NCBI GenBank assembly: GCA_963422735.1 | Contig: OY730476.1 | Location: 4,864,001 to 4,928,000, forward strand | Source of the DNA: Candidatus Latescibacterota bacterium | GTDB lineage: Bacteria; Latescibacterota; UBA2968; UBA8231 | DNA length: 64,000 bases | Direction of reading: 5' to 3' | Part shown: positions 1 through 64,000 of the stretch, in pieces | Numbering within the stretch: position 1 is the first letter of the stretch | Layout of the letters: every line of letters starts with the position of its first letter | The notes under the pieces: generated by a model | Database searches by the model: none | What the model saw: only the letters and a program-made list of their open reading frames with translations | What the model was told of the DNA's origin: nothing | Position numbers and translations under genes: made by a program

Positions 1-2
1 CC

Positions 3-314
3 GTGCCCCTAGCGATGAAGGCTGGTTCCATCTCCATCCACCACGCCCGCACCTTGCACGGCTCGTCACTCAACCGCTCGGGTAGGTCCCGGCGGCTCTT
101 GCTGTATCAGTACGCGGCCGTCGATGCTTGGCCCTTAGCAGGGGTGAGTAATTGGGATGCCTTTAACGCCAACATTCTGCGCGGCGCACCCACCTACGAT
201 TTTCGCCTCGTGTCGCTGACGGCTCGCACTCGCCTACCAGCCGGACAGCGCAGCGGCGGCGGCATCTACGAACTGCAACAGCCGCTGCGCGAAAAACTAT
301 TCGCCGCTAGCTAG
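3..314 (+). CDS. Phytanoyl-CoA dioxygenase (PhyH) family protein, C-terminal part (runs off window start)
   Basis: KAGSISIHHARTLHGSSLNRS..RRLLLYQY matches the PhyH distal His / 2OG-binding Arg region. Confidence 0.85.
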   Translation: MPLAMKAGSISIHHARTLHGSSLNRSGRSRRLLLYQYAAVDAWPLAGVSNWDAFNANILRGAPTYDFRLVSLTARTRLPAGQRSGGGIYELQQPLREKLFAAS

Positions 315-322
315 GGGCTGCA

Positions 323-1609
323 TTGCCCTTACTCCGCATCGGGATCATTGCCGCGCTGGCCGTTGGGGCACTCTGGGGCGTCCTCTCCATTCACTGGTAC
401 CCGGCCGAAGAGGTGCTGACCATGTGGGTATATGGCTCGCCGCAAGAGGCCGAGCTGTACCGCAATGTCGCGGCCGAGTATCGCCAGCAGCACCCGGAAG
501 TCCGCCTGCGTCTAGAGGTCGTGCCCGGCCGCAGCGTCGTGCAAAAGCTGCTGACGGGCATGGACGCTGGGCACGCCCCGGACATCTGCGTATTGCACTG
601 GCGACAGATGCCCCAAGTAGCTAGCACCGGGCAGCTTTTGCCGCTCGACGACTTGGTGCGGCGCGACCAGATTGACACCGACGATTACTATCCGGTGGGC
701 CTCCAGGGTTATACCTACCACGACGTGCTCTACGGCATTCCGGTCAAAGGCAGCACCATTACCTGCTTTTACAACAAGGACCTCTTCGACCGCTATGGGG
801 TCAGCTATCCCACCGACGATTGGACGCTCGACGATCTCCTAGCCAAGGCCCAGGCCCTGACCATTGACGAAGACCAAGATGGCCTGCCGGACATCTATGG
901 CTGCACCCCGTACGACATTGCCAGCTATGTGTGGAGCATGGGTGGGGACTTCTTGCGATGGGAAAACGGGCGCTACGTCTCTAACCTCGACGATCCGCGA
1001 GTAGCCCAAGCAGTGCAGTTCTACGTCGATCTCTATTTCAAGTACAAGGTCAGCCCGCCCCGGCCCGGGGTGCGCAACGACAACGCCATGAGCACCTTCA
1101 CCTTTGAGGCCGGCCGCATCGCCATCGGCATCATGGGGCCGTGGATGCTGCCGACTTTTCAGCTTTTGGATCGCTTCGAGTGGGACGCGGCGCTCTTTCC
1201 CAAGGGGCCGGCCGGCCGGCAGACGCGCTATGCCAGCGTTGGTTTTACAATCTGGAAGGGGACGCGCGAGCCAGAAGCGGCTTGGGATGTACTCAAGCAC
1301 ATGGTCTCGGCCAAGGCGACGACCAAGATGGCCAAGTTGGGCAGCGACCTGCCGCCGCAGCGCTCGGTGGCCCGCAGCACCTATCCACGGGCGGCAACGC
1401 CCTACGAAGAAGAGGTCTTCGTGCGCTCAATGGACTACAATGTCCGGCTCTTCCCCCAGGAACTGTGGTGGGAGGACCTCTACCGCCGGATGCTCGACGA
1501 ACTCGACGCAGCACTCACCGGCCGCGAGAGCGTCGCCGAAGCCCTCGCCGAAGCCCACCAAGTAACCAATGCCTATCTGCAGCGCATCTACGCCGAAGAA
1601 ATCCCCTAA
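323..1609 (+). CDS. Sugar ABC transporter substrate-binding protein
   Basis: N-terminal hydrophobic anchor, PDI, YNKDLFD..G and GPW motifs of SBP_bac_1; followed by two permeases. Confidence 0.9.
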   Translation: MPLLRIGIIAALAVGALWGVLSIHWYPAEEVLTMWVYGSPQEAELYRNVAAEYRQQHPEVRLRLEVVPGRSVVQKLLTGMDAGHAPDICVLHWRQMPQVASTGQLLPLDDLVRRDQIDTDDYYPVGLQGYTYHDVLYGIPVKGSTITCFYNKDLFDRYGVSYPTDDWTLDDLLAKAQALTIDEDQDGLPDIYGCTPYDIASYVWSMGGDFLRWENGRYVSNLDDPRVAQAVQFYVDLYFKYKVSPPRPGVRNDNAMSTFTFEAGRIAIGIMGPWMLPTFQLLDRFEWDAALFPKGPAGRQTRYASVGFTIWKGTREPEAAWDVLKHMVSAKATTKMAKLGSDLPPQRSVARSTYPRAATPYEEEVFVRSMDYNVRLFPQELWWEDLYRRMLDELDAALTGRESVAEALAEAHQVTNAYLQRIYAEEIP

Positions 1610-2553
1610 TGAAGAACCAAAACAAAGCAGCCTTCTTCTTTCTGCTGCCCAATTTCGTCGGCTTTCTCATTTTTGCGCTTGGTCCGGTCGTAGTGGCTGC
1701 GGGCATGGGCTTCTATCGCTATCAGCTCGCCTCGGGCGCACCCGTCTTCATCGGGCTAGATAACTTTGCGGATATGGTGCTCTTCAAAAAGGTCAACGGC
1801 GCATGGGTGGCGCGCGACCCATACTTTTGGAAGTACCTCGGCAACACGCTCTTTTTGATGCTCAATATCCCGCTCTCCATGGTCGGCTCCCTGCTCTTGG
1901 CCGTGCTGTTAAACAAAGAACTGCCCGGCCGCATCTTCTTTCGCACCCTATTCTTTATTCCACACCTGTGTACTGGCATCGCCATTTATATGGTCTGGAA
2001 GATGCTCCTGACCTACGAGCCAAACGTCGGCATCATAAACGGACTTTTGTGGCAGGTCTTTGGGGTGTTGGGGATTGCGCCCGAGCGAGCCGCCGCGCTC
2101 CTGCCGGGGTGGCTAATCGACGCGACTTGGGCCAAGCCGGCGTTGATCATCATGTTTATCTGGGCCAGCGTCGGCGGCTACAACATGGTTCTCTACTTGG
2201 CCGGCTTGCAAAACATCCCGCTCGAACTCTACGAGGCCGCTGAAATGGACGGAGCTGGCTGGTGGTCGCAGCTTTTGCACATCACCGTGCCCCAGCTAGC
2301 GCCGACGACGTTTTTCATCCTCGTCACCAGCGTAATCGGCGGCCTGCAAGGCGGCTTTGAAGCCGCTTATGTAATGACCGGAGGCGGCCCCGAGGGATCG
2401 ACGACCACCATGAGCTATTACATCTACACCCAAGCTTACGAGCAGCTAGAAGTAGGGTACGCAGCGGCGATTTCAATGGTGCTCTTCGCGCTGATTTTTG
2501 CGGCGACTTTGCTCAACTGGCGCTACGGCGGCAAGCGGCTGGAGGCCGTCTAA
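1609..2553 (+). CDS. Carbohydrate ABC transporter permease (UgpA/MalF-like)
   Basis: ATG at 1609 overlaps the upstream TAA; EAA motif LYEAAEMDGA. Confidence 0.92.
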   Translation: MKNQNKAAFFFLLPNFVGFLIFALGPVVVAAGMGFYRYQLASGAPVFIGLDNFADMVLFKKVNGAWVARDPYFWKYLGNTLFLMLNIPLSMVGSLLLAVLLNKELPGRIFFRTLFFIPHLCTGIAIYMVWKMLLTYEPNVGIINGLLWQVFGVLGIAPERAAALLPGWLIDATWAKPALIIMFIWASVGGYNMVLYLAGLQNIPLELYEAAEMDGAGWWSQLLHITVPQLAPTTFFILVTSVIGGLQGGFEAAYVMTGGGPEGSTTTMSYYIYTQAYEQLEVGYAAAISMVLFALIFAATLLNWRYGGKRLEAV

Positions 2554-3455
2554 TGGCGCGCTGGCGTCAGTACCAATCAACCGCCTTAATCTATGCGATC
2601 TTGCTACTCGTGCTCAGCGGCATGGTGGTGCCGCTGGTGTGGACTTTGCTCACTTCCTTCAAGTACAACGTCGATGTGACGCTCGGGTGGATTCCGCCGC
2701 GCTGGACAACGGACAATTACGCCGGCGTATTTCGCGCCTTTTCCTTCCTCCGCTACTACGCCAACTCGCTGCTCATCGCCACCACAGTTACTGCGGTCCA
2801 AGTTGCCACTAGCGCGCTGGCGGCTTACGCCTTTGCCCGATTGCAGTTCCGGGGCCGCGATGTGCTCTTTCTCGGCTATCTATCGACTATGATGATTCCG
2901 GCCGACGTGCTGATGATCCCGCAATTCGTGTTGATGAAGAAGATTCCCGAATGGCTAAACGTGGTGTTATCAACGGATTTTTTTAGCGGTTTCCTCTACT
3001 TAGGGAGGCACTACATCGGCCATCCAGTGGGGTTAGACAGTTTTTTCGCACTCATCGCGCCAGGATGTTTTAGCGCGTATGGGACGTTCATGCTGCGGCA
3101 GTTTTTGCTGAGTATTTCGCGCGAGATCGAGGAAGCAGCGCTCATCGACGGATGTTCGGCGTGGGGCGTGTTTTGGCACGTGGTGGTGCCGCTGGCCAAG
3201 CCGGCGTTGGGGGCCTTGGCGATTTTTACCTTTCTCGGGCGTTGGCGGGCCTTTCTCTGGCCGCTGATTATGACGGATTCGGATTCGATAATGGTACTGC
3301 CGGTGGGATTGGCCAAGCTGTCGGACCTGTACGTCAACGACTACGGGCTGATTTGCGCGGGGTCGGTGTTGATGCTTTTGCCGATGATCGCGGTATTCGT
3401 CTTTTTTCAGCGGTGGTTTATCAGCGGGATTCAGCTAGGGGCGGTGAAGGGATAA
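2553..3455 (+). CDS. Carbohydrate ABC transporter permease (UgpE/MalG-like)
   Basis: EIEEAALIDGCS EAA motif, C-terminal GAVKG. Confidence 0.92.
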   Translation: MARWRQYQSTALIYAILLLVLSGMVVPLVWTLLTSFKYNVDVTLGWIPPRWTTDNYAGVFRAFSFLRYYANSLLIATTVTAVQVATSALAAYAFARLQFRGRDVLFLGYLSTMMIPADVLMIPQFVLMKKIPEWLNVVLSTDFFSGFLYLGRHYIGHPVGLDSFFALIAPGCFSAYGTFMLRQFLLSISREIEEAALIDGCSAWGVFWHVVVPLAKPALGALAIFTFLGRWRAFLWPLIMTDSDSIMVLPVGLAKLSDLYVNDYGLICAGSVLMLLPMIAVFVFFQRWFISGIQLGAVKG

Positions 3456-3475
3456 GCAATCCCAGTTGCCGCCTT

Positions 3476-3715
3476 ATGTCGTACGCACGGGATAGGTTTG
3501 GCTCGGTCCTACGGGATGATTTTGATCCGGTTCGCAGCGACGTGGATGTGCTAGTAGAATTTCTACTTGGCCGTACCCCGGGCTGGGAATTTTTTATATG
3601 GCATGAAGAGTTAGAGGCCATCTTGGGACACAAGGTCGATCTGTTTTTAGGACTGAATCGGTGGCTAGAACCCCTTGTCCGTCAGGAGATGCTGCCGCTC
3701 TATGAGCAAGCGTGA
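3476..3715 (+). pseudogene. Minimal nucleotidyltransferase (MNT) antitoxin, 5'-degenerate
   Basis: FGSVLRDDFDPVRSDVDVLVEF ... LEAILGHKVDL; N-terminus appears missing. Confidence 0.75.
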
Positions 3716-3854
3716 TTATCGGGTTACGCTGCGGCAAATAGAGGAATATGCCGGTCGGGCACAGGAGATTGGTGCGGGCAAAACCCTGGATGAACTGGTG
3801 GGCGAGAACGGCTCTGGCAAGACGACTTTTGTAAAGCTGCTGACCCGGCTCTAG
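3702..3854 (+). pseudogene. HEPN/DUF86 toxin N-terminal fragment fused to an ABC ATPase Walker A fragment
   Basis: Manual translation MSKRDYRVTLRQIEEYAGRAQEIGAGKTLDE|LVGENGSGKTTFVKLLTRL*; overlaps the MNT stop as in MNT-HEPN pairs. Confidence 0.6.
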
Positions 3855-4105
3855 CCCTCGATGCCCACGCCAAATACGACATTTTTCAGCGCTTCCTCGA
3901 ACTAACCGCCGGCAAGACCACCATCCTCATATCGCACCGCTTTTCGACCGTCCGCATGGCGGATACGATCTACGTGTTTCAGCAGGGGCGAATCGTCGAG
4001 CGCGGCAGCCACCGAGCGTTGATGGCCCAAGACGGACTCTACGCCGAACTGTTCAATATGCGGGCCGAAGGCTTTTTGCTGGATAGCCAACGGGCTGCCG
4101 GGTGA
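3854..4105 (+). pseudogene. ABC exporter ATPase C-terminal fragment
   Basis: Manual translation ALDAHAKYDIFQRF...TTILISHRFSTVRMADTIYVFQQGRIVERGSH..LMAQDGLYAELF; no start codon. Confidence 0.8.
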
Positions 4106-4497
4106 GAAACATCGAAGTGCTAGACGAGATTTGTTGTATGCCAGTAGCCCTCGGTACCTGAATCTCGATCCCCCAAGACAGAGTGGAGAATCTAGTCGTC
4201 TCTACAAAGAGACCTAGATTGCGAAGGTAGCCGACGGACGCATCGATGTGCCAAAAAAAATCTTCTTCGATGGCGGCTACTGTAGAGTCGTCGCCAAGGG
4301 AAGGGTAGTGTCAATCAAAAATCTCTCTTCCTATGCGCTTTCCAACGTCATACGTGGCAGCATCCTGTAGAGATCTACGTGGCTACTTCTCATCTCCATC
4401 ATCCTTCTCACAGCGTCTTCGAGTAACACTCAAAAACGACCCTCCTGACAGGGCGGACACTGTCAATACTCCTCACATTGGGTCGTTGAGCTCAACC

Positions 4498-5325
4498 CTA
4501 GTTGGGAACGGGAAGGATGTCTCGTTCAACTTCCCGAACTTTACCGGGAAAAGTCCGTCCTCGTACCCACATGATTGGCTGGCCTCTGCCAGCTTTTTCT
4601 CGATCAGACCATTCGGCTTGCGCGCTTAAGTAATGCGATACATAGCTGCGTCTAAATCGCTGGCTATGGTTATTGGTGCTTCTGTGCAACAGGTGAGAGT
4701 GAAACCAGATGACCGCACCGGGTGAGACTTCCACGGCAATGCCGTCCTCATCGCGGGCATTGCGGGCTAGTTTGAATTCCTTTTGCTGTGACCCCTCAAT
4801 GTCGTCGTGCTCGGAAATGGCCTGTTTGTGGCTGCCGGGGACCACGTATAGGCACCCGTTTTCGCAGTCTGCGGGATCAATTGCCGTCCAAGTGCCGACG
4901 GTAGTGGCGGTTTTGAACCGTTTGCCAAAGTAAAACTTGTCTTGGTGCCAAGGAAATCCCAATCCAATTTCGGGTGCTTTCCAAATGAAGAGGTTGTTGA
5001 TGCCCAGAATGTCTGGGCCAAGAATATCAAGAAGCGGATCTGTCAGGCGCGGATCCCGCACGCGGGCGAGGAACTCCGGGATGTAGCAACTGGGGTGATG
5101 AATCTTGTGCATACCATAGATACTAGGTCGCACGTTTTTGCCGTCCCGGACCAGGGCATTGCGGTCGATGTGGGCCATTGGCATTTTTCGCTTTCCCGCG
5201 ACAATGTCTTCGGCCACTTGCCGCAGATGATCGTTTTCCTCGTGTGAAAAGACGCTTTCGCGCACAAAATATCCATCGCGTTCCCAACGCTGGATTTCGT
5301 CGGGGATCATGCGGAAGGCATTCAT
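4498..5325 (-). CDS. Phytanoyl-CoA dioxygenase (PhyH) family protein
   Basis: WERDGY, PWHQD (HxD), NGCLYVVPGSH, HSHLLHRS, RRS motifs. Confidence 0.92.
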   Translation of the reverse strand: MNAFRMIPDEIQRWERDGYFVRESVFSHEENDHLRQVAEDIVAGKRKMPMAHIDRNALVRDGKNVRPSIYGMHKIHHPSCYIPEFLARVRDPRLTDPLLDILGPDILGINNLFIWKAPEIGLGFPWHQDKFYFGKRFKTATTVGTWTAIDPADCENGCLYVVPGSHKQAISEHDDIEGSQQKEFKLARNARDEDGIAVEVSPGAVIWFHSHLLHRSTNNHSQRFRRSYVSHYLSAQAEWSDREKAGRGQPIMWVRGRTFPGKVREVERDILPVPN

Positions 5326-5412
5326 TGGGTGAATCTCCTAATAGTCTTGCTTTGACAGAGCTTGTAAACATGTATAGTCTAAATAGGATATTAGCAGTCC
5401 ACCAAACAGCGC

Positions 5413-7167
5413 ATGAAGCGCATGAGCCTCAGTCCCTTCAAACCGTTCGCCTCTTACCTCCGCCCCTACCGCTGGGCCTTGATCGTCGGCTTGGCTTTTT
5501 TGTTGGGGGAACAGCTCGTTTCCGTCTCTATCCCCCTCCTCCTCGAACGCGCCATTAACCAAGCCCGAACCAGTCTAGATCAAGCCGCACCGGATCTGAC
5601 CTTTCTAACGTACTACGCCGCCCTTATCGTCGGCTTGGGCTTAGCGCAGTGGAGCATGGCCTTTGGTATGCGCTGGCACTTGGCCGCCACCTCGTACCGC
5701 GTCGAGCGCGACATCCGCCAGCGCTATTTCGCCCACCTGCTCACCTTGCCGTTGGGCTATTTCCAACAAGCCCGCACCGGCGATTTGATGGCCCGGGCGA
5801 CCAACGACGTCGAGGCCGTGCAGCGCTACCTCAGCCACGGCTTCCGCATGTTCCTAAGTGCCCTGTTCGGCTTCAGCTTCAGCATGGTAGCCATGTGTCT
5901 GTACGACTGGGAACTGACCCTCTACGCGCTGCTGCCCATGCCCATTATGACCGTGATCCTGCGCTTGGTGGGAGGCAAAGTGCGCGAGCGCTATCGCTTG
6001 GTCCAAGAACAGTTTGCCGCCATTAGCACCTGCTTGCAGGAAAACCTCTCGGGCGTGCGCGTGGTCAAGGCATTTGCCCGTCGCCTCGGAGAGATCGACC
6101 GCTTCACCCGACTCAATGATGAGTACGTCGAGCGCAATCGCCGCCTGATCTACATCTACAGCACGTTTTTCCCCTTCACCTTCCTCATCAGCGGCCTGTC
6201 CATGGTGTTTATTCTGTGGCTGGGTGGCATCCGCGTCGTCGAAGGGACGCTCACCTTGGGGGCCTTTGTCGCCTTCAACGCCTACTTGATCCGCATAAGC
6301 CGCCCAATGATGATGATGGGCCGCATCGTCGATGAATACCAACGCTCCATGGCTTCCATACTGCGCATTGAGTCCGTACTCAAAGAAAAGCCCCAAGCCG
6401 ACCAGCACTCAGACGACGACTTAGCAATCAAAGGCGAAATCGAATTCCGCCGCGCCTCCTTTGCGTACAACGGTCAAGTCGTGCTGCGCGATCTAGATGT
6501 CCACATTCCGGCCGGCAGCACCCTCGCTATCGTTGGCCGGGTCGGCTCGGGCAAGAGCACGCTGGCCCGGCTCATCCCCCGCCTCATCCAGGCCGGCGAG
6601 GGCCAAATCCTCATTGACGGCAAACCGATTGAACAAATGCCACTGCGCGCCTTCCGCGACGCCATCGGCTATGTGCCGCAGGACACCTTCCTCTTTTCCG
6701 AAAGCATCCGCGACAACATCGCCCTCGACTTGGCCGCCCCGGACGAGGTCGAACGCGCCATCGAGGTGGCCCAACTAGCCGCGGACCTCAAGACCTTTCC
6801 CCAAGGGTTGGAAACCATAGTCGGCGAGCGCGGCGTCACCTTGTCGGGCGGGCAGAAGCAGCGCGCGGCTTTGGCCCGCTCGGTTGTGCGACAACCAAAA
6901 ATCCTCATCCTCGACGACGCCTTGGCCAGCGTCGATACCCGCACCGAAGAGCAAATCCTCAAGCGTCTGCGCGACATCATGGCCGATCGCACTACCATCC
7001 TCATCGCCCATCGCCTCTCCACCGTTATGGCCGCGGATCACATCATTGTGCTCGACGAAGGGCACATTGTCGAAGAGGGCACCCACGACCAATTGCTCGC
7101 AGGCGATGGCCTGTACGCCGAGATGTACCGCCGCCAGCACCTGACCGAGGAATTGAGCGGTCTCTAA
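5413..7167 (+). CDS. Multidrug-type ABC exporter, fused permease/ATPase (MdlA/YheI-like)
   Basis: TGDLMARATND, GRVGSGKS, LSGGQKQR, ILDDALASVD. Confidence 0.93.
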   Translation: MKRMSLSPFKPFASYLRPYRWALIVGLAFLLGEQLVSVSIPLLLERAINQARTSLDQAAPDLTFLTYYAALIVGLGLAQWSMAFGMRWHLAATSYRVERDIRQRYFAHLLTLPLGYFQQARTGDLMARATNDVEAVQRYLSHGFRMFLSALFGFSFSMVAMCLYDWELTLYALLPMPIMTVILRLVGGKVRERYRLVQEQFAAISTCLQENLSGVRVVKAFARRLGEIDRFTRLNDEYVERNRRLIYIYSTFFPFTFLISGLSMVFILWLGGIRVVEGTLTLGAFVAFNAYLIRISRPMMMMGRIVDEYQRSMASILRIESVLKEKPQADQHSDDDLAIKGEIEFRRASFAYNGQVVLRDLDVHIPAGSTLAIVGRVGSGKSTLARLIPRLIQAGEGQILIDGKPIEQMPLRAFRDAIGYVPQDTFLFSESIRDNIALDLAAPDEVERAIEVAQLAADLKTFPQGLETIVGERGVTLSGGQKQRAALARSVVRQPKILILDDALASVDTRTEEQILKRLRDIMADRTTILIAHRLSTVMAADHIIVLDEGHIVEEGTHDQLLAGDGLYAEMYRRQHLTEELSGL

Positions 7168-8945
7168 TGCCGCCGATGATCCGCGACGAGCAGGAAATAG
7201 ACCAAAAGTCCATCGATCTCCGCCTAGTGGCGAGGCTGTTGGGTTTCTTGCGGCCCTACTGGCCTTGGGCCGTCTCGACTTTATTGCTCATCCTCGCCGC
7301 CTCACTGGCTCGCCAGGCCGGTCCTGTGCTGACCAAAATAGCCGTTGACGACCACATCGTGCCCGGCGATCTGGACGGCCTAGGCCCCCTCGTCCTGCTT
7401 TTTGCCGCGCTGTTGGTAGCTCAATTTGCCATTGGCTATGCCCAAAGCTGGATCACCAGTATAGTCGGCCAGTGGACCATGCGCGACGTGCGCTTGAACA
7501 TTTTCACCTGCCTACAGCACCTGCCGCTCAAATTCTTCGATCGCACCCCCATCGGCCGGCTGATGGCGCGCAATACCAGCGATGTCGATGCACTCAACGA
7601 ATTCTTCACCTACGGCGCGGTCTCCCTAGTGACGGAAGCCGTCACCATCGCCTCTATTCTGTTTTACATCTTCTACTATCTCGATGTCGAGTTGGGCCTG
7701 CTCACCTGCGCCTTTTTGCCGGTGGCCTTTGCCGCCACCCTGTGGCTGCAAAACCGCACTTACCGGGCCTTTCGCCAAGCCCGCACCCGCTTTGCCCGCT
7801 TCAGTGCCGATTTGCAGGAAACCCTGTCGGGTATAGAGGTAGTAAAACTGTTCAACTGCGAGCCGCGCAGTGCCCGCCGCTTTAACGAGGGCACCGACGA
7901 ATACCTCGACGCCCGCTTGGTCCGCACCCTGTACCACTCGGCCTATTTCCCCTTTATGGAATTATGCGGTGCTGCCCTGATGGCTCTGGTGCTGTGGTAC
8001 GGTGTCGGCCAAGTGCTGCGCGAGGAAATCGCCTGGGGCGTTTTGGTGGCCATGCTGCAATACGTGCCTCGCTTCTTCATGCCCATCCGCAACCTAGCCG
8101 AGGAATACGCCACCGTGCAGGTGGCCATGGCCTCTTCCGAGCGCATCTTTGAACTGATTGACGCCGAGCCAGAGCCGGTCGGCGGTTCTGTACGCCGGGA
8201 GCGCATCGCCGGTGCTATCGAATTCCGCCACGTGTGGTTTGCTTATGAAGGGAAAGAATGGGTCCTGCGCGATGTTTCTTTTTGCGCCGCACCGGGCCAG
8301 AGCTTGGCACTAGTCGGAGCTACCGGCTCGGGCAAGACTACTATCGTCAGCTTGCTGTGCCGCTTTTACGAGATTCAACGAGGGCAAATTTTGGTTGACG
8401 GCATCGACATCCTCGAGTGGGATGTGGAAGCGCTGCGGCGGCGCTTAGGTCTAGTGCAGCAGGATGTCTTTCTCTTTGCCGGCGACATTGCCAGCAATAT
8501 CCGCCTCGGTGCTCCCGAGCTGTCGGACGAAGCGGTCGCACAGGCGGCCCGCTATGTCAACGCCGACCGCTTTATCGACCGCCTGCCCAACACCTACCAG
8601 CACGAGGTACAAGAGCGCGGAGCGGCCCTGTCTGCCGGCCAGCGTCAGCTTTTGTCCTTTGCCCGCGCCCTAGCTGCGGACCCGGACATTCTGGTGCTGG
8701 ACGAAGCCACTGCCCACATCGACACCGAGACCGAAGGCTGGATCCAAGAGGCCGTGAAAAAACTGATGCGCGACCGCACCTCCATTGTCATTGCCCATCG
8801 CCTGTCCACCATCCGCAGCGCCGACAAAATCCTCGTGCTGCACCGAGGTCAGTTGCGCGAAGAGGGTCGCCACGAAGAACTTCTAGCCCAAGACGGCATT
8901 TACGCCCGCCTGCATCAATTGCAATACAACGAAGCCCTTACCTAG
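7167..8945 (+). CDS. Multidrug-type ABC exporter, fused permease/ATPase (MdlB/YheH-like heterodimer partner)
   Basis: GATGSGKT, LSAGQRQL, LDEATAHID; start overlaps the upstream stop. Confidence 0.93.
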   Translation: MPPMIRDEQEIDQKSIDLRLVARLLGFLRPYWPWAVSTLLLILAASLARQAGPVLTKIAVDDHIVPGDLDGLGPLVLLFAALLVAQFAIGYAQSWITSIVGQWTMRDVRLNIFTCLQHLPLKFFDRTPIGRLMARNTSDVDALNEFFTYGAVSLVTEAVTIASILFYIFYYLDVELGLLTCAFLPVAFAATLWLQNRTYRAFRQARTRFARFSADLQETLSGIEVVKLFNCEPRSARRFNEGTDEYLDARLVRTLYHSAYFPFMELCGAALMALVLWYGVGQVLREEIAWGVLVAMLQYVPRFFMPIRNLAEEYATVQVAMASSERIFELIDAEPEPVGGSVRRERIAGAIEFRHVWFAYEGKEWVLRDVSFCAAPGQSLALVGATGSGKTTIVSLLCRFYEIQRGQILVDGIDILEWDVEALRRRLGLVQQDVFLFAGDIASNIRLGAPELSDEAVAQAARYVNADRFIDRLPNTYQHEVQERGAALSAGQRQLLSFARALAADPDILVLDEATAHIDTETEGWIQEAVKKLMRDRTSIVIAHRLSTIRSADKILVLHRGQLREEGRHEELLAQDGIYARLHQLQYNEALT

Positions 8946-9086
8946 CGAGCGCAACTCTCCGGCCAAACGCGTCCTATTTACCGCTATAATTGACGGAATT
9001 TCCTAGTGTACGGTTGGGGATTCCGGTTTCATGTAGGCGGTATCACTCGGCTGGCCCGTAGCCCTCGTCCGGGCCAGCGTGGTCCC

Positions 9087-9414
9087 CGTCGCCAAGGGGG
9101 CGGATGGAACGGATCACTAACCACGGATCACTAACCACTAACTAGGGGAACTGACCCTCCTTCAATGTGGATCTTAGTCAAAACCGCGTCGCCAAGGGGG
9201 CGGATGGAACGGACCACTAACCACGGATCACTAACCACTAACTAGGGGAACTGACCCTCCTTCAATGTGGATCTTAGTCAAAACCGCGTCGCCAAGGGGG
9301 CGGATGGAACGGACCACTAACCACGGATCACTAACCACTAACCACTGATTAAACAGTCCTTATTCTAGGATAATAGGGGAACTGACCCTCCTTCAATGTG
9401 GATCTTAGTCAAAA
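9087..9414. repeat. Tandem repeat of a 100-bp unit (units start 9087, 9187, 9287; third unit interrupted) containing CCACTAA heptamers and a 41-bp element
   Basis: Near-identical copies read directly; TAGGGGAACTGACCCTCCTTCAATGTGGATCTTAGTCAAAA at 9143, 9243 and 9374. Confidence 0.95.
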
Positions 9415-9472
9415 GACCTCGAGAAGATCCTCCTCGCCCGACGCCCAACCTAGCTGCCAACGAGGAAAACCT

Positions 9473-9982
9473 ATGGCCACTTACTATCCCTCCATAACCG
9501 ACGACCAAGCCGCGCTGATCCGCAACGCGTCGTTGTTTTTCGTCGCCTCCGCCGATCCCGCGCTCGCGACTGGCCCCGAAGGCATCGGTCCGGTCAATCT
9601 CTCGCCCAAGGGTGGCGTACCGCTGCACGTGATTGATCCCAACCAAGTGGCCTTCCTCGACTACTTGGGCAGCGGCAACGAAACAGCGCGGCACGTGGTG
9701 TCCGGCGGCCCTATTACCGTCATGGTTTGCTCTTTTGAAGGAGCAGACGCCGGCATCATTCGCCTCTACGGCAAAGCCACCGTCACCTCGCTCGAAGAAT
9801 CGCCCCACGCCGCGTTGCTGCTACAAACGGAGTCCGAACACCTGCGGACCAAACGCCAAGTAATCGAAGTCGAAGTCGAACTGACCGGTACTAGTTGTGG
9901 CTATGGCGTCCCGGTAATGGAATTAGTGCGCGAGCGCCGCGTCGAAGACCGAGGCCGCCGCTACAAGGACCGCAAAAAGTAA
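9473..9982 (+). CDS. Pyridoxamine 5'-phosphate oxidase family FMN-binding protein
   Basis: FFVASA, VNLSPKGG, LDYLGSGNETARH, TSCGYGVP; GAGG RBS before ATG 9473. Confidence 0.88.
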   Translation: MATYYPSITDDQAALIRNASLFFVASADPALATGPEGIGPVNLSPKGGVPLHVIDPNQVAFLDYLGSGNETARHVVSGGPITVMVCSFEGADAGIIRLYGKATVTSLEESPHAALLLQTESEHLRTKRQVIEVEVELTGTSCGYGVPVMELVRERRVEDRGRRYKDRKK

Positions 9983-10046
9983 ACCGACGCGACGGGAAAA
10001 GTCCTAGAAGCCGTCTGGAAATTGACATACCATAACCGATCTTGAT

Positions 10047-10328
10047 ATGTGGAGTATTCTCGAACACCGAAGGGTGGATAAGCAGGTACAATCCATGCCC
10101 CAAGAAGTCCTCAAGCATTACGAAAAGTGGAAGGATATCGTCGTGATCTCTGGTCCCGAAGGCTTGAGGCTCATCAAAGGGTTCCACGACGAAGCACTGC
10201 GGGGCCAATAGAAAGGATGTAGGTCGTCTCGTCTCGGCCTTCACTATCGCGTCATATACAAAATTGAAGCCAGCGAAATCCTCGTGCAAGTTGCGAGTCT
10301 GACAGCACCCTATTACCGGAGACCATGA
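10047..10328 (+). pseudogene. RelE/HigB-like mRNA interferase toxin with in-frame TAG at 10209
   Basis: Manual translation ...LRLIKGFHDEALRGQ*KGCRSSRLGLHYRVIYKI...; TAG probably replaces a Trp TGG; TTGACA at 10022. Confidence 0.85.
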
Positions 10329-10329
10329 A

Positions 10330-10590
10330 ATGGAAAATTACCGTCGTGCCAAGAAGCAGATTGAGGTATCTGTAGGTGAGTCCGTCCGCATTATCCGCGA
10401 GCTGCAGGAGCTGAGCCAGAATGAACTCGCCCGACGCACTGGCATTCCCCAATCTACTATTTCGGCCATCGAAAACAACCGCATACAGCTTGGGGTTGAG
10501 CGCGCCAAAGTGCTGGCGCAAGCCTTGCAGTGCCCTCCCGCTGTTTTGGTCTTCCCCGGTTGGGAGATCAAACAGAACACAGCCGCCTGA
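10330..10590 (+). CDS. XRE/HTH antitoxin (HigA-like)
   Basis: RELQELSQNELARRTGIPQSTISAIEN HTH; directly downstream of the toxin. Confidence 0.88.
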   Translation: MENYRRAKKQIEVSVGESVRIIRELQELSQNELARRTGIPQSTISAIENNRIQLGVERAKVLAQALQCPPAVLVFPGWEIKQNTAA

Positions 10591-10614
10591 GCGAAAGTCC
10601 GTTCCCACAGATCT

Positions 10615-11247
10615 TCAACGCGGCTCAACGTACTCCAAGCCCAGTAATGACAGACACCTCTGTGCCAGCTCATCCACATTGGCTGCATTTACGCCTACAC
10701 TGACCAGCCCATGCTGCCTAATTGCATCCTTCATTTGCGCGTTGTAGCTCAGGCTGCGTGCCAGAAACTTATCCACCATCCTTTTTTCGCGCTGGGGCTT
10801 CGTTCGATACTGACTTGCAGCGCGAATCCTCTGTTCAAAGACGGCGTCACTTGCCGTAAGCCAAATAGCAGCAAGGTTGGCAACATCTAGAGTCGCCACA
10901 AATTCTGGCCACAGAGCGGATCCCTCCACTATTATCGGCTCCTTAGAGGTATCGGTCGAGATCGCCGCGACGAGCGCCTCAACTTGCGGCCATACATTGA
11001 CCTTGTAGTGATGGAGCACATCCTCAATCAATTCGCGTACCGACAGCGATAGATAGTGCTCGGCTATGTGGTCGGGCACCTGCTCAGGTTCCAGTCTCCA
11101 TGGACGACCGGGGTGGCGGGCGAGTTTGTCCGTGGAGATTTGGCTCCACCCCAGCTTTGCTGCCAGCGCGTCGGCCAGGGTCGATTTTCCGACGTGGGAT
11201 GAACCGCCGATGAGGATCACTCTCAAGTCAGCAGGTGCTTTATGCAT
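10615..11247 (-). CDS. P-loop nucleoside/phosphoglycerate kinase-like protein
   Basis: VILIGGSSHVGKST Walker A, IIVEG. Confidence 0.7.
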   Translation of the reverse strand: MHKAPADLRVILIGGSSHVGKSTLADALAAKLGWSQISTDKLARHPGRPWRLEPEQVPDHIAEHYLSLSVRELIEDVLHHYKVNVWPQVEALVAAISTDTSKEPIIVEGSALWPEFVATLDVANLAAIWLTASDAVFEQRIRAASQYRTKPQREKRMVDKFLARSLSYNAQMKDAIRQHGLVSVGVNAANVDELAQRCLSLLGLEYVEPR

Positions 11248-11617
11248 TCTCGTTGAGGACAGTGATGGTGCAGAAGATCAGGAGGACCGCTATGCCGTAC
11301 TGTAGGGTCAGGAGCAGAATCAGGACCTCCACCATGACGGCGCCTAGCACCGTCGCCGCAGTACTCAACAGCACCGACTCGCTCAGAAGTTGGCCAATGA
11401 GCTGGCCGCGATGAGTGCCAAGGGTTTTGCGGACACCGATCTCGTGGGTCCGCCGCCCCGCTCGCGCCGTCGCTAAGTTCACGTGGTTGACCCCGGCGAT
11501 AGTCAGAATTACCACGGCTAAGATGGGGCACAGTGCCAAGTACATGGGGTTGCTACCCGGACCGAGGTTGTTGGGCACTTCCGCCTCGAAGCGGATCGCT
11601 TCGAGGGGCTGTAGCAT
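11240..11617 (-). pseudogene. MacB/FtsX-family ABC permease internal fragment
   Basis: LQPLEAI..., IAGVNHVNLATARAGRRTHEIGVRKTLG..RGQLIGQLLSES; both ends missing. Confidence 0.8.
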
Positions 11618-11629
11618 GTAGGAAGAATC

Positions 11630-11653
11630 GGGCGGTTCGCGAACCGCCCCTAC
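11630..11653 (-). repeat. GTAG-type REP-like palindrome
   Basis: Minus strand GTAG-GGGCGGTTCGCGAACCGCCC, a perfect 20-bp palindrome preceded by GTAG. Confidence 0.7.
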
Positions 11654-11686
11654 CATGGTGCGCCGCTTGTCGGCTTGGTTTGCCGC

Positions 11687-12418
11687 TTACGCTTCTTGGA
11701 CCCGCTCGATGTTCTCGCTCACGATCCTGCCGTCAAACAGGTGAATGATCCGGTGTGCAAAGTCGGCGTAGGCCGGCGAGTGCGTCACCATCACCACCGT
11801 CGTGCCGTTGCGGTTCATCTCGGTGAGCATCTCCATGACCTCGTCGCCGTGACGCGAGTCGAGGTTGCCGGTCGGCTCATCCGCCAGCACCAGCTTCGGC
11901 TCCGAGACCAAGGCCCGCGCCACGGCCACGCGCTGCTGCTGGCCGCCGGAAAGCTGGAGCGGGAAGTGCTTCTCGCGGTGGGTGATCTGCATGTGGTCGA
12001 GGATCGACCGCACCCGCTGCTTGCGCTCCTTGACCGGAATGCCCATGTAGAGCAGGGGTAGCTCGACGTTCTCGTGGACCGTCAATTCGTTGATCAAGTT
12101 GAACGACTGGAAGACAAAGCCAATCGTCCCCTTGCGCAGGTTCGCCCGCAGGCGCTCCGAGTAGGTGGCCACCTCCTCATCGAGCAGGTAGTATGCCCCC
12201 TCGGTCGGGTTGTCGAGCAGGCCGAGCAGATTGAGCAGCGTTGACTTGCCGCAGCCCGACGGCCCCATAATGGCGGCAAATTCGCCTTCGGCGATTTCTA
12301 GGTTGACGTTGTCCAAGGCGGTCGTCTCCACCGCCTCGGTCGTGTACAGCTTGCACAGTCCGACGGTGCGGATCAGGGGTGCCCGGCCGTTTTCAGCGTT
12401 CGATGGGTGCTCAGTCAT
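11687..12418 (-). CDS. ABC ATP-binding protein (MacB/LolD type)
   Basis: [36 protein letters not shown]. Confidence 0.95.
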
Positions 12419-12430
12419 GATTTTCGCTCC

Positions 12431-12507
12431 TTAGTTAGTAGTGGTTAGTGGCCCGGTTCTGATCACTGATCACTGGCCACTGGCCACTGGCCACTGGCCA
12501 CTGATCC
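12431..12507. repeat. Heptamer repeat cluster (TAGTGGT / TCACTGA / CCACTGG) in inverted arrangement
   Basis: gtagtggttagtgg...tgatcactgatcactggccactggccactggccactggccactga read directly. Confidence 0.85.
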
Positions 12508-12510
12508 TTG

Positions 12511-13763
12511 CTAGCGCAACACCAACACGTCCATGTTTTCGCCAAAGGTCTCGTAACTCGAAGTAATTACCTGCTCCCCCGGCTCAAGCCCCTCCAGCAC
12601 CTCGTACACGCGGGGATTCTGGCGTCCCAGTGCGATAGAGCGCCGCGTGGCCCGCTCGCCAGCAGCGTCGAGCACATAGGCCCAGTGGCCCCCGGTCGCC
12701 TGATAGAACCCGCCCCGCGTCACTTGCACTGCTTCATCCAGATCGCCCAACTCCAAGCGGACATGCAGGGTTTGACCGCGCCGGATGCCCTCGGGTGATT
12801 CTCCCTCAAACACCAGGTCAACCTCAAAACGGCCCTCCTTTACCTCTGGATAGACCTTGCGGATTACCACGCTGTAGGGCTCGTCGCCGCTCTGGCCGCG
12901 CTGCCCCCGGCCCACGCGGTCAATGTAGTGCTCGTCGATGGCGGCGCGCACCTTGAAGCCGTCGATCCTGTCGATCTGGCCGAGGCGCCCGCCCCTTTGC
13001 TCTCGCCGACTTCCGCTTCTAGCATGGTTAGCTGCCCGGACACCGGGGCCTGCACCGTTAGGTTGTCGAGCCGGCCGCGGACGATTTTTAGATTGCGCTC
13101 CATGCGCTCGACCGCCGAGATGAGCTGCACCACCTTGCTCGCCGCCAGTAGCGAGTCTTGGGTCTGGGTTTCCTCGGTCAGGGCCATGCGGCGGACGCTG
13201 TACTGGTACTCGTCGCGCAGCCGCTCATATTCTTGGCGCGACAGAATGGCTGTCAAATCTTCCGCCGACAGGCTCTCGTAGCGCTCGAAGTTGCGCTTGT
13301 TGATGGCTAGCTGGTACTCGATTTCCATCAGTGCCTTCCGCGAGCGCAGCAGTTCCTGCTCCATGGTCAACCGACCATTGCGCAACGCCTCTCGGCTGCG
13401 CTCGAGTTCGGCTTCCTGTTGCAGGACGGTCAGCTCCAAATCGGGATTGGCCAGGCGCAGCAGCGGATCGCCCTCGGCCACGGCGGCCCCCTCTTCGGCG
13501 AACACCTGCTCTACTTGGCCACTCTCGAGGGCGTCGAGGTACACGGTGTGCAGCGGCAGCACGGTGCCGCGCACCGAGATGTACTCCTGAAACGGGCCGA
13601 ACTCGACCGTCGAGATCGCCAACCGGTCGCGCTCCACATTCAGCTTGCGCACCCCGAAATCCGCCAGCAGGGCGTATCCGCACAGCCCGCCCAACAGCAA
13701 AGCAGCCGCTCCTAGGGCGATGCGCTTGGGCGTGAATCGCGGCTTTTTGATTTTGCGGTCCAT
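12511..13763 (-). pseudogene. HlyD/MFP efflux periplasmic adaptor, frameshifted near 12990
   Basis: MDRKIKK..., APVSGQL; frame switches from GESKGAG to GRLGQIDRIDGFKVRAAIDEHY. Confidence 0.88.
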
Positions 13764-13890
13764 GCCAACTCCGCCGCCGGGACGGGTGCCATCGGGGCTG
13801 GGTTCGGGGGGGTGCTCTTTGGAGAGAACTTGGATGTTTGCGGGCATGATTACTTATGGCCTTGTCTTGTTATGGCCTTATCTCCGAAAT

Positions 13891-13906
13891 AGCAAGAGAT
13901 ATGCCA
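13891..13906 (-). promoter_or_regulatory. Sigma54 -24/-12 promoter for the hlyD-ABC operon
   Basis: Minus strand TGGCATATCTCTTGCT (GG-N10-GC). Confidence 0.85.
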
Positions 13907-13972
13907 CATTTTATAGGCTATTGAAAAACAATAAGATGAGTTAAATCAGCCTCTTGGCCGACCCAAGATAGT

Positions 13973-14010
13973 TGTCCGCTGGTGATACAGGGGTGTCCGC
14001 TGGCGATACA
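13973..14010. promoter_or_regulatory. Tandem enhancer (bEBP UAS) sites
   Basis: TGTCCGCTGGTGATACA (13973) and TGTCCGCTGGCGATACA (13994), 21 bp apart, about 70-100 bp upstream of the sigma54 site. Confidence 0.75.
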
Positions 14011-14368
14011 CTTAGGGAGCGGCTTTCTTTTGATGGGTCGGGTCTTCAAATACGCGCTTGCCGGCATAATAACGGCTCGCGGGGCCGATATGGACGGGAC
14101 ACCAATAGCCGTGCCGGATATGTGCCCGCGTGGATCGGCCCAACCAAAATCCGCTAGGGTGCATCTACTTTCTTTAATCTTATGATCTGATGTTACGCAT
14201 TGTCCGGCCAGCGAGCTAGGCACTGGCCGCTATAGAGATGCTAGCGTTGTCCTTGCCTGTAGCAGAAGCGGAGTCGAAGCATCTTATACCTAGGTGCCCG
14301 TGCGTAACGTCAGTTGTGATTCATAGCGACCAATCTGGCAAACTGCGGCACCACTCGTCTAGCCCGCA

Positions 14369-15670
14369 CTATACTGGCAGGACCTCGTTCCTTGGCATCC
14401 TCGTCCATTCTTCGCCCTGTAACTCCATAGCGTGCTCCATGCCTTGGATTATATTGTCCTCAATAGAGCAATACGTCCAAGCGCCATAGCGGCCGATGCT
14501 GCTGACGCCGAAGTGCCCCAACTCGCTCCTCTGCCTAGCGGATTCTCGTTGCGCCAAAGGGGTTATATGGACGTACGCCGGTGCCATGACCACCGAATGC
14601 CAATCTACTAATTGGTGCCCTCTGATTATACCGCACCCCTCCAATTCGCTTAGTACCCGGTCTAGCGTCCTCTTCACTACCGGCTCGTCAACGCGGGCCG
14701 CCATAGGCAATCCTATCTCCACATAGAGGCTCATCTTGTCGGAGGCGAAAAGATTGTCGTAGAAACCAACCCGATAAAAGGAAAGATCGACTTGCGGGAA
14801 ATACACCCAATGAATGCCCTCCCGGCCCTTGCAGTCGAAGCCCAAGTTAAAAACCAGTACCTTGCCGCAGGTATAAGCCTCCGGGTCGTAGTCCCGACCG
14901 CAGACATCGAGGAACCGGGGTAGCGGGATTGTGTTGACCAACCTGCCGTAGGACAACCTTCTTTTGTTGGTCACTATGGTTTTCTTGGGGATATCGACTT
15001 CTAAAACCTGTTCGTTGACACAGATATTCCCGGCGGGAATCTCCCATGCCAAGGCTTTCACGTACTCAAGGGCCCCGCCCGCCGGGTAGGTGAATTCAGC
15101 ATTGTAACTGGTGTCCTTGCCATGGCTGCGAAAATTCTGGACGATTTCTTCTATACTGACATGGGGAAAGAATCTTCCCATCGCCTCGGGGTCCAAACGG
15201 TCTAGATCCACCGAATAGACCTTTTCATTGTAGGGGATCAGGAATTTTTCCGCGATCGAGTGCCCGTAATGGGCGATGAGCATGTCCTTGAAGGTGTGTA
15301 CAGCGCGATTCTCGCGGAAAAACAGGTCGTACAGACACGCTAGGCAATCTGCCTTTTTGAGCTGATGTATATTCTTTTAGAACGGATAATCCACCAATTG
15401 GTATATATAGCACCGCTTGGACCCTCTGTAGATGCGCTGCGGCTCCATGCGCGAGAAGAGGTATTGCTCGATTTCCTTCCTTTGGAAATGAAAAAAATGG
15501 CCGGAGTAGTCCCAAGTATAGCCATTGCGCCGAATCGTTTTGCAGTATCCCCCTATTTCCGGCTCCCTCTCGATGATTACGTACGAATCATCGGGGAGCC
15601 AATTCGCCAGTGCCAGTCCAGTAATGCCTCCGCCGATTATCACATAGTCTCTATGCTCTGTATCGCGCAT
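14369..15670 (-). pseudogene. FAD-dependent oxidoreductase (protoporphyrinogen oxidase / UDP-galactopyranose mutase-like) with in-frame TAA at 15377-15379
   Basis: IIGGGITGL, IGGYC, DYSGHFFHF, GRYGAWTYCSIED; both ORFs share a frame and read DYPF*KNIHQL. Confidence 0.85.
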
Positions 15671-15686
15671 AACAGTATCTCTCTTA

Positions 15687-16520
15687 TTAAAAGAATGTGG
15701 ACCTGACCCCCGAAGCGATCCGACGAATGGCGGCGTTTTGATGGGGATCGGTCCTTGCTACTGGGCGGTTCCAGTACGGCGGACAGGAAACGCTCCACTG
15801 ATCGCCATTGCGTCCCTGTCGCTAGCGGCCTTTATTGCGCCTAGTATCGACGTAAACTACTGCGGCATGAACCTCGTCTGTGTTATCGGCAAGCCTACCG
15901 TGCTTTTCCAGATCTTGGAGCAACTGGGATTTCACTCTGTGCCCCAACATATCTACTTCGGGTTCTGTCTCTATCTCTTTGACTAGATCCGCAGTCTTTT
16001 GCCATGCTCGTCCTTGGCGGATCATCCCGACTATCTTGCGTTTGCGGTTCAAGGTCTTGAGATACTTGCCTATGGAATCGACCGGGTCTATCATCCAGAC
16101 CGTCTTGACGAGCGGGCTTTCCTCGGCGAGCCAGATCGCCATATTCGCCCCTAGTCTGCAACCGACTATGGTCAAGCGTGAGGTATCGGTATGGCCGCAT
16201 TCCCGCAGCAGGTAATTGAGGCCAACCTGATAATCCCGGCGCAGTTCATCGAGATTTGCAGACGCTATTTCGCCGCCTGTATTCCCGTGTCCCTGCGGTT
16301 CTACCCGGACAACGGACATCCCCAACTGCGCCATGGCCCGGCACAAATCAACCGACCATGTGTAGCTGGCATAGAATTCGGTTAGCAAGGGATGCAGGTA
16401 GAGTACCGGCCGGCTCTGGACGCAGGGGTCGCTTTTGGACTGGTAGTGCGCGTAGTACAACCGACCATCGAGTACGCCCTGCATCTCTGGGCATTTTTCG
16501 CCCAATTCAACCCTCTGCAT
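15687..16520 (-). pseudogene. Alpha/beta hydrolase resembling exosortase-A-associated hydrolase 2; probable premature TAG at 15822
   Basis: GHGNTGG, GCRLGA elbow with Arg in the nucleophile position; in-frame continuation containing PPYWN to a stop at 15687. Confidence 0.6.
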
Positions 16521-17643
16521 CGCAAACCTCCCAGTACACTTCCTTGTATCTGTCACACATTGCGTTGAAGTTCCAACGGGCGACCCCTTTGCGCGCTCGC
16601 TCTCCCATCTGTTCGAGTCGTCCGCGGTCGGCAAGTAGGCGAACGACTGCCGCCGTTCCTCCTTCTATATCGCCCCGCTCGATCAGAATACCAGCCCTTG
16701 TCTCTTCAATGATTTCAATACACCCATTGACGCGGGTGGACACTACGGGGACGCCCGCAGCCATAGCTTCCAAGACTACAAGGGGAAATCCCTCGTGTGC
16801 CGACATCAGCACAAACGCGTCCATCGCCGCCATGATAGCGGGCACATCGCGCCGCCAACCCAACAGGCGGATGCTCTCTTCCAAGCCCCCGCGGTCTATT
16901 TGGCGTTGAATTTCCTGCCGCAACTCCCCGTCGCCGACCACTATTGCCCTTATACCGGGGATCACGCTCCGGATCCGCTTACACACTTCCACAAAATCCC
17001 CGACCCGTTTGCCGGATTTCATACAACTCACAGTACCGATCACGACACCCTCGACTGGCAGGCCAAGCGCGGCTCTGGCTTGCCTACGAGTCGGCAGCTT
17101 GGCGAACCGACGAGCGTCGAATCCCCCGGAAATCACCCTCACTTTCCCATCCGGCGCGAGACCGTGCTCTATGCAGGTCTTTCTCAACCCTTCCGAAACC
17201 ATGACTTGGGCCACCGACCGCTTTGCGGCCAACCGCTCGCAGACCAGATAGACCTTTTCGACCAGACTCATCGCCGCAACGTCGCAACCTATACCGTGGA
17301 CCGTATGGATGCACGGAATGCGAAGCAACCGCGCAGCTGCTCTGCCGATCAACCCGGCCTTCGGCGTATGGGTATGGACGATGTCCGGTTTGAAACTATT
17401 GAGTAGGTTCATTATCCGTACCAACGCCAAGAGATCTTTGAGAGGCGTTATTTTTCTCCGCAGCGCCGCTACCGTGATTACTTCCACCCCCCGTATTCCT
17501 TGGAGATCTTGCAGCAGCAGTCCGCGCTCGTTGGTTATGACGCAGACTTCCCAATTGGACTGCGCCAACCGGCCGGCCAACTCAATGACTATGCGCTGCG
17601 CCCCGCCAAGCTGTAGTTCGGTTATCATCAAAGCTATTTTCAC
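16507..17643 (-). CDS. GT4 (GT-B) glycosyltransferase
   Basis: GGAQ, PDIVHTHTPKAG, HTVHG, EGFPLVVLEAMAAG. Confidence 0.93.
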   Translation of the reverse strand: MKIALMITELQLGGAQRIVIELAGRLAQSNWEVCVITNERGLLLQDLQGIRGVEVITVAALRRKITPLKDLLALVRIMNLLNSFKPDIVHTHTPKAGLIGRAAARLLRIPCIHTVHGIGCDVAAMSLVEKVYLVCERLAAKRSVAQVMVSEGLRKTCIEHGLAPDGKVRVISGGFDARRFAKLPTRRQARAALGLPVEGVVIGTVSCMKSGKRVGDFVEVCKRIRSVIPGIRAIVVGDGELRQEIQRQIDRGGLEESIRLLGWRRDVPAIMAAMDAFVLMSAHEGFPLVVLEAMAAGVPVVSTRVNGCIEIIEETRAGILIERGDIEGGTAAVVRLLADRGRLEQMGERARKGVARWNFNAMCDRYKEVYWEVCDAEG

Positions 17644-17664
17644 GATTTCTCTCCTGTCATCGGC

Positions 17665-18228
17665 CTAACTATGATGACAGGGCAACCTAGAGAGCCGGTC
17701 GCCTAGGAAAAGCATCAACCCAACCAAGATGCCAGCGCATATCCACGTGTAGCTTTGGGCTTGTCCGAAGACGAGCACGGCCAAGATGCCCAGCAAACCT
17801 GTACCGGCGACGGCGACTAACACCAGTTGGACGCAGGTAAGGCCGACGGCCCTCAACCGATGCGCCAGATGGTCGCGACTCCCCTGCATGATCGGTATTC
17901 CGCGACGCCACCTGCACAGCGAAACTAGCAGCACATCTAGCATGGGCACGGCCAAGACGAGACCGGCTGCAGCCCAGTCTTCTATACGGTTAGTCCCCAC
18001 GCCCAACTTGATGCACAGTACGCCCAGCATGAAACCGAGGAAAAGGCTCCCGCCATCCCCCAAGAACATCCGAGCCCGAGGAAAGTTGAAAAGCAGAAAC
18101 GCAAATGCGGCACCAACAAGCGCGGTGCCAGCCAGCGCAACGGCTACGTTGCCCGCATAAAACCCGAGCAAAGCGATAAACGCGGCGGCAGTGGAGGCAA
18201 CCGAGGCGGCTAGACCATTGGCTACATC
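17665..18228 (-). pseudogene. MraY/WecA-family polyprenyl-phosphate HexNAc-1-phosphate transferase, C-terminal half only
   Basis: DVANGLA, FNFPRARMFLGDGGSLFLGF, DHLAHRL; N-terminal half absent. Confidence 0.82.
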
Positions 18229-18772
18229 AGATTAGGGCTGCGGTTTCATACGCGAGTTGCCAAGCCAATTTGAACGGATTCTCTGCAGATTTGCCAAAAC
18301 CAAGCTCTGGGGCCAATCGCCACGATGCCTGTTGCACTGCAATTCCTTTCGACGAAAAAGTTGCCGCCGTGCGCAACAGATGCAGTGGGTACGTGACGAC
18401 GATCGCTTCTTTCCAGTCCTGGTTGCGGAAAACTCGTTCTAGGGTTCTAGCCTCGCCGTACGTCCCGCCCGGATGTGAGGCTAGAACCGAAACCGTACTG
18501 CCTCGGGGTATGCCAGCGGCCTCTGATTCCCGCAGAGAGGCGAATGCCACTACTTTAGGGGCCATCCCCTGCTCGAAGAGTTCGGCGGCGCAAGCCAACG
18601 CACGGGCGGTCTCTACGCTCGGTCCTCTCGGTACAACTATAGCGTCGGCTCGACCTCCGATGTGCGGTACGTAAAAGGCGCACTGCACGATCCAAGCGGC
18701 GAGTGCCATCAGAATGCCCAAGCTGACAGCCAATAAGCCTATAGCTGCTTTTGTATAATAATTGTATCCCAT
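18227..18772 (-). CDS. YdcF/DUF218 family membrane-anchored protein (possibly 3'-truncated)
   Basis: N-terminal TM, ADAIVV, TYGEA, IVVTYPLHLLR; AAGGAG RBS. Confidence 0.75.
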   Translation of the reverse strand: MGYNYYTKAAIGLLAVSLGILMALAAWIVQCAFYVPHIGGRADAIVVPRGPSVETARALACAAELFEQGMAPKVVAFASLRESEAAGIPRGSTVSVLASHPGGTYGEARTLERVFRNQDWKEAIVVTYPLHLLRTAATFSSKGIAVQQASWRLAPELGFGKSAENPFKLAWQLAYETAALI

Positions 18773-18816
18773 CGCGTATCTCCTTCTCGGTTTAGTTTCC
18801 GACTCTACCCATGCTC

Positions 18817-19623
18817 TTACTTCAACTTCCTGATTGCCCGTACTAACTGCGGGCAACTCCCTTCCAGTTTTTCGGACAACTGGATATGGCGCACCCAAGC
18901 CGACGACACCCAATTGTGCAGCCGGTCCCCTTTTCCCCTCAACTTCGCTGTTGCGCCTTGAAAATCGTCGTGGTCGTACAACTCCCGCCGCTTGAGGAAA
19001 TACGGATCCGACCGATTCGTGTTGGTCCCCGCGACCGTGCCGCACGCCCCGGCATAACCGCACTCGACCACTACGCGCCGTACACGTGCCGTCGCTAGCC
19101 CTCGCGGGTACGCGAAATACCGCACCGCTTTGCCGAGGTGATCCTCAATCCTGCGCTTTGAATCGCCTACTTCGCGGTAAATCCCGGCGAGACCGAGTTG
19201 GGTGAGCATGGCGTGGGTTGCGGTGTGCGAACCAATTTCGACTCCCGCTTCGGACAGGGCCGCAATGTCCCTCCATCCCAGCAACTTCCTTCCTTCCAGC
19301 CGGCACCCGACGAGATCGCTGATGACGAAGACGGTCGCTTTGAATCCGAAACGCTCCAACAGTGGCATGACCTCGGTCAACACGCTCGCATAGCCGTCGT
19401 CGAAAGTGATGGCGATTTCCCGATCAACCGAGTGGTTCCCCCATCTGTAAAGCCTATTCACCGACCTATCGAGTGAAGTGGGGGCATAGCCCAAGCTGCT
19501 AATGGCCTCGAGATGCTCTGCGAACCTCTTCGGTGGCACGCTCAACGGACCGTCTCCGTCCTCTATCGCGTGATAGGTCAGGATAGGGAGGGTTCTGCGT
19601 CTTTGCGTTTTTTCTTTAGGCAT
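18817..19623 (-). CDS. Polysaccharide deacetylase (NodB/CE4)
   Basis: PILTYH, ITFDDG, IGSHTATH, FAYPRG. Confidence 0.92.
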   Translation of the reverse strand: MPKEKTQRRRTLPILTYHAIEDGDGPLSVPPKRFAEHLEAISSLGYAPTSLDRSVNRLYRWGNHSVDREIAITFDDGYASVLTEVMPLLERFGFKATVFVISDLVGCRLEGRKLLGWRDIAALSEAGVEIGSHTATHAMLTQLGLAGIYREVGDSKRRIEDHLGKAVRYFAYPRGLATARVRRVVVECGYAGACGTVAGTNTNRSDPYFLKRRELYDHDDFQGATAKLRGKGDRLHNWVSSAWVRHIQLSEKLEGSCPQLVRAIRKLK

Positions 19624-20485
19624 AGCAGTGATCTGGTTGTGTTGCACTTCGGGTTTTTGTACCGCTTGCTCGTCTGACCGCCGGGCTGGACGCGGAAAGC
19701 CAATCCACCGTCATCTGCACGACCTCCTGTACTTTATCATGCGAACGGTAGGAGTGATCGGTGTCTTCGACTATTCTCGTCTCGTACGATATGCCGCCGA
19801 TAAAGCGGCACAGAGCCTCATAGTCGCGGGCGCACCCGCGGCTGGATGGGTCGCCAGAGGGGTAGATGCCGAGCGCGTGGACGGTTGCGCCGAAGCGATC
19901 TTTGGTCAAGAGGTTTTCGATGGGTATGTGACCGAGACTCTTCTCTTCAGGAGCGTCCACATCCCTCGGACTAGTGAATTGGTTCTTGGCCTCGGCGTAC
20001 AAACCCCAAAACTCCACGACAGCGGCTTTCAGGTACTTGGAGGACCGGCGAATGTCCATGGACCGTTTATCGGCCAGTTCGGTGGGACTCCACATCACTA
20101 ATTTTTGCCAGTTCACCGCCGCCGTTGCAGTACAGTACAGCGCCACCCAAGCACCAAAGCATTGGGCCACGCACGAGACTGCATCGATATTCGCTTCGCT
20201 TTCCAAGAAGCGTGCGCTCTCCACGCAATCGCCAACCGGAGTGAATTTGCCGCCGGCTTCGCTGTTGCCCCGTCCCCCGAAATCGAACCGGAGGCAGTGG
20301 AAGCCGGCACGCGCTAGTTGGCGCGCACCGCACGCGTACATACTATGGTCTCCGAACAGATGATCCGGTTCGCCGGGGACGAAGAGTACGCCGTGCCGCA
20401 AGTCGCGCCCGGGACTGGGCCGGTGCCATACGCCGAGGAGTTGGCTGTTTTCTCCTCGATAGACAACTACTTGCTCGTTGGTCAT
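19616..20485 (-). CDS. Alpha/beta hydrolase resembling exosortase-A-associated hydrolase 1 (Cys at the nucleophile elbow)
   Basis: LGVWHRP, LRFDFGGRGNSE, AQCFGA, DHSY. Confidence 0.72.
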   Translation of the reverse strand: MTNEQVVVYRGENSQLLGVWHRPSPGRDLRHGVLFVPGEPDHLFGDHSMYACGARQLARAGFHCLRFDFGGRGNSEAGGKFTPVGDCVESARFLESEANIDAVSCVAQCFGAWVALYCTATAAVNWQKLVMWSPTELADKRSMDIRRSSKYLKAAVVEFWGLYAEAKNQFTSPRDVDAPEEKSLGHIPIENLLTKDRFGATVHALGIYPSGDPSSRGCARDYEALCRFIGGISYETRIVEDTDHSYRSHDKVQEVVQMTVDWLSASSPAVRRASGTKTRSATQPDHCYA

Positions 20486-20557
20486 GGGTTGCCCCTTTGC
20501 TGAGGTGATTTTTACCGAAAAATTTCCCGTCTTTCTTCGGTCCTCCCCTGGTCTTTC

Positions 20558-23042
20558 CTACTCGCTCTGCAAGTCTTTAGTGAGGGGTTTCCTCATAAGG
20601 GCCACCGTGTGCAACAATACACCCGCACAGGCCGTGGCCGCTGCGGCCAAACTTTCCAATCCTAGGAACACCCACCCATCGTCTATCCGCTGCGAGAAAT
20701 GGTTTAGCCACTCTTCGATGCCCAAGTACGCCAAGGGTCCTATCAGTAGGCACCCAGCCAGCACCAGCCACAGCAACCGCCGCGCCAACAGGCTAGCCAC
20801 ATGCCGACCCTGTGCGCCCAAGGTCCGCATGAAGGCGATATTATGCCGCTGATGGGACACTGTGATCGCCGTCAGGCCATAGGCTCCCAGCGCAGCGATG
20901 AACACGGCCAAGAAGGCTGACCCGCATACGATCTGTAGCCAGATCAGGTCGTCTCGGTAGTACGCGGCCAAGTGGTCTTCGAGCCACGACAGATACAGCA
21001 CATCGTCGGGGGCTATGGCTTGCCACTCGCGCTCAATGTGCTCAAGCACCTCTTTGCCTGCCTTGGGGTCGAGGCGCACAAAGAGCAACTCGTGCTGATT
21101 CATAGAGGAGTCGAGCAAGAGCACACCCGGCTCTTCAGAGTTGCTTTTCAGCGAATAGAAGTAATAGTCGCTCAGTACGCCTACAACGCGGCCTTGTCCA
21201 TTGGGCATCTGACGGGCTAGGCGTTTCTCAAACTGCACGGTTTGGCCGATGGGTTGGTCCCATCCGGCTCGGGCGACAAAGGTCTCATTGACCAGAATGC
21301 CCGCTTGATCCGGCCCCAAATCCACGCCTTGTACGAGTTGGAGGCCGAGCGTCTCGACAAAATGCGGATCCACGCCTAGGCAACGCGCCTCGATGGTGTG
21401 GTCCTCACTGGGCAACATCGTCTTTTTTATCCAAGGTACTCCGCCCAATTCTTTCTCCAAGAAATGATCCTTACTCGTAGCCACCGACTTGATTCCACTA
21501 TGGGCGAGCAGTCGCTCCTTGAGTAGCTGCCGATGTCTGCTATCGATGTACTGCGGCAACTCCCTTATTCTGAGTACCAGCACTTCGGCGGGCACAAAGC
21601 CCAGATCGAATGCCTGCAAGTGGTGCAGTTGACGAACCATCACCAAGCTCGTGCCCGCCAGCCCAGCATAGGCGGCGAACTGCACCACCACTAAGGCACT
21701 GCCTAGCGCCGACCGGCGGCTGAGCAGACTGTCGCCACGCACCGCCTCGCTGGGGTTGGTCCGCGCTAGAATCAAGCCGGGGTACGCAGCGGCCAACAGG
21801 CTGGTGAGCACTAACAGGACCAGCTCGCCAACGATAAAGTGGATTGGTATAGTTGAGACGCGGGTCTTGACCCAGCACCGCGTTGAACGCCGGCAGCAGG
21901 GCTTCGCCGAGGGCCAAGCCTATCACCAGCGATACGCTACACACCACTACCGTTTCCATCCAGAACTGCACCGGCAGTTGCCAGCGCGTGGCACCGAGGG
22001 CGACGCGCACCCCGACTTCTAGTCCACGTGTACTCGCCTGAGCCGTAGCCAGGTTGACGTAATTGACCACGGCTACGGCCAGCAGGAGCAAGGCGATAGC
22101 CAAGACGATATAGGTTTCCAACGGGTCGTGCGGCGGGGCGATACTTTCGTATCCTTTCCACTGCGTCACGTCGGTGTCCGTGCGCAGGGCCGACAGGGGT
22201 TGCAATTCCACCTTAAAATCCACCCCACGGGCTGCCTCGTCGCTGAAATCGGGTGCGTTTTCAAGCACCAACTGCCGCATCAGTTCTTCGGCTTGCTTCA
22301 AATCGCCATCGTTGGCGTCCTCCCGCAACTGGACGAATAGGACACTGTCTCGATCCCAAAAGTCATCAATCCAGCGCCATAGGAACTCCGAGTTGTGAAA
22401 GGGCAACAGTATGTTCAACTGGATCGACGAGTTCGCCGGCGGCGGGGCGACCACTGCTTGGATGGTGTATTCCTTGTGCTCGGATTTGGGCCATGCCACA
22501 TCGATCTGTACTATCCGACCCACCGCTGGCTCGTCGCCGAAGTAGCGGCGGGCGAAATCGCTGCTGACGACGATGCCGTCCTTTACCCCTAGAGCCGTCC
22601 GCGGATTGCCTACTTCAAGGGGGAAGGTGAACACCTTGAAGAAATTCTCGTCAACCAGTAAAAACGGCTCGTCGTTCCACGTATCGCCCGATCGGACGCG
22701 GATCCGCTGACCTTCCAATGACGCGTCGCGACTGGAAACCAACCGGACCGTTTCTTCAACTTGGGGCACGGCGTTCTGGATAGCCTCGGCCATGGCGACC
22801 GGAGTGTGATCCCCCATTTTCCTACTATCATAGCCCGGGGCTTTGGCGTTGAACACCACTCGGTATAGGTGAGCCCCGTTCTCGTGGAAGCTATCGTAGC
22901 TCCACTCGCGCGATACCAGCGCGTAAGTTAGAATGCAGAAGCCAAACGCCAGCGACAGACTGCCCACTTCAATGACGCTCAGCAGCTTGTGCCGTCGCAG
23001 GATGCGCACGGCGATCTGCAAGTAATTACCAATCATTCTCAT
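20558..23042 (-). pseudogene. Double-domain MacB/FtsX ABC permease, frameshifted near 21840
   Basis: MRMIGNYLQIAVR, EWSYDSFHEN, NYVNLATAQASTRGLEVGVR, second half AAAYPG...LVVVQF. Confidence 0.88.
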
Positions 23043-23188
23043 GGTGCTTGCTCCTGTCGTATATCTACTTTCCTTACTAGCATCGCTGTAATCATACCGA
23101 GGAGACGAAGGGGCTTGGTTGGTTTGAGAGAGCTTAGCCAATACGGCTAGTTAGGTGGACCTATCCTCGGTCCGTTTATGGGACACGG

Positions 23189-23365
23189 CTAGTCGGGATC
23201 GCAGCATTTCCCTGTCGTGTATATGCAGGTGTACGTTCCACTGAACAGCCCTTCCTGTATCCAGCGGCTGGAGTAGTTGGACCGCTGCTCTGGCGTACAC
23301 TCGGCGTGATAACCGAAAACGACCTTCCGGTTGTGCTTCCGGTTTCTCTTCGTCAGCTTTTTCAT
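23189..23365 (-). CDS. 58-aa small peptide, putative RiPP/bacteriocin-like precursor
   Basis: Strong RBS AAGGAGGTG before ATG; MKKLTKRNRKHNRKVVFGY leader-like part and a 4-Cys core; first ORF behind a sigma54 promoter. Confidence 0.72.
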   Translation of the reverse strand: MKKLTKRNRKHNRKVVFGYHAECTPEQRSNYSSRWIQEGLFSGTYTCIYTTGKCCDPD

Positions 23366-23519
23366 AATGCACCTCCTTCTTCGGAGAAGTAGGCCCCTCG
23401 GTCTCCTCAGCATGATGCCCAACAGTTGGTCTAATTTTTCGCCTCCTTTCCGACAAGTTAGATATCTGAAGCATATCTCTTTCGGCCTTATCTTGTCATG
23501 GCCTTTCATCCAGAAGAAA

Positions 23520-23535
23520 TGCAAGATGTGTGCCA
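23520..23535 (-). promoter_or_regulatory. Sigma54 -24/-12 promoter for the peptide-MacB operon
   Basis: Minus strand TGGCACACATCTTGCA (GG-N10-GC). Confidence 0.88.
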
Positions 23536-23602
23536 TATTACTTAACCTATTGAGAGACAATAAGATGAGTCGAATCGACTTCCTCAATCGTCCCATGATC
23601 AC

Positions 23603-23639
23603 TGTCCGCTGGTGATACACAGGTGTCCGTTGACGAACA
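23603..23639. promoter_or_regulatory. Tandem enhancer (bEBP UAS) sites, second copy
   Basis: TGTCCGCTGGTGATACA (identical to 13973) and TGTCCGTTGACGAACA, 21 bp apart. Confidence 0.75.
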
Positions 23640-23747
23640 CTCGCTATGCTCACTTGACGAAAACCAGCACGCCCCAATACCTCGCTTAGACCTAATACGC
23701 AGACGCCCCCGTGCTCCGAGATGCGTTTCAATCGCGATTTCATGGCA

Positions 23748-24029
23748 CTATACCGAGATGGCCCTCGATACGAATTCTGCTAGGGATCGCAAGCTACTCA
23801 GCACTTCGGGGTTGAGGTCGTCGTCGTCAAACTCAAAGCCGAATCGCTCTTCTATTTCCTGCACATACGTCAGAATTTCAGCCGAATCCATCCCGAGGTT
23901 GCCGTCGAGCAGAGCTTCGTCTAAGTCGATCAAATCCGGATCTATATCCATCTCCGTCACCTCTAAGAGCAGCACCCGTAACTCGTATAGGATGCGTTCC
24001 ATTTGACTCTCTTCGAATTGTATCGCCAT
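23748..24029 (-). CDS. Acyl carrier protein
   Basis: Acidic 93 aa, LGMDSAE phosphopantetheine Ser, IEERFGFEF; AGGAGG RBS. Confidence 0.88.
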   Translation of the reverse strand: MAIQFEESQMERILYELRVLLLEVTEMDIDPDLIDLDEALLDGNLGMDSAEILTYVQEIEERFGFEFDDDDLNPEVLSSLRSLAEFVSRAISV

Positions 24030-24075
24030 TGTCTGTTTCCTCCTACTAGTATGGCCGCGCCTCAGCCTAAATGGC

Positions 24076-25821
24076 TTATCCCGCAGCCGCCGCGAAGTGT
24101 CTGCGACCTTGTATCTCCTCTTTCTCGTTCGGAGCAAAAAACTGCCGAAAGTACTTCCCCTTTCTCTTCATTTCTGACGGAGTACCCTCTTCAACTACCC
24201 TTCCGTTCTCAATGCAGAAAACCCAGTCCATTCTTTCTATGACTTCTGCGTTGTGGCTTACTACTATAGTGAACATGTTTTTTCGGGTTTCCAGCAGTTC
24301 TAAAACCGATTCCTCCATCTGCCCATCTACCATCGAAGTGCCCTCGTCTATGACTAGGATATCGGGGTCAGACATCAGCGCTCTCGCTATGCACACCCTC
24401 TGCCGTTGCCCGCCCGACAACCACGCCCCATTATCACCTATTGTCGCGCCTCTAGCCCTCTCGGTGACGAGTTTGGGTATCCTAAGAGAGCACAGTATTC
24501 TATCTGGACAGGCGACCTCCCCTCGTTTCCCGTAAAACACGTTCTCCAATACGGACCTGTTGAAAAGCAACGTTTCCTGCGGCACCATGCCGATATTTAG
24601 CTCCTTCAACCTCGTACTGTTTTTGCCAACCGCCCCATGGACGGCTATCTCTCCGTCCATGGGATCCAAAAGCCCACACACTATATTGACCAAAGTCGTC
24701 TTTCCGCTCCCGTTCTCGCCCACGAGCGCATAGCGTAGGCCTCGTTCGAGGTCGAGATCAATGTCGTGTAGCACCAACTCTCCGTGATAGCCTGCTGAGA
24801 TTTTCTCATTGTTATCCGCGAGCACTCGGGCCGAATTCGTCTTTCTCCAGCTAGCTCTATAGTGCCTTTTCGATGCAGGTTTTCCAGTTCCTCGATCCGC
24901 TTTAACGAGACGCTGCCCTCTACCAAGGTCGTATATACTTCCCCTAATTTTTTAATAGGTTCCACGAGCCAGTTGATGTACTGGCCAAATGCAACAAGGG
25001 ATCCGATGGTCATCTCCCCGCCTAGCACATCATGGGCACCGACGAGTAGGACCAAGATCGGTCCTAAGCCGAGGAGAAACGAGGAGCAGGAATGTCTGGT
25101 AGAGCTAAAAACCGTGCGCTTTACCTCGAGATCTCCGAGATCACCTACTTCTTTTTTGATACCCTTGCTGGTATTGGCCCCTTGGGCAAAGGCTTGCACT
25201 ACCTTCAAGTTTTGGTAAGTCTCCACGAAACAGGCTGTGAGGCGACTTCTGCGCTCGGTGGCCATTTGGGTGTATTCTAAGAGCTTGGCTTGGGTAAATT
25301 TTGCTATTGCATAAAAAAAAGGGAGTCCAACCACGCAGATAAAGAACAGCTTCAGATTCATCCATCCCAGAATGCCCACAATAATCGCCAATCGCAACCC
25401 ATTTCTTACTACATTTAACAACGTTTGGGTCAGGACCTTCTGAACATTGCCGCAGTCTGTCATCGTCCGGTACGAAAGGTCAGCGGCGTTAAAGTCGCGT
25501 AGATTGAAGTACGGTATCTCTATTTTTTTTTGCGAGTTCGCCGCGCAACTTCAGCATGATGTTTCTGCCAATATGGGCACTCAGCAGGCGAGAGAGTACG
25601 GATAGCACCAACCGCACTACCATCAGACCGAACATGCAGAATACGATCCAGACCAGTAGCTCGCCATTGCGCTCTAGAAGTACCTTGTCAATCAGCGCCT
25701 TGGTTAATAGAGGCGAAACGAGTACCGCTGCTATAGACATGCAACTGAGGGTCAAGGCCAAGAGCTGGAGCTGCCACTCCCAGCCGATGTACTTGAAGTA
25801 CGGGGTTAGCACGCTGAGCAA
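24076..25821 (-). pseudogene. ABC exporter permease/ATPase with two frameshifts (A9 run at 25523-25531 and near 24803)
   Basis: Three overlapping ORFs give a TM domain, GENGSGKT, LSGGQRQR and DEGTS. Confidence 0.88.
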
Positions 25822-25908
25822 GTTCGCGTTTTTCTTAAACTTTATGGCATAGCCCCGTGTGGTACTTCTTTCACCAATCGCACACTATTATCGTGCGGGT
25901 TGTAGCAG

Positions 25909-26829
25909 TCAGATCCGTTCTGAGGCGGGGCAGGATGAGATACCAGAGAAAGTCTTATACGTAAAAAGCTCAAATAATATCCCACACAGCGCATAATGGT
26001 CCGTTTCTTGGGTGAATTGATCAAACCGCAAAATCTGCTCAACAGGCGCATAGGCAGGACTGAACTTCCCCGTTTTGTACTCTTTCTCCGCTGGGTGGGG
26101 ATCTCCAGCCGTTACCGTCGTCTCGAAATCGACAAGCGTTACCCCTAGCTCGCTCAGACCAACAGAAAACGGATTTCGTGGACACACCATGACATTGCCG
26201 GGGTTAAGATCGAGAAAGACCTTGCCCTTAGCGTGTAACAAGCGGAGAGCCTCCGTCAGCTTGGCCGCTACCCACAACTTCATATCGAGGGTCAGTTCTT
26301 GCGGATACTGGTCTCTGCTAGGTATCAGATAGAACTTATGCAGGGACTTGCCTTCGACGAATTCGTACACGTAATACTGGATCTTGTAGCGAGTAGGGAC
26401 TATGCCTTTGCAATAGTACTTAACCGCCACCCCCTTTTCGACGGGTTTCGCGAAACTTTCGTGTTCCAAGTCTCGGGCGACATTGAACTCATTGTCGCAA
26501 AAGGCCCTGTCGGCCAGCCGAGTCCGCGAACCTACTCTGTCCCCACTTTCTGTCTCTATATCGCCTAGGAGGCCGATATCTTGGCCCGGCAGGACGTATT
26601 TTACGAATACCTGCTTTCCCGTCAGGATATCTCGGGCCGCGAGGATATTAGAACGGCTTGGAGAAGGCCGCTCGGGAGAGAGCCTGTATTTCCCGATCCG
26701 GCGAATTGGACGCCTCCTTGCTGGCACGACTCTCGGCTCGAGGACGCAGATAGGCATGCTGCGGAAAATCCACTTTGCACATTGGCGGATGTACCTGCTG
26801 ATTTCCATGTTAGCCTCCTCTATGGGCAA
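25909..26829 (-). CDS. Ser/Thr protein kinase domain protein (possibly C-terminally truncated)
   Basis: VFVK, NEF, HAKGKVFLDLNPGNVMV, LVDFE, YAPVEQ, DHYALCGILFELFT. Confidence 0.8.
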   Translation of the reverse strand: MPIEEANMEISRYIRQCAKWIFRSMPICVLEPRVVPARRRPIRRIGKYRLSPERPSPSRSNILAARDILTGKQVFVKYVLPGQDIGLLGDIETESGDRVGSRTRLADRAFCDNEFNVARDLEHESFAKPVEKGVAVKYYCKGIVPTRYKIQYYVYEFVEGKSLHKFYLIPSRDQYPQELTLDMKLWVAAKLTEALRLLHAKGKVFLDLNPGNVMVCPRNPFSVGLSELGVTLVDFETTVTAGDPHPAEKEYKTGKFSPAYAPVEQILRFDQFTQETDHYALCGILFELFTYKTFSGISSCPASERI

Positions 26830-26855
26830 TCGCAGTAAGTTCTTGCGTGCATCCG

Positions 26856-27536
26856 TTAGCGCGACGCATCAGCGACCACTCTTTTCGATGCACAGCCAGC
26901 CAAGAAACGGCGACGGCTCTCCTCTAGATCGTCGGCGTCTTGCTCGACCATCAAATCGCCGATGTACCCCGAACTATCGACGCAGAGCATGACACCATAG
27001 ATTTCCCTCGATCCGAGCAATTGTAGTAACGATTCCGGCACGTGCTTCTTTTCTACCGTGACAGGTTTTCTTTTCGGAGCGTACGAGTTGCTTATTTCGA
27101 GCACCTTGATCAGGCTCTCTTCCCCTTCAAATGCGCCGATGTAGAGTGGCTCGTTCCCAATCCCCATATCGCTTTGCCCCGCGTACCAGTATCCAAACAT
27201 ATCGGCATAACAAGCACTGCATTTCGCCTTGTCGTCGAATAGCATAATTATATCGCCGTCTCGCTGGATAAAATCTCCTAGGCGAACTACCTCTATTCCC
27301 TGTCGAATAGGCAACTCGCCCAAAGCTAGTCCCAGTACCTGCTCGCCCGCGATTGCTAAGGCGACTTCCCTCTTTAACCCCTCAATCTCGTGCCGGCGCT
27401 CGTCCCTACCTTGGTTCTTGCCAACGAAGAAAGACATCCCTATGGCCAAGGTCGCTAGCAGCACAACGGCCAACCGTCTGATATGTCTCATAACTCGCTC
27501 CTTGTTGTTAGAATTAACCATTGTTCGCGATCCCAA
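26856..27536 (-). CDS. Membrane-anchored hypothetical protein with CxxC (thioredoxin-like?)
   Basis: N-terminal TM LAVVLLATLAIGMSFFVG, CSAC motif; start uncertain. Confidence 0.55.
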   Translation of the reverse strand: MGSRTMVNSNNKERVMRHIRRLAVVLLATLAIGMSFFVGKNQGRDERRHEIEGLKREVALAIAGEQVLGLALGELPIRQGIEVVRLGDFIQRDGDIIMLFDDKAKCSACYADMFGYWYAGQSDMGIGNEPLYIGAFEGEESLIKVLEISNSYAPKRKPVTVEKKHVPESLLQLLGSREIYGVMLCVDSSGYIGDLMVEQDADDLEESRRRFLAGCASKRVVADASR

Positions 27537-27545
27537 ATCGCACTG

Positions 27546-27810
27546 TTAGGCATCCGAGACTGCGATTCTGTACACCTTTACGACTGGATCGGCTAGGTTG
27601 CCAGAATCGTCGATGTAGGGCTTTTGCCGCATATAGAGCAGACCTTCGTCAGCAATGCCTACCAACCAGCCATAATCGGGATCAATGCGGCCGATTCGTC
27701 TGAATTGGTCGTCATATACCAGATAATAGCCGAATCCCTCACCTTCCTCCTTCATCTCTTCAGTCTCAGGAGCCACGACGAGTACGAATTACCTTCCCGA
27801 CAGGCCCGTC
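27546..27810 (-). pseudogene. C-terminal fragment of a beta-propeller-like hypothetical protein
   Basis: YYLVYDDQFRRIGRI...LVGIADEGLLY...DPVVKVYRI beta-strand pattern; cut off by the enhancer copy. Confidence 0.4.
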
Positions 27811-27815
27811 GCTAC

Positions 27816-27892
27816 TGTCCGCTGATGATACAGAGGTGTCCGCTGGCGTACACCGGAGAGCGGCTTCTGCGTCTGCTGAGGCTGTCCGCCAT
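27816..27892. repeat. Third enhancer copy plus a decayed copy of the response-regulator 5' end
   Basis: TGTCCGCTGATGATACA / TGTCCGCTGGCGTACA followed by ccggagagcggcttctgcgtctgctgaggc, similar to ccggagagcagctcccATGtctgctgaggc at 28836-28865. Confidence 0.8.
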
Positions 27893-28027
27893 TATCGGTC
27901 GCGTACGCCCACAGCCGCGCGCCCTAGGCTCTATGGGATGTGTACGCCAACACTCTGAACAGGAGACAACACCCTGCTAGATTTATTGACTTTAGGGTAC
28001 GGACTGGTTATCAGTCTATCAGACAGA

Positions 28028-28096
28028 ATGAGTCGAATTGCCATCCTCGCCGGCCCAGTGCTACTATCCGCTGGTGATACCCTACCGTCCGCTGGC
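28028..28096. repeat. Fourth, partial copy of the promoter/enhancer cassette
   Basis: atgagtcgaat...tatccgctggtgatac..cgtccgctggc aligns with 23565-23635. Confidence 0.7.
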
Positions 28097-28181
28097 TTTG
28101 GAGGATGGTTAGCGAGAGCTAATGCCCGGATATGATGTTGCTAATGAACCGGAACTACTATATCGTATCAGGATATCGCGG

Positions 28182-28346
28182 GTGAGGCATCCAAAGAAGG
28201 AAATTGAGGAGGTGCTAGTAAGCGCAGAATCGGTAGGATGGACGGTCACGACTACAAAATCTGGTCATCGGTGGGGTGTGATGCGATGTGCGGAATCCAG
28301 TCGTCCAGGATGTCAGTACTCTATCTGGTCCACACTTGGTGCGTAA
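28182..28346 (+). pseudogene. HicA-like small toxin, truncated
   Basis: RHPKKEIEEVL..AESVGW...GHRWG..RC....C..SIWST. Confidence 0.6.
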
Positions 28347-28383
28347 ATGCCCGCACAGGAGTAAGCCGTAAGGAGAACGCGAG

Positions 28384-28728
28384 ATGCAAATCTACCACTT
28401 TACGCCGATTGTCGAGGGGCCCGACATGCAGGATGAGGTCGTGATCGATGCGCTCTTCGAGAATGGCTGTGACGACGGAACGGTCGGCCGATCAGATGAT
28501 GTTCAGTTTATCGTTTTCGACCGCGAAGCGGCGAGTCTTGTCGAGGCGGTGCGGTCGGCGATCGACGACATTGAGCTAAAGGTCGTTCAGACTGCCGGCA
28601 CCGACTTGACTTCCAGTTGCGGCCTTACGGATCGCATCGAAGCAGAGCATTCCGAGATACATCGGTTCATAGCATCTACTAATGCGACCAGCGAAAAAAA
28701 GACGACCGGTGCCTCTGTGGAACACTAG
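28384..28728 (+). CDS. Putative cognate antitoxin / DNA-binding protein, degenerate C-terminus
   Basis: DALFENGCDD...FDREAASLVEAVRSAIDDIE, typical partner of the upstream ORF. Confidence 0.6.
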   Translation: MQIYHFTPIVEGPDMQDEVVIDALFENGCDDGTVGRSDDVQFIVFDREAASLVEAVRSAIDDIELKVVQTAGTDLTSSCGLTDRIEAEHSEIHRFIASTNATSEKKTTGASVEH

Positions 28729-28851
28729 GCCGAGTTCAAGCCTTCGACCGGGCCGATCTATTGTACAAATCTGTCAATCGCAGCGAACGAATCAACTCCT
28801 TAGCCGGCCCAGCACTACGGCCTGTCGGCGATATACCGGAGAGCAGCTCCC

Positions 28852-30227
28852 ATGTCTGCTGAGGCCGCCCGCATCCTCGTCGTGGACGACGACCAAGACA
28901 TCCTCGTCGCCGTACGCTTGCTCCTCAAGCAGCAGGGCTACCAAGTCCGCACCGAGACCGATCCCCAGGCCATTCCGAGTGCCCTCAAGCAGGAGTCGCC
29001 GGCAGTCGTCCTCCTCGACATGAACTTCACTCAAGAGGCAACCAGCGGCCGGGAGGGCTTCTACTGGCTCCAGCAAGTTCGCGAGCTGGACCCGACCGCC
29101 GTCGTCTTGCTGATCACCGCATACGGCGATGTCGAGATGGCCGTGCGCGCCATCAAGGAGGGGGCCGTCGATTTTGTGCTCAAACCCTGGCAAAACGAGA
29201 AGCTGCTGGCCACGCTGTCCGCGGCCATGGAATTGCACCGCTCGCGCCGGGAAGCCCACCGCCTGCGCTCCCGCCAGCAGCGGCTGTCCGCGGACCTCGA
29301 CCAGCCCTTTGGCGACCTCATCGGCGAGGCCCCAGTCCTACAGGAGGTTTTCCAGGCGACGGTCAAGGTGGCCGCCACCGACGCCAGCGTCCTCATCCTC
29401 GGCGAGAACGGCACGGGCAAAGAGCTGGTGGCGCGCGAGATACACCGCCGCTCGGCGCGCACCGGCGAAGTCTTCATCGCCGTCGATATGGGATCCCTGA
29501 GCGAGACCCTGTTTGAGAGCGAACTCTTCGGCCACGTCAAAGGGGCCTTCACCGACGCCCGCAGCGACCGCGCTGGCCGCTTTGAAATTGCCTCCGGGGG
29601 CACCCTGTTCCTCGACGAGATTGGCAACCTGCCCCTAGCCTTGCAAGTCAAGCTGCTCGCGGCCCTGCAAAACCAGCAGGTCGTCCGCGTCGGTGCCAAC
29701 CAACCCGTGCCCGTGGATGTGCGCCTTATATGCGCCACCAACCAACCCATCCACGAAATGGCCACAGCCGGCACCTTCCGCCAAGACCTCCTCTACCGCA
29801 TCAACACCGTGGAAATCCACCTGCCCCCCTGCGCGAGCGCCCCGAGGATATCGCGCTGTTGGCGCGTCACTTCCTCGACTTATACCGGACCAAGTACCGC
29901 AAGGCCCTGACCGGCCTGGCCGCCGAGACCCTCGCCCACTTGCGCGCATACGCTTGGCCGGGCAATGTGCGAGAATTGCAGCACGCAGTGGAGCGCGCCG
30001 TCATCATGAGCGAAGGGAACCGACTGACTGCCGACGATTTTCCCCTGACCGCGGCCCCAGCGTCTGGAGAAGCTATCGGCTTTGACAGCTATAACCTCGA
30101 AGACGTTGAGCGCGAGGTCATCGCTCGGGTGCTGCACAAGCGGCAAGGCAACGTCAGCCAAACCGCACGGGAACTCGGACTGACTCGCACGGCCCCCTAC
30201 CGCCGCATGGAGAAATATGGACTGTGA
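28852..30227 (+). pseudogene. Sigma54-dependent NtrC-family response regulator, frameshifted in the C6 run at 29824-29829
   Basis: Receiver VVDDD/LLDMNF/KP, GENGTGKE, GAFTDA, FLDEIG, WPGNVREL, Fis-type HTH. Confidence 0.92.
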
Positions 30228-30440
30228 GAAGCCTTCCCGGTGGGAAGCAACAGCCCTTGGAGGTAGAAATCGCACGTCCGAACTTTTTAGCGGAACTCGC
30301 CCTCTTTCTATTCGGCAGATCGGGGCATTGAGAGTACATTTGGGCATTCCAGCGGATTTACTGCTGGGCCTTTCAGCGTAATCAACGGCTGCAACTCGAA
30401 AATCCCGCACAGTCCTCTACCGCCGCATGGAGAAATATGG
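30197..30440 (+). repeat. 24-bp direct repeat (30197-30220 and 30417-30440) duplicating the regulator 3' end
   Basis: CTACCGCCGCATGGAGAAATATGG present twice, 220 bp apart. Confidence 0.93.
30256..30381 (+). pseudogene. HigA-type HTH antitoxin C-terminal relic
   Basis: Manual translation LGGRNRTSELFSGTRPLSIRQIGALRVHLGIPADLLL. Confidence 0.7.
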
Positions 30441-31801
30441 CCTTTAAGGGCGTTCTACATCGCCTAATACAAGGCGCTCGCGCCTTCCGCACGCGGGTCG
30501 TGCTGCGCGTTGTTTTTCTTGGCATCACCTTGTGGCTGCTGCTTTACATCATAATAGCAAAAGGAATAAACCATCCGGCTGTTCTCATCGTCGTCGGCCT
30601 CGTCCTGCTCTACCAACTCTACGCCCTCGTGCATTACGTCGAGCGCACCAATCGCGATCTAGTGCGCTTTTTGAACGCCATCCGCTACGCCGATTTCTCG
30701 CAGACCTTTGTCTCCGGTGGCTTTGGCTCCTCTTTCGACGAACTCAAAACCGCGTTCAACGAGGTCCTTGACGCCTTTCGCCAAGCGCGGGCCGAAAAGG
30801 AAGAACAAGCGCGCTACCTGCAAACCGTGGTGCAGCACATTGGCGTCGGCTTGATCGCGTTCGACAACGCTGGCGAGGTGTCGCTGATCAACAACGCGGC
30901 TAAGCGCCTTTTTAGGGTGCCCCGCCTCGGCCACATCGCCGACCTCGACCGCGTCAATCCCATCCTAGCCACCACCCTACGAAGCCTCGGTCCCCGGGAC
31001 CGCGATCTAGTGAGTTTGGAAGAGGTCCGACTCGCCCTGCACGCATCGGTGTTCCGTCTAGGCGACCGCAAGCACACCCTAGTAGCACTCTACGACATTG
31101 GCCCCGATCTCGACGAAAAGGAAATGGAGGCTTGGCAAAACCTGATCCGCGTACTCACCCACGAGATCATGAATTCCATCACCCCCATCGCTTCGCTGGC
31201 TGCCACCGCGGATGGAATGCTAAAAGACGACGCCCTCGATGCCGAAACCACCGAAGACGTCCGCATCGCGGTGAGCACCATCCAGCGCCGCAGCGAGGGC
31301 CTGCTGCACTTTGTCGAGGCCTACCGCGACCTCACCCGCGTACCAGCGCCCTCCTTTGGGATTGTCTCGGTGGCCGGTCTGTTCGCCCGAGTGGAACAGC
31401 TACTGCGGCCCCAGTTCGCCGAGTCCGCGGTCGAGTTGTACATCCAAGTCGATCCACCCAGCCTCGAACTGACCGCCGACCCCGAGCAAGTCGAGCAGAT
31501 TCTCATCAATCTATTGAGTAATGCCCGCGAAGCCACCGCCGGCTGCGCCGGAGCCCGCGTTGATTTGACCGCTCATCTAGAGCACGACAAGGTCGTCGTC
31601 GAGGTCGCGGACAATGGGTCCGGCATCGTCGAAGAAGCACTCGGCAAGGTGTTCATTCCCTTTTTCACGACCAAGCGGGACGGCTCCGGCATTGGGCTGA
31701 GCCTGTGCCGCCAGATCATGCGGCTCCACCGAGGGTCCATCTCCGCTCGCTCGGAGCCGGGGGTGCGGACGGTATTTGCCTTGCGGTTTAGAAAGGATTA
31801 G
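30437..31801 (+). CDS. Sensor histidine kinase (NtrY-like, PAS domain)
   Basis: Two TMs, LTHEIMNSITPI H-box, INLLSNA, DNGSGI, FFTTK, GSGIGL. Confidence 0.95.
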   Translation: MAFKGVLHRLIQGARAFRTRVVLRVVFLGITLWLLLYIIIAKGINHPAVLIVVGLVLLYQLYALVHYVERTNRDLVRFLNAIRYADFSQTFVSGGFGSSFDELKTAFNEVLDAFRQARAEKEEQARYLQTVVQHIGVGLIAFDNAGEVSLINNAAKRLFRVPRLGHIADLDRVNPILATTLRSLGPRDRDLVSLEEVRLALHASVFRLGDRKHTLVALYDIGPDLDEKEMEAWQNLIRVLTHEIMNSITPIASLAATADGMLKDDALDAETTEDVRIAVSTIQRRSEGLLHFVEAYRDLTRVPAPSFGIVSVAGLFARVEQLLRPQFAESAVELYIQVDPPSLELTADPEQVEQILINLLSNAREATAGCAGARVDLTAHLEHDKVVVEVADNGSGIVEEALGKVFIPFFTTKRDGSGIGLSLCRQIMRLHRGSISARSEPGVRTVFALRFRKD

Positions 31802-31880
31802 CGAGTGTGGTCGTAGAGTATTGTAGTTCTACTTCGCTGCGAATTGACCGTTGGATTATGGGCGAGGATATCGGAGAGTA

Positions 31881-32182
31881 TCAGTTAGTCTGGTTCTCGA
31901 CCGTCGCCATTGGGTCCCTAGGCTGATAGCACTCGACCTTGATCCGGGATCCGGCATTCGCCTCTGCGCGCTTGCGCCAAATCGTACGAGATCTGCTAAC
32001 GCAGCCAGAATTCGGCATTGGACCAGCTCGCCTTCTCCAGCCGCATGTCCATTCAGTACGCGCGAAAGCGTGTGACGGGCCACGCCCAACCCCTTCGCCG
32101 CCTCGGTGACGTTCAGATAGAGCGGAGCCAAGCAATTCTCCTTGAGACTACGGCCAGGATGTGGTGGATTCTTCATAGCCAT
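31881..32182 (-). pseudogene. higA: HigA/VapI addiction-module antidote, disrupted
   Basis: [10 protein letters not shown]...[25 protein letters not shown], then frame breaks. Confidence 0.8.
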
Positions 32183-32289
32183 GATTTCTGATTCCAAGTC
32201 GATGCCGTAAAGCGAAAGATGATCCACCGGTTGACGGAAGTTGCGCGAACGGTCATCGCCGTCAATCCCGTATCCGAATTCTCGATTCC

Positions 32290-32450
32290 TCCGCGATCCA
32301 AAGCTGGAACGCAGGTCTATCGCTATAAGCAACTCATCGGCGACAAGCGGAAGGCGCGTATCTGGGCTAACCAACAGGTCGAAAGTCAGTTGGACTGTGC
32401 GATCCTCAATCGAGTGATCCATCTGGGCTAACCCGAGTCCTATGTGGGAG
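32290..32450 (+). mobile_element. IS5-family (IS903 group) transposase C-terminal remnant
   Basis: [47 protein letters not shown]. Confidence 0.75.
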
Positions 32451-32652
32451 AAAAATCAACTGACAAATAAACAACATTCGAGAACGATACCTGTGATATT
32501 TTTTGATACGAAGAGATATATTAGTGTGACATCTGCAATCAACACTGTGGCGACGGGTATCTTAGGTGATTCATTGCGACAATTTCGCAAGATCAACAGA
32601 CGTTGCCACATTCACGGCGGACCGCTTCCAAGCCACGTCGTGCTATCGCTCA

Positions 32653-33828
32653 TCAATGGTGAAAGAGCCGCACCCCCGAATTAATCATCAGCATTCCGTA
32701 TTTGTCTGCTGCCTCGATTACCAGATCATCCCGCGTTGACCCGCCAGTTTGGACTAGATACTCCACACCTGAACGCTGCACTCGGTCGATATTGTCGCGG
32801 AAGGGAAAAAAGGCGTCTGAACTAAGCGCCACGCCCTTGAGCCGGTTCAACCATGCTCGCTTCTCCTCGGCGCTGAGTCGTTGTGGAACCTCGCGGAAGT
32901 TGGCTTCCCAAGCCCTGAGTTCGGCCGGGGTGACATCGTCTTGCAGGTAGATGTCGATGGCGTTGGTTTTTTCCGGGCGTTTGAGGCCCTTGGCGAATTT
33001 CATGTTTAAGACTTTGGGGTGCAGGCGCAGGTACCAGTTGTCGGCCTTGGCGCACGCCAAGCGCACGCAGTGGACGCGCGACTGCTGGCCGGCACCGGTG
33101 CCGATGACTTGGCCGTCGCAGGCTAGGCACACTGAGTTGGATTGGGTGTACTTGAGGGCGATAGTCGCTACTGTCAGGTCGCGGCGGGCGCTAGCCGACA
33201 AGTCTTTGCGGGCAGTGACGATGTTGTGGAAAAATGCGTCGTCGGGAATAAAATCATTGCGTTGCTGTGCGAGTTGGACGCCGAATATCTGGCGCTGATC
33301 GGTCGCGTCAGGCGCGTAGTCTGGGTCAATTTGCAGGATGGGGTACTGACCTCCCTTTTTCTTTTTTAAGATCTCTAGGGCCTCTCGCTCGTAGCCGGGG
33401 GCGATGATTCCGTCGGAGACCTCGACGCGGATGAGATCGGCCGTGGAGAAATCGACCACATCGCTTAGGGCGATCCAGTCGCCAAAGGAGGCGAGGCGGT
33501 CGGCACCACGGGCGCGGGCGTAAGCCGTGCCCAGCGGGCTGAGAACGCGGTCGGCGACGAAGTAGGATGCGCTCAGGGTTTCGTCGAGCGGTGCAGCAAC
33601 GGCAGCACCCGCCGGGGAGACGTGTTTGAACGAGGCGGCAGCCGGCAGGCCGAGGGCGCGTTTGAGATCGCGGACGAGCTGCCAAGCGTTGAGTGCGTCC
33701 ATGAGGTTGATGTAGCTAGGAGCGGCGTTGAGCGGCTCGATGGGCAGGTCGCGGCCATCGGCCATAAAACAGCGGGCTGCTGCTTGGTGGGGGTTGCATC
33801 CGTAGCGCATGTCGATTGTAGCGGGCAT
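32653..33828 (-). CDS. purH: AICAR transformylase (PurH formyltransferase domain only)
   Basis: RYGCNPHQ, SFKHVSPAG, KYTQSNSV, GAGQQSR, SDAFFPF; 391 aa with no IMP cyclohydrolase domain. Confidence 0.92.
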   Translation of the reverse strand: MPATIDMRYGCNPHQAAARCFMADGRDLPIEPLNAAPSYINLMDALNAWQLVRDLKRALGLPAAASFKHVSPAGAAVAAPLDETLSASYFVADRVLSPLGTAYARARGADRLASFGDWIALSDVVDFSTADLIRVEVSDGIIAPGYEREALEILKKKKGGQYPILQIDPDYAPDATDQRQIFGVQLAQQRNDFIPDDAFFHNIVTARKDLSASARRDLTVATIALKYTQSNSVCLACDGQVIGTGAGQQSRVHCVRLACAKADNWYLRLHPKVLNMKFAKGLKRPEKTNAIDIYLQDDVTPAELRAWEANFREVPQRLSAEEKRAWLNRLKGVALSSDAFFPFRDNIDRVQRSGVEYLVQTGGSTRDDLVIEAADKYGMLMINSGVRLFHH

Positions 33829-33948
33829 AGTTTCTCCTCGACGAAGCCATTTGACAAAAGTTGAGGTGGCATATTATGTTGGGCAATCGCGCAAAAAACA
33901 ATCGCCAATCAACCCCTTTCTGACAAGCCAAGGCGAGGTAAAAGGACC

Positions 33949-34986
33949 ATGTTCAAAGGTTGTAGTACGGCCCTAGTGACGCCCATGAGCGCAGACGGCA
34001 GCATTGACTACGGCGGTTTGGAACAACTCGTGGAATTCCAAATTGCCAACAATATCCAAGCCGTACTCGCGGTCGGAACGACAGGCGAAAGCCCGACCCT
34101 GCTATGGGAGGAGCACAACGGAGTCATAGATCGCACGGTCGCGCTGGCCAAGGGGCGCACCCTATCGATTGCTGGCACGGGCAGCAACTCCACCAAGGAA
34201 ACCTTGGCGGGCAGCGAGCACGCCGCCCACATCGGCGCGGACGCCGTGCTTTTGGTCGATCCCTACTACAATGGGCCTAGCTCCTTGGAAATCCGCCGCG
34301 AATACGTCGAGCCGGTGGCGCGGGCTTATCCCGAGGTGCAGATCATCCCCTATATCATTCCCGGGCGCACCGGCTGCATGATGCAGGTGGAAGATTTGGC
34401 CATCCTCGCCCACCAGTATCCCAACGTGGCCCAAGTCAAAGAGGCGACCGGCGACTTGGACAACATGGCCAAGACGCGCCGGCTCTGCGGCGACGATTTT
34501 ACCATTCTCTCGGGCGATGACGACAAGACCGTGGCCATGATGAAGAGCAAGGATATCCGGGCCGCTGGTGTCATCTCGGTGATGTCCAATGTCATTCCGG
34601 GTCCCATCCAGCGGCTCACCGAGCTGCTCAACGCGGGCGAGGAGGATGAGGCCGATAGTTTGGCTGAGAAGCTGGCACCGCTTTTTGGCATAGTCGGCGT
34701 TGCGACCACTGAACAGAGTACTTATGGCCCTGTCGAGTGCAAGGCGCGCAACCCGGTGCCGATTAAGACGCTGATGAACATCCTCGGCATGCCGGCTGGG
34801 CCGGTGCGGCAGCCGTTGGGCAAGATGACGCACGCGGGCGCGCAAACGGTGCTGGGGGCCGCGCGCCAAGTACACGCCAATGACTCAACGGCTTTTGCGC
34901 CGGTCGCCGAGTTTTTCGGAGTGGATGTGGAAGCGCGTCTGCACGACGACTCGCTGGTCGAGTGCGCGGTGTATCCATCGTATTAA
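33949..34986 (+). CDS. dapA: 4-hydroxy-tetrahydrodipicolinate synthase
   Basis: TALVTP, GTTGES, PYYN, VKEATG, NPVPIK; adjacent to dapB. Confidence 0.93.
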   Translation: MFKGCSTALVTPMSADGSIDYGGLEQLVEFQIANNIQAVLAVGTTGESPTLLWEEHNGVIDRTVALAKGRTLSIAGTGSNSTKETLAGSEHAAHIGADAVLLVDPYYNGPSSLEIRREYVEPVARAYPEVQIIPYIIPGRTGCMMQVEDLAILAHQYPNVAQVKEATGDLDNMAKTRRLCGDDFTILSGDDDKTVAMMKSKDIRAAGVISVMSNVIPGPIQRLTELLNAGEEDEADSLAEKLAPLFGIVGVATTEQSTYGPVECKARNPVPIKTLMNILGMPAGPVRQPLGKMTHAGAQTVLGAARQVHANDSTAFAPVAEFFGVDVEARLHDDSLVECAVYPSY

Positions 34987-35000
34987 TCGAGGATAGAGCG

Positions 35001-35804
35001 ATGACCAAAATCGTAATCTGCGGGGTGGCCGGGCGCATGGGGCAGCGGCTGGCCCACTTGGTTTTGACGGCTGCTGATTTGGAGTTGTGCGGTGGCAAGG
35101 AGCACCCGGCCCACGAGGCGGTGGGGCGCGACATCGGCGAGGTCATCGGCACCCGGCGTCTCGACTTAACGGTCAGCGACACGCTGGCGGGCATCGTCGA
35201 GCCAGACCGGGTTGTCATCAGTTTCACGACCCCGGAAGCGACCCTCGAAGACGCGGCCCTCTGCGCGGTGCGCGGAGGGCCCATGGTGGTGGGGACCACG
35301 GGTTTTAACCCGGAGCAGCTAGCGGAATTCAAGCGGACGGTAGCAGACATTACGTGCGTGTTTGCGTCGAATTTTAGCACCGCCATGAACGTGCTCTTCA
35401 AACTGGTAGAAGAGACGGCGCGGATCTTGGGCGACGACTACGACGTGGAAGTCATTGAAGCGCATCACCGGCACAAGGTCGATGCGCCCTCTGGATCGGC
35501 ACTGACACTGGCCGAGCGGGCCGCGGCCGGATTGGGCCGCAATTTGGGGGAGGTGGCCGTACATGGGCGGTCGGGTGTAGTCGGCGAGCGCTCTCGCCAG
35601 GAGATTGGCGTACATGCGATCCGCGCCGGCGACTTGGCGGGCGATCACTCGGTGCTCTACGCGGCCCCGGGCGAGTGCCTTGAACTGCAGCACCGCGCCA
35701 CGAGCCGCGATTCCTTTGCTTTGGGTGCGCTGCGCGCCGCTCGCTTTGCAGCGCAGGCCGCGCCGGGGATGTACTCGATGGGAGACGTGCTGGGGCTGGG
35801 TTAA
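35001..35804 (+). CDS. dapB: 4-hydroxy-tetrahydrodipicolinate reductase
   Basis: GVAGRMG, GTTG, EAHHRHKVDAPSG, IRAG. Confidence 0.96.
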   Translation: MTKIVICGVAGRMGQRLAHLVLTAADLELCGGKEHPAHEAVGRDIGEVIGTRRLDLTVSDTLAGIVEPDRVVISFTTPEATLEDAALCAVRGGPMVVGTTGFNPEQLAEFKRTVADITCVFASNFSTAMNVLFKLVEETARILGDDYDVEVIEAHHRHKVDAPSGSALTLAERAAAGLGRNLGEVAVHGRSGVVGERSRQEIGVHAIRAGDLAGDHSVLYAAPGECLELQHRATSRDSFALGALRAARFAAQAAPGMYSMGDVLGLG

Positions 35805-35808
35805 TAGC

Positions 35809-36576
35809 TCAGCGCTTGGGGCGGAGGAGGTGCTGCGGCCCTGGCCACAGGGTCTGGATCTTGTCGCGCAGCCGTGCAGCTTCCTCAAAGTTTTCCGCTT
35901 CCACGGCCACCTGTAGGTCGCGCTCTAATTGCTCGCGCTGGGACAGCGGGCGCTCCTGCTCCAATTCCTCGTACCATTCGCGCAAAAAGGAAATCTCGGG
36001 CAAATCCTCTTCTAGCTCGGATTCCCATTCTTCGACAAAACTCTCGATGTGGGCAATGCCCTCTTCCACAGCGCGCATGGCCGCTGGATAGTCGTCGTTG
36101 TGCAGGGCTAGCATGGCGTGCGCTCGGGTCTGCATCATAATCGCGTGTGGGTAGTACTGCTCAAAGTACCAGCGGATCTCGTCGTTGGGTGCGCACTGAT
36201 TGATCAATTCAAAAATTTGTAGGGTGTGCTCGGTATCGGCGACGACCCCTTCGTAGTCCTCTAAGTTGAACAGACTCAAGTAGCGGTGGTAATACTGCCA
36301 GGCCTCTTGGAAGAGCTCCTCGCACTCGTCCTCCCCTAACACAAAGCCTTCCGGGGTGTCGCGCGATTCGATGAGGTCTTGATAGTAGTCGAGCAGCGAG
36401 GGGTAGCCGTGCGGTTGTTGGCCGTCGGGACGGCCGTCCAATTCGAGCTGAAGAAGCCCCATGTCGATGCGGATTTGAAGTTTTTCCTCGCCTTTGCTGG
36501 TGCGGATGCGCCGAGCGAGGAATTCGTCGGGCTTGAATTCCCAACCGTTGAGCAAGTCGCCGATATCGTAATTCAT
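35809..36576 (-). CDS. UvrB/UvrC-motif-containing protein
   Basis: LQIRIDMGLLQLELDGRPDG; C-terminal LQVAVEAENFEEAARLRDKI UVR coiled coil. Confidence 0.82.
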   Translation of the reverse strand: MNYDIGDLLNGWEFKPDEFLARRIRTSKGEEKLQIRIDMGLLQLELDGRPDGQQPHGYPSLLDYYQDLIESRDTPEGFVLGEDECEELFQEAWQYYHRYLSLFNLEDYEGVVADTEHTLQIFELINQCAPNDEIRWYFEQYYPHAIMMQTRAHAMLALHNDDYPAAMRAVEEGIAHIESFVEEWESELEEDLPEISFLREWYEELEQERPLSQREQLERDLQVAVEAENFEEAARLRDKIQTLWPGPQHLLRPKR

Positions 36577-36711
36577 GGGCGCGCTCTCTGACAGAAGATA
36601 GAATGAAAAACCCCGTCCCCAAGGAGGCTGGGGGAGCACAGGGACAATATAGGGCAGAACCTGGTACTGCGCTACTAATCGGCGTGTTTCTCGTCCAATC
36701 GCTTGCCCAGA

Positions 36712-36743
36712 CAAAAGAAGCGCGGGGCTGCAAGCCCCGCGCT
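36712..36743 (-). terminator. GC-rich hairpin with a minus-strand U-tail (terminator or REP-like)
   Basis: AGCGCGGGGC-TGCAA-GCCCCGCGCT at 36719-36743; minus strand continues TCTTTT. Confidence 0.5.
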
Positions 36744-36907
36744 CATTGTGATATATAATATACGAAAAAGGAAAGAGGATGTCCAGTAAAAGGATTTAAG
36801 TAGAATATAAATAACATGTTATAGAAAATTTTATATTGACGCGATCCACCGCTTAATCTACCTTAAGACCGTCCCCAATTCCCAATTCATTCCACACAGG
36901 AGGACCG

Positions 36908-37672
36908 ATGTCCCAGCACGAGAACGATGCTCTGCAAGTGCAGGGTGGCCGGGTGGTGCTAGGGGAGTGGTCGGGCGATCTGGAAGAATTGATCGCCAAG
37001 AACGTCGCCTTGCGCCAGATGCTGTGCGAAGAGCGCGCCGACGAGGCCCGTGCGCTGCTCAAGGCACAGGCCGTTGAGGAACAAGCCGCGCTAGTAGCCA
37101 TAGACGAAAACCCCGAGGAGGTGCTCTCGCTGACCGGCATGGACGCCCAAGGCCGCCCGGGGTATTTGCCCGCTGTCGTCGATAAGCTGCCGTCGGAGAT
37201 CATCGCCGAGTTGGTTGCTCCCAGCGAGTACAAGCTGGCGAGATTCAACACCGCGCTTTTGCAAACCATGTCGGTGGAGTCGTTTGCCCGCGCCGTAGAA
37301 GATACGCTCGATCCGATTTACTATCACGGCAACCGCACTAAGGTGTCGTGGGAGTGGCTCGAAGCGGTCGCCGCGCTAGACGATCACAACAAGCGCGCTG
37401 CGCTCTTGTACAAGGTGGATCAGAACCTGCTAGAGGAAGCCTTCCTCGACAAGGTTGATGGCATTGATATGCACGCCGAGATCGATGCGGGCCGTTACGG
37501 TACTGTTTCGGCTTATCGCTTGCTTTCGGAGTCGGGCCAGGCGATGATGTTGCCGCCGGTCAGCGACCCGGAGGTCCGCGAGGTCATCCACGCTTTGCAC
37601 CAAGCCGCGCCCGAGTTGCTCGCAAAGGTGCTGCGCGCTGCTTGGGAGCGGGCCGGTGGAGAGGCCTCGTGA
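36908..37672 (+). CDS. Hypothetical alpha-helical protein
   Basis: GGAGG RBS, host-like codon usage, translationally coupled to the next ORF. Confidence 0.75.
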   Translation: MSQHENDALQVQGGRVVLGEWSGDLEELIAKNVALRQMLCEERADEARALLKAQAVEEQAALVAIDENPEEVLSLTGMDAQGRPGYLPAVVDKLPSEIIAELVAPSEYKLARFNTALLQTMSVESFARAVEDTLDPIYYHGNRTKVSWEWLEAVAALDDHNKRAALLYKVDQNLLEEAFLDKVDGIDMHAEIDAGRYGTVSAYRLLSESGQAMMLPPVSDPEVREVIHALHQAAPELLAKVLRAAWERAGGEAS

Positions 37673-38580
37673 GCCGGCTAGCGCGCGTCGATCTCAACCA
37701 AGTCTTGCTCGACCGCCATAGTTTCATCGGCCAAGTGGTGGCCGCGGGCCTCGAATACGGGCAGTTGCCGCCGCACTTTATGGATTCGCTGCGGGCTTAT
37801 CTCCGGGTCCACGGGCTGGCCTTTGCCCAGCGCCAGCGCACTGGCATCGCCCTCGGCCGCGACCGGTTGCGCCAGGGTATGGAGCGAGGTTTGGCGTGCA
37901 TGGACTTGGCGCTGGAGGAGGAAAGCGGCGGCGACCTCAACGCAGCCGTCGCCAAGCTGGCCAGCGACCCGTTTGACGCGCTCTACAAGCAGGGTTGGGA
38001 GCGCGCTTTCCAGCGCTTGGAAAAGATGCGCCAGCAGGCCTGCGCCTTGGTCGGCTGTCCCGAACTGGGTTTTTGGCCCGACCTGCGCCCCAAAGTCGCA
38101 GCTTGGGCCCAGATCGTGCCTGAGACATGGGCCGGACCCAGTGCCATTGACCTGCGCGCCGACGGCCAAACGCTGCAAGAGCTAACCGGCAAGGTGGCCT
38201 TTGTGCGCTCGTTGCCAAAGCCATCGATAGCCGCTTTGCTCGAGCAGGTCGAGGTGGATTTCGCCGGCGTACTGCATCGCGTCATTTTGGCGTTGGCGCT
38301 GGGGCGTGTCGAGCTAGAGGTCAACGAGGCGCACGTGTCGCGCTTTCGCGCCGAGTGCTTTGATGCAGGTGGGCTGCGCCCTCACGTGCGTCGGCAGGTG
38401 GTAGCCCAGTTCGTCGGGCACTTGGACGATGCCGTGGCGGATGCGGAAATCCGGGCGCAGATTGCCGATGAGTTGGGCGCGGAAATCGCGGTGCTAGAAC
38501 GGGCCGCGGACCGGGGCGACCTAGCGGCGTTCTTTCTAGCGCATCCGGTGTCGCTTTTTCCGCTTGGGGAATTTGAGTAG
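37669..38580 (+). CDS. Hypothetical protein
   Basis: GTGA overlap with the upstream stop; long ORF with host-like codon usage. Confidence 0.72.
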   Translation: MSRLARVDLNQVLLDRHSFIGQVVAAGLEYGQLPPHFMDSLRAYLRVHGLAFAQRQRTGIALGRDRLRQGMERGLACMDLALEEESGGDLNAAVAKLASDPFDALYKQGWERAFQRLEKMRQQACALVGCPELGFWPDLRPKVAAWAQIVPETWAGPSAIDLRADGQTLQELTGKVAFVRSLPKPSIAALLEQVEVDFAGVLHRVILALALGRVELEVNEAHVSRFRAECFDAGGLRPHVRRQVVAQFVGHLDDAVADAEIRAQIADELGAEIAVLERAADRGDLAAFFLAHPVSLFPLGEFE

Positions 38581-38640
38581 CTTTGCAAGCCTCATTGACT
38601 AGCGGTTTTCCTATGCACTCTACACCTTCTGCGAGGTCTT

Positions 38641-39558
38641 ATGGCTCATCGCGAATTCACCCCCACCCACTACCACACGACTATCGGCTGGCACGAGCCC
38701 GTGCTGGCCATCGCCCCCGGCGATACGGTCTCTACCACGACAGTTGATGCTCGCGGCCAAGACCAGCACGGCGAGCGGGTCACTGAGCGCGGCAACCCGA
38801 TGACTGGTCCTTTCTACATAGAGGGAGCCGATCCGGGCGACACCTTGGTCGTTCATTTCGACAAGCTCTACCCCAACCGCGACTGGGGCTGGACGGCCAA
38901 GGGAATCGCGCCCAATGTGCTGGACCCGGGTTTTACAACCGGGATTGAGCGCGACGACCAACCGCTCCGGTGGCCGATTGACCTAGCCGCAGGCACGACG
39001 ACGCAGCCGGATGTTCTACCGGGCTTGGTGCTGCCCCTTAGCCCGATGCTGGGCTGTTTCGGAGTGGCTCCGCCGCGCGGTCAGGCCATTTCCACGGCGA
39101 CCTCTTCGACCCACGGCGGCAACATGGACTACCGAGGCTTTGTCGCAGGCGCGACCGTCTATCTGCCGGTCGCGGCCCCGGGGGCACTCTTCCACCTAGG
39201 CGACGGGCACGCCATCCAAGGCGACGGCGAGATCGTCGGCACGGGCGTGGAAATTTCCTTTGACGCGACATTTAGGGTCGAGGTGCTCAAAGGCCAGCCG
39301 ATCGGCTGGCCCCGCGCCGAGAACGCCACGCACATTCTCGCGGTCGGCAATGCGCGTCCTTTGGACCAATGCGTGCAACACGCTACCAGCGAGATGGTCA
39401 ACTGGCTCACCGAGGATTACGCGCTTACCGAGATGAGTGCCCACGCGCTTTTAGGGCAGTGCGTGGAATACGACATGGGGAACGTGTACGACCCGGCGTA
39501 CACCATGGTTTGCAAGGTCGCGAAGTCGCTGCTAAAGGGCGTAGCCAGTGATCAGTGA
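38641..39558 (+). CDS. Acetamidase/formamidase family protein
   Basis: NPMTGPFYIEGA.PGD, HGGNMD, GDGHAIQGDGE. Confidence 0.92.
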   Translation: MAHREFTPTHYHTTIGWHEPVLAIAPGDTVSTTTVDARGQDQHGERVTERGNPMTGPFYIEGADPGDTLVVHFDKLYPNRDWGWTAKGIAPNVLDPGFTTGIERDDQPLRWPIDLAAGTTTQPDVLPGLVLPLSPMLGCFGVAPPRGQAISTATSSTHGGNMDYRGFVAGATVYLPVAAPGALFHLGDGHAIQGDGEIVGTGVEISFDATFRVEVLKGQPIGWPRAENATHILAVGNARPLDQCVQHATSEMVNWLTEDYALTEMSAHALLGQCVEYDMGNVYDPAYTMVCKVAKSLLKGVASDQ

Positions 39559-39636
39559 TCAGTGATCAGTGGTTAGCCCCCGCACCGGGCCTTGGTGGAG
39601 AGGGGAAGGGGCTGACCACTAACCACTAACCACTAA
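39545..39636. repeat. Inverted heptamer repeats between convergent genes (possible bidirectional terminator)
   Basis: (CAGTGAT)x3 CAGTGGTTAGCCCC ... GGGGCTGA (CCACTAA)x3. Confidence 0.82.
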
Positions 39637-41126
39637 TCGGCGATGGAGTCGAGGCCCTCGGGCTGAGGCAGGACGTAGCGGACGGGCTGGATGGTGCCGT
39701 CGCGGCGGCGCGCTTGTTCAACGCGCTTGCACTTGATGACCGAGTGCTCGATGAGCAGGTCGTCGTCGATTTGGCAGCCGTAGAGGTAGCTGGTGCCCTT
39801 GATGGTCACGCGCTCGCCCACGCGCATGGGGTGCTCGTCGCTGCCGGTCATGAGCACTCCAGACTCGATGCGGCTGTGCGCTCCAACCCGCAGGTTCCCT
39901 TTGATGATATTGCGGCTGAGCACTTCGACTTCGTCGCTAAGAGCGAGGGTTTGCCCTGGGTACGCGCTCAGCTCGACGCCGACGCCAATTTGTACCCCCT
40001 CGCCTAGCACCACGTGGCCGCTTAGATGGCTGCGGTCCCCAATGGTGACTCGACGGTCGAGCTGGATCTCGGGACCGATATAGGTGCCCTTGCCGATGAC
40101 GATGTCCAAGGGGCCGCGCTCGGCGTCCATTTTGAGTATCTGCTCAATGACCTCGTCGGCGATGAAAAAGTCTTCCTCGTCGGCGATGGTGATGGTGTCC
40201 TTGAGTTTGTCGTAGGCCCAGCGGCGGGCTATGGCCTGCATCTGATACCAGACGCTTTTGACGTTGAAGGCGAGGAGCTCCTCTTCGCTGTCGGCCGTGG
40301 CGGCCCGCACCACGAGCTGGTGCTGATTGAAAATTTGCACCAAGTCGGTCAGCAGCAATTCGCCTTGGACATTGTCGGTGTCGAGATGCTGGATGTAGGT
40401 CCGCAGCACCTTTTCTCTGAAGGCGACGACGCCGGTGTTGATCTCGCGCGTTTCCAACAGCTCTTGGCGCGTGAAGGTGTAGGTGCGGCCATTGTAAGCG
40501 GCCTCGTAGGGCGTTGCCGCATCGAGGCTGAGGATGTCCTTGTGCTCCCTGATTTCAATGACCTTGTCGCGGTCTGCGCCCGCTGGTTGTCCCTCGGCGT
40601 CGGTGGCTGGTACGCGCACGATGCGGCCATAGGAGTTGGTCTCGGCCGCGCCACTGTACAGGCCGGTGAGCACCATCATGTCGCAGTCGGCGTTGTCAAA
40701 GCTGGCGCGAAATTGGGCGACGACCTGCCCGGTCAACAAGCCCATGTCCCCTAAAAAGATGTACACGTCGCGGTCGGCAGCCGTCGCGGGGAAGGCTTGA
40801 AGGCCGACGTTCACGGCGTCGCCGGTTCCGGCCGGCCGGCCGAGGACCGGCTTTTCTTGGTACGCGAAAAGGCGTCCCGGTTGGGGGCCGACCGCGCGGG
40901 CGACGTCCGCGCCCTTGATGCCCACGACGATGACCTGATTGGGGCTGGCGAGTCCCTCTTGCACGGCGCGGGCCACGCGCACAGCCGTGGGCTGGCCCCA
41001 GATTTCGTGCAGCATCTTGGAGGTCTCCGAGCGGATGCGTTTGCCGTGGCCGGCGGCTAAAACGATGCCAATGCGGTGGATGTCGTCTAGGATTGGTGAA
41101 TTGATCTCCGCGAGTAAGTCGTGCAT
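39633..41126 (-). CDS. glmU: GlmU-like sugar-1-phosphate nucleotidyltransferase with left-handed beta-helix
   Basis: LAAGHGKRI.SETSKMLH, GTGDAV, YGRIVR, EINTG, DNVQGELLLTD; divergent C-terminus. Confidence 0.75.
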   Translation of the reverse strand: MHDLLAEINSPILDDIHRIGIVLAAGHGKRIRSETSKMLHEIWGQPTAVRVARAVQEGLASPNQVIVVGIKGADVARAVGPQPGRLFAYQEKPVLGRPAGTGDAVNVGLQAFPATAADRDVYIFLGDMGLLTGQVVAQFRASFDNADCDMMVLTGLYSGAAETNSYGRIVRVPATDAEGQPAGADRDKVIEIREHKDILSLDAATPYEAAYNGRTYTFTRQELLETREINTGVVAFREKVLRTYIQHLDTDNVQGELLLTDLVQIFNQHQLVVRAATADSEEELLAFNVKSVWYQMQAIARRWAYDKLKDTITIADEEDFFIADEVIEQILKMDAERGPLDIVIGKGTYIGPEIQLDRRVTIGDRSHLSGHVVLGEGVQIGVGVELSAYPGQTLALSDEVEVLSRNIIKGNLRVGAHSRIESGVLMTGSDEHPMRVGERVTIKGTSYLYGCQIDDDLLIEHSVIKCKRVEQARRRDGTIQPVRYVLPQPEGLDSIAD

Positions 41127-41180
41127 CGAGTCTCTTTCCTCATAGCGTTCTGGTTACAACTTCTCGTATGCTCAGGCACT

Positions 41181-43307
41181 TTAACGCAACGGTCGTGCCT
41201 CGGGTTCCTTCCCGCTAGCGCTCTTTAGGACGTCGATGTCCTCGCCGAGGGCCGTACGCATGAGTAGCTCCTGCATGCTGTGGCCCGGGGTGGCGCACTC
41301 GGGTTGGCGGCGGACGTACGTGCCGTCTGGGCTCATCTGCCGAGATTTGGCGCGATCGGCGAGCGCGAGCGCGAGCAACTCGCGATAGATGCGCTGCTTC
41401 AGACTTTGGTCCAAGATGGGGAAGACGACTTCGACCCGGCCGCGCAGGTTGCGATTCATCCAGTCCGCGCTGCCGAGCCAGACTTCCTCGTCGCCGCCGT
41501 TGGCAAAGTAAAAGACCCGGCTGTGCTCTAAGAAGCGGCCAATGATGCTGTACACGCGGATGTTCTCGCTGATGCCGTTGAGGCCAGCGCGCAAACAGCA
41601 GATGCCGCGCACGATCAGATCGATCTCGACGCCGGCCTGCGAGGCCGCGTACAGGGCCTTGATGATCGCCGGATCCATCAGGCCGTTCATCTTGGCGATG
41701 ATGGCGGCCGGCCGGCCGGCGCGGGCGTGTTGGCTTTCGCGCTCAATGCGGTCGATCATGCCCTGCATCAGCCCAGAGGGGGCGACTAGCAGTTGCTCGA
41801 ATTGGCTGGTTCGGTTGTGGGCTGTGAGCAGGTTGAAGACCTCGGCCACCTCTGCGGCGATCGTCGGCTCGGCGGTAATCAGCCCTAGATCTGTGTAGAG
41901 CCGTGCGGTGGTGTGGTTGTAATTGCCGGTACCCAAGTGGGCGTAGCGGCGTAGGCGGTCTTGATCGCGGCGCACTAGCATGGAGAGCTTGCAATGGGTC
42001 TTTAGGCCCATGATGCCATAGACCACGTGGATGCCGCTGTCTTCGAGGCGCTTGGCCCACTCGATATTGGCCGCTTCGTCGCCGCGGGCCTTTAGCTCGA
42101 CGAGCACGGTTACTTCTTTGCGACGCGCGGCCGCGTCGATGAGTGCCTGTCCCACCTCTGAATCGTCGCCGGTGCGGTAGATGGTCTGTTTGATGGCCAG
42201 CACTTTGGGGTCGTTAGCCGCCATGCGGATGAAGTCGGTAACTGTGGAAAACGACTCGTAGGGGTGGTGCAGGAGGATATCGCCGGCGCGGATGGACGCG
42301 AAGAAGGCCTCCGGGTCTTTGGGTAGGTCGCGCTCGACCGGCGCGAAGGGGGCGTCTTTGAGTGTGGGTCGCGGGACTAGATCGTACAGGGCCATGACGC
42401 GGTGGAGATTGACCGGTCCAGCCGCCCTAAACACGAGGCTGTCGTCGAGGTCGAACTCCTGTTGCAAAAGCGATACTAACCGGTCGGGCGCACCAGCGGC
42501 GATTTCCAGCCGCACGGCGTCGGCTTGACGCTGCTTGGTGACCTGCTCGGCAATTTCTTCGAGCAGGTTGTCGGCGTCCTCCTCATTGACGTATAGCTCG
42601 CTGTTGCGGGTGATGCGGAACGGGGCCGAGCCGAAGACTTCATAGCCGCGGAACAGTTCTCTGACTTGCAGTTCCATGATCCCGGCTAAGGTCACGAAGT
42701 GGCGGTCGTGGCCTTGGCCGGGCAGGCGCAGGATGCGCGGCAACACGCGCGGCACGGTCGCCACGCCCATCATTGATTGGCCCTGTCCTTCGAGCAGGGC
42801 CCCGATGCACAGGGCCTTGTTGAGTACGCGAGGGAAGGGATGGGCCGGATCGACGACGATGGGCGTGAGGATCGGTTCGAGCTCTTCTTCCCAGTATTGA
42901 TGCACGAAGTCGAGGTGCGCGCCTTTGATCTGGTGCGCCTCCCACAGGTAGATTCCCTCGGCGGCTAGGGCCGGAATGAGGTCTTCGTTCCAGCAGCGAT
43001 ACTGTTCGGCGACCTGCTCGTGGGCTTGCTGGGCGATGCGCTCGAGCTGTTCGGCCGGGGTCAGGCCGTCGGGGCGACTGGGGTTGGTGCCCGACTCGTG
43101 CAATTGCAGCAAGCCGGCTACTCGGATTTCGTAAAACTCGTCGAGATTGCTGGCGACGATGGCCATGAATTTGACGCGCTCTAACAGAGGATTGCGCGGG
43201 TCTTGGGCTTCTTCGAGCACGCGGGCGTTGAAGTCGAGCCAAGAGAGTTCGCGGTTGATGTAGATCTCGGGGCGCTCGCACGTGGGCGGCGGGGCAGTTT
43301 CGTTCAT
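41181..43307 (-). CDS. ppk1: Polyphosphate kinase 1
   Basis: INRELSWLDFNARVL, SNLDEF, HHPYESF, KTHCK, GTGNYN, RFLEHSR, SADWMNRNL. Confidence 0.97.
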   Translation of the reverse strand: MNETAPPPTCERPEIYINRELSWLDFNARVLEEAQDPRNPLLERVKFMAIVASNLDEFYEIRVAGLLQLHESGTNPSRPDGLTPAEQLERIAQQAHEQVAEQYRCWNEDLIPALAAEGIYLWEAHQIKGAHLDFVHQYWEEELEPILTPIVVDPAHPFPRVLNKALCIGALLEGQGQSMMGVATVPRVLPRILRLPGQGHDRHFVTLAGIMELQVRELFRGYEVFGSAPFRITRNSELYVNEEDADNLLEEIAEQVTKQRQADAVRLEIAAGAPDRLVSLLQQEFDLDDSLVFRAAGPVNLHRVMALYDLVPRPTLKDAPFAPVERDLPKDPEAFFASIRAGDILLHHPYESFSTVTDFIRMAANDPKVLAIKQTIYRTGDDSEVGQALIDAAARRKEVTVLVELKARGDEAANIEWAKRLEDSGIHVVYGIMGLKTHCKLSMLVRRDQDRLRRYAHLGTGNYNHTTARLYTDLGLITAEPTIAAEVAEVFNLLTAHNRTSQFEQLLVAPSGLMQGMIDRIERESQHARAGRPAAIIAKMNGLMDPAIIKALYAASQAGVEIDLIVRGICCLRAGLNGISENIRVYSIIGRFLEHSRVFYFANGGDEEVWLGSADWMNRNLRGRVEVVFPILDQSLKQRIYRELLALALADRAKSRQMSPDGTYVRRQPECATPGHSMQELLMRTALGEDIDVLKSASGKEPEARPLR

Positions 43308-43308
43308 G

Positions 43309-44112
43309 TCAGTCGAGTTGGGAGATGGTTTCTCGCACAAACTGCACCGACTTTGTCAGCGCGTCTTTGGGGTCTCCTGCAAGCCCGCACTCGTAGGCCA
43401 GATACCCGTGAAAGCCGATGTCTTTGAGGGCCTGTAAGCCGGCGCGCCAATCGATGTCGCCGGTGCCCGGCTGCAGGCGCGTGTTGTCTGCCATGTGGAC
43501 GTGGGCGACGTGGCGGCCTGCTTGGCGGAAGGCGGCCGGGGTGTCGGTCTCTTCGATGTGCATGTGGAAAAAGTCGCTGAGCAGGGCCACGCCTTGGGGG
43601 CTGCCGGCGCGCTCGATGATTTCGACGCCGTCGGCTTGGCGGCGCAAGAGGTGTTGCTCGTAGCGGTTGAGGGGTTCGAGTAGGAGCAGGGTGCCTTGGC
43701 TAGCAGCATAGGCGGCGAGGTCTTTGACCAGCTCGACGAGCAGGGCCTTCTCTAGGGAAATGGCGTCTTGGAGAGGCGAAAGGTCGGGAATGCGCGGCGG
43801 CCCAAAGATGGGGGGGACGATCTGGCCGACGGCTTGGAAGTGCCCGCAGGCTGCTAGTTGGCGGCGGGTTTCGGCGAGGCTGTTGGAGCGCTTGCGCGGG
43901 TCTGGGTCGAGCCAGTCAAAGGTCTGTTGGCCGCAGACAGAAGCGATCTTGATGGAGCGGCCGGCGAGGGCCTTTTCGTACTGTTCGATGTGGTCGTACA
44001 GGCGTGCGCTGCCGCTGACCTCTAGACCTTCGATGGCGAGCGATTCGGCGAAGTCGAGCTTTTCTGCGAGGCTTTCGCCGGGCAGCAGCCCTTCCTGTAA
44101 GGCAATTTTCAT
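43309..44112 (-). CDS. Sugar phosphate isomerase/epimerase (xylose-isomerase-like TIM barrel)
   Basis: EPLNRYE, DFFHMHIEE, HVHMADN, PGTG. Confidence 0.9.
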   Translation of the reverse strand: MKIALQEGLLPGESLAEKLDFAESLAIEGLEVSGSARLYDHIEQYEKALAGRSIKIASVCGQQTFDWLDPDPRKRSNSLAETRRQLAACGHFQAVGQIVPPIFGPPRIPDLSPLQDAISLEKALLVELVKDLAAYAASQGTLLLLEPLNRYEQHLLRRQADGVEIIERAGSPQGVALLSDFFHMHIEETDTPAAFRQAGRHVAHVHMADNTRLQPGTGDIDWRAGLQALKDIGFHGYLAYECGLAGDPKDALTKSVQFVRETISQLD

Positions 44113-44139
44113 GGCGTCCTTCCTTCCGGCGGTCCAGCG

Positions 44140-45162
44140 TTAAAACTGGACGCCGAGCTTGATATTTGTTTCGGGTTGGGTGGCGATCTGGGGGTACGCC
44201 TCAAGCAGACCGTCAAAGGATACGATGGGCTGCACGATGGGCAGGCAATCGACTTGGCCGGCAGCGAGCATGCGCCAGCAGACGTCGTAGATGCGGGCGT
44301 TGTCCCAATTGGGGTGGTCGGGGTTTGGCTCGCTATTGGCGCGCGAGAACGCGATGTGCGGCCGATTCATATGGGCTTCGGCGCCCAAGTCGAGGCCCGT
44401 CGTCCACGCCGCGGGATACGCGCCGGCCACGATGGTGCCCCGGTAGGCGACTCCGCGCAGAGCTTGCTGCATGGCTGCGGGATGCCCGCTGTAATCAATG
44501 ATCACGTCTGCGCCGCGGCTGGCCGTGGCCTTCTTTATCTCCACGCCAGCATCGCATTGGGTGGGGTCGAGGACGAGGTCGGCTCCGCAGGCACTGGCCA
44601 CTTCGCGCCGGTTGGCCAGTGGGTCGAGGGCGATGATGGGATGGGCACCGGCCAACCGGCAGAATTGCACGGCGATCAGGCCGATGGCTCCGAGGCCCGA
44701 GACGGCTACGGCATCGCCGATGCGAACGTGCCCGTCGCGCACTGCGCCGAGAGCAAAATCCGCCGGGTCGAGGCAGACAGCCGCTTGCCAAGGTACGTCT
44801 GCGGGCAAGCGACGCGCGGTTTCGGGCCAGACGTGTTCCTCGCGGAATGGCCCGTAGTCGAAGATGCGGTCGCCTTCTTTGAGCTGCGTGACGCCCGGAC
44901 CCAGCTCTACTACTTCGCCGACGCCCATGTTGCCCAGCGGCACCGGGTATTGGATGCCCTCGCCCCGATAGTCGAAGACGCGCTGCTCGGAGTCGAAGCG
45001 GCCGCGCGGGCCGGCGTACCCCTTAAACAGCGACATTTCAGTGCCGTGCTTGGCGGCCGCGTACAGGCTTTTGACGCGGACTTGGCCTCTGGCCAGTGGT
45101 GGAGATGCGTATTCCTGAAAGGACACTTGCTCAGCGGCTGGGGCGATGAGTGCTCGGGGCAT
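44140..45162 (-). CDS. MDR-family (zinc-binding-type) alcohol dehydrogenase
   Basis: HGTE, LGNMGVGEV, GLGAIG. Confidence 0.88.
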   Translation of the reverse strand: MPRALIAPAAEQVSFQEYASPPLARGQVRVKSLYAAAKHGTEMSLFKGYAGPRGRFDSEQRVFDYRGEGIQYPVPLGNMGVGEVVELGPGVTQLKEGDRIFDYGPFREEHVWPETARRLPADVPWQAAVCLDPADFALGAVRDGHVRIGDAVAVSGLGAIGLIAVQFCRLAGAHPIIALDPLANRREVASACGADLVLDPTQCDAGVEIKKATASRGADVIIDYSGHPAAMQQALRGVAYRGTIVAGAYPAAWTTGLDLGAEAHMNRPHIAFSRANSEPNPDHPNWDNARIYDVCWRMLAAGQVDCLPIVQPIVSFDGLLEAYPQIATQPETNIKLGVQF

Positions 45163-45241
45163 GGGGCGACTTGCTTGACGTTGGGCGCGTTTTTGGGGTT
45201 TATTGCAGGCCAAAATATACACTTCAAAGTGAGGATATGCC

Positions 45242-46204
45242 ATGCCAGAACGCGTACAGATCGTAGTGCCCGGCGACAATCCAACTCAGATCGCTGGTTC
45301 GCCGCATTTGCAGCGGCTCGCTCCCTACGGGGATGTTTCTCTCTTCGAGGATACGCCGCAAAGTGCCGACGAGAAGATTGCGCGTACCGAGGGTGCGCAA
45401 ATCATTATCAACACGCGCGGGGTCGTCACGTGGCGCGAGGAAATGCGTCGCTTGCCCGCGCTCAAAATGATTGCCACCTGCTCCATCGGCACGGACATGA
45501 TCGACTTGGAGCTTGCCAAGGAACTCGGGGTCGTGGTGTCGAACCAGCCCGGCCGCACCGCGCCCGTGGTGGCCGAGCACATGTTCGGGCTGATGTTCGC
45601 CCTGTCCAAACGCGCCTATTTCCAGACCGCCGAGCTGAAGGCTGGCCGCTGGACGCGCAAGATGAACACCATGCTGCAGGGCAAGGTGTTAGGCGTGGTC
45701 GGCACGGGTCCGATTGGCGCGGAGATGGCGCGATTGGGGCGGGCCCTCGGCATGGAGGTCATCGCGTGGACCTTCCATCCGTCGCCTGAGCGCGCGGCCG
45801 AATATGGGGTGCGCTTCGTCGAGCTCGACGAGCTGTTGCAGGCAGCGGATGTGGTCAGCCTGCACGTGCGGTTGACCGAGGATACTCGGCACTTGCTCGG
45901 GACGCGCGAATTTGGCCTGATGAAGGAAGGGGCGCTGTTGTTGAACGGTGCACGCGGCGATGTGCTGGACATCAACGCTTTGCGCGCTGCCTTGTTGGCC
46001 GGGCATTTGGGCGGGGCCGGGCTGGACGTGTTTCCCCAAGAGCCGCTGCCGAGCGACGATCCCATCCTCGATTGCGATCAGGTGGTGCTGACGCCGCATG
46101 CGGCGGATCAGACGCCCGAAGGGGTGAATTTGCTGAACGAGGGTGCGGTGGATAATGTGATTGCGTTTTTGGAGGGGCGGCCGCGGAACAACGTGGCGGA
46201 CTAG
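45242..46204 (+). CDS. D-2-hydroxyacid dehydrogenase (SerA-like)
   Basis: GVVGTGPIG, VSLHV, NGARG, LDVF..EPL, TPH. Confidence 0.92.
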   Translation: MPERVQIVVPGDNPTQIAGSPHLQRLAPYGDVSLFEDTPQSADEKIARTEGAQIIINTRGVVTWREEMRRLPALKMIATCSIGTDMIDLELAKELGVVVSNQPGRTAPVVAEHMFGLMFALSKRAYFQTAELKAGRWTRKMNTMLQGKVLGVVGTGPIGAEMARLGRALGMEVIAWTFHPSPERAAEYGVRFVELDELLQAADVVSLHVRLTEDTRHLLGTREFGLMKEGALLLNGARGDVLDINALRAALLAGHLGGAGLDVFPQEPLPSDDPILDCDQVVLTPHAADQTPEGVNLLNEGAVDNVIAFLEGRPRNNVAD

Positions 46205-46218
46205 TGCGAGGAGAGATT

Positions 46219-46929
46219 ATGGACGACGAGAAACAGCTAGAAAAAGAAAAAAAGGAATTTGCCGCGGCCATGGGGCACGATCCGTCCTTGACAACGGTGG
46301 ATGATAAGGGGCGAACTGACCTGCACCATGCAGCAACATTGAACCTGCCCGCTCTGACTACATCCCTGCTGAAAAGCGGTATGGATGTCCACGCCAAGGA
46401 CGAGGAAAAGATGACGCCGCTGCATATTGCGTCGATGCGGAATGCGGTTGCGGTTCCGAGGATTTTGCTGCACAGCGGGGCCGATGTCAACGCCAAGGAC
46501 AAGGACGGCCTGACGCCGCTGCATATTGCGTCGATGCGGAATGCGATTGCGGGTGCGGAGTTTTTGCTCGACAAAGGGGCCTATATCAACGCGAAGAACT
46601 ACTACAACGGCCTGACGCCGCTGCACATTGCGACGATGCGGAATGCGATTGCGGGTGCGAAGTTTTTGCTGCAGCACGGCGCAGATGTCGATGCGAAGAA
46701 CTACCACGACGGCCTGACGCCGCTGCATATTGCGACGATGCGGAATATTTTTTACGTCGCCGAGCTTTTGCTGCAGCACGGGGCCGATGTCAACGCCAAG
46801 ACCCGCGACGGCTGGACGCCGTTGTTTCTTGCCGTACACAAAAAAAATATGGTCAGTTCGTTGCTCCGTTTCCTTGGGCTGGAGACGAGGATGGTGCGTT
46901 TGTTGCGCCAGCATGGGGGCGAGGAATAA
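46219..46929 (+). CDS. Ankyrin repeat protein
   Basis: About six G.TPLHIA...GADVNAK repeats; GAGGAG RBS. Confidence 0.93.
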   Translation: MDDEKQLEKEKKEFAAAMGHDPSLTTVDDKGRTDLHHAATLNLPALTTSLLKSGMDVHAKDEEKMTPLHIASMRNAVAVPRILLHSGADVNAKDKDGLTPLHIASMRNAIAGAEFLLDKGAYINAKNYYNGLTPLHIATMRNAIAGAKFLLQHGADVDAKNYHDGLTPLHIATMRNIFYVAELLLQHGADVNAKTRDGWTPLFLAVHKKNMVSSLLRFLGLETRMVRLLRQHGGEE

Positions 46930-46945
46930 AACAGTTGGAGGACTT

Positions 46946-48736
46946 ATGAGTGAGGGACAACACCTCTTGGCGCTGCCGCAGGGGACGCGCATCCGGGACT
47001 TTGAGTTTCACCGCGTCCTCGGCCACGGCGGGTTTGGGCTTACCTATTTGGGGTGGAATGTCGCGCTGGATATTCCGGTGGCGATCAAGGAGTATCTGCC
47101 GGCGGACTTGGCTACCCGCAGAAGCGATCTGTCGGTGGTGCCGCAGTCGTCGCCGTCGTCATCGGATTTCCAATGGGGCTTGGAACGCTTCTTGGACGAA
47201 GCGCGCACGCTGGCGCGTTTCCAACATCCCCACATCGTCCGGGTCCATCACTTCTTTGAGGCGCATAGCACGGCGTATATCGCAATGGACTATGTGGAGG
47301 GGGAGGACTTGTCGGCGTATCTGGCGCGCAAAGGGACGCTGAGCGAAGCCGAACTCAAGGGCATTCTGTATCCGTTGCTGAGTGCCTTAGCAGTGATCCA
47401 TCGGGCTGATTTTCTGCATCGGGACATCAAGCCGGGCAATATCGTCCTTCGAGACGCAGACGGTTCGCCGGTGTTGCTGGACTTTGGTTCGGCGCGTCAG
47501 GCAGTCGGGGCTAAGAGCCGTTCGGTTACGTCGATAGTAACGCCGGGGTATGCGCCGATCGAGCAGTATTCGAGTCGGGGGCGTCAAGGGGCTTGGACAG
47601 ACATTTATGCGTTGGGTGGGGTGTGTTATCGGGCGTTGACCGGGGATGTGCCCGACGATGCGACGGATAGGGTGCGGGAGGATCCGCTCGTTCCGGTATC
47701 TCGGCGGTGTGGGGGTCGGGTGAGTGGTTCGTTTTTGTCGGCGATTGATGCGGCGTTGTCGGTGGATGAGGGGGATCGTCCGCAGGGTGTTGAGGCTTGG
47801 CGGGAGGCGATGGAGTCGGATGGGGCGGCAGGGGAGGAACTGGCGGATGCTTCGGCGGAAACAGAGAAGGATGCTTCGGATGATGCGACACTCGTGGGGC
47901 GTAGTGATCAGGACGCGCCGCCACTGGATCGGCCGCAGAAGAAGACCCAACTCAAGCGGTTTGCCGTAGCCTTGGGGGTGGTTGCTTTCTTGGTTGGGGG
48001 CAAAATGTATGTTGATCATGCCGAGCAGGTGGCGTTGGATCGTCAGCGTGAGGAACAGGCGGCGTTAGAGCGTCAGCGTGAGGAACAGGCGGCATTGGAT
48101 CGTCAGCGTGAGGAGCAGGCATTTGTCGCAGAGGTGGGGCGCACACCACATCCTAAGGGGATGAACAAGGGTAAGACTGACCTGCACATTGCAGCGGAAT
48201 TGAACCTGCCCGTGCTGACTAGATCCCTGCTGGTACAGGGGGCGGATGTCCACGCCAAAGACAACGTTGGCTTGACGCCGCTGCACTGGGCGGCGATGAT
48301 GGATGCGTCTTTGACGGCGGAGTTGTTGCTGGCACAGGGGGCGGATATCCACGCCAAAGACAACGATGGCCGGACGCCGCTGCACTATGCGGCGGATGCT
48401 TTTTCGACGGCGGAGTTGTTGCTGGCACAGGGGGCGGATGTCCACGCCAAAGACAACGATGGCCGGACGCCGCTGCACTATGCGGCGATGATGGATGCGT
48501 CTTTGACGGCGGAGTTGTTGCTGGCTGAGGGGGCGGATATCCACGCCAAAACCAACGTTGGCAGTACGCCGCTGCACTGGGCGGCGATGATGGATGCGTC
48601 TTTGACGGCGGAGTTGTTGCTGGCACAGGGGGCGGATGTCCACGCCAAAACCAACGTTGGCAGTACGCCGCTGCACTATGCGGCGGATGCTTTTTCGACG
48701 GCGGCGGTGTTGCGTCGTTATGGTGCCCGAAGGTGA
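46946..48736 (+). CDS. Receptor-type Ser/Thr kinase: kinase-TM-coiled coil-ankyrin repeats
   Basis: LGHGGFG, VAIKE, HRDIKPGN, DFG, YAPIE; TM FAVALGVVAFLVGG; about six ankyrin repeats; GGAGG RBS. Confidence 0.93.
   Translation: MSEGQHLLALPQGTRIRDFEFHRVLGHGGFGLTYLGWNVALDIPVAIKEYLPADLATRRSDLSVVPQSSPSSSDFQWGLERFLDEARTLARFQHPHIVRVHHFFEAHSTAYIAMDYVEGEDLSAYLARKGTLSEAELKGILYPLLSALAVIHRADFLHRDIKPGNIVLRDADGSPVLLDFGSARQAVGAKSRSVTSIVTPGYAPIEQYSSRGRQGAWTDIYALGGVCYRALTGDVPDDATDRVREDPLVPVSRRCGGRVSGSFLSAIDAALSVDEGDRPQGVEAWREAMESDGAAGEELADASAETEKDASDDATLVGRSDQDAPPLDRPQKKTQLKRFAVALGVVAFLVGGKMYVDHAEQVALDRQREEQAALERQREEQAALDRQREEQAFVAEVGRTPHPKGMNKGKTDLHIAAELNLPVLTRSLLVQGADVHAKDNVGLTPLHWAAMMDASLTAELLLAQGADIHAKDNDGRTPLHYAADAFSTAELLLAQGADVHAKDNDGRTPLHYAAMMDASLTAELLLAEGADIHAKTNVGSTPLHWAAMMDASLTAELLLAQGADVHAKTNVGSTPLHYAADAFSTAAVLRRYGARR
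48031..48120 (+). repeat. 3 x 30-bp intragenic repeat (AL[D/E]RQREEQA)
   Basis: Read directly in DNA and protein. Confidence 0.9.
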
Positions 48737-48751
48737 ACAATTGGAGATGCT

Positions 48752-48829
48752 GTGAGCGAAGAGCAATATCCTCTTCACGCCTTGCCCCAAGGAAGACGGC
48801 CGCGGTGGGTATGGGGGTCTTGGTTTTGA
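48752..48829 (+). pseudogene. Relic 5' end of a second kinase paralog
   Basis: VSEEQYPLHALPQG resembles MSEGQHLLALPQG; upstream aacaattggag resembles aacagttggag at 46930. Confidence 0.6.
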
Positions 48830-48877
48830 TCGGCCTTCTTAGCTGTTGACGCCAGCCTGAACGTACACGGAGAGGTT

Positions 48878-50503
48878 ATGCTCAAACAATACCTATCTTT
48901 TATCGTGCATTTCGCCGTGGCTTGGTTCCTTTGCCCAAGTCCCGTCTCGGCGCAAATAGATGTGGATGTTGTTGCTGAAAGCATCGTGCGGGTTCGCGCT
49001 TATGACGATCACAAAGTCGTGGTTGAAGGGAGCGGTTTCGTCGTCAACGAAAAAGGATACGTGCTGACGAATGCCCATCTCCTAGCCAAGGCAGAGGGCT
49101 TGACCGTATGGTCCCTGAAGACTGGGGCCGAGGTTGTGGCGCAGCGGGTGTTTGCCAGCCGCGACATGAACTTGGCCCTGTTGCACGTACCGGGCTTGAA
49201 CTTGCCGCCCCTCAGCTTATCCGAGCAAGGAGCCGATGTCGGCCGGGCCGTGCAGACGCTGCGATTCGGCGCAGCGGGGGATGTTCGGCTTTCTCGCGGG
49301 ACGATAGGCACATACCAAGACGTCTTCGGCAAGAAATCAAGCCGTCCGGTGGCACACCTGCTCCAACACAATGCCTTGATAACGGCCCAAGCCTTCGGTA
49401 TGCCCTTGTTCAACGAATGCGGGGATGTCGTCGCCATCAATCTGCCAGACCAAGGCAGCGGCTCGTGGCCGTTTCGGAAAGCGAAACCAAAAGGAGCCAT
49501 TTTTGCCTTGCGCAGCGGCGACATCATAGCTGCACTCGAAGAGCGAGAAATCGCCCATACGGTGGTTGAGGCAGAATGCCTGAGTGCGGTTGAGCGCGCT
49601 GAACGCGATAGAAAAGCGGCCGCCGATAGCCTCAAGGTGGCTAAGGCGCAGGCCGACTCGGCAAGCAAAGCCGCAGAAAAGGCTAAGGCGCAAGCCGACT
49701 CGGCGAGCAAAGCCGCAGAAAAGACCAAGGCGCAGGCCGACTCGGCGAGCGAAGCCGCAGAAAAGGCCAAGGCCAAAGAGAAGGCCACGCGGCAGATGGC
49801 CGAACGGGAGAAAGCGCGGGCCGATTCCGCAAAGAAAGCAGTGGCCGACAGTCTCCAAGCGGCTAAGACCAAAGCCGATAGCCTGAAGATGGCCAAGGCA
49901 CGAGCCGATTCCGCGAGTAAGGCGGCCGCCGACAGTCTCAAGGCGGCCAAGGCCAAAGCCGACAGCCTCCAAGCGGCCAAAGATCAGGCCGCGCAGCGGT
50001 TGAAGTGGGGTATTGCCGCAGGGGCGGGACTGGTGCTGCTCGCACTTTTCGGTTGGTGGCTTTCCTCGCGGCGGAAAAAGGAGCAATTACAGAGCGCCGA
50101 GTCCCGCTTGAGCGAAGCCGAACAAACGGCTGAAGCAGCGCGCCAAGCCGTGGCGAACGCACCGCAAGCCGCGCCTTTCAGATGTCTATTGGAAGGCCAA
50201 GACCGCACCGGCCGGCCATTCGCATTGACCATACCGGCATTGGTGTTGGGTGATCGGGCCGGTGTGACGCTCGGGAGAAGCCCGGCCAGTGCCGAATTTA
50301 TCATCGACCACGAAGAAGTCTCCCGCGAACACATCCGGCTTGCGTGTGCTGACGGCGAACTCTACGCAGAGGATTTGAACGCCCTGAATAGCACAAAGTT
50401 GAATGGCCGCTTGCTCAACCCTCGCGAGCAGGTACTGTTGCAAAACAATGATCGGCTTGAGATAGGGCCAGTCGTTTTTACTGTGCGTTTAGTTCAGGAG
50501 TGA
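48878..50503 (+). CDS. Signal peptide - inactive trypsin-like domain - Ala/Lys coiled coil - TM - FHA
   Basis: GSGFVV, TNAH retained, QAFGMP instead of GNSGGP; FHA LGR...SREH...DLNALNST. Confidence 0.85.
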   Translation: MLKQYLSFIVHFAVAWFLCPSPVSAQIDVDVVAESIVRVRAYDDHKVVVEGSGFVVNEKGYVLTNAHLLAKAEGLTVWSLKTGAEVVAQRVFASRDMNLALLHVPGLNLPPLSLSEQGADVGRAVQTLRFGAAGDVRLSRGTIGTYQDVFGKKSSRPVAHLLQHNALITAQAFGMPLFNECGDVVAINLPDQGSGSWPFRKAKPKGAIFALRSGDIIAALEEREIAHTVVEAECLSAVERAERDRKAAADSLKVAKAQADSASKAAEKAKAQADSASKAAEKTKAQADSASEAAEKAKAKEKATRQMAEREKARADSAKKAVADSLQAAKTKADSLKMAKARADSASKAAADSLKAAKAKADSLQAAKDQAAQRLKWGIAAGAGLVLLALFGWWLSSRRKKEQLQSAESRLSEAEQTAEAARQAVANAPQAAPFRCLLEGQDRTGRPFALTIPALVLGDRAGVTLGRSPASAEFIIDHEEVSREHIRLACADGELYAEDLNALNSTKLNGRLLNPREQVLLQNNDRLEIGPVVFTVRLVQE

Positions 50504-50506
50504 ACA

Positions 50507-51772
50507 TTGCACAGCTTCAGGCGCTGGGGTCTCGTCTTTTTTCTTTTTGCGCTTCTGCTGCCGTGCCGCTCCGTTGCCGCGCCAGACTTTGACGCGCTTG
50601 AGAAGAGCGTGGTACGCATTGTAAGGCAAACCAACGAGGGGCTTGGTGCTGGCACTGGATTCGCCATAAATGACCAAGGCTATATTGCGACAAATGTCCA
50701 CGTCATAGCCGACGCCAACTCGATCACAGCCATCCCAACAAACTCCAACGAGCTGTACGATGTGGAAGTAATCGCCACATCCCAAGAACTCGACCTCGCA
50801 ATCGCCTATATCCCAGATATAACCCTGCCGCCCATCGCGTTTTCGCTCGCACCAGCCATAAAAGGACAAAAGGTATGGTCCATAGGCTATCCTGGTGGGG
50901 CCGACCGCAACAGACCGGCTCACGACCCGACTGTGCAAGACGGCGTCATTGGAAGGGTTTTTTTGGGTGCGTGGCACGCGCAAGAACTCAGGATTATTCA
51001 GCACAATGCGCCGACCAATCCGGGCAACAGCGGCGGCCCTCTACTAGATGATTGTAGCCGGGCAGTTGGCGTCAATACGCAGGCGTCTCTCGTCGTCATT
51101 AGCAGTCCATCCAGCGGGGTGACGCGGGTACCCCATGCGGCGGGCATTTACTGGTCTTCGCATATAGAGGAATTGGCAAACCTGTTGGACGGCCATGGCA
51201 TTACTTTTCAATCAGAGCGCGACGATTGTGTGGCGGCTAGTGGCACGGGAAGTTCTGGCGAGGCCGAACAAGCGCGGGCGCAGGCAGAAGAAGCGAGCGA
51301 TCAGTTTCTCTTCTGGCTGCTATTGTTGGGAGGTGTGGCCTTGGTCGCCTTGGTCGTTGCCTCGAAGAAGCCGCGCCAGCTCGTCCAGCAGATGAGTCGG
51401 CGCACAACCAAAAAGGAAGGGGTAGAAGTTGTTGCAAAAGGCCCAAACCACGGCCTCGTGCTGGCCGGTTTTGACGGTCGCGGCAACCGCATTTGCATTG
51501 AGTTGTCGCCGGCCCGATTTGCCGGTCAACGCTTGGGGCTTTCGCTCGGCAGGCATCCCGATTTGGTGGATGAAATTGTCGCGGATGAAAACGTATCGAG
51601 ACGGCATCTGCGAATTGCAGCCGAGGGCGATCAACTTTACGTCGAAGATTTGAACTCCAGCAATGGGACATTTCTGAACGAGCAGCGCCTGTCGCCCTTT
51701 GAGCCGGCGCGGTTGGACTATGGTACCAAAGTCGCGCTGGGCGATTTGGTGCTCGTGGCGTCCAAACTTTAG
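50507..51772 (+). CDS. Signal peptide - trypsin-like serine protease - TM - FHA
   Basis: GTGF, TNVHV, DLAI, PGNSGGPL; FHA LGRH...VSRRH...DLNSSNGT. Confidence 0.9.
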   Translation: MHSFRRWGLVFFLFALLLPCRSVAAPDFDALEKSVVRIVRQTNEGLGAGTGFAINDQGYIATNVHVIADANSITAIPTNSNELYDVEVIATSQELDLAIAYIPDITLPPIAFSLAPAIKGQKVWSIGYPGGADRNRPAHDPTVQDGVIGRVFLGAWHAQELRIIQHNAPTNPGNSGGPLLDDCSRAVGVNTQASLVVISSPSSGVTRVPHAAGIYWSSHIEELANLLDGHGITFQSERDDCVAASGTGSSGEAEQARAQAEEASDQFLFWLLLLGGVALVALVVASKKPRQLVQQMSRRTTKKEGVEVVAKGPNHGLVLAGFDGRGNRICIELSPARFAGQRLGLSLGRHPDLVDEIVADENVSRRHLRIAAEGDQLYVEDLNSSNGTFLNEQRLSPFEPARLDYGTKVALGDLVLVASKL

Positions 51773-51786
51773 ATGGGGTACTGGGC

Positions 51787-52623
51787 GTGAAAAAACGCAG
51801 CCGAGAGATCAACATCTTTAGCATGTCTGCGCTCGATCTGTTCGCATCGGCTCTCGGCGCGTTCATACTCATTACCATAGTGCTGCTGCCCTTTTTTCCA
51901 AATCTGAACATGTCGGGACAGGCAAAGGCTAAGCTGGCGCAGGCAAAGGCCGAATTGGCGCAGGCAAAGGCCGAATCAGAGCGGGTGAAGGCTAAGCTGG
52001 AGCGGGAGAAGGCCAAAGCTTCAAAAACAAAAGGTCAGCTTGAAAAACGGGTGAAGGCTTTGCAACAGGAGATAGACAACACAACCGTTTTATTGGGCAT
52101 TGAGACGAAGGCGAAGAAGTTTGTGCTCGTCATAGATATGTCGGGCAGTATTTATCAGCCTCGACAGCAAGATTATCGTCAGTTCATAACATTGTCCATA
52201 CAAGACATGCTCGCTGCTTTTAAGTCGGAAATAGAGGTCTGTCTCATTGGTTTTCAAGGCTCGAATCTGCTGCACTATTGGCCTCAAAATAGAGGTTACT
52301 TTCAAGTAGAAAGGAACACGCGAGATCGTGTTGTAGGACAGGTAAACGACTGGATGAGATTGGTGGATGGCGGCACGCCCACACGCGCCGCCTTGCTGGC
52401 GGCGATTGCACTGCACCCCGAAGAAATCATCCTGTTGAGCGATGGTGCGCCCTCAGAAGATTGGCGCATGGTCGTGCGGACTGTAACGGCTGAAAATAGG
52501 CGGAAAATACCCATACACGCCGTAGCTGTTGGCAATTACGTGGCAGACCGAAAATTTATTGACTTTCTAGTGCAGCTAACAGAGCGGAATAATGGGTCCG
52601 TTGTAGGAGCCAAACCAGGTTGA
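51787..52623 (+). CDS. TM - coiled coil - vWA domain protein (MotB/ExbD-like N-terminal helix)
   Basis: SALDLFASALGAFILITIVLLP TM with Asp; MIDAS DMSGS, GGT, LSDG. Confidence 0.85.
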   Translation: MKKRSREINIFSMSALDLFASALGAFILITIVLLPFFPNLNMSGQAKAKLAQAKAELAQAKAESERVKAKLEREKAKASKTKGQLEKRVKALQQEIDNTTVLLGIETKAKKFVLVIDMSGSIYQPRQQDYRQFITLSIQDMLAAFKSEIEVCLIGFQGSNLLHYWPQNRGYFQVERNTRDRVVGQVNDWMRLVDGGTPTRAALLAAIALHPEEIILLSDGAPSEDWRMVVRTVTAENRRKIPIHAVAVGNYVADRKFIDFLVQLTERNNGSVVGAKPG

Positions 52624-52624
52624 T

Positions 52625-52993
52625 ATGAACAAGTCGAGATTTTCCGTGTACCGAATCGGTCGCGGCTCAGGTGTGGACATCCAGATTGACGATGATTCGG
52701 TCTCTCGCGCCCACGCCGAGTTAATTACAACGCACAGCGGCTCTTACTATCTCACCGACTGCGCCAGCAGCGGGGGTAGTTATGTGGCGAGGGACGGCGA
52801 GTGGAGATGCATCAGGCAAGAATTTATAAGCCCGACAGATGCGATTTTGCTCGGTCATTATCAGACGACCGCACCCGCACTTATCGCTATGGCCGCGCAA
52901 AGCAAGCGCCGTTTAGGAGGGGGGACATCCCTGCCCAAGGGACCAGTGCAGCGCAACATAGATACGGGCGAGATCATTGGCGAGGAGGATTGA
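52625..52993 (+). CDS. Small FHA domain protein
   Basis: IGRG...VSRAHA...DCASSGGS. Confidence 0.85.
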   Translation: MNKSRFSVYRIGRGSGVDIQIDDDSVSRAHAELITTHSGSYYLTDCASSGGSYVARDGEWRCIRQEFISPTDAILLGHYQTTAPALIAMAAQSKRRLGGGTSLPKGPVQRNIDTGEIIGEED

Positions 52994-52994
52994 C

Positions 52995-53780
52995 ATGGCA
53001 AAAGGGCAAGGGGTAGATATAGAGCAACGCCTAAAAGCAAGCGGCTTCAGCCTGTTAGGGGGCGTCATATCTATAGCGATTATGAGTTTTATTTTTGACC
53101 GTCCCGATTCTGCGGCGGGTGCTTTTCTGCTAGATCGCCACACGGATAATTTCCCCTACCCGTTTACGATCCAAAACGTCATGTGGCTTATGTTTTGGAT
53201 CGGCTGCGGCGAGCTTTGGGTGCGATTCAACCAATCCAAGCTAGAAATGGAGCAGATGTCGAAACGCTATCTGCCGGAGGACGATGATGTTATGTTGCGG
53301 GCGCGGGATTTGGGTTCCTTTTATCAGAAGGTGCGGCCCATAGCGGAGGAGCGCACCTTCTTTTTACAGCGTCTGATCATGCGCTGTATTTTGCAGTTTC
53401 AGGGGAGCCACTCCGTCAATCAAGCCAACTCGCTATTGAATTCTTCTCTCGAATTATTTCAGCACGAGCTCGAACTCAAATACGCGATGTTGCGCTATCT
53501 CGTATGGCTGATACCAACCTTGGGGTTTATCGGCACTGTGGTGGGCATTGCGTTCGCGTTGGACTATGCGGCCAACATTGAAGATCCACAGGATCCGACC
53601 TTGCTGGCCGAGATTACGGGTCGGCTGGGCGTCGCGTTTTACACGACCTTGCTCGCGTTGGTCCAATCGGCACTGCTGGTGTTTGCGCTGCACATTGTGC
53701 AAAGCCGGGAAGAGATGTCCCTAAACCAATCCGGCCAATACTGTTTGGACAACTTAATCAACCGGCTTTACGAAAAATAA
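52995..53780 (+). CDS. MotA/TolQ/ExbB proton-channel family protein
   Basis: IPTLGFIGTVVGI and LGVAFYTTLLAL signature helices; GAGGAGG RBS. Confidence 0.9.
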   Translation: MAKGQGVDIEQRLKASGFSLLGGVISIAIMSFIFDRPDSAAGAFLLDRHTDNFPYPFTIQNVMWLMFWIGCGELWVRFNQSKLEMEQMSKRYLPEDDDVMLRARDLGSFYQKVRPIAEERTFFLQRLIMRCILQFQGSHSVNQANSLLNSSLELFQHELELKYAMLRYLVWLIPTLGFIGTVVGIAFALDYAANIEDPQDPTLLAEITGRLGVAFYTTLLALVQSALLVFALHIVQSREEMSLNQSGQYCLDNLINRLYEK

Positions 53781-53833
53781 GTTGCGGGCGAGACACCTGC
53801 GCTGCCGGAATAACTCAAAGATAGGAGGGCACC

Positions 53834-54481
53834 ATGCCTGTTTATCGCGGACCCGATGGCAAAATCATTGAAGAGAAAACCGATAAGCGGAAAGAGGATA
53901 CCAAACCAACGGACGTGGCCAACAGGCCGTTGCCGCCGGCACCACCGGGCGGCGAGCAACTCGCCGGGGAGGGGCGTTTAGATGCGCCCACGCAGCGGAT
54001 GGGCGAAAGCCGGTCCAATGTCGGCGAGGAGGAAAGGACGCGCTTGGTAGGTGGGCGGCGGCGGCGAGAAGACGAGGAGCGTCGGCAGGAACGCGCCGAA
54101 GAGGATCGCGGCATGGATGATCCGGTTGTGGGGTGGTTGGTCGTTGTGGGGGGGCCGGGCAAAGGGCGGGCCGTGCAATTGGGTTATGGTTCCAATTCGG
54201 TTGGTCGCGGGGAGACCGATCGAATTAAGCTCGATTTTGGCGACGATCAGATTTCGCGCAATAGCCATGCCGTTGTTACGTATGATCCGCGTGGCCGAAA
54301 ATTTTACGTGCAACACGGCGGCGGCACCAATCTGACGTATCTCGCGGATCAGCCCGTGCTCGCACCGACTGAGTTGCCGGCGCTGACCCACATCGGTATC
54401 GGCAATACGATTCTCCGTTTCGTGCCCCTGTGCGGTGCCGAGTTTGATTGGCAGGATACAGAAGGAAGCGAAGCGCGATGA
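53834..54481 (+). CDS. FHA domain protein with disordered Thr-bearing N-terminus
   Basis: PVVGWLVVVGGPGKG...VGR...ISRNSHA...GTN. Confidence 0.88.
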   Translation: MPVYRGPDGKIIEEKTDKRKEDTKPTDVANRPLPPAPPGGEQLAGEGRLDAPTQRMGESRSNVGEEERTRLVGGRRRREDEERRQERAEEDRGMDDPVVGWLVVVGGPGKGRAVQLGYGSNSVGRGETDRIKLDFGDDQISRNSHAVVTYDPRGRKFYVQHGGGTNLTYLADQPVLAPTELPALTHIGIGNTILRFVPLCGAEFDWQDTEGSEAR

Positions 54482-55557
54482 ACGAATTAGACGGGCGCTT
54501 TGCCGCGCGGCAAATTCCCGGCAAACGGGAGTATCAAGAGGATGATTACGGCCTGCTGGATGGGCGCGATCTCGGCATAGATGGCAACGAGCACTCCATG
54601 TTGTTGGTCGCCGATGGCATGGGCGGCCACGTTGGCGGCGCGACTGCTAGCGGCCTTTTGATTAGGACCTTTGTCGAGGAGTATCCGCAGGCTTCCGGGC
54701 CAATCGTCGATCGGCTCCGAGACTGTCTCGAAGCGGCTAATAAAGCCATTGCCGATGCCATTGCCGAAAATCCCGCACTCGACGGCATGGGTTCGACCTT
54801 GGTCGCGGCGGTTGTTTCAAGCGAAGGGCTGAACTGGATCAGCGTGGGCGACTCCCCGCTGTGGTTGTTCCGCGAGGGTAAATTGGAGCGTTTGAATGCA
54901 GACCACTCTATGGCTCCGGTTCTTGCGGATCTCGTGGCAATGGGGCGCATGACCGCAGAGGAAGCCGCTCGGGATTCAAGTCGGCATTCGCTGCGCTCGG
55001 CGGTCATGGGCAATGACATACATCTGATTGACGCGTCGTCACAGCCGGTGGCGGTTGATAAGGGCGACCGGCTGCTATTGGCGAGCGATGGTTTGATGAC
55101 CCTCAGCGATCAAGAGATCGCGGATATCCTCAAGAAAACGCAAGACGCGTCATTGGAGGATAGCGCCGCGGCCCTTATCCAAGCTGTGGAAGCTGCCGAA
55201 CATCTTCAACAGGACAATACGACCGTCTTGTTGTACACGCCGGAAGCTGGTGGGGATGCGGGATTAGCTGCGGCTGCTATTGGCGAGGGGGAAGATTTTC
55301 AGGATAAGCCGCGATTAAAACGAAAACGCAGGGGCAGACTGTTGAGGATGTTGCTATGCGTTGTCGTCTTATTGGGGGTGCTTTATTGGCTTAGGCAAGG
55401 CGAAAATGCGGCTGTTGAGCCGCCGGCGGCAGCTGCTGTGGGCACACTGGCTTCTCAGGAGGAGGCGACAGAGGACAGCATTCATGCGGGGGTAGAGGAA
55501 GCCGAGCTTAACGACCCGCGAGAAGAGGGTGTTGGGGTCGAGGGAGGGGAGAGGTGA
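54478..55557 (+). CDS. PP2C/PPM Ser/Thr phosphatase with C-terminal TM
   Basis: QEDD, VADGMGG, VGDS, ASDGL, QDNTT; basic patch then TM. Confidence 0.93.
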   Translation: MNELDGRFAARQIPGKREYQEDDYGLLDGRDLGIDGNEHSMLLVADGMGGHVGGATASGLLIRTFVEEYPQASGPIVDRLRDCLEAANKAIADAIAENPALDGMGSTLVAAVVSSEGLNWISVGDSPLWLFREGKLERLNADHSMAPVLADLVAMGRMTAEEAARDSSRHSLRSAVMGNDIHLIDASSQPVAVDKGDRLLLASDGLMTLSDQEIADILKKTQDASLEDSAAALIQAVEAAEHLQQDNTTVLLYTPEAGGDAGLAAAAIGEGEDFQDKPRLKRKRRGRLLRMLLCVVVLLGVLYWLRQGENAAVEPPAAAAVGTLASQEEATEDSIHAGVEEAELNDPREEGVGVEGGER

Positions 55558-55575
55558 GAGCGCAGGGCGTCGTCG

Positions 55576-55785
55576 CTACGATATAAACGAGAGCGGCCAT
55601 CCTGATGCCAGTAGGCTGGCCAGTAGCAAGCCAATCATCCAGCGGGTAGCTGCGCCGAGGCGGCGGCTCATTTCGTTAATGGCTCGCTCGATGCTTTCAA
55701 GGCGGCGGTCTAACTGCTCGACGACGCCTTCCAGCCGGCCAACGCGGCGGTCCAAGCTCTGTTCGTGGGACGTAGGGGAAGTTAT
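55576..55785 (-). pseudogene. Small coiled-coil protein with C-terminal TM and an ATA start (XhlA/DUF1640-like architecture)
   Basis: AGGAG 6 nt upstream of ATA; 69 aa ...RVGRLEGVVEQLDRRLESIERAINEMSRRLGAATRWMIGLLLASLLAS... Confidence 0.55.
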
Positions 55786-55893
55786 GATGCGCTCCTATAG
55801 ATCGGGTTGGTCTCTAAATAGTATAATATAGGTATCTCGTATGGAGATACGATGGCTTAGGCCCGCTACCAATCAACCAGATAAGGAGAAGCT

Positions 55894-56739
55894 ATGTTTC
55901 GCTCGCTATCACCGGGGGCTATCGGCGCAAGCGTAGAGAGCCTCGCAGACGGGCTTGATTTGGCCGCACGGCACGGATTCGCCGGGTATCACTTTAGCAT
56001 TGGCGAAGTCGCGGCCATGGGCGCGGAAGAGGCCCTCGCATTGGCCGAGCGCAAGGGCGTACGCCTGTCGGCATGGGGATTTCCCGTTGATTTTCGCGGG
56101 GAGGAGGCCACATACCAAGCGAGCTTGGCGCAGTTGCCGGAGTTGGCAAAAGTGGCAGCGGTGTTGGGGGTGCAACGGACGGCGACTTGGATCATGCCGG
56201 CCTCGGACGAGTTGACGTACCAAGAGAATTTCGCCTTTCACGTCGAGCGGCTACGGCCGGCCGCCGCGGTACTTGCCGAAGAAGGCGTGTGGTTAGGCTT
56301 GGAATACGTCGCGCCGAAAACGCTGTGGGCGAGCAAAAAGCACGAGTTTGTCCACACAATGGAGCAAATGGAGCAACTATGCCGAGCCGTAGGCGAGAAC
56401 GCGGGCTTTCTGCTCGATAGCTGGCATTGGTACACGGCCCACGAAACCGCTGCGGATGTGCGTCGCTTGCGCCCCCAGCAAGTGGTGGATGTACACGTTA
56501 ACGACGCACCGTCCGGCGTAGAGATTGACGAACAGCTCGACAACGTGCGCGACTTGCCCGGGGCGACCGACGTAATCGACATCGAGGCATTCCTAAGCGC
56601 CTTGCAGCACATTGGCTACGACGGACCAGTCATGGTCGAGCCGTTCAGTCAGCGAGTGCGCGCCATGGAGCGGGAGGAGGCTGTGGCGGCTACGGCCGCC
56701 GCGCTGGGCCGCGTGTGGAAGCAAGCCGGACTTGCGTGA
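55894..56739 (+). CDS. Sugar phosphate isomerase/epimerase family protein
   Basis: LGLEY, LDSWHW, VHVNDA, PG.T, VEPF. Confidence 0.88.
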   Translation: MFRSLSPGAIGASVESLADGLDLAARHGFAGYHFSIGEVAAMGAEEALALAERKGVRLSAWGFPVDFRGEEATYQASLAQLPELAKVAAVLGVQRTATWIMPASDELTYQENFAFHVERLRPAAAVLAEEGVWLGLEYVAPKTLWASKKHEFVHTMEQMEQLCRAVGENAGFLLDSWHWYTAHETAADVRRLRPQQVVDVHVNDAPSGVEIDEQLDNVRDLPGATDVIDIEAFLSALQHIGYDGPVMVEPFSQRVRAMEREEAVAATAAALGRVWKQAGLA

Positions 56740-58495
56740 AGTGGAAATCCGCACCATTGAATGCGACATCTTGGTCTTGGGCGGCGGCTTGGGCGGCGTG
56801 GCCGCGGCCGTGCGCGCCGCCCGCTTGGGCTATCGAGTCTGCCTGACCGAAGAAAACCCGTGGATCGGTGGCCAAGCCACTAGCCAAGGCGTTGCTGCCT
56901 TAGACGAACATCCGCACATAGAGCACTTTGGCGTCACGGCCCTCTACGGAGAATTCCGCGCCGGCATCCGCGCGTACTATCGCCGCAAGTACAAACTGAA
57001 AAACCCAGACGACCCGCATTTCAACCCTGGGGCGGGTTGGGTTTCTGCCCTGTGCTTTGAGCCGCGAGCCGGCCTAACATCCCTGCTGTCCTTAGTCGTA
57101 CCTCAAGTCGAGGCCGGCCGCCTGATGCTGTTTTACCATGCCCGCGTATCTGCCGCCCACGTCCAAGGCCAGTCCATCCGCAGCGTAGATGTCGTCCAAG
57201 ACGGCGGCATGCACATCTTGCGCTTTGCCCCAGCCTATGTGCTCGACGCCACCGAGCTGGGCGACTTGCTCCGCCTGCTGCCGGTACCCTACGTCTCAGG
57301 CGCTGAAAGCCGCGACCAAACCGGCGAGCCGCACGCCCGCGCCGCTGGCCCCGCCCGGCATCTGACCCAGTCTTTTACCTGCCCGTTTGCGGTCGATTTC
57401 TGCCCCGGTCAAGACCACACCATTCCCCGCCCGCCAAACTACGAGTGCCACCGCGACCAGCAGCCTTACACCTTGACCCTGCAGTACGCCCGCGGCCTGC
57501 GCACGTACCGGTTCTTCGAGACCGCCGCCGACTTGCCCGGTTCCTTTTGGGCCTACCGCCGCCTGTTGTGCGCCCATCAATTCGCCGAGGGGCAAGTGCC
57601 CGGGGATGTGGCCTTGATCAACTGGCCGGGCAACGACTACACCGGCGGCACCCTTATCGACGTGCCGCCCGCCGAGCGAGCGCAGCACATAGCGGCGGCC
57701 AAGGAACTGAGCTTGGGGTTGCTGTACTGGCTACAAACCGAGGTGCCGCGCGACGACGGTCGCGGTCGCGGTTATCCCGAACTGCGGCTGCGCCCCGACA
57801 TCATGGGGACCGCCGATGGCTTCTCCCAGCACCCCTACATCCGCGAATCTCGGCGCATCGAAGCGCGCAAAATTATTGTCGAGCAAGAGGTAGCCGCTCC
57901 GCACCAGCCCAATGCCCGCGCAGCCCCTTTTAGCGACAGCGTCGGTGTGGGCTGGTACGCCATTGACATCCACGGCCAAGCTACCGATGTGGTGTACGCC
58001 GCAGCCACCAAGCCGTTCCAGATTCCGTTGGAAGCACTCGTGTCGCGGCACTTGGACAACTTGCTGGCGGCCAGCAAGAATATCGGCACCACGCACATCA
58101 CCAATGGCTGCTATCGCCTGCATCCGGTGGAGTGGAATATCGGCGAGGCCGCCGGTGCCTTGGCTGCTTTTTGCTTGAGCCAGCAACAGACCCCAGCGGG
58201 CGTGTGCAGCAGCGCGGCTCTGCGCCGCCAGTACCAGCAGACCTTGCTGGCGGCCGGCGTGCCGCTGTATTGGTATGAGGATGTGCCGCTTGGGCATCCG
58301 GCCTTTGCGGCCGTGCAGATGCTGGCCGTGGAGGGGATATGGCCGGGTTGCGCCAACCATTTGCGCTTTGATCCAGATGCCTTAGCCGATGCGCCCGCCG
58401 AGCGCCTACGGGCCGCGGGCCTGTCGCCGGACCTTGCGGGCCGCGATCCCATAACGCGCGGGGACTTGGCACACCGAATGGACCAGCATTTGTAA
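56732..58495 (+). CDS. FAD-dependent oxidoreductase (FAD_oxidored family)
   Basis: ILVLGGGLGGVAAA, DATELGD, YIRESRRI, YRLHPVEWNIGEAAG; start codon uncertain. Confidence 0.88.
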   Translation: MREVEIRTIECDILVLGGGLGGVAAAVRAARLGYRVCLTEENPWIGGQATSQGVAALDEHPHIEHFGVTALYGEFRAGIRAYYRRKYKLKNPDDPHFNPGAGWVSALCFEPRAGLTSLLSLVVPQVEAGRLMLFYHARVSAAHVQGQSIRSVDVVQDGGMHILRFAPAYVLDATELGDLLRLLPVPYVSGAESRDQTGEPHARAAGPARHLTQSFTCPFAVDFCPGQDHTIPRPPNYECHRDQQPYTLTLQYARGLRTYRFFETAADLPGSFWAYRRLLCAHQFAEGQVPGDVALINWPGNDYTGGTLIDVPPAERAQHIAAAKELSLGLLYWLQTEVPRDDGRGRGYPELRLRPDIMGTADGFSQHPYIRESRRIEARKIIVEQEVAAPHQPNARAAPFSDSVGVGWYAIDIHGQATDVVYAAATKPFQIPLEALVSRHLDNLLAASKNIGTTHITNGCYRLHPVEWNIGEAAGALAAFCLSQQQTPAGVCSSAALRRQYQQTLLAAGVPLYWYEDVPLGHPAFAAVQMLAVEGIWPGCANHLRFDPDALADAPAERLRAAGLSPDLAGRDPITRGDLAHRMDQHL

Positions 58496-58518
58496 CGGGT
58501 GAGCCGATGGCGTATAAT
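58490..58518 (+). promoter_or_regulatory. Sigma70 promoter of the tRNA gene
   Basis: TTGTAA-N17-TATAAT just upstream of the tRNA. Confidence 0.75.
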
Positions 58519-58529
58519 TTGAAGGGTGA

Positions 58530-58605
<76 letters not shown>

Positions 58606-58737
58606 ATTTTTTTATCCTTGCTCGAATTCTCTTCTATAGGGCAGCGTCAAAGAATAAAAAGTCGAATGAAACCTGAATGCCCAACCGTAAACTAGGAAAT
58701 TCCGTTTCTTTTTTTTTGCTGACGTTCCAGCGCGGCC

Positions 58738-59826
58738 TTACTTGGCCAATCCCCGCTCGACCCTTCGCTCAAAATCGGCCATCTCATCCGCCCCATCTAA
58801 CACGCCGATTTCCATGTTGAACTCGCGCACCTCGCCCGGCTCGATGTACTGCAAGGTGCCGTGCTTGCGGTTCCAAGCGCGGCCGAGCACCGAGCAGTTG
58901 CCCGGTTCAATGCCGGTGACATAGGTGCCCTTGTGGAAGTGCTGCCAGTGGTTGACGATGGGGATCTCGCTGTGCTTGAACTTCCAATACAATCCTAATC
59001 CCAGCTTGTCGTTGAGGAGGCCGATGTGGACGCGCCCTTGGCGGTCGGTGCGGGGCCGATGCACGTATACATCGTCGTGGGCGCACGGTTGTGGCCCTTT
59101 GGCCACGGCGTAGTCCTCCGGGCCGACGGGGCGGTCGGCGGTCCACTCGGTGCTCTTGCGGCTGTGGAGGACGAGGCGGGTCCCTGCGTCGAGGAGGGGG
59201 AAGCCGGGGTTGCAGTGATACACGAACATGAGCGGCGAGCGGTCGGCCGCGAGGTTTTCGATGCGGTCGCAGATGTGGATGCTCCGCTGGCCGAGCACGG
59301 TCGAAATCTCGCGCGACAGCTCTAAATTTTCGGCAAAGACCTCGGCTTGGCGCATTTGGCCGCGGATGCGCACAACGTAATCCGCGCCCTCCCAGCCGAC
59401 CTCGATGCCGACGTTTTTCGCTGGTATGTACGAGAGGCGACCGTGCAGTGGCATTTCGGCGTTTTCTTCTTCGGGATCGACTTCTGGGTGGCCGACAAAG
59501 TCGAGTCCGCAAGAGGTGACCAGCCCGCCAAACCAGCCGCGCCCCCATTTGAAGCCCTCTGGCTCGTAGAAGGCCGGCCCGACGTCTCCGGGGCCGGAGC
59601 GGAAGCACAACGACTGGCCCTTGTAGTGGGCCGAGGCAATGTCGAGGGCGCGGCCAGGCAAGACGGAAAATCCAAACCCCGAAGCGTTGAACACGTCTAT
59701 GAGGTCGGCGCCGCGCTCAAAGCCTTCGCTGCGCTCGGCGCGGCGGGCGTACATGAGTTGGCTGATGTCTCCGACGCGGCTGAGAAGCTGGCGGCGGGTG
59801 AAGTTGCGGCCAAAGAGCTTGGGCAT
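58738..59826 (-). CDS. Aldose 1-epimerase family protein (DUF4432-like)
   Basis: LPGRALDI, GGLVTSCGL, LHGR, YHCNPG, GIEPGN. Confidence 0.87.
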   Translation of the reverse strand: MPKLFGRNFTRRQLLSRVGDISQLMYARRAERSEGFERGADLIDVFNASGFGFSVLPGRALDIASAHYKGQSLCFRSGPGDVGPAFYEPEGFKWGRGWFGGLVTSCGLDFVGHPEVDPEEENAEMPLHGRLSYIPAKNVGIEVGWEGADYVVRIRGQMRQAEVFAENLELSREISTVLGQRSIHICDRIENLAADRSPLMFVYHCNPGFPLLDAGTRLVLHSRKSTEWTADRPVGPEDYAVAKGPQPCAHDDVYVHRPRTDRQGRVHIGLLNDKLGLGLYWKFKHSEIPIVNHWQHFHKGTYVTGIEPGNCSVLGRAWNRKHGTLQYIEPGEVREFNMEIGVLDGADEMADFERRVERGLAK

Positions 59827-59961
59827 GAGGAACCTCCTCGATAAAACGCTGAGATGCGGTTAAAAAAAGAAGCTATCGCAGGGATAGGCTTTGCATGGTA
59901 AAACAATGAATATAGGTTCTTCTTGCCAACCCGAATCCATTGCGGAAGGAGCGCAGAAGGC

Positions 59962-60873
59962 ATGGCTTTTTCAACGGCAGTGCAACTCGAAGATGTGTGG
60001 AAGCGCTTTGGCGCGGTTGAGGCCGTGCGCGGGGTGTCGCTGCGCGTACCCGCCGGATGTATCTACGGGCTGTTGGGTCCCAACGGCGCGGGTAAGACGA
60101 CCCTTATCCGCATGATTATGAGCATCTTCTTCGCCGATTCCGGGCGCATCGGCCTGCTGGATGGGCAAACGGCCCTCGCGGTTAAGGACCAACTCGGCTA
60201 TCTGCCCGAGGAAAAGGGCCTATATAAGAAGATGAAGGTCGCCGAGCTGATGATCTATTTCGCGCGGCTCAAGGGGGTTGCCGCCGACGTGGCGCAGCAG
60301 CGGGCCGCCGAGTTGTTGCAGCACTATGGCCTCGGTGACTATCAGGATCGGCGCTGCGAGGTGCTTTCCAAGGGCATGGAGCAAAAGGTGCAATTGCTCG
60401 TGGCGCTGCTCCACGAGCCTGAATTGGTCATTCTCGACGAGCCTTTTTCCGGGCTGGACCCGGTCAACCGCGATCTGATGCGGGACGTCATCTTGCAGAT
60501 GCGCCGCGACGGCAAAACGGTGATCTTCTCGACCCATCTCATGGATCAGGCCGAGCAGTTATGCGACTTTGTCGCGCTGATCAACAAGGGGCAGAAAGTC
60601 GTCGATGGCCCGTTGGGCCAAGTGCTCGCCAGCGGAGGGGGCGCCGCGGTGCTCGACTACGACGGCGACGGGCGTCTGCTGCGCGATCTGCCGGGCGTGG
60701 TGCGGGTCAACGACTCGGGCAAGCGGGCCGAGCTTTTTCTGGCCGAGGACGCGGACTCACAAGCAGTATTGGCCGCGCTCTTATACAAGGTGCAGATACG
60801 GGGCTTCGCTCTACGCACGGCCTCTTTGCACGAGATCTTCATCCGCGCTGTAGGGGAGGCCGATGATGCGTAA
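59962..60873 (+). CDS. ABC-2 transporter ATP-binding protein (YhaQ/NatA-like)
   Basis: GPNGAGKTT, YLPEE, LSKGM, DEPFSGLDP. Confidence 0.93.
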   Translation: MAFSTAVQLEDVWKRFGAVEAVRGVSLRVPAGCIYGLLGPNGAGKTTLIRMIMSIFFADSGRIGLLDGQTALAVKDQLGYLPEEKGLYKKMKVAELMIYFARLKGVAADVAQQRAAELLQHYGLGDYQDRRCEVLSKGMEQKVQLLVALLHEPELVILDEPFSGLDPVNRDLMRDVILQMRRDGKTVIFSTHLMDQAEQLCDFVALINKGQKVVDGPLGQVLASGGGAAVLDYDGDGRLLRDLPGVVRVNDSGKRAELFLAEDADSQAVLAALLYKVQIRGFALRTASLHEIFIRAVGEADDA

Positions 60874-62389
60874 AATTGCTTTGGTTGCACGGCGCGAATA
60901 CATGGAGCATGTCCGCACCAAGGGGTTTTGGATCGGCGTACTGGCCCTTCCGCTCCTGCTCGCTTTGAGCGTTGCGGTGCCCGTGCTATTGAGCGAGACC
61001 AAACAGGCGCGCACCTATGCTGTGATCGACCATTCGGGATTTGTACTAAGGGAAGTTGAGGAGGGCATTTTGGCCGAGGATCTGGGTATAGTGCTGCGGG
61101 CCGCGGCGACGCGCTATCGCGATGGCGGTCGGGCTTGGGAACGCCTGCCGGCTGCGGTCCGGGCAGCCGCGAAGGTCTATGTGAGTTTGGCGGAAGCAGA
61201 GCGGTCGGTGCTGGTCCAAGACCTCGCTGCGGGCAAAGGTGAGCGCGCGGCCAGTCTCGTCGAGTGGTGGCAGCAGATGTCGGCCGAAGAGTTGGAAGCC
61301 CTCGACTTGGAACTCTCGCGCAGCCGCTACATCCGGGTGGAGGTGCCCGGCGGCGACGATCCGCCAGCCGCGCTCAATCGCATGGTGAACGACGGCTCGC
61401 TCTTTGCCTACTTCGTCATCGCCCCGGATCCGGTCGCTAGCGACGAGGGGTGCAAATACATCTCTTTGAACCTGACCGACCGAGATTTGCGCCATTGGTT
61501 TGCAGACCGGGTGTTCCAAGTGGTGCGGGCGCGGCGCATTGAGCAGGCGGGCCTCGACGCGGAAACGAGCTACTGGTTACAGACCCCAGTGCATTTCGCC
61601 GAGCGCAAGGTCGATAAGCGCGGCGGAGAGGCCGAGGTTTCCACCGGCGACAGGGTTCGGCAGTGGGCCGTCATACCGTTCGTGTACCTATTGTGGATGG
61701 CGATATTTATTAACGCGCAGACGCTTATGACCAATACCGTGGAGGAGAAGTCGTCGCGCCTCATCGAAGTGCTGCTGTCCGCGCTGTCGCCCTTTGAGTT
61801 GATGGCCGGCAAGATCGCTGGCACGGCCGCGGTTGGGCTGACCTTGGTCTTTACTTGGGTCGTGTGCGTTGTGGTGGGGGTGGTGGTCGCACCAGCCGCG
61901 TTAGGGGACGATGTGGCCTCCATCGTCGGCATTGCCAGCACCCCGCTTTACTTGTGGTCCTTTGTTTTTTACTTCTTGGCTGGCTTCCTGCTATACGCTT
62001 GTCTGTTGGTGGGGGCTGGCTCACTGTGCAACAGCTTAAAAGACGCGCAGAGCCTGATGCTGCCGCTCCTCCTCCCGCTGATCGTGCCGTTGCTTATGAT
62101 GGTACCCATCACCATGGATCCCAACGGTACCTTGGCGCGAGTTGTGTCCTACATCCCGCTCTTTACTCCTTTTGTCATGATGAATCGGGCCGCTGGCTCC
62201 CCGCCGTTGTGGGAGTATTTGGCCACCACAGTGCTGCTTCTTTCGTCTATCTACTTCGCGGTACAGGGGGCGGGCAAGATCTTCCGCATCGGCATCTTGA
62301 TGACGGGCAAGCCGCCGCGTTTGGGAGAGGTCATGCGCTGGTTGACGGCCAAAGAAGACATCAGCCCGGCGGAGCGCGAAGCGGGCTGA
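60863..62389 (+). CDS. ABC-2 transporter permease (YhaP/NatB-like)
   Basis: ARREY..HVRTKGF, VEEKSSRLIEVLLS, GKI, IFRIGILMTGK. Confidence 0.92.
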   Translation: MMRKIALVARREYMEHVRTKGFWIGVLALPLLLALSVAVPVLLSETKQARTYAVIDHSGFVLREVEEGILAEDLGIVLRAAATRYRDGGRAWERLPAAVRAAAKVYVSLAEAERSVLVQDLAAGKGERAASLVEWWQQMSAEELEALDLELSRSRYIRVEVPGGDDPPAALNRMVNDGSLFAYFVIAPDPVASDEGCKYISLNLTDRDLRHWFADRVFQVVRARRIEQAGLDAETSYWLQTPVHFAERKVDKRGGEAEVSTGDRVRQWAVIPFVYLLWMAIFINAQTLMTNTVEEKSSRLIEVLLSALSPFELMAGKIAGTAAVGLTLVFTWVVCVVVGVVVAPAALGDDVASIVGIASTPLYLWSFVFYFLAGFLLYACLLVGAGSLCNSLKDAQSLMLPLLLPLIVPLLMMVPITMDPNGTLARVVSYIPLFTPFVMMNRAAGSPPLWEYLATTVLLLSSIYFAVQGAGKIFRIGILMTGKPPRLGEVMRWLTAKEDISPAEREAG

Positions 62390-62390
62390 G

Positions 62391-63233
62391 TCAGTTGAGT
62401 GGGATCAGGCGATTGGCAAGAACGCGGATATTGTGCTCGATGGTGGGGGCGTCCGGGGCGTCGCCGGCCCAGCGGAGATACTCGCTAAAGGCCTCAATGG
62501 CCTTGAGGTACTCGCGGGTGTGGTGGTAGAGGAAGCCGAGATCGCGGTAGTTTTCGGCTTCGGCCGGCTGTAGGTACGCGATTTTCTCGGCCCAGCGGAT
62601 GGCGGTGGGGAACTCGCGGGCTTGGGAGTGGAGGCGTTTGAGGTTGCGGAGCATGCGCGTTAAGATGTGCAGCGACGAGGTTGGCTCGATGAACTCGGCG
62701 TCCAATTCGAGTCGGCGTCCCTCGATGACCGGCAGCCGCTCGCCTAATGACTTGCTATCGACAAAAGCGCCGTCGGCAAAGGGATCGACAAAGAGCGGCT
62801 CGTCGCCTTGGGTACTGCGCACGAGAAAGTGATGCGGAAAATTGACCCCTGCGAGGGGGAAGGACAGCCGCTTGCCCAGTTCTATATAGACGACCGCTAG
62901 CGTGATGGGAATGCCGAGGCGGCGGTCGAGAACCTCGTTGAGGTAGCTGTTGCGGGAGTCGTCGTAGTGGGCGCGGTTGCCGCGGAAGCCGAGGTCGCCG
63001 AACACGTATTGGCTCAGGTTGGCTAGAGAGGCCGACAGGGAATCGGCCGCGGCATAGCGCGAGCGAAAGTCCTCGCTCAGCGCGTCGAGTTGCCGTAGGT
63101 AGTGTTCGATATCGAGAGCGGGATACGCTTGCAGGGCGATGAGCAAGGCTCCGCGGGCGAGATCGATCCCGCCGGAGGGGTCGCGCGCCTTTTGGACGAG
63201 TGCGAAAAAAGGGTCGGAAGGCCGTGGACGCAT
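62391..63233 (-). CDS. SirB1-family (transglutaminase-like + TPR) protein
   Basis: GFRGNRAHY...NSYLNEVLDRRLGIPITL, GVNFPHHFL, RMLRNLK. Confidence 0.92.
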   Translation of the reverse strand: MRPRPSDPFFALVQKARDPSGGIDLARGALLIALQAYPALDIEHYLRQLDALSEDFRSRYAAADSLSASLANLSQYVFGDLGFRGNRAHYDDSRNSYLNEVLDRRLGIPITLAVVYIELGKRLSFPLAGVNFPHHFLVRSTQGDEPLFVDPFADGAFVDSKSLGERLPVIEGRRLELDAEFIEPTSSLHILTRMLRNLKRLHSQAREFPTAIRWAEKIAYLQPAEAENYRDLGFLYHHTREYLKAIEAFSEYLRWAGDAPDAPTIEHNIRVLANRLIPLN

Positions 63234-63250
63234 GCCGACTGCGGCCCCGG

Positions 63251-64000
63251 TTAGACGCTGCGGTTGTGGATCCAGCTAAACCGCAGCGGCGCGGTGTGAG
63301 TCTGCCGTCGCTCGTTGCGCTCGGCCAGCTTGGCGTAGCGCGGCCCGAGCTTGCACAAATAGTCTTGGGCGGCGGCCGCTTCGCCGGTGAGGCCGCCGAG
63401 CGAATCCAACTCCCACTGGCGGACTAGGTGCTGAGTGATTTCGGCGTAGTGCTTGGCCGTGTACACCCCGAGCCGCTGGGCCACGATAGAGAAGTGTTCA
63501 AAGAGGTCGGGATCCTGCCCATCGGTCATCAGGTGAGCGGGCATGACGACTTGGCGTTTCATCAGATCGCGGAAGGCCAATACCGCGCCGTTGGGATCTA
63601 GCTCGAAAATTTTCTTGATAAAGTTCGTGTACGCTTTTTCGTGGCGGGCTTCGTCGCCGGCCACGACGCCGCAGATAGTCTTGAGGTGCGAATCGCCGGC
63701 CTTTTGCGCCAAGCGGGCCATGTTGCTGTGGGAGATGCGGGTCGCCCGCTCTTGGAAAGACGTATAGACGAAGCCCTTATAGGGGTCTTGGGCGGCCTGC
63801 GGGTTGAAGCCATTGCTCAGCAGGTATTGGATCGTCGTCTCGATGGCGCGCATATCGACTCGGCCCGTGAGGAAGAGGTATTTGTTGAGCAGGTCGCCGT
63901 GGCGATTTTCTTCGGCCGTCCAACCGCGAGACCACTGGGCCCACGGGCTGGGATCCGTGCCGGTGGTGTCCGACACGCCTTCAAAGCTGTTGAGCAAAGT
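63251..64000 (-). CDS. Soluble acyl-ACP desaturase (ferritin-like), runs off window end
   Basis: WTAEENRHGDLL, YTSFQERAT, DEARHE di-iron motifs. Confidence 0.93.
   Translation of the reverse strand, partial: TLLNSFEGVSDTTGTDPSPWAQWSRGWTAEENRHGDLLNKYLFLTGRVDMRAIETTIQYLLSNGFNPQAAQDPYKGFVYTSFQERATRISHSNMARLAQKAGDSHLKTICGVVAGDEARHEKAYTNFIKKIFELDPNGAVLAFRDLMKRQVVMPAHLMTDGQDPDLFEHFSIVAQRLGVYTAKHYAEITQHLVRQWELDSLGGLTGEAAAAQDYLCKLGPRYAKLAERNERRQTHTAPLRFSWIHNRSV

What the first reader, a model, noticed from the sequence alone, without database searches (positions are those of the whole stretch)
23189..23365. Hidden 58-aa Cys-containing peptide gene with its own sigma54 promoter: candidate RiPP precursor
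Seen: MKKLTKRNRKHNRKVVFGY-HAECTPEQRSNYSSRWIQEGLFSGTYTCIYTTGKCCDPD with a near-ideal RBS. It is the first gene after a GG-N10-GC promoter and lies directly upstream of a MacB permease. The ORF track masks it inside a longer ORF. From memory, the basic MKKLxK...V..Y leader resembles CLI_3235-type bacteriocin precursors, whose loci also contain ACP-like genes; this needs checking. Inference: a secreted, disulfide-bonded or modified peptide.
Basis: partly seen in the sequence, partly recalled or inferred. Interest (0 to 1): 0.78.

Follow-up and report, generated by a model that had tools for sequence, protein, structure and literature searches.

The report
Precursor peptide gene in decayed cluster
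A real 58-residue gene, with a constant basic front part and a fast-changing four-cysteine back part, looks like the precursor of an exported processed peptide, but most of its helper genes are broken in this strain.

Summary
Window 23189-23365 (-) encodes the 58-aa peptide, with an AAGGAGGT ribosome-binding site and the window's only exact TGGCAC-N5-TTGC sigma-54 promoter. A duplicated MacB/FtsX permease lies directly downstream.

It is a real gene. Fourteen homologues share an invariant 19-20-aa basic leader and a hypervariable core with four conserved Cys. The family was found in one Latescibacterota genus only (4 of 168 phylum genomes), in 1-4 copies per genome, each copy with its own promoter.

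Intact relatives carry a conserved set:
- an NtrC-type activator
- a QhpE-like S8 protease fused to a TIGR04066-like domain
- a beta-rich lipoprotein
- a membrane-anchored CxxC protein
- a kinase-like protein
- an ABC exporter
- an ACP-like protein
- the precursor(s) and the permease

However, the peptide fails the TIGR04065 model and the loci hold no radical-SAM enzyme.

In this strain the system is decayed. The protease and most of the lipoprotein gene are deleted, the kinase has a 158-nt deletion, and the exporter, permease and activator are frameshifted. Read sets from other studies carry several of these lesions.

Best reading: a precursor of an exported, Cys-bridged, possibly further modified peptide, probably a relic here. 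No chemistry or expression was shown.

The parts
23189..23365 (-). Precursor-like peptide gene, 58 aa: invariant basic leader (about residues 1-19/20) and a hypervariable core with conserved C23, C47, C54 and C55
23371..23378 (-). Ribosome-binding site AAGGAGGT, 5 nt before the ATG
   Evidence: invariant in 8 of 8 aligned copies (AAGGAG core)
23366..23509 (-). About 145-nt 5' leader of the transcript (start inferred from the promoter). It holds an invariant SD-like GAAAGGAGGC at 23441-23450. No conserved fold was found.
23521..23535 (-). Sigma-54 promoter TGGCAC-N5-TTGC
   Evidence: rpoN is present in the genome
23602..23638 (-). Two tandem TGT-N10/11-ACA sites, read as upstream activator sites. 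The same motif precedes the other peptide copies and the maturation operon in L003.
   Evidence: site function inferred
23748..24029 (-). ACP-like protein, 93 aa, with the LGMDS phosphopantetheine-site motif
24076..25845 (-). ABC exporter (membrane domain plus ATPase, no peptidase domain), broken into three frames by a 2-nt and a 1-nt deletion near 25523-25531 and 24800
25851..26829 (-). Protein-kinase-like gene, disrupted by a 158-nt deletion at about 25951
26856..27491 (-). Membrane-anchored protein, 211 aa, with an invariant CxAC motif; probably thioredoxin-like; intact
   Evidence: fold not demonstrated
27549..27785 (-). Remnant (last 79 codons) of the beta-rich lipoprotein gene. The rest of that gene, the S8/TIGR04066-like gene and their promoter are missing, about 2.9 kb relative to L003.
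27814..27853 (-). Left-over pair of activator-type sites that precedes the maturation operon in L003. Here it abuts the lipoprotein gene remnant.
20558..23042 (-). Duplicated MacB/FtsX-type permease (828 aa in relatives), split by a 2-nt deletion at about 21840-21849
28852..30227 (+). NtrC-type response regulator and sigma-54 activator, divergently placed, frameshifted after about residue 326 (near 29830)
   Evidence: this lesion was not checked against reads
30437..31801 (+). Histidine kinase, the likely partner of the activator

Best explanation
The gene encodes a leader-bearing precursor of an exported, cysteine-bridged peptide (bacteriocin-like or RiPP-like).

In intact relatives the inferred course is as follows:
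1. An NtrC-type two-component system activates sigma-54 promoters in front of each precursor copy and in front of the maturation operon.
2. The invariant basic 19-20-residue leader directs the peptide to cytoplasmic partners: a QhpE-like S8 protease fused to a TIGR04066-like P-loop domain, an ACP-like protein and a kinase-like protein. These remove the leader and may add a modification.
3. An ABC half-transporter moves the core across the inner membrane.
4. A membrane-anchored CxxC protein and a lipoprotein act on it in the periplasm. With four conserved Cys, the most likely outcome is two disulfides.
5. The duplicated MacB/FtsX permease expels the product or protects the producer.

Shown: gene reality, the leader/core pattern, copy number, synteny, promoter conservation, domain content and the lesions. 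Inferred: every biochemical step.

In the window's own strain the activator, protease, lipoprotein, kinase, exporter and permease genes are deleted or frameshifted. Here the intact peptide gene is most likely a silent or orphaned relic.
For: Real gene and family: 14 homologues with E from 5e-26 to 2.4e-7. Residues 1-9, K14, F17, G18, Y19, C23 and T46 are invariant; C47, C54 and C55 are kept in at least 90%. A further member, P0050, keeps the same Cys pattern.

Selection pattern, window against L003: leader dN/dS about 0.16, core about 0.72, three neighbouring genes 0.17-0.24.

Copy number: 1-4 copies per genome, each with its own promoter.

Synteny in L003 and L004: activator, S8 + DUF1611/TIGR04066-like, lipoprotein, CxxC protein, kinase-like, ABC exporter, precursor(s), permease. 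The ACP-like gene between exporter and precursor was checked in the window and L003 only.

Domain details:
- The S8 part scores 90.8 bits to QhpE and the C-terminal part 63.2 bits to TIGR04066.
- The lipoprotein has an LGC lipobox and is predicted all-beta.
- The CxxC protein has an N-terminal helix and an invariant CxAC. Language-model neighbours at 0.95-0.96 include a cluster auto-named 'Redoxin family'.
- The permease has two MacB_PCD/FtsX units and scores 65.6 bits to the darobactin exporter permease model.

The same accessory set is listed for a CLI_3235 cluster (PMC10731318, passages). The genome has rpoN.

Decay in this strain. rpoB and rpoC are single open frames. Run X6, from another study, has contigs identical to the window across 21840, 25523 and 25951. 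The related strain in X8 carries the missing GG, C, TA and 158 nt.
Against: - No enzyme of an established RiPP class was found in the 20-kb loci: Pfam and NCBIfam gave no radical-SAM, LanB/C/M, YcaO or similar hit. The nearest TIGR04068-like gene is about 800 kb away and below cut-off.
- The kinase's likeness to LanL/LanKC is weak, 48.6 bits against a cut-off of 650.
- The folds of the lipoprotein and the CxxC protein are not established. AlphaFold pLDDT was 37-38, and hhalign of the CxxC family against redoxins gave probability 2.6%.
- There is no evidence of expression or of a product.
- All members come from one genus, with synonymous divergence of only 0.16-0.41 in neighbouring genes. Conservation is therefore measured over a short distance.
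- In this strain, and differently in the X8 strain, the cluster is broken, so it is dispensable at least there.
Confidence: 0.6

Rival explanations
1. An unmodified secreted peptide. The leader is only an export and processing tag, and the mature product is a plain two-disulfide peptide (class-II-bacteriocin-like, or a signalling peptide sensed by the adjacent histidine kinase). The kinase-like, ACP-like and TIGR04066-like proteins then have no chemical role on the core.
For: Four conserved Cys. A periplasm-facing CxxC protein is in the operon. No recognised RiPP enzyme is present. An adjacent two-component system could sense the product.
Against: A carrier-protein-like gene with the LGMDS attachment-site motif in the window and L003, a P-loop TIGR04066-like domain and a kinase-like protein with intact catalytic-type motifs are kept in the operon. 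This accessory set accompanies modified peptides in CLI_3235-type loci (PMC10731318).
Confidence: 0.25
2. A small subunit of a periplasmic protein complex rather than a free peptide. By analogy with quinohemoprotein amine dehydrogenase, a small Cys-rich subunit is trimmed by the S8 protease QhpE, exported by an ABC transporter and joins a beta-propeller subunit. (The analogy is recalled; only the family names come from calls.)
For: The best NCBIfam hit of the S8 part is QhpE, at 90.8 bits, and 141.1 bits in a paralogue. An ABC exporter without a peptidase domain is present. A beta-rich lipoprotein is present whose nearest language-model neighbours are 6-bladed propellers, at score 0.87, which is a lead only.
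Against: A hypervariable core (dN/dS about 0.72) and 1-4 divergent copies per genome are not expected for an enzyme subunit. No radical-SAM, cytochrome or flavoprotein partner was found.
Confidence: 0.06
3. Not a functional gene in any genome: a chance ORF, or a conserved non-coding RNA leader whose sequence happens to be open.
For: No Pfam or NCBIfam family. The upstream 145 nt are also well conserved, at 76-89% identity.
Against: The frame and stop are kept in all copies despite core indels that are multiples of three. The leader shows synonymous changes at near-constant protein sequence. No Rfam hit. The fold z-score is -0.18 and the covariation term -0.1 kcal/mol. UTR identity is about what synonymous sites show.
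Confidence: 0.03

Closest known systems
CLI_3235-type (TIGR04065) Cys-rich peptide maturation loci, e.g. the SacP23 cluster of Paenibacillus polymyxa (PMC10731318, passages read)
   Same: A short leader (19 aa there) with a Cys-rich core, a TIGR04066-type protein, an ACP-related protein, a subtilisin-like protease and an ABC transporter in one locus.
   Different: - The peptide fails the TIGR04065 model.
- There is no radical-SAM maturase in the locus.
- The TIGR04066-like part is fused to the protease and scores 63-65 bits against a cut-off of 200.
- The ACP-like protein scores 15.3 bits to TIGR04069 against a cut-off of 70.
- Extra here: a kinase-like protein, a CxxC protein, a lipoprotein, a MacB-type permease and sigma-54 control.
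Quinohemoprotein amine dehydrogenase maturation (QhpC small subunit, QhpE protease, ABC exporter); the biology is recalled, the model NF049966 comes
   Same: A cytoplasmic S8 protease most similar to QhpE, an ABC exporter without a peptidase domain, a small Cys-containing leader peptide, and a beta-rich periplasmic partner.
   Different: The score is below the QhpE cut-off (90.8 against 165). There is no radical-SAM, cytochrome or flavoprotein. The core is hypervariable and multi-copy.
Darobactin operon (precursor followed by a MacB-type exporter permease, DarB); the operon layout is recalled, the model NF038008 comes
   Same: The precursor gene sits directly in front of a duplicated FtsX/MacB-type permease.
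   Different: The score is 65.6 bits against a cut-off of 700. No adjacent adaptor, ATPase or radical-SAM gene is present. The peptide is much longer.
Class III/IV lanthipeptide synthetases (LanKC, LanL)
   Same: The best NCBIfam hits of the kinase-like protein are their kinase domains. The core is rich in Ser/Thr and contains Cys.
   Different: The scores are 48.6 and 36.3 bits against cut-offs of 650 and 575. No lyase or LanC-type cyclase domain was detected in the loci.
Hypervariable multi-copy precursor families such as the prochlorosins (recalled, not tested)
   Same: A constant leader, divergent cores and several precursor genes per genome.
   Different: No LanM-type enzyme. Each copy here carries its own sigma-54 promoter cassette.

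Membership tests
CLI_3235 family bacteriocin precursor (TIGR04065) | Scores at or above the model's cut-off (26 bits) | tested here: not met
   No hit for the window peptide at E<=10 and none in G000. The best hit in any relative's copy is 11.1 bits, E 4.1. The same search gives hits in 9 of 14 control genomes.
CLI_3235-type maturation system | Radical-SAM/SPASM maturase (TIGR04068) in the locus | tested here: not met
   One sub-cut-off hit per genome (78-87 bits against 500), far from the locus: G000 4085485 against the locus at about 4887000.
CLI_3235-type maturation system | TIGR04066-family protein in the locus | tested here: inconclusive
   Relatives have a homologous domain at 63-65 bits (cut-off 200) fused to an S8 protease. 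This gene is deleted in the window. Paralogues elsewhere in G000 score 118-119 bits.
CLI_3235-type maturation system | ACP-related protein (TIGR04069) in the locus | tested here: inconclusive
   The gene at window 23748-24029 passes PF00550 (33.5 bits against 20.8) but scores only 15.3 bits to TIGR04069 (cut-off 70).
RiPP precursor (generic) | Conserved leader, variable core, several alleles or copies | tested here: met
RiPP precursor (generic) | A post-translational modification of the core by a co-encoded enzyme | not testable with these tools
   Only candidate enzymes were found (kinase-like, TIGR04066-like, ACP-like, CxxC). There are no mass data.
Lanthipeptide (class III/IV/V) | Kinase plus lyase plus cyclase functions encoded in the locus | tested here: not met
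   Only a weak kinase-domain match was found. Pfam and NCBIfam gave no lyase, HopA1 or LanC hit on any ORF of L003 or L004.
Sigma-54-dependent promoter | -24 GG / -12 GC consensus, upstream activator sites, an adjacent enhancer-binding protein, and rpoN in the genome | tested here: met
   Exact TGGCAC-N5-TTGC. GG-N10-GC kept in 7 of 8 copies. TGT-N10/11-ACA pairs are present. An NtrC-type gene is adjacent but frameshifted here. rpoN scores 425 bits. Transcription itself was not shown.
ADOP family duplicated permease (TIGR03434) / MacB-type | Two MacB_PCD + FtsX units, and a score above the model's cut-off | tested here: inconclusive
   The architecture is met. TIGR03434 scores 223.7 bits in L003 against a cut-off of 622.3. 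The window copy is split by a frameshift.

The most novel reading that the evidence does not exclude
A new, radical-SAM-independent branch of the TIGR04066/ACP-type 'peptide maturation systems'. In this reading, an S8 leader protease fused to a P-loop TIGR04066-like domain works with a dedicated carrier protein and a kinase-like enzyme. Together they put a so far unknown modification (for example acylation or phosphorylation) on a hypervariable four-Cys peptide. The peptide is then exported and oxidatively folded. Each precursor sits in its own sigma-54 promoter cassette, which allows core diversification by cassette duplication. Two other S8-TIGR04066 + ACP loci in the same genome would then be sister systems.
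Probability: 0.3. Interest if true: 0.75.

Novelty: new variant of a known kind. Interest (0 to 1): 0.5.

Why it matters
If the intact clusters are active, they define an unannotated precursor family. The peptide, the lipoprotein and the CxxC protein have no Pfam or NCBIfam model. They would also give the poorly understood TIGR04066/ACP accessory pair a setting without the radical-SAM enzyme, which would make their role testable.

The sigma-54 cassette in front of every precursor copy is an unusual way to drive such genes. My literature searches for this combination found nothing.

This strain and a related one carry different inactivating lesions. That suggests the system is being lost in natural populations, which bears on how costly secreted-peptide systems are maintained.

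For annotation, it is a clear case of a true small gene hidden in a longer spurious ORF.

Tried and rejected
- Rfam on 22900-23900 gave nothing near gathering scores.
- Structured RNA leader: RNAalifold found 1 compensatory pair of 39 and a covariation term of -0.1. The single-sequence z-score was -0.18. I first thought the 5' leader unusually conserved, but its 76-89% identity matches the synonymous divergence of neighbouring genes (pS 0.16-0.41), so I dropped the idea.
- JGI metagenome scan: 95 pattern matches, none confirmed.
- AlphaFold of the CxxC protein (17-row alignment) and the lipoprotein (9 rows) gave pLDDT 38.4 and 37.5. I ran no fold search, because such models give meaningless matches.
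- hhalign of the CxxC family against five redoxin domains of the same genome: probability 2.6%, E 0.018, although the CxxC motifs fall in register.
- PDB sequence searches for the lipoprotein and the CxxC protein gave only E>0.1.
- Complex prediction of kinase-like protein with peptide: no verdict, score 0.00.
- Sequencing runs: no RNA holder is listed. X12 is only guessed to be RNA; one 172-nt contig of it covers 23295-23457, which shows nothing about transcription.
- Assembly error as the cause of the frameshifts: rejected for three sites and the 158-nt deletion. It remains open for the activator frameshift and for 24800 in X6, where depth is 2.6.
- Literature: no paper holds the leader sequence. 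The searches for DUF1611 and for sigma-54 with precursor peptides found nothing relevant. Paper supplements were not consulted.
- My recollection that DUF1611 proteins include an N-acetyltransferase could not be checked and carries no weight.
- The script machine was lost. The planned tblastn of L006 and L007 was replaced by ORF lists and Pfam.

Full report
**1. The observation**

It lies in frame inside a 184-aa ORF at 23189-23743. AAGGAGGT ends five bases before the ATG. TGGCACACATCTTGC at 23521-23535 (-) is the only exact TGGCAC-N5-TTGC in the window. Chance would give 0.15, and 15 of 100 shuffles had one, so the match alone is weak evidence. The next gene downstream starts at 23042 and has MacB_PCD and FtsX domains.

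**2. It is a gene, and the short start is the true one**

A word-indexed search of 5.8 billion proteins returned 14 homologues of 50-65 aa, with E from 5e-26 to 2.4e-7. In the 15-row alignment, residues 1-9, K14, F17, G18, Y19, C23 and T46 are invariant. C47, C54 and C55 are kept in at least 90%. The stretch between them is highly variable in sequence and length.

An exhaustive profile search of 1.84 billion representatives found only three clusters. One was a new member, P0050, with the same Cys pattern. The frame upstream of the ATG is not conserved: the open frame is 59 aa in G145, and the upstream region differs by 1-, 4- and 8-nt indels.

Between the window and L003 the values are:

| Region | dN | dS | dN/dS |
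|---|---|---|---|
| Leader codons | 0.044 | 0.28 | about 0.16 |
| Core codons | 0.185 | 0.258 | about 0.72 |
| Three neighbouring genes | – | – | 0.17-0.24 |

**3. Distribution**

Among 168 genomes of the phylum, 4 have the gene, counting the window's own. All four are in one genus (3 of 30 other species). They carry 2, 4 and 2 copies against one here. The named records that hold the same loci are titled Latescibacterota MAGs, and one is titled Gemmatimonadetes. The JGI metagenome scan confirmed no match.

**4. Regulation**

Seven of eight aligned copies keep GG-N10-GC; the eighth has GA. Two TGT-N10/11-ACA sites lie 70-120 nt upstream of the promoter in the window. They recur before the other copies. 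In L003 they also recur, with a TGGCAT-N5-TTGC promoter, before the first gene of the neighbouring operon.

An NtrC-type response regulator is divergently placed, and a histidine kinase follows it in the window. rpoN is present, at 425 bits. I read this as one regulon: one activator, several sigma-54 cassettes. Transcription itself has not been shown.

**5. The neighbourhood in intact relatives**

L003 and L004 share the following order:
- Activator, on the opposite strand.
- A 647-aa protein with an S8 protease half and a second half matching DUF1611 and TIGR04066. The S8 half scores 90.8 bits to QhpE, and catalytic-type D, H and S motifs are visible. The second half scores 63.2 bits to TIGR04066. 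There is no signal peptide.
- A 355-aa lipoprotein with an LGC lipobox. It is predicted all-beta, and its nearest language-model neighbours are 6-bladed propellers at 0.87, which is a lead only.
- A 211-aa protein with an N-terminal helix and an invariant CxAC. Its nearest neighbours are unnamed or 'redoxin family' clusters at 0.95-0.96.
- A 374-389-aa kinase-like protein. Pkinase scores 38.7 bits. The best NCBIfam hits are the kinase domains of LanL and LanKC, at 48.6 and 36.3 bits, far below cut-off.
- A 590-aa ABC exporter without a peptidase domain.
- A 93-94-aa ACP-like protein with an LGMDS motif. PF00550 scores 33.5-34.7 bits, over its cut-off. This gene was checked in the window and L003 only.
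- The precursor.
- An 828-aa duplicated MacB/FtsX permease. TIGR03434 scores 223.7 bits and the DarB model 65.6 bits, both below cut-off.
- In L003 and L004, further precursor copies after the permease.

A precursor directly precedes such a permease in 5 of 5 loci with readable downstream DNA: the window, L003, L004, L006 and L007.

**6.

The peptide is not a member of TIGR04065. There is no hit at E<=10 and none in G000. One relative's copy scores 11.1 bits against a cut-off of 26, in a search that also gives hits in 9 of 14 control genomes. No radical-SAM maturase is near.

The accessory set, however, is the one a published CLI_3235 cluster lists: a precursor with a 19-aa leader and a Cys-rich core, an ABC transporter, a TIGR04066 protein, an ACP-related protein and a subtilisin-like protease, plus the radical-SAM enzyme (PMC10731318, passages read).

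The same genome has two more S8-TIGR04066 fusions (118-119 bits), each with a PP-binding gene right beside it. One of them lies next to an ABC exporter, an HlyD adaptor and two CPBP proteases. The kinship is therefore at the level of the maturation system, not the peptide family.

**7. This strain's copy is decayed**

Relative to L003 the window shows these lesions:
- About 2.9 kb are missing. The activator sites at 27814-27853 abut the last 79 codons of the lipoprotein gene. The operon promoter, the protease fusion and four fifths of the lipoprotein gene are gone.
- The kinase gene lacks 158 nt at about 25951.
- The exporter has a 2-nt and a 1-nt deletion.
- The permease has a 2-nt deletion.
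- The activator is frameshifted after residue about 326.

The peptide, the ACP-like gene, the CxxC gene and the two downstream hydrolase genes are intact. rpoB and rpoC are single open frames of 1271 and 1373 aa.

The laid contigs show the following:
- X2 is identical over the whole stretch, but it may be the source.
- X6, from another study, has gap-free identical contigs across 21840, 25523 and 25951.
- X8, a 95-99% related strain, has GG, C and TA inserted at 21840, 24800 and 25523, and carries the 158 nt. Its contigs run on into other sequence at 27784-27787.
- X8 also lacks 977 nt (23806-24782). That removes most of the ACP-like gene and the exporter's ATPase end.

Two strains therefore carry different lesions. 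The activator frameshift and the 2.9-kb junction have no independent read support.

**8. What was not found**

- Rfam gave no family.
- No conserved RNA fold was found. The 5' leader's 76-89% identity is what synonymous sites of neighbouring genes show.
- The structure models failed, with pLDDT 37-38.
- The CxxC family aligns to redoxins with its motif in register, but at probability 2.6%.
- The complex prediction gave no verdict.
- No RNA run is listed.

**9. Reading**

The pattern is that of a precursor of an exported, processed peptide: an invariant leader, a fast-evolving Cys-framed core, several copies, and a dedicated protease, exporter and permease under one regulator.

Whether the core is modified beyond leader removal and disulfides is open. 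The kinase-like, ACP-like and TIGR04066-like genes make modification plausible, but no known RiPP chemistry can be assigned.

My estimates are:

| Reading | Confidence |
|---|---|
| Precursor of an exported, processed peptide (main reading) | 0.6 |
| The same, but with no modification beyond disulfides (rival) | 0.25 |
| Small-subunit reading, as in quinohemoprotein amine dehydrogenase | 0.06 |
| Not a functional gene | 0.03 |

In this window the gene is most likely a relic of a recently inactivated system.

**10. Novelty and score**

No model, paper or family I could search describes this peptide, the lipoprotein or the CxxC protein. The system is a new variant of a known kind. It is of moderate interest (0.5): a testable rSAM-less relative of the TIGR04066/ACP maturation systems with sigma-54 cassettes. 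Against it stand the lack of any chemical or expression evidence and the degraded state of this copy.

Noticed in passing
G000:C1:2846376-2847715 (L028 9377-11514) and G000:C1:1218973-1220318 (L029): There are two further S8 protease/TIGR04066-like fusions (118-119 bits), each with a PP-binding (ACP-like) gene immediately beside it. The first lies next to a TPR protein, two CPBP intramembrane proteases, an ABC exporter and an HlyD adaptor. These are probably sister peptide-maturation loci; their substrates were not identified.
   Followed up: partly
window 23441-23450 (-): An SD-like GAAAGGAGGC lies about 75 nt upstream of the real start, with no start codon behind it. Its GGAGGC is identical in all 8 aligned copies. 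It recalls the SD-like mRNA-stabilising elements described in Bacillus thuringiensis cry transcripts (recalled, not tested).
   Followed up: no
window 27854-28840: About 1 kb here is absent from L003, between the activator gene and the operon's activator sites. It holds two ORFs without any Pfam family (28122-28346 and 28384-28728, +) and a degenerate extra copy of the activator-site/promoter cassette near 28020-28090.
   Followed up: partly
window 23806-24782, in run X8: A 95-99% related strain has a 977-nt deletion that removes most of the ACP-like gene and the 3' part of the ABC exporter. It keeps intact the sites that are broken in the window's strain, so this is an independent, different decay of the same cluster.
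   Followed up: partly
G000:C1:1728717-1730453 (-): One 1054-aa open frame matches short parts of both the rpoB model (positions 604-659 and 1011-1148) and the rpoC model (331-475), apart from the true rpoBC genes. It may be a fused two-barrel RNA-polymerase-like protein.
   Followed up: no
window 12864-13847 (-): In this 327-aa ORF, of a kind not family-checked here, the last 45 or so residues (Ala/Ser/Thr/Pro-rich) look out of frame. This may be another frameshift in the window.
   Followed up: no
window 18817-20485 (-); L003 13495-15136; L004 11816-13727: An alpha/beta hydrolase and a polysaccharide deacetylase follow the permease in all three loci. Glycosyltransferase genes come after them in the window (16507-18171). 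They probably belong to a separate envelope-polysaccharide cluster.
   Followed up: no

Follow-up and report, generated by a model that had tools for sequence, protein, structure and literature searches.

We identified a rare but widely scattered bacterial operon in which a TolQ/MotA-type channel subunit and its unusual Asp-bearing partner recur with a kinase, a phosphatase, phosphothreonine-reading FHA proteins and membrane-anchored protease-like proteins, so that it looks like an ion-driven motor switched by protein phosphorylation. It lies on the forward strand at positions 46219–55557 of a 64,000-nt stretch (the window) of Candidatus Latescibacterota bacterium (contig OY730476.1, positions 4,864,001–4,928,000). 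A preliminary description from sequence alone had reported nine tightly packed, intact genes here with these domains, and this observation is confirmed. Its interpretation, an envelope-spanning machine in which ion flux drives or gates extracytoplasmic proteolysis, is only partly supported. Pairing of a TolQ-like channel with an Asp-helix vWA protein had already been proposed in 2025 as a new 5:2 motor class (PMC12204202), although for what appears to be a sister family and without the signaling genes. None of our literature searches returned the phosphothreonine module or the pseudoprotease linked to such a motor.

Gene content of the operon

ORF listing gave nine co-oriented genes without internal stops (g1–g9), separated by spacers of 16, 141, 3, 14, and 1 nt, a 17-nt overlap, 53 nt, and a 34-nt overlap if g9 starts at the first TTG. 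Domains were assigned with Pfam and transmembrane (TM) segments with a hydropathy scan. The cluster maps onto no PADLOC or NCBIfam system model.

The first gene, g1 (46219–46929), encodes a stand-alone ankyrin-repeat protein of 236 aa (Ank_2, E 2.5e-47) without signal peptide or TM. Ankyrin parts are specific to Latescibacterota-type loci, and no stand-alone ankyrin ORF over 200 aa was found in any of the 60 full loci described below, indicating a lineage-specific accessory rather than part of the conserved core. The second, g2 (46946–48736), encodes a receptor Hanks Ser/Thr kinase with a cytoplasmic kinase domain (Pkinase 1.5e-35, residues 20–238), one TM (339–357), a short coiled coil, and extracytoplasmic ankyrin repeats (Ank_2 2.7e-48, residues 413–503 and on); the motifs HRDIKPGN, DFG, and VAIKEY are visible in its translation.

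The next two genes encode bitopic proteins with a trypsin-fold domain, a TM, and a cytoplasmic FHA domain, and the preliminary distinction between a “dead” and an “active” trypsin is correct. In g3 (48878–50503; Trypsin_2 1.9e-16, FHA 1.6e-13), a signal-like N-terminus precedes a trypsin-fold domain with H-N-M at the His/Asp/Ser positions, followed by about 135 aa of repetitive coiled coil, with a 42-nt tandem repeat at 49639–49773, and a TM (378–396). Only 4 of 56 members of this family have Ser at the nucleophile column, identifying it as a pseudoprotease. In contrast, g4 (50507–51772; Trypsin_2 1.4e-26, FHA 7.4e-16) is an active-type serine protease by sequence, with a signal peptide, the triad H65-D96-S175, a TM at 267–285, and no PDZ domain, and Ser is kept in 41 of 43 sequences of the g4-type alignment.

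The putative channel partner, g5 (51787–52623), has a short basic N-terminus, an ExbD/TolR/MotB-like TM helix (18–36 in the hydropathy scan) with Asp17 (the “transpore helix”, TPH), a coiled-coil stalk (44–98), and a periplasmic vWA head. The Pfam VWA match was just under the cut-off (7e-05; 23.5 bits against 23.8), but the AF2 model, high-confidence over residues 100–278, confirms the fold, with 246 PDB matches in Foldseek at E ≤ 0.001, the best being the ITIH1 vWA (4.1e-9). D17, L18, A20, S21, A22, G24, and F26 are invariant in 27 sequences, and the MIDAS residues D117, S121, and D219 are invariant in 24 vWA-type sequences. A weak ZorB match (E 0.003) covers residues 5–66.

The small soluble FHA protein g6 (52625–52993; 122 aa, FHA 9.8e-12) carries a conserved C-terminal T114-G-E motif, with T114 conserved in 96% of 57 sequences, and its stop overlaps the g7 start by 17 nt. 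The product of g7 (52977–53780; 267 aa, MotA_ExbB 1.4e-10) is a TolQ/ExbB/MotA-family channel subunit with three strong TMs, one weaker hydrophobic helix, and a family-specific C-terminal motif, GQYCLDNLINRLYEK. TolQ and ExbB are the best folds for its AF2 model (mean pLDDT 79.9), although these Foldseek matches are weak, with none at E ≤ 0.001, and a PDB sequence search found only PomA at E 0.38. T181, T187, T223, and T224 in the last two TM helices are near 100% conserved, whereas no cytoplasmic threonine is conserved, so any FHA link to the motor must be indirect or phospho-independent.

The soluble FHA protein g8 (53834–54481; FHA 3.1e-06) has a conserved N-terminal MPVYRGPDG motif, a disordered region, an FHA domain, and a conserved C-terminal F..C...F.W motif. 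The disordered region holds T69 (K-T-R-[LIV]), invariant in 28 sequences and 99% conserved in 75, as well as T53 (93%) and T16 (89%); like T114 of g6, these lie within otherwise variable segments. Finally, g9 (54448–55557) encodes a PP2C Ser/Thr phosphatase (PP2C_2 3e-09; NCBIfam Stp1_PP2C 3.2e-41, under the cut-off) with conserved ADGMGGH and QDN motifs and a C-terminal TM anchor (297–315); its true start may be a few codons downstream of the first TTG.

Conservation across bacterial lineages

The MotA-like gene was found in 19 of 41 related genomes, in 1–3 copies. All 15 loci fetched from relatives of the same class keep MotA and g8, and most keep the rest of the core (PP2C, TPH partner, trypsin-FHA, and kinase), with varying kinase positions. 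In a wider search of one genome per species, 543 of 584 pattern matches encode a relative, and the best 80 loci were kept, from Latescibacterota, Gamma- and Alphaproteobacteria, Acidobacteriota, Binatia, Rhodothermales, Gemmatimonadota, and Acidimicrobiia. Among the 60 loci of at least 20 kb, 59 keep g8, the most constant neighbor of g7, 55 the PP2C, 54 a Hanks kinase (1–5 copies), 54 the TPH partner, 53 a trypsin-TM-FHA gene, and 42 g6. All five main partners lie on the same strand within 8 kb in 43 loci, whereas 17 lack at least one within the set distance, including 5 without a PP2C hit and 6 without a kinase hit. A Rhizobium leguminosarum plasmid locus has a different X-TM-FHA protein instead of a trypsin one. 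At least three gene orders recur, for example t-T-V-f-M-F-P-K, f-M-F-P-t-T-V-K, and f-M-F-P-V-K-T (M, F, and P being MotA, g8, and PP2C). The preliminary description had named a lack of co-occurrence in other genomes as grounds for rejection; instead, the set recurs across at least eight phylum-level groups with shuffled gene order.

In 12 loci of the nearest other MotA subfamily, phmmer found no kinase, PP2C, or trypsin gene. These counts rest on our own ORF calling and on phmmer with the proteins of the window, which misses distant homologs, including an FHA domain that Pfam later found in at least one of these sister-family loci, and related loci are not independent samples.

The constant core is a TolQ-like channel plus a single-pass partner with a nearly invariant ExbD-like Asp helix, the only part of g5 conserved across phyla. 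The genome encodes six PF01618 genes and seven ExbD genes; four of the channels have ExbD within 1 kb, but g7 has no ExbD or MotB gene nearby, leaving g5, whose N-terminus aligns with the genome’s own ExbD helices, as its only possible Asp-bearing partner. The vWA head, by contrast, is not constant: among TPH proteins found by a strict motif, 20 of 64 carry a beta-rich domain with no Pfam hit. Sensor domains of the kinases also vary, which fits outside signals: among nine kinases we found FGE-sulfatase in five, Sel1 in three, PG_binding_1 in two, PDZ in one, and beta-helix in one, while a tenth ORF was ankyrin only. Proteolysis cannot be the general output suggested in the preliminary description, because the conserved trypsin-like member is a pseudoprotease and 22 of 62 loci have no intact H-D-S triad.

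A proposed motor putatively controlled by phosphorylation

We consider it more likely than not that the cluster belongs to a conserved, rare system built around a TolQ/MotA-type ion-driven motor placed under Ser/Thr phosphorylation control. Our analysis shows that g7 is a TolQ/ExbB-fold channel subunit, that g5 supplies the only ExbD/MotB-like Asp helix available to it, and that these genes travel with g8, a PP2C phosphatase, one to five receptor kinases with exchangeable outside sensor domains, and one or two bitopic trypsin-fold-TM-FHA proteins. The remainder is inferred, including physical interaction, stoichiometry, ion flow, phosphorylation of the proposed threonines, and FHA binding. By analogy with the solved MotAB, ExbBD, and TolQR complexes and the 2025 models of TolQ-like/TPH-vWA pairs, a g5 dimer would sit inside a g7 pentamer, and ion passage over Asp17 and the conserved g7 threonines would turn one against the other.

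From the anatomy of the locus, we further infer that a receptor kinase, triggered outside the cytoplasmic membrane, would phosphorylate conserved threonines in the disordered parts of g8 (T69 above all) and of g6 (T114). The FHA domains of g3, g4, g6, and g8 would read these marks and so tether the bitopic trypsin-fold proteins and soluble adaptors to the motor, switching it on or coupling it to its periplasmic load, with PP2C resetting it; that the four FHA domains assemble the complex, as first suggested, likewise remains inference. In this view, the periplasmic output is carried by the head on the g5 stalk, here a metal-dependent vWA binding domain, and by the trypsin-fold domains, with the pseudoprotease g3 most likely acting as a binding or sensing module and cleavage by g4 as an optional add-on. 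The cellular purpose could be envelope surveillance, remodeling, adhesion, or defense.

Alternative explanations

An envelope-level anti-phage or inter-bacterial conflict system, Zorya-like in logic, is possible but doubtful, and defense is neither supported nor excluded by our data. Receptor kinases or periplasmic heads would detect an invader or envelope damage, phosphothreonine signaling would open or engage the motor, and the cell would answer by dissipating its membrane potential and/or by periplasmic proteolysis. Consistent with this, distribution is patchy among close relatives (13 of 24 genomes in the genus and 5 of 12 in a second family, with up to three copies per genome), phylum labels need 12 changes on the MotA tree where 6 is the minimum, there are many fast-changing sensor domains, including FGE-sulfatase, and there is weak similarity to the ZorA and ZorB models. 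Some loci abut defense-type genes: of 10 flanking ORFs from seven loci, not chosen blind, three matched strongly (type III restriction enzyme 1.8e-167, PDC-S28 3e-112, and PDC-S01 6e-51), and the Rhizobium locus lies next to an OLD-TOPRIM ATPase and a UvrD-like helicase. However, a blind random sample of 20 flanking ORFs from 13 loci gave only two strong PADLOC hits, a generic reverse transcriptase and PDC-S02, no PADLOC system model fits, and the ZorA and ZorB hits are marginal (9.7e-06 and 0.003). The operon’s own flanks within the window are metabolic genes, as confirmed by the FAD oxidoreductase flank of a close relative, no nuclease, NADase, or other classic effector is present, and relatives were absent from 50 697 phage records and found only once in 72 556 plasmids.

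A housekeeping-type periplasmic force transducer in the manner of TolQRA, ExbBD-TonB, or the Agl-Glt gliding motor is slightly less likely still. Here the g5 stalk and head would pull on, or anchor to, a peptidoglycan or outer-membrane ligand to remodel or stabilize the envelope or to drive adhesion or surface movement, with the kinases only tuning it. The TolQ/ExbB fold of g7, the intact MIDAS, the g5 stalk (a coiled coil here and a Pro-rich TonB/TolA-like linker in Acidobacteria), the OmpA-like gene that ends the sister family, and the force transduction proposed for TPH-vWA proteins (PMC12204202) favor this reading. FHA-bearing bitopic proteins are reportedly listed among Agl-Glt parts (PMC11761067), and g4 and g6 give low-scoring GltG hits. 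However, the system is rare (188 clusters at E ≤ 1e-30 among 1.84 billion representatives) and patchy even within a genus, unlike a housekeeping function, no outer-membrane partner gene is conserved in the loci, and multiple copies per genome with swapped heads and sensors point to specialized, changeable inputs and outputs. That a generic kinase/phosphatase/FHA envelope-regulatory cluster, like the mycobacterial FhaA-FhaB-PstP-PknB region, merely lies beside an unrelated MotA/vWA pair is very unlikely and close to refuted. Although g8 resembles FhaB/FipA (49.2 bits, against an NCBIfam FhaB cut-off of 125 bits), STK, PP2C, and FHA genes are common neighbors of many things, and kinase number and position vary, the association survives gene-order shuffling across these phylum-level groups, the kinase, phosphatase, and trypsin genes were absent by phmmer from the 12 sister-subfamily loci, and M-F-P is the most constant gene string.

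Gene content and predicted topology of the operon

The nine genes (g1–g9) lie as + strand ORFs between positions 46219 and 55557 of the window, separated by spacers of 16, 141, 3, 14 and 1 nt, a 17-nt overlap, 53 nt and a final overlap, and none is interrupted. Pfam searches confirmed every domain named in the preliminary description, whose observation holds: ankyrin repeats in g1, a protein kinase followed by ankyrin repeats in g2, a trypsin-like peptidase followed by FHA in g3 and g4, vWA in g5, FHA in g6 and g8, MotA/TolQ/ExbB in g7, and PP2C in g9. The vWA match of g5 (23.5 bits) falls just below the 23.8 cut-off, but the fold is confirmed by an AF2 model with residues 100–278 at high confidence and 246 PDB matches at E ≤ 0.001, led by vWA domains.

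A hydropathy scan gave the topology assumed in the preliminary description, with the kinase, the PP2C and all four FHA domains placed in the cytoplasm, and the ankyrin repeats of g2, both trypsin-fold domains, and the stalk and vWA head of g5 placed outside the cytoplasmic membrane. At the catalytic positions g3 has H-N-M, whereas g4 has H-D-S. g5 begins with a short basic segment and a helix, EINIFSMSALDLFASALGAFILI, that carries Asp17.

Scans for promoters and terminators were uninformative (6 promoter-like sites against 4.5 expected), and a search for sequencing runs returned 20 in 13 studies, with no RNA run among them.

Co-occurrence of the genes across bacterial genomes

Among 41 related genomes, including that of the window itself, the MotA-like gene occurs in 19, in one to three copies (13 of 24 genomes in the genus and 5 of 12 in a second family). 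In 15 loci fetched from these relatives, tblastn with the window's proteins found MotA and the FHA protein g8 in all, and PP2C, the TPH partner (the g5-type protein with the Asp-bearing transpore helix), trypsin-FHA genes and one to several kinases in most, with the kinase genes moving from one end to the other. A scan of one genome per species gave 584 pattern matches, of which 543 encode a relative, and the best 80 loci were kept. Their records are labelled Latescibacterota, Gemmatimonadota, Gammaproteobacteria (SAR86, Pseudohongiella, Thiotrichaceae, Chromatiales, and Azotimanducaceae), Alphaproteobacteria, Binatia, Vicinamibacteria, Thermoanaerobaculia, Bryobacterales, Rhodothermales and Acidimicrobiaceae; those of the nearest relatives are labelled Candidatus Latescibacterota.

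We searched our own ORF calls of these loci with phmmer, using the window's proteins as queries. Among the 60 loci of at least 20 kb, g8 was found in 59, PP2C in 55, a kinase in 54, the Asp-helix partner in 54, a trypsin-FHA gene in 53 and the FHA protein g6 in 42, and all five core partners lie on the same strand within 8 kb of MotA in 43. Gene order is shuffled between clades (e.g. try-try-partner-FHA-MotA-FHA-PP2C-kinase, FHA-MotA-FHA-PP2C-try-try-partner-kinase, and FHA-MotA-FHA-PP2C-partner-kinase-try), the classical sign of functional rather than inherited linkage. As a control, the phmmer screen found no kinase, PP2C or trypsin gene in any of 12 loci of the nearest other MotA subfamily. 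The preliminary description had stated that absence of co-occurrence in other genomes would refute it; the genes do co-occur elsewhere, and chance juxtaposition was rejected. A database protein (P0018, 384 aa) annotated by Pfam as FHA plus MotA_ExbB, which had appeared to be a natural fusion, is a frameshifted read-through of the overlapping g6 and g7 genes, in which the FHA part runs into out-of-frame sequence before the MotA part, and it provides no Rosetta-stone evidence.

Constant and variable components

The MotA-like protein is very conserved (58–92% identity across phyla) and has a family-specific C-terminal motif. It has no conserved cytoplasmic threonine, but T181, T187, T223 and T224 in its last two membrane helices are essentially invariant. 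In the partner g5, only the first 40 residues are conserved across phyla, with D17, L18, A20, S21, A22, G24 and F26 invariant in 27 sequences, and D17 also invariant in a second alignment of 24. The most faithful neighbour of g7 is g8, which has a conserved N-terminal motif, a variable disordered stretch with three conserved threonines, the FHA domain and a conserved C-terminal motif. The threonines are T16 (89% of 75 sequences), T53 (93%) and T69 (99%), the last being invariant in a 28-sequence alignment in the context K-T-R-[LIV]. g6 has a conserved T114-G-E in its tail.

Other parts vary between loci. The g5 stalk is a coiled coil in most loci and Pro-rich in Acidobacteria. Among 64 TPH proteins found by a strict motif in 61 of the 80 loci, the head is a vWA in 38, a beta-rich domain in 20 and something else in 6. 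Among the vWA-type heads, the MIDAS residues D117, S121 and D219 are invariant. The beta-rich head (e.g. loci L065:12203-12916, L070:12462-13208, L074:15601-16335, and L103:15127-15918) spans ∼110 aa, has the motifs D-x-D-L-H-V and EEDN..GPG.E.W and no Pfam hit at E ≤ 0.05, and looks like an undescribed domain riding on a motor axle. The coiled-coil stalks of g3 and g5 are encoded by tandem DNA repeats of 42 nt (49639–49773) and 21 nt (51919–52014), respectively, and orthologues of g5 differ in length mainly here (266–354 aa), so stalk length seems free to vary by repeat gain and loss.

The trypsin-fold proteins fall into two types. The g3 type has lost the nucleophile (only 4 of 56 have Ser), whereas the g4 type keeps Ser in 41 of 43. 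Of 62 loci with at least one full-length gene of this kind, 40 have at least one intact triad and 22 have none. Presence of the active protease g4 and of g6 showed a suggestive but unproven co-variation (both in 33, neither in 16, g6 only in 10, and g4 only in 1), with only 6 independent pairs on the tree and a median p of 0.5.

The kinases carry FGE-sulfatase (5 of 9), Sel1 (3), peptidoglycan-binding (2), PDZ or beta-helix domains; a tenth ORF initially classed as a kinase was ankyrin only. Ankyrin is peculiar to the Latescibacterota-type loci, and the stand-alone g1 has no counterpart over 200 aa in the 60 loci. The ankyrin repeats of g1 (46412–46801) and g2 (48228–48685) are near-identical at the DNA level (102-nt and 99-nt periods, 80–89% matches), suggesting recent repeat expansion or exchange between the two genes.

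A divergent version is carried by an apparently cultured rhizobium (locus L148, Rhizobium leguminosarum BT01 plasmid pRlBT01d, 151375–176055), with PP2C, a g8-like FHA protein and a kinase on one strand, and a PP2C-like protein, a g6-like FHA protein, MotA and a TPH protein on the other. These are followed by a 180-aa and a 1610-aa secreted protein without Pfam hits, a signal-X-TM-FHA protein, in which a different secreted domain precedes the TM-FHA part, and a second kinase. An OLD-TOPRIM ATPase and a UvrD-like helicase (a Gabija-like pair) lie just upstream.

The channel and its putative partner

g7 belongs to the MotA/TolQ/ExbB family (PF01618), scoring 41.5 bits against a gathering cut-off of 22.9 (E 1.4e-10), and 43 bits, again over the cut-off, in the whole-genome search. 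Its AF2 model (mean pLDDT 79.9) is nearest to TolQ and ExbB: the top Foldseek rows are all TolQ, ExbB or PomA, although these matches are weak, with a best E of 1.6e-3 (9avi_A), none at E ≤ 0.001 and TM-scores reaching 0.70 by target (8vlw_B). Sequence searches of the PDB found nothing significant (PomA, E 0.38).

The window's genome has six PF01618 genes and seven ExbD genes (PF02472). Four channels have ExbD genes within 1 kb, whereas none of the seven ExbD matches lies near g7, and g5 has no ExbD or OmpA Pfam hit. The N-terminus of g5 nonetheless aligns with the genome's own ExbD helices, with the Asp one column off in the automatic alignment, and gives a weak ZorB hit over residues 5–66. 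A sixth MotA/ExbB-family gene of the same genome (37.2 bits; G000:C1:844092-844313, outside the window, locus L154) also has no ExbD gene nearby, and a short ORF just downstream (139 aa) has a hydrophobic N-terminal helix; this may be another non-canonical motor pair. Complex prediction of g7 with g8 from two alignments gave no answer (score 0.00), which says nothing either way.

Relationship to described systems

The closest published description is the "second family" of vWA proteins proposed in 2025 as putative 5:2 motors (PMC12204202), in which TolQ-like genes without tolR, exbD or motB neighbours lie next to genes, mostly in heterologous pairs, for single-pass proteins with an Asp-bearing helix, a stalk and a periplasmic vWA head, with an Idiomarina example. 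The window shares the tolQ-like gene next to an Asp-helix vWA gene, the absence of tolR/exbD and the conserved threonines in the channel helices. It has a single g5, however, and of the 60 loci of at least 20 kb, 52 have one partner gene, 3 have two and 5 have none; the head is also exchangeable. The main text of that paper mentions no kinase, phosphatase, FHA protein or trypsin-like protein, although its gene-neighbourhood figure and tables, which lay outside our search, may show FHA neighbours.

Scoring the MotA profile on 400 gammaproteobacterial genomes (one of the 57 with matches being flagged unpublished) gave 8 genomes with strong matches (E ≤ 1e-83) and 49 in a clearly separate tier (best E-values 1.7e-27 to 6.8e-9). 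Twelve loci of that tier (L136–L147, gammaproteobacterial; best E-values about 1e-19 to 1e-27) fit the published description. Their usual order is a TPR protein, a PEGA plus FGE-sulfatase protein (∼700–800 aa), the MotA-like gene, a ∼450-aa protein, one or two TPH-vWA genes of 330–360 aa (helix FSLSFLDC..CGFGA) and an OmpA-like gene, and no kinase, PP2C or trypsin was found by phmmer. In the one case where Pfam found a domain (L146:4958-13312, with two TPH-vWA genes), the ∼450-aa protein ends in an FHA domain (E 2.3e-11). This is probably the family drawn in Fig. 4c of PMC12204202, whose main text does not mention the FHA or FGE-sulfatase neighbours, but the equation of the two is our inference. 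On this reading, the window's system is a sister of that family, sharing the FHA link and the FGE-sulfatase sensor theme, whereas the kinase, the phosphatase and the trypsin-TM-FHA proteins are particular to the window's clade.

Like the solved 5:2 ion-driven motors MotAB/PomAB, ExbBD-TonB and TolQR-TolA, the operon encodes a PF01618 protein and a partner helix with an Asp near its cytoplasmic end, but there is no ExbD, MotB or OmpA-like periplasmic domain and no TonB/TolA-type third subunit, and none of those motors is known to be wired to a Hanks kinase/PP2C/FHA module. Zorya also uses a MotAB-like pair for something other than flagella or uptake. PADLOC gave only marginal hits to ZorA2 (9.7e-06, over 89 profile positions) and ZorB (0.003), with no other Zor model matching any of the nine proteins and no system-level match. 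Zorya comprises ZorA with a long C-terminal tail, ZorB with a peptidoglycan-binding domain, and ZorC/D or ZorE effectors, whereas g7 is only 267 aa and lacks the tail, g5 has a vWA head and no ZorC/D/E-like genes are present.

The threonine phosphorylation pathway of the H1-T6SS (PpkA/PppA/Fha1, TagQRST) uses a receptor Hanks kinase, a PP2C eraser and an FHA reader to trigger assembly of an envelope machine, as would the present system, and the TerY-P triad shares the vWA, kinase and PP2C combination. The TagH equivalog model (TIGR03354) scored 33.7 (g4) and 26.0 bits (g6) against a cut-off of 120.25, the nine proteins show no T6SS core family in Pfam or NCBIfam, and by topology the vWA here is extracytoplasmic and fused to a motor helix rather than a soluble TerY. 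In the Agl-Glt gliding complex of Myxococcus, a TolQR-like motor is reportedly associated with bitopic proteins bearing a cytoplasmic FHA domain, GltG and GltJ (PMC11761067). The GltG model gave only low-scoring, FHA-level hits (16.5 and 20.7 bits against 650), no other Glt genes are present, and the periplasmic domains here are trypsin-fold, not TonB-C-like. Membership of HtrA/DegP/DegS was rejected because g3 and g4 have no PDZ hit, with a TM plus FHA in its place, and a best NCBIfam score of 73.4 bits against 416; g8 likewise scored 49.2 bits against the 125-bit cut-off for mycobacterial FhaB/FipA (NF049868). By the features tested, the cluster is not Zorya, HtrA, T6SS-TagH, FhaB/FipA or TerY-P. 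Literature searches returned no paper linking a MotA/TolQ-type channel with kinase, PP2C, FHA and trypsin-like genes; PMC7159879 describes other vWA systems.

Proposed mechanism and possible roles

The gene content, its conservation and the sequence features are shown by our analysis, whereas assembly, ion-driven rotation and phosphorylation control are inferred and none of the steps below is demonstrated. By analogy with the solved MotAB, ExbBD and TolQR complexes, and with the AF3 models reported for TolQ-like/TPH-vWA pairs (PMC12204202), we infer that a g5 dimer sits in a g7 pentamer and that ion passage over Asp17 turns one against the other. The phosphorylation layer is inferred from the anatomy: an active-looking Hanks kinase and a PP2C with visible, conserved motifs, four FHA domains, all cytoplasmic, and four conserved threonines in disordered segments of the two soluble FHA proteins. 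In the simplest reading, a receptor kinase would mark g8 and g6, FHA domains of the bitopic proteins and of the adaptors would read the marks and assemble round the motor, this assembly would engage or unplug the motor, and PP2C would reset it. The periplasmic output would be the g5 head and the trypsin-fold domains, and since the pseudoprotease is the more constant of the two, binding or sensing is more likely than cleavage as the general activity. The interpretation in the preliminary description, an envelope-spanning phospho-Thr-controlled machine in which ion flux drives or gates extracytoplasmic proteolysis, is supported only in part.

The system is rare: a profile search of 1.84 billion representatives found 188 at E ≤ 1e-30, 1565 at 1e-10 and 3387 at 1e-3. 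It is patchy even within a genus and sometimes present in several copies, and phylum labels need 12 changes on the MotA tree against a minimum of 6, although MAG labels are unreliable. These traits suit an accessory, possibly conflict-related role, but direct tests were weak. No PADLOC system fits, a phage collection gave no relatives, and one plasmid record in 72,556 matched. A blind random sample of 20 of 49 candidate flanking ORFs gave 2 strong defense-model hits, whereas 10 of 18 candidates chosen after their first residues had been seen gave 3. We therefore keep the mechanical reading as the best explanation, and treat defense and envelope force transduction as rival statements of purpose.

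What distinguishes the operon from the recently proposed motors is a conserved, putative phosphothreonine control layer and a stalked pseudoprotease, neither described in the literature searched. Known 5:2 motors (flagellar stators, Ton, Tol, gliding motors, and Zorya) are switched on by docking to their load, and none is known to be under Ser/Thr phosphorylation control. It is possible, though tentative, that this is the first 5:2-type motor whose engagement is switched by Hanks-kinase/PP2C/FHA signalling, with interchangeable receptor kinases outside the membrane deciding when a TolQ-like pentamer turns an Asp-helix axle, which carries an interchangeable periplasmic head (vWA or a new beta-rich domain) next to stalked pseudoprotease/protease modules. 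In effect, it would be a signal-gated mechanical actuator in the bacterial envelope, possibly an envelope immune sensor. The conserved genetic coupling makes this idea testable through clear point mutants (g5 D17N, g8 T69A, kinase-dead g2, and g4 S175A), and at least two cultured carriers appear to exist, Gammaproteobacteria bacterium LSUCC0112 (locus L070) and R. leguminosarum BT01. If the sister tier is the 2025 family, those motors belong to a wider group in which FHA proteins are a shared feature and the periplasmic head is modular. Our analysis also gives a function-oriented reading for a widespread pseudoprotease with a long stalk.

Genomic context

The neighbours on both sides of the operon are ordinary metabolic genes (dehydrogenases, xylose-isomerase-like TIM-barrel proteins, and an FAD oxidoreductase), as the FAD oxidoreductase flank of a close relative confirms. 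Two proteins that by eye look like sugar-phosphate isomerase/epimerase (xylose-isomerase-like TIM barrel) family members flank it at 43309–44112 (−) and 55894–56739 (+). The downstream one recurs after the cluster in several relatives (7 of the 80 loci, e.g. L026–L030, and L023 among the 15 loci from related genomes), and the insertion site is therefore conserved within the genus.
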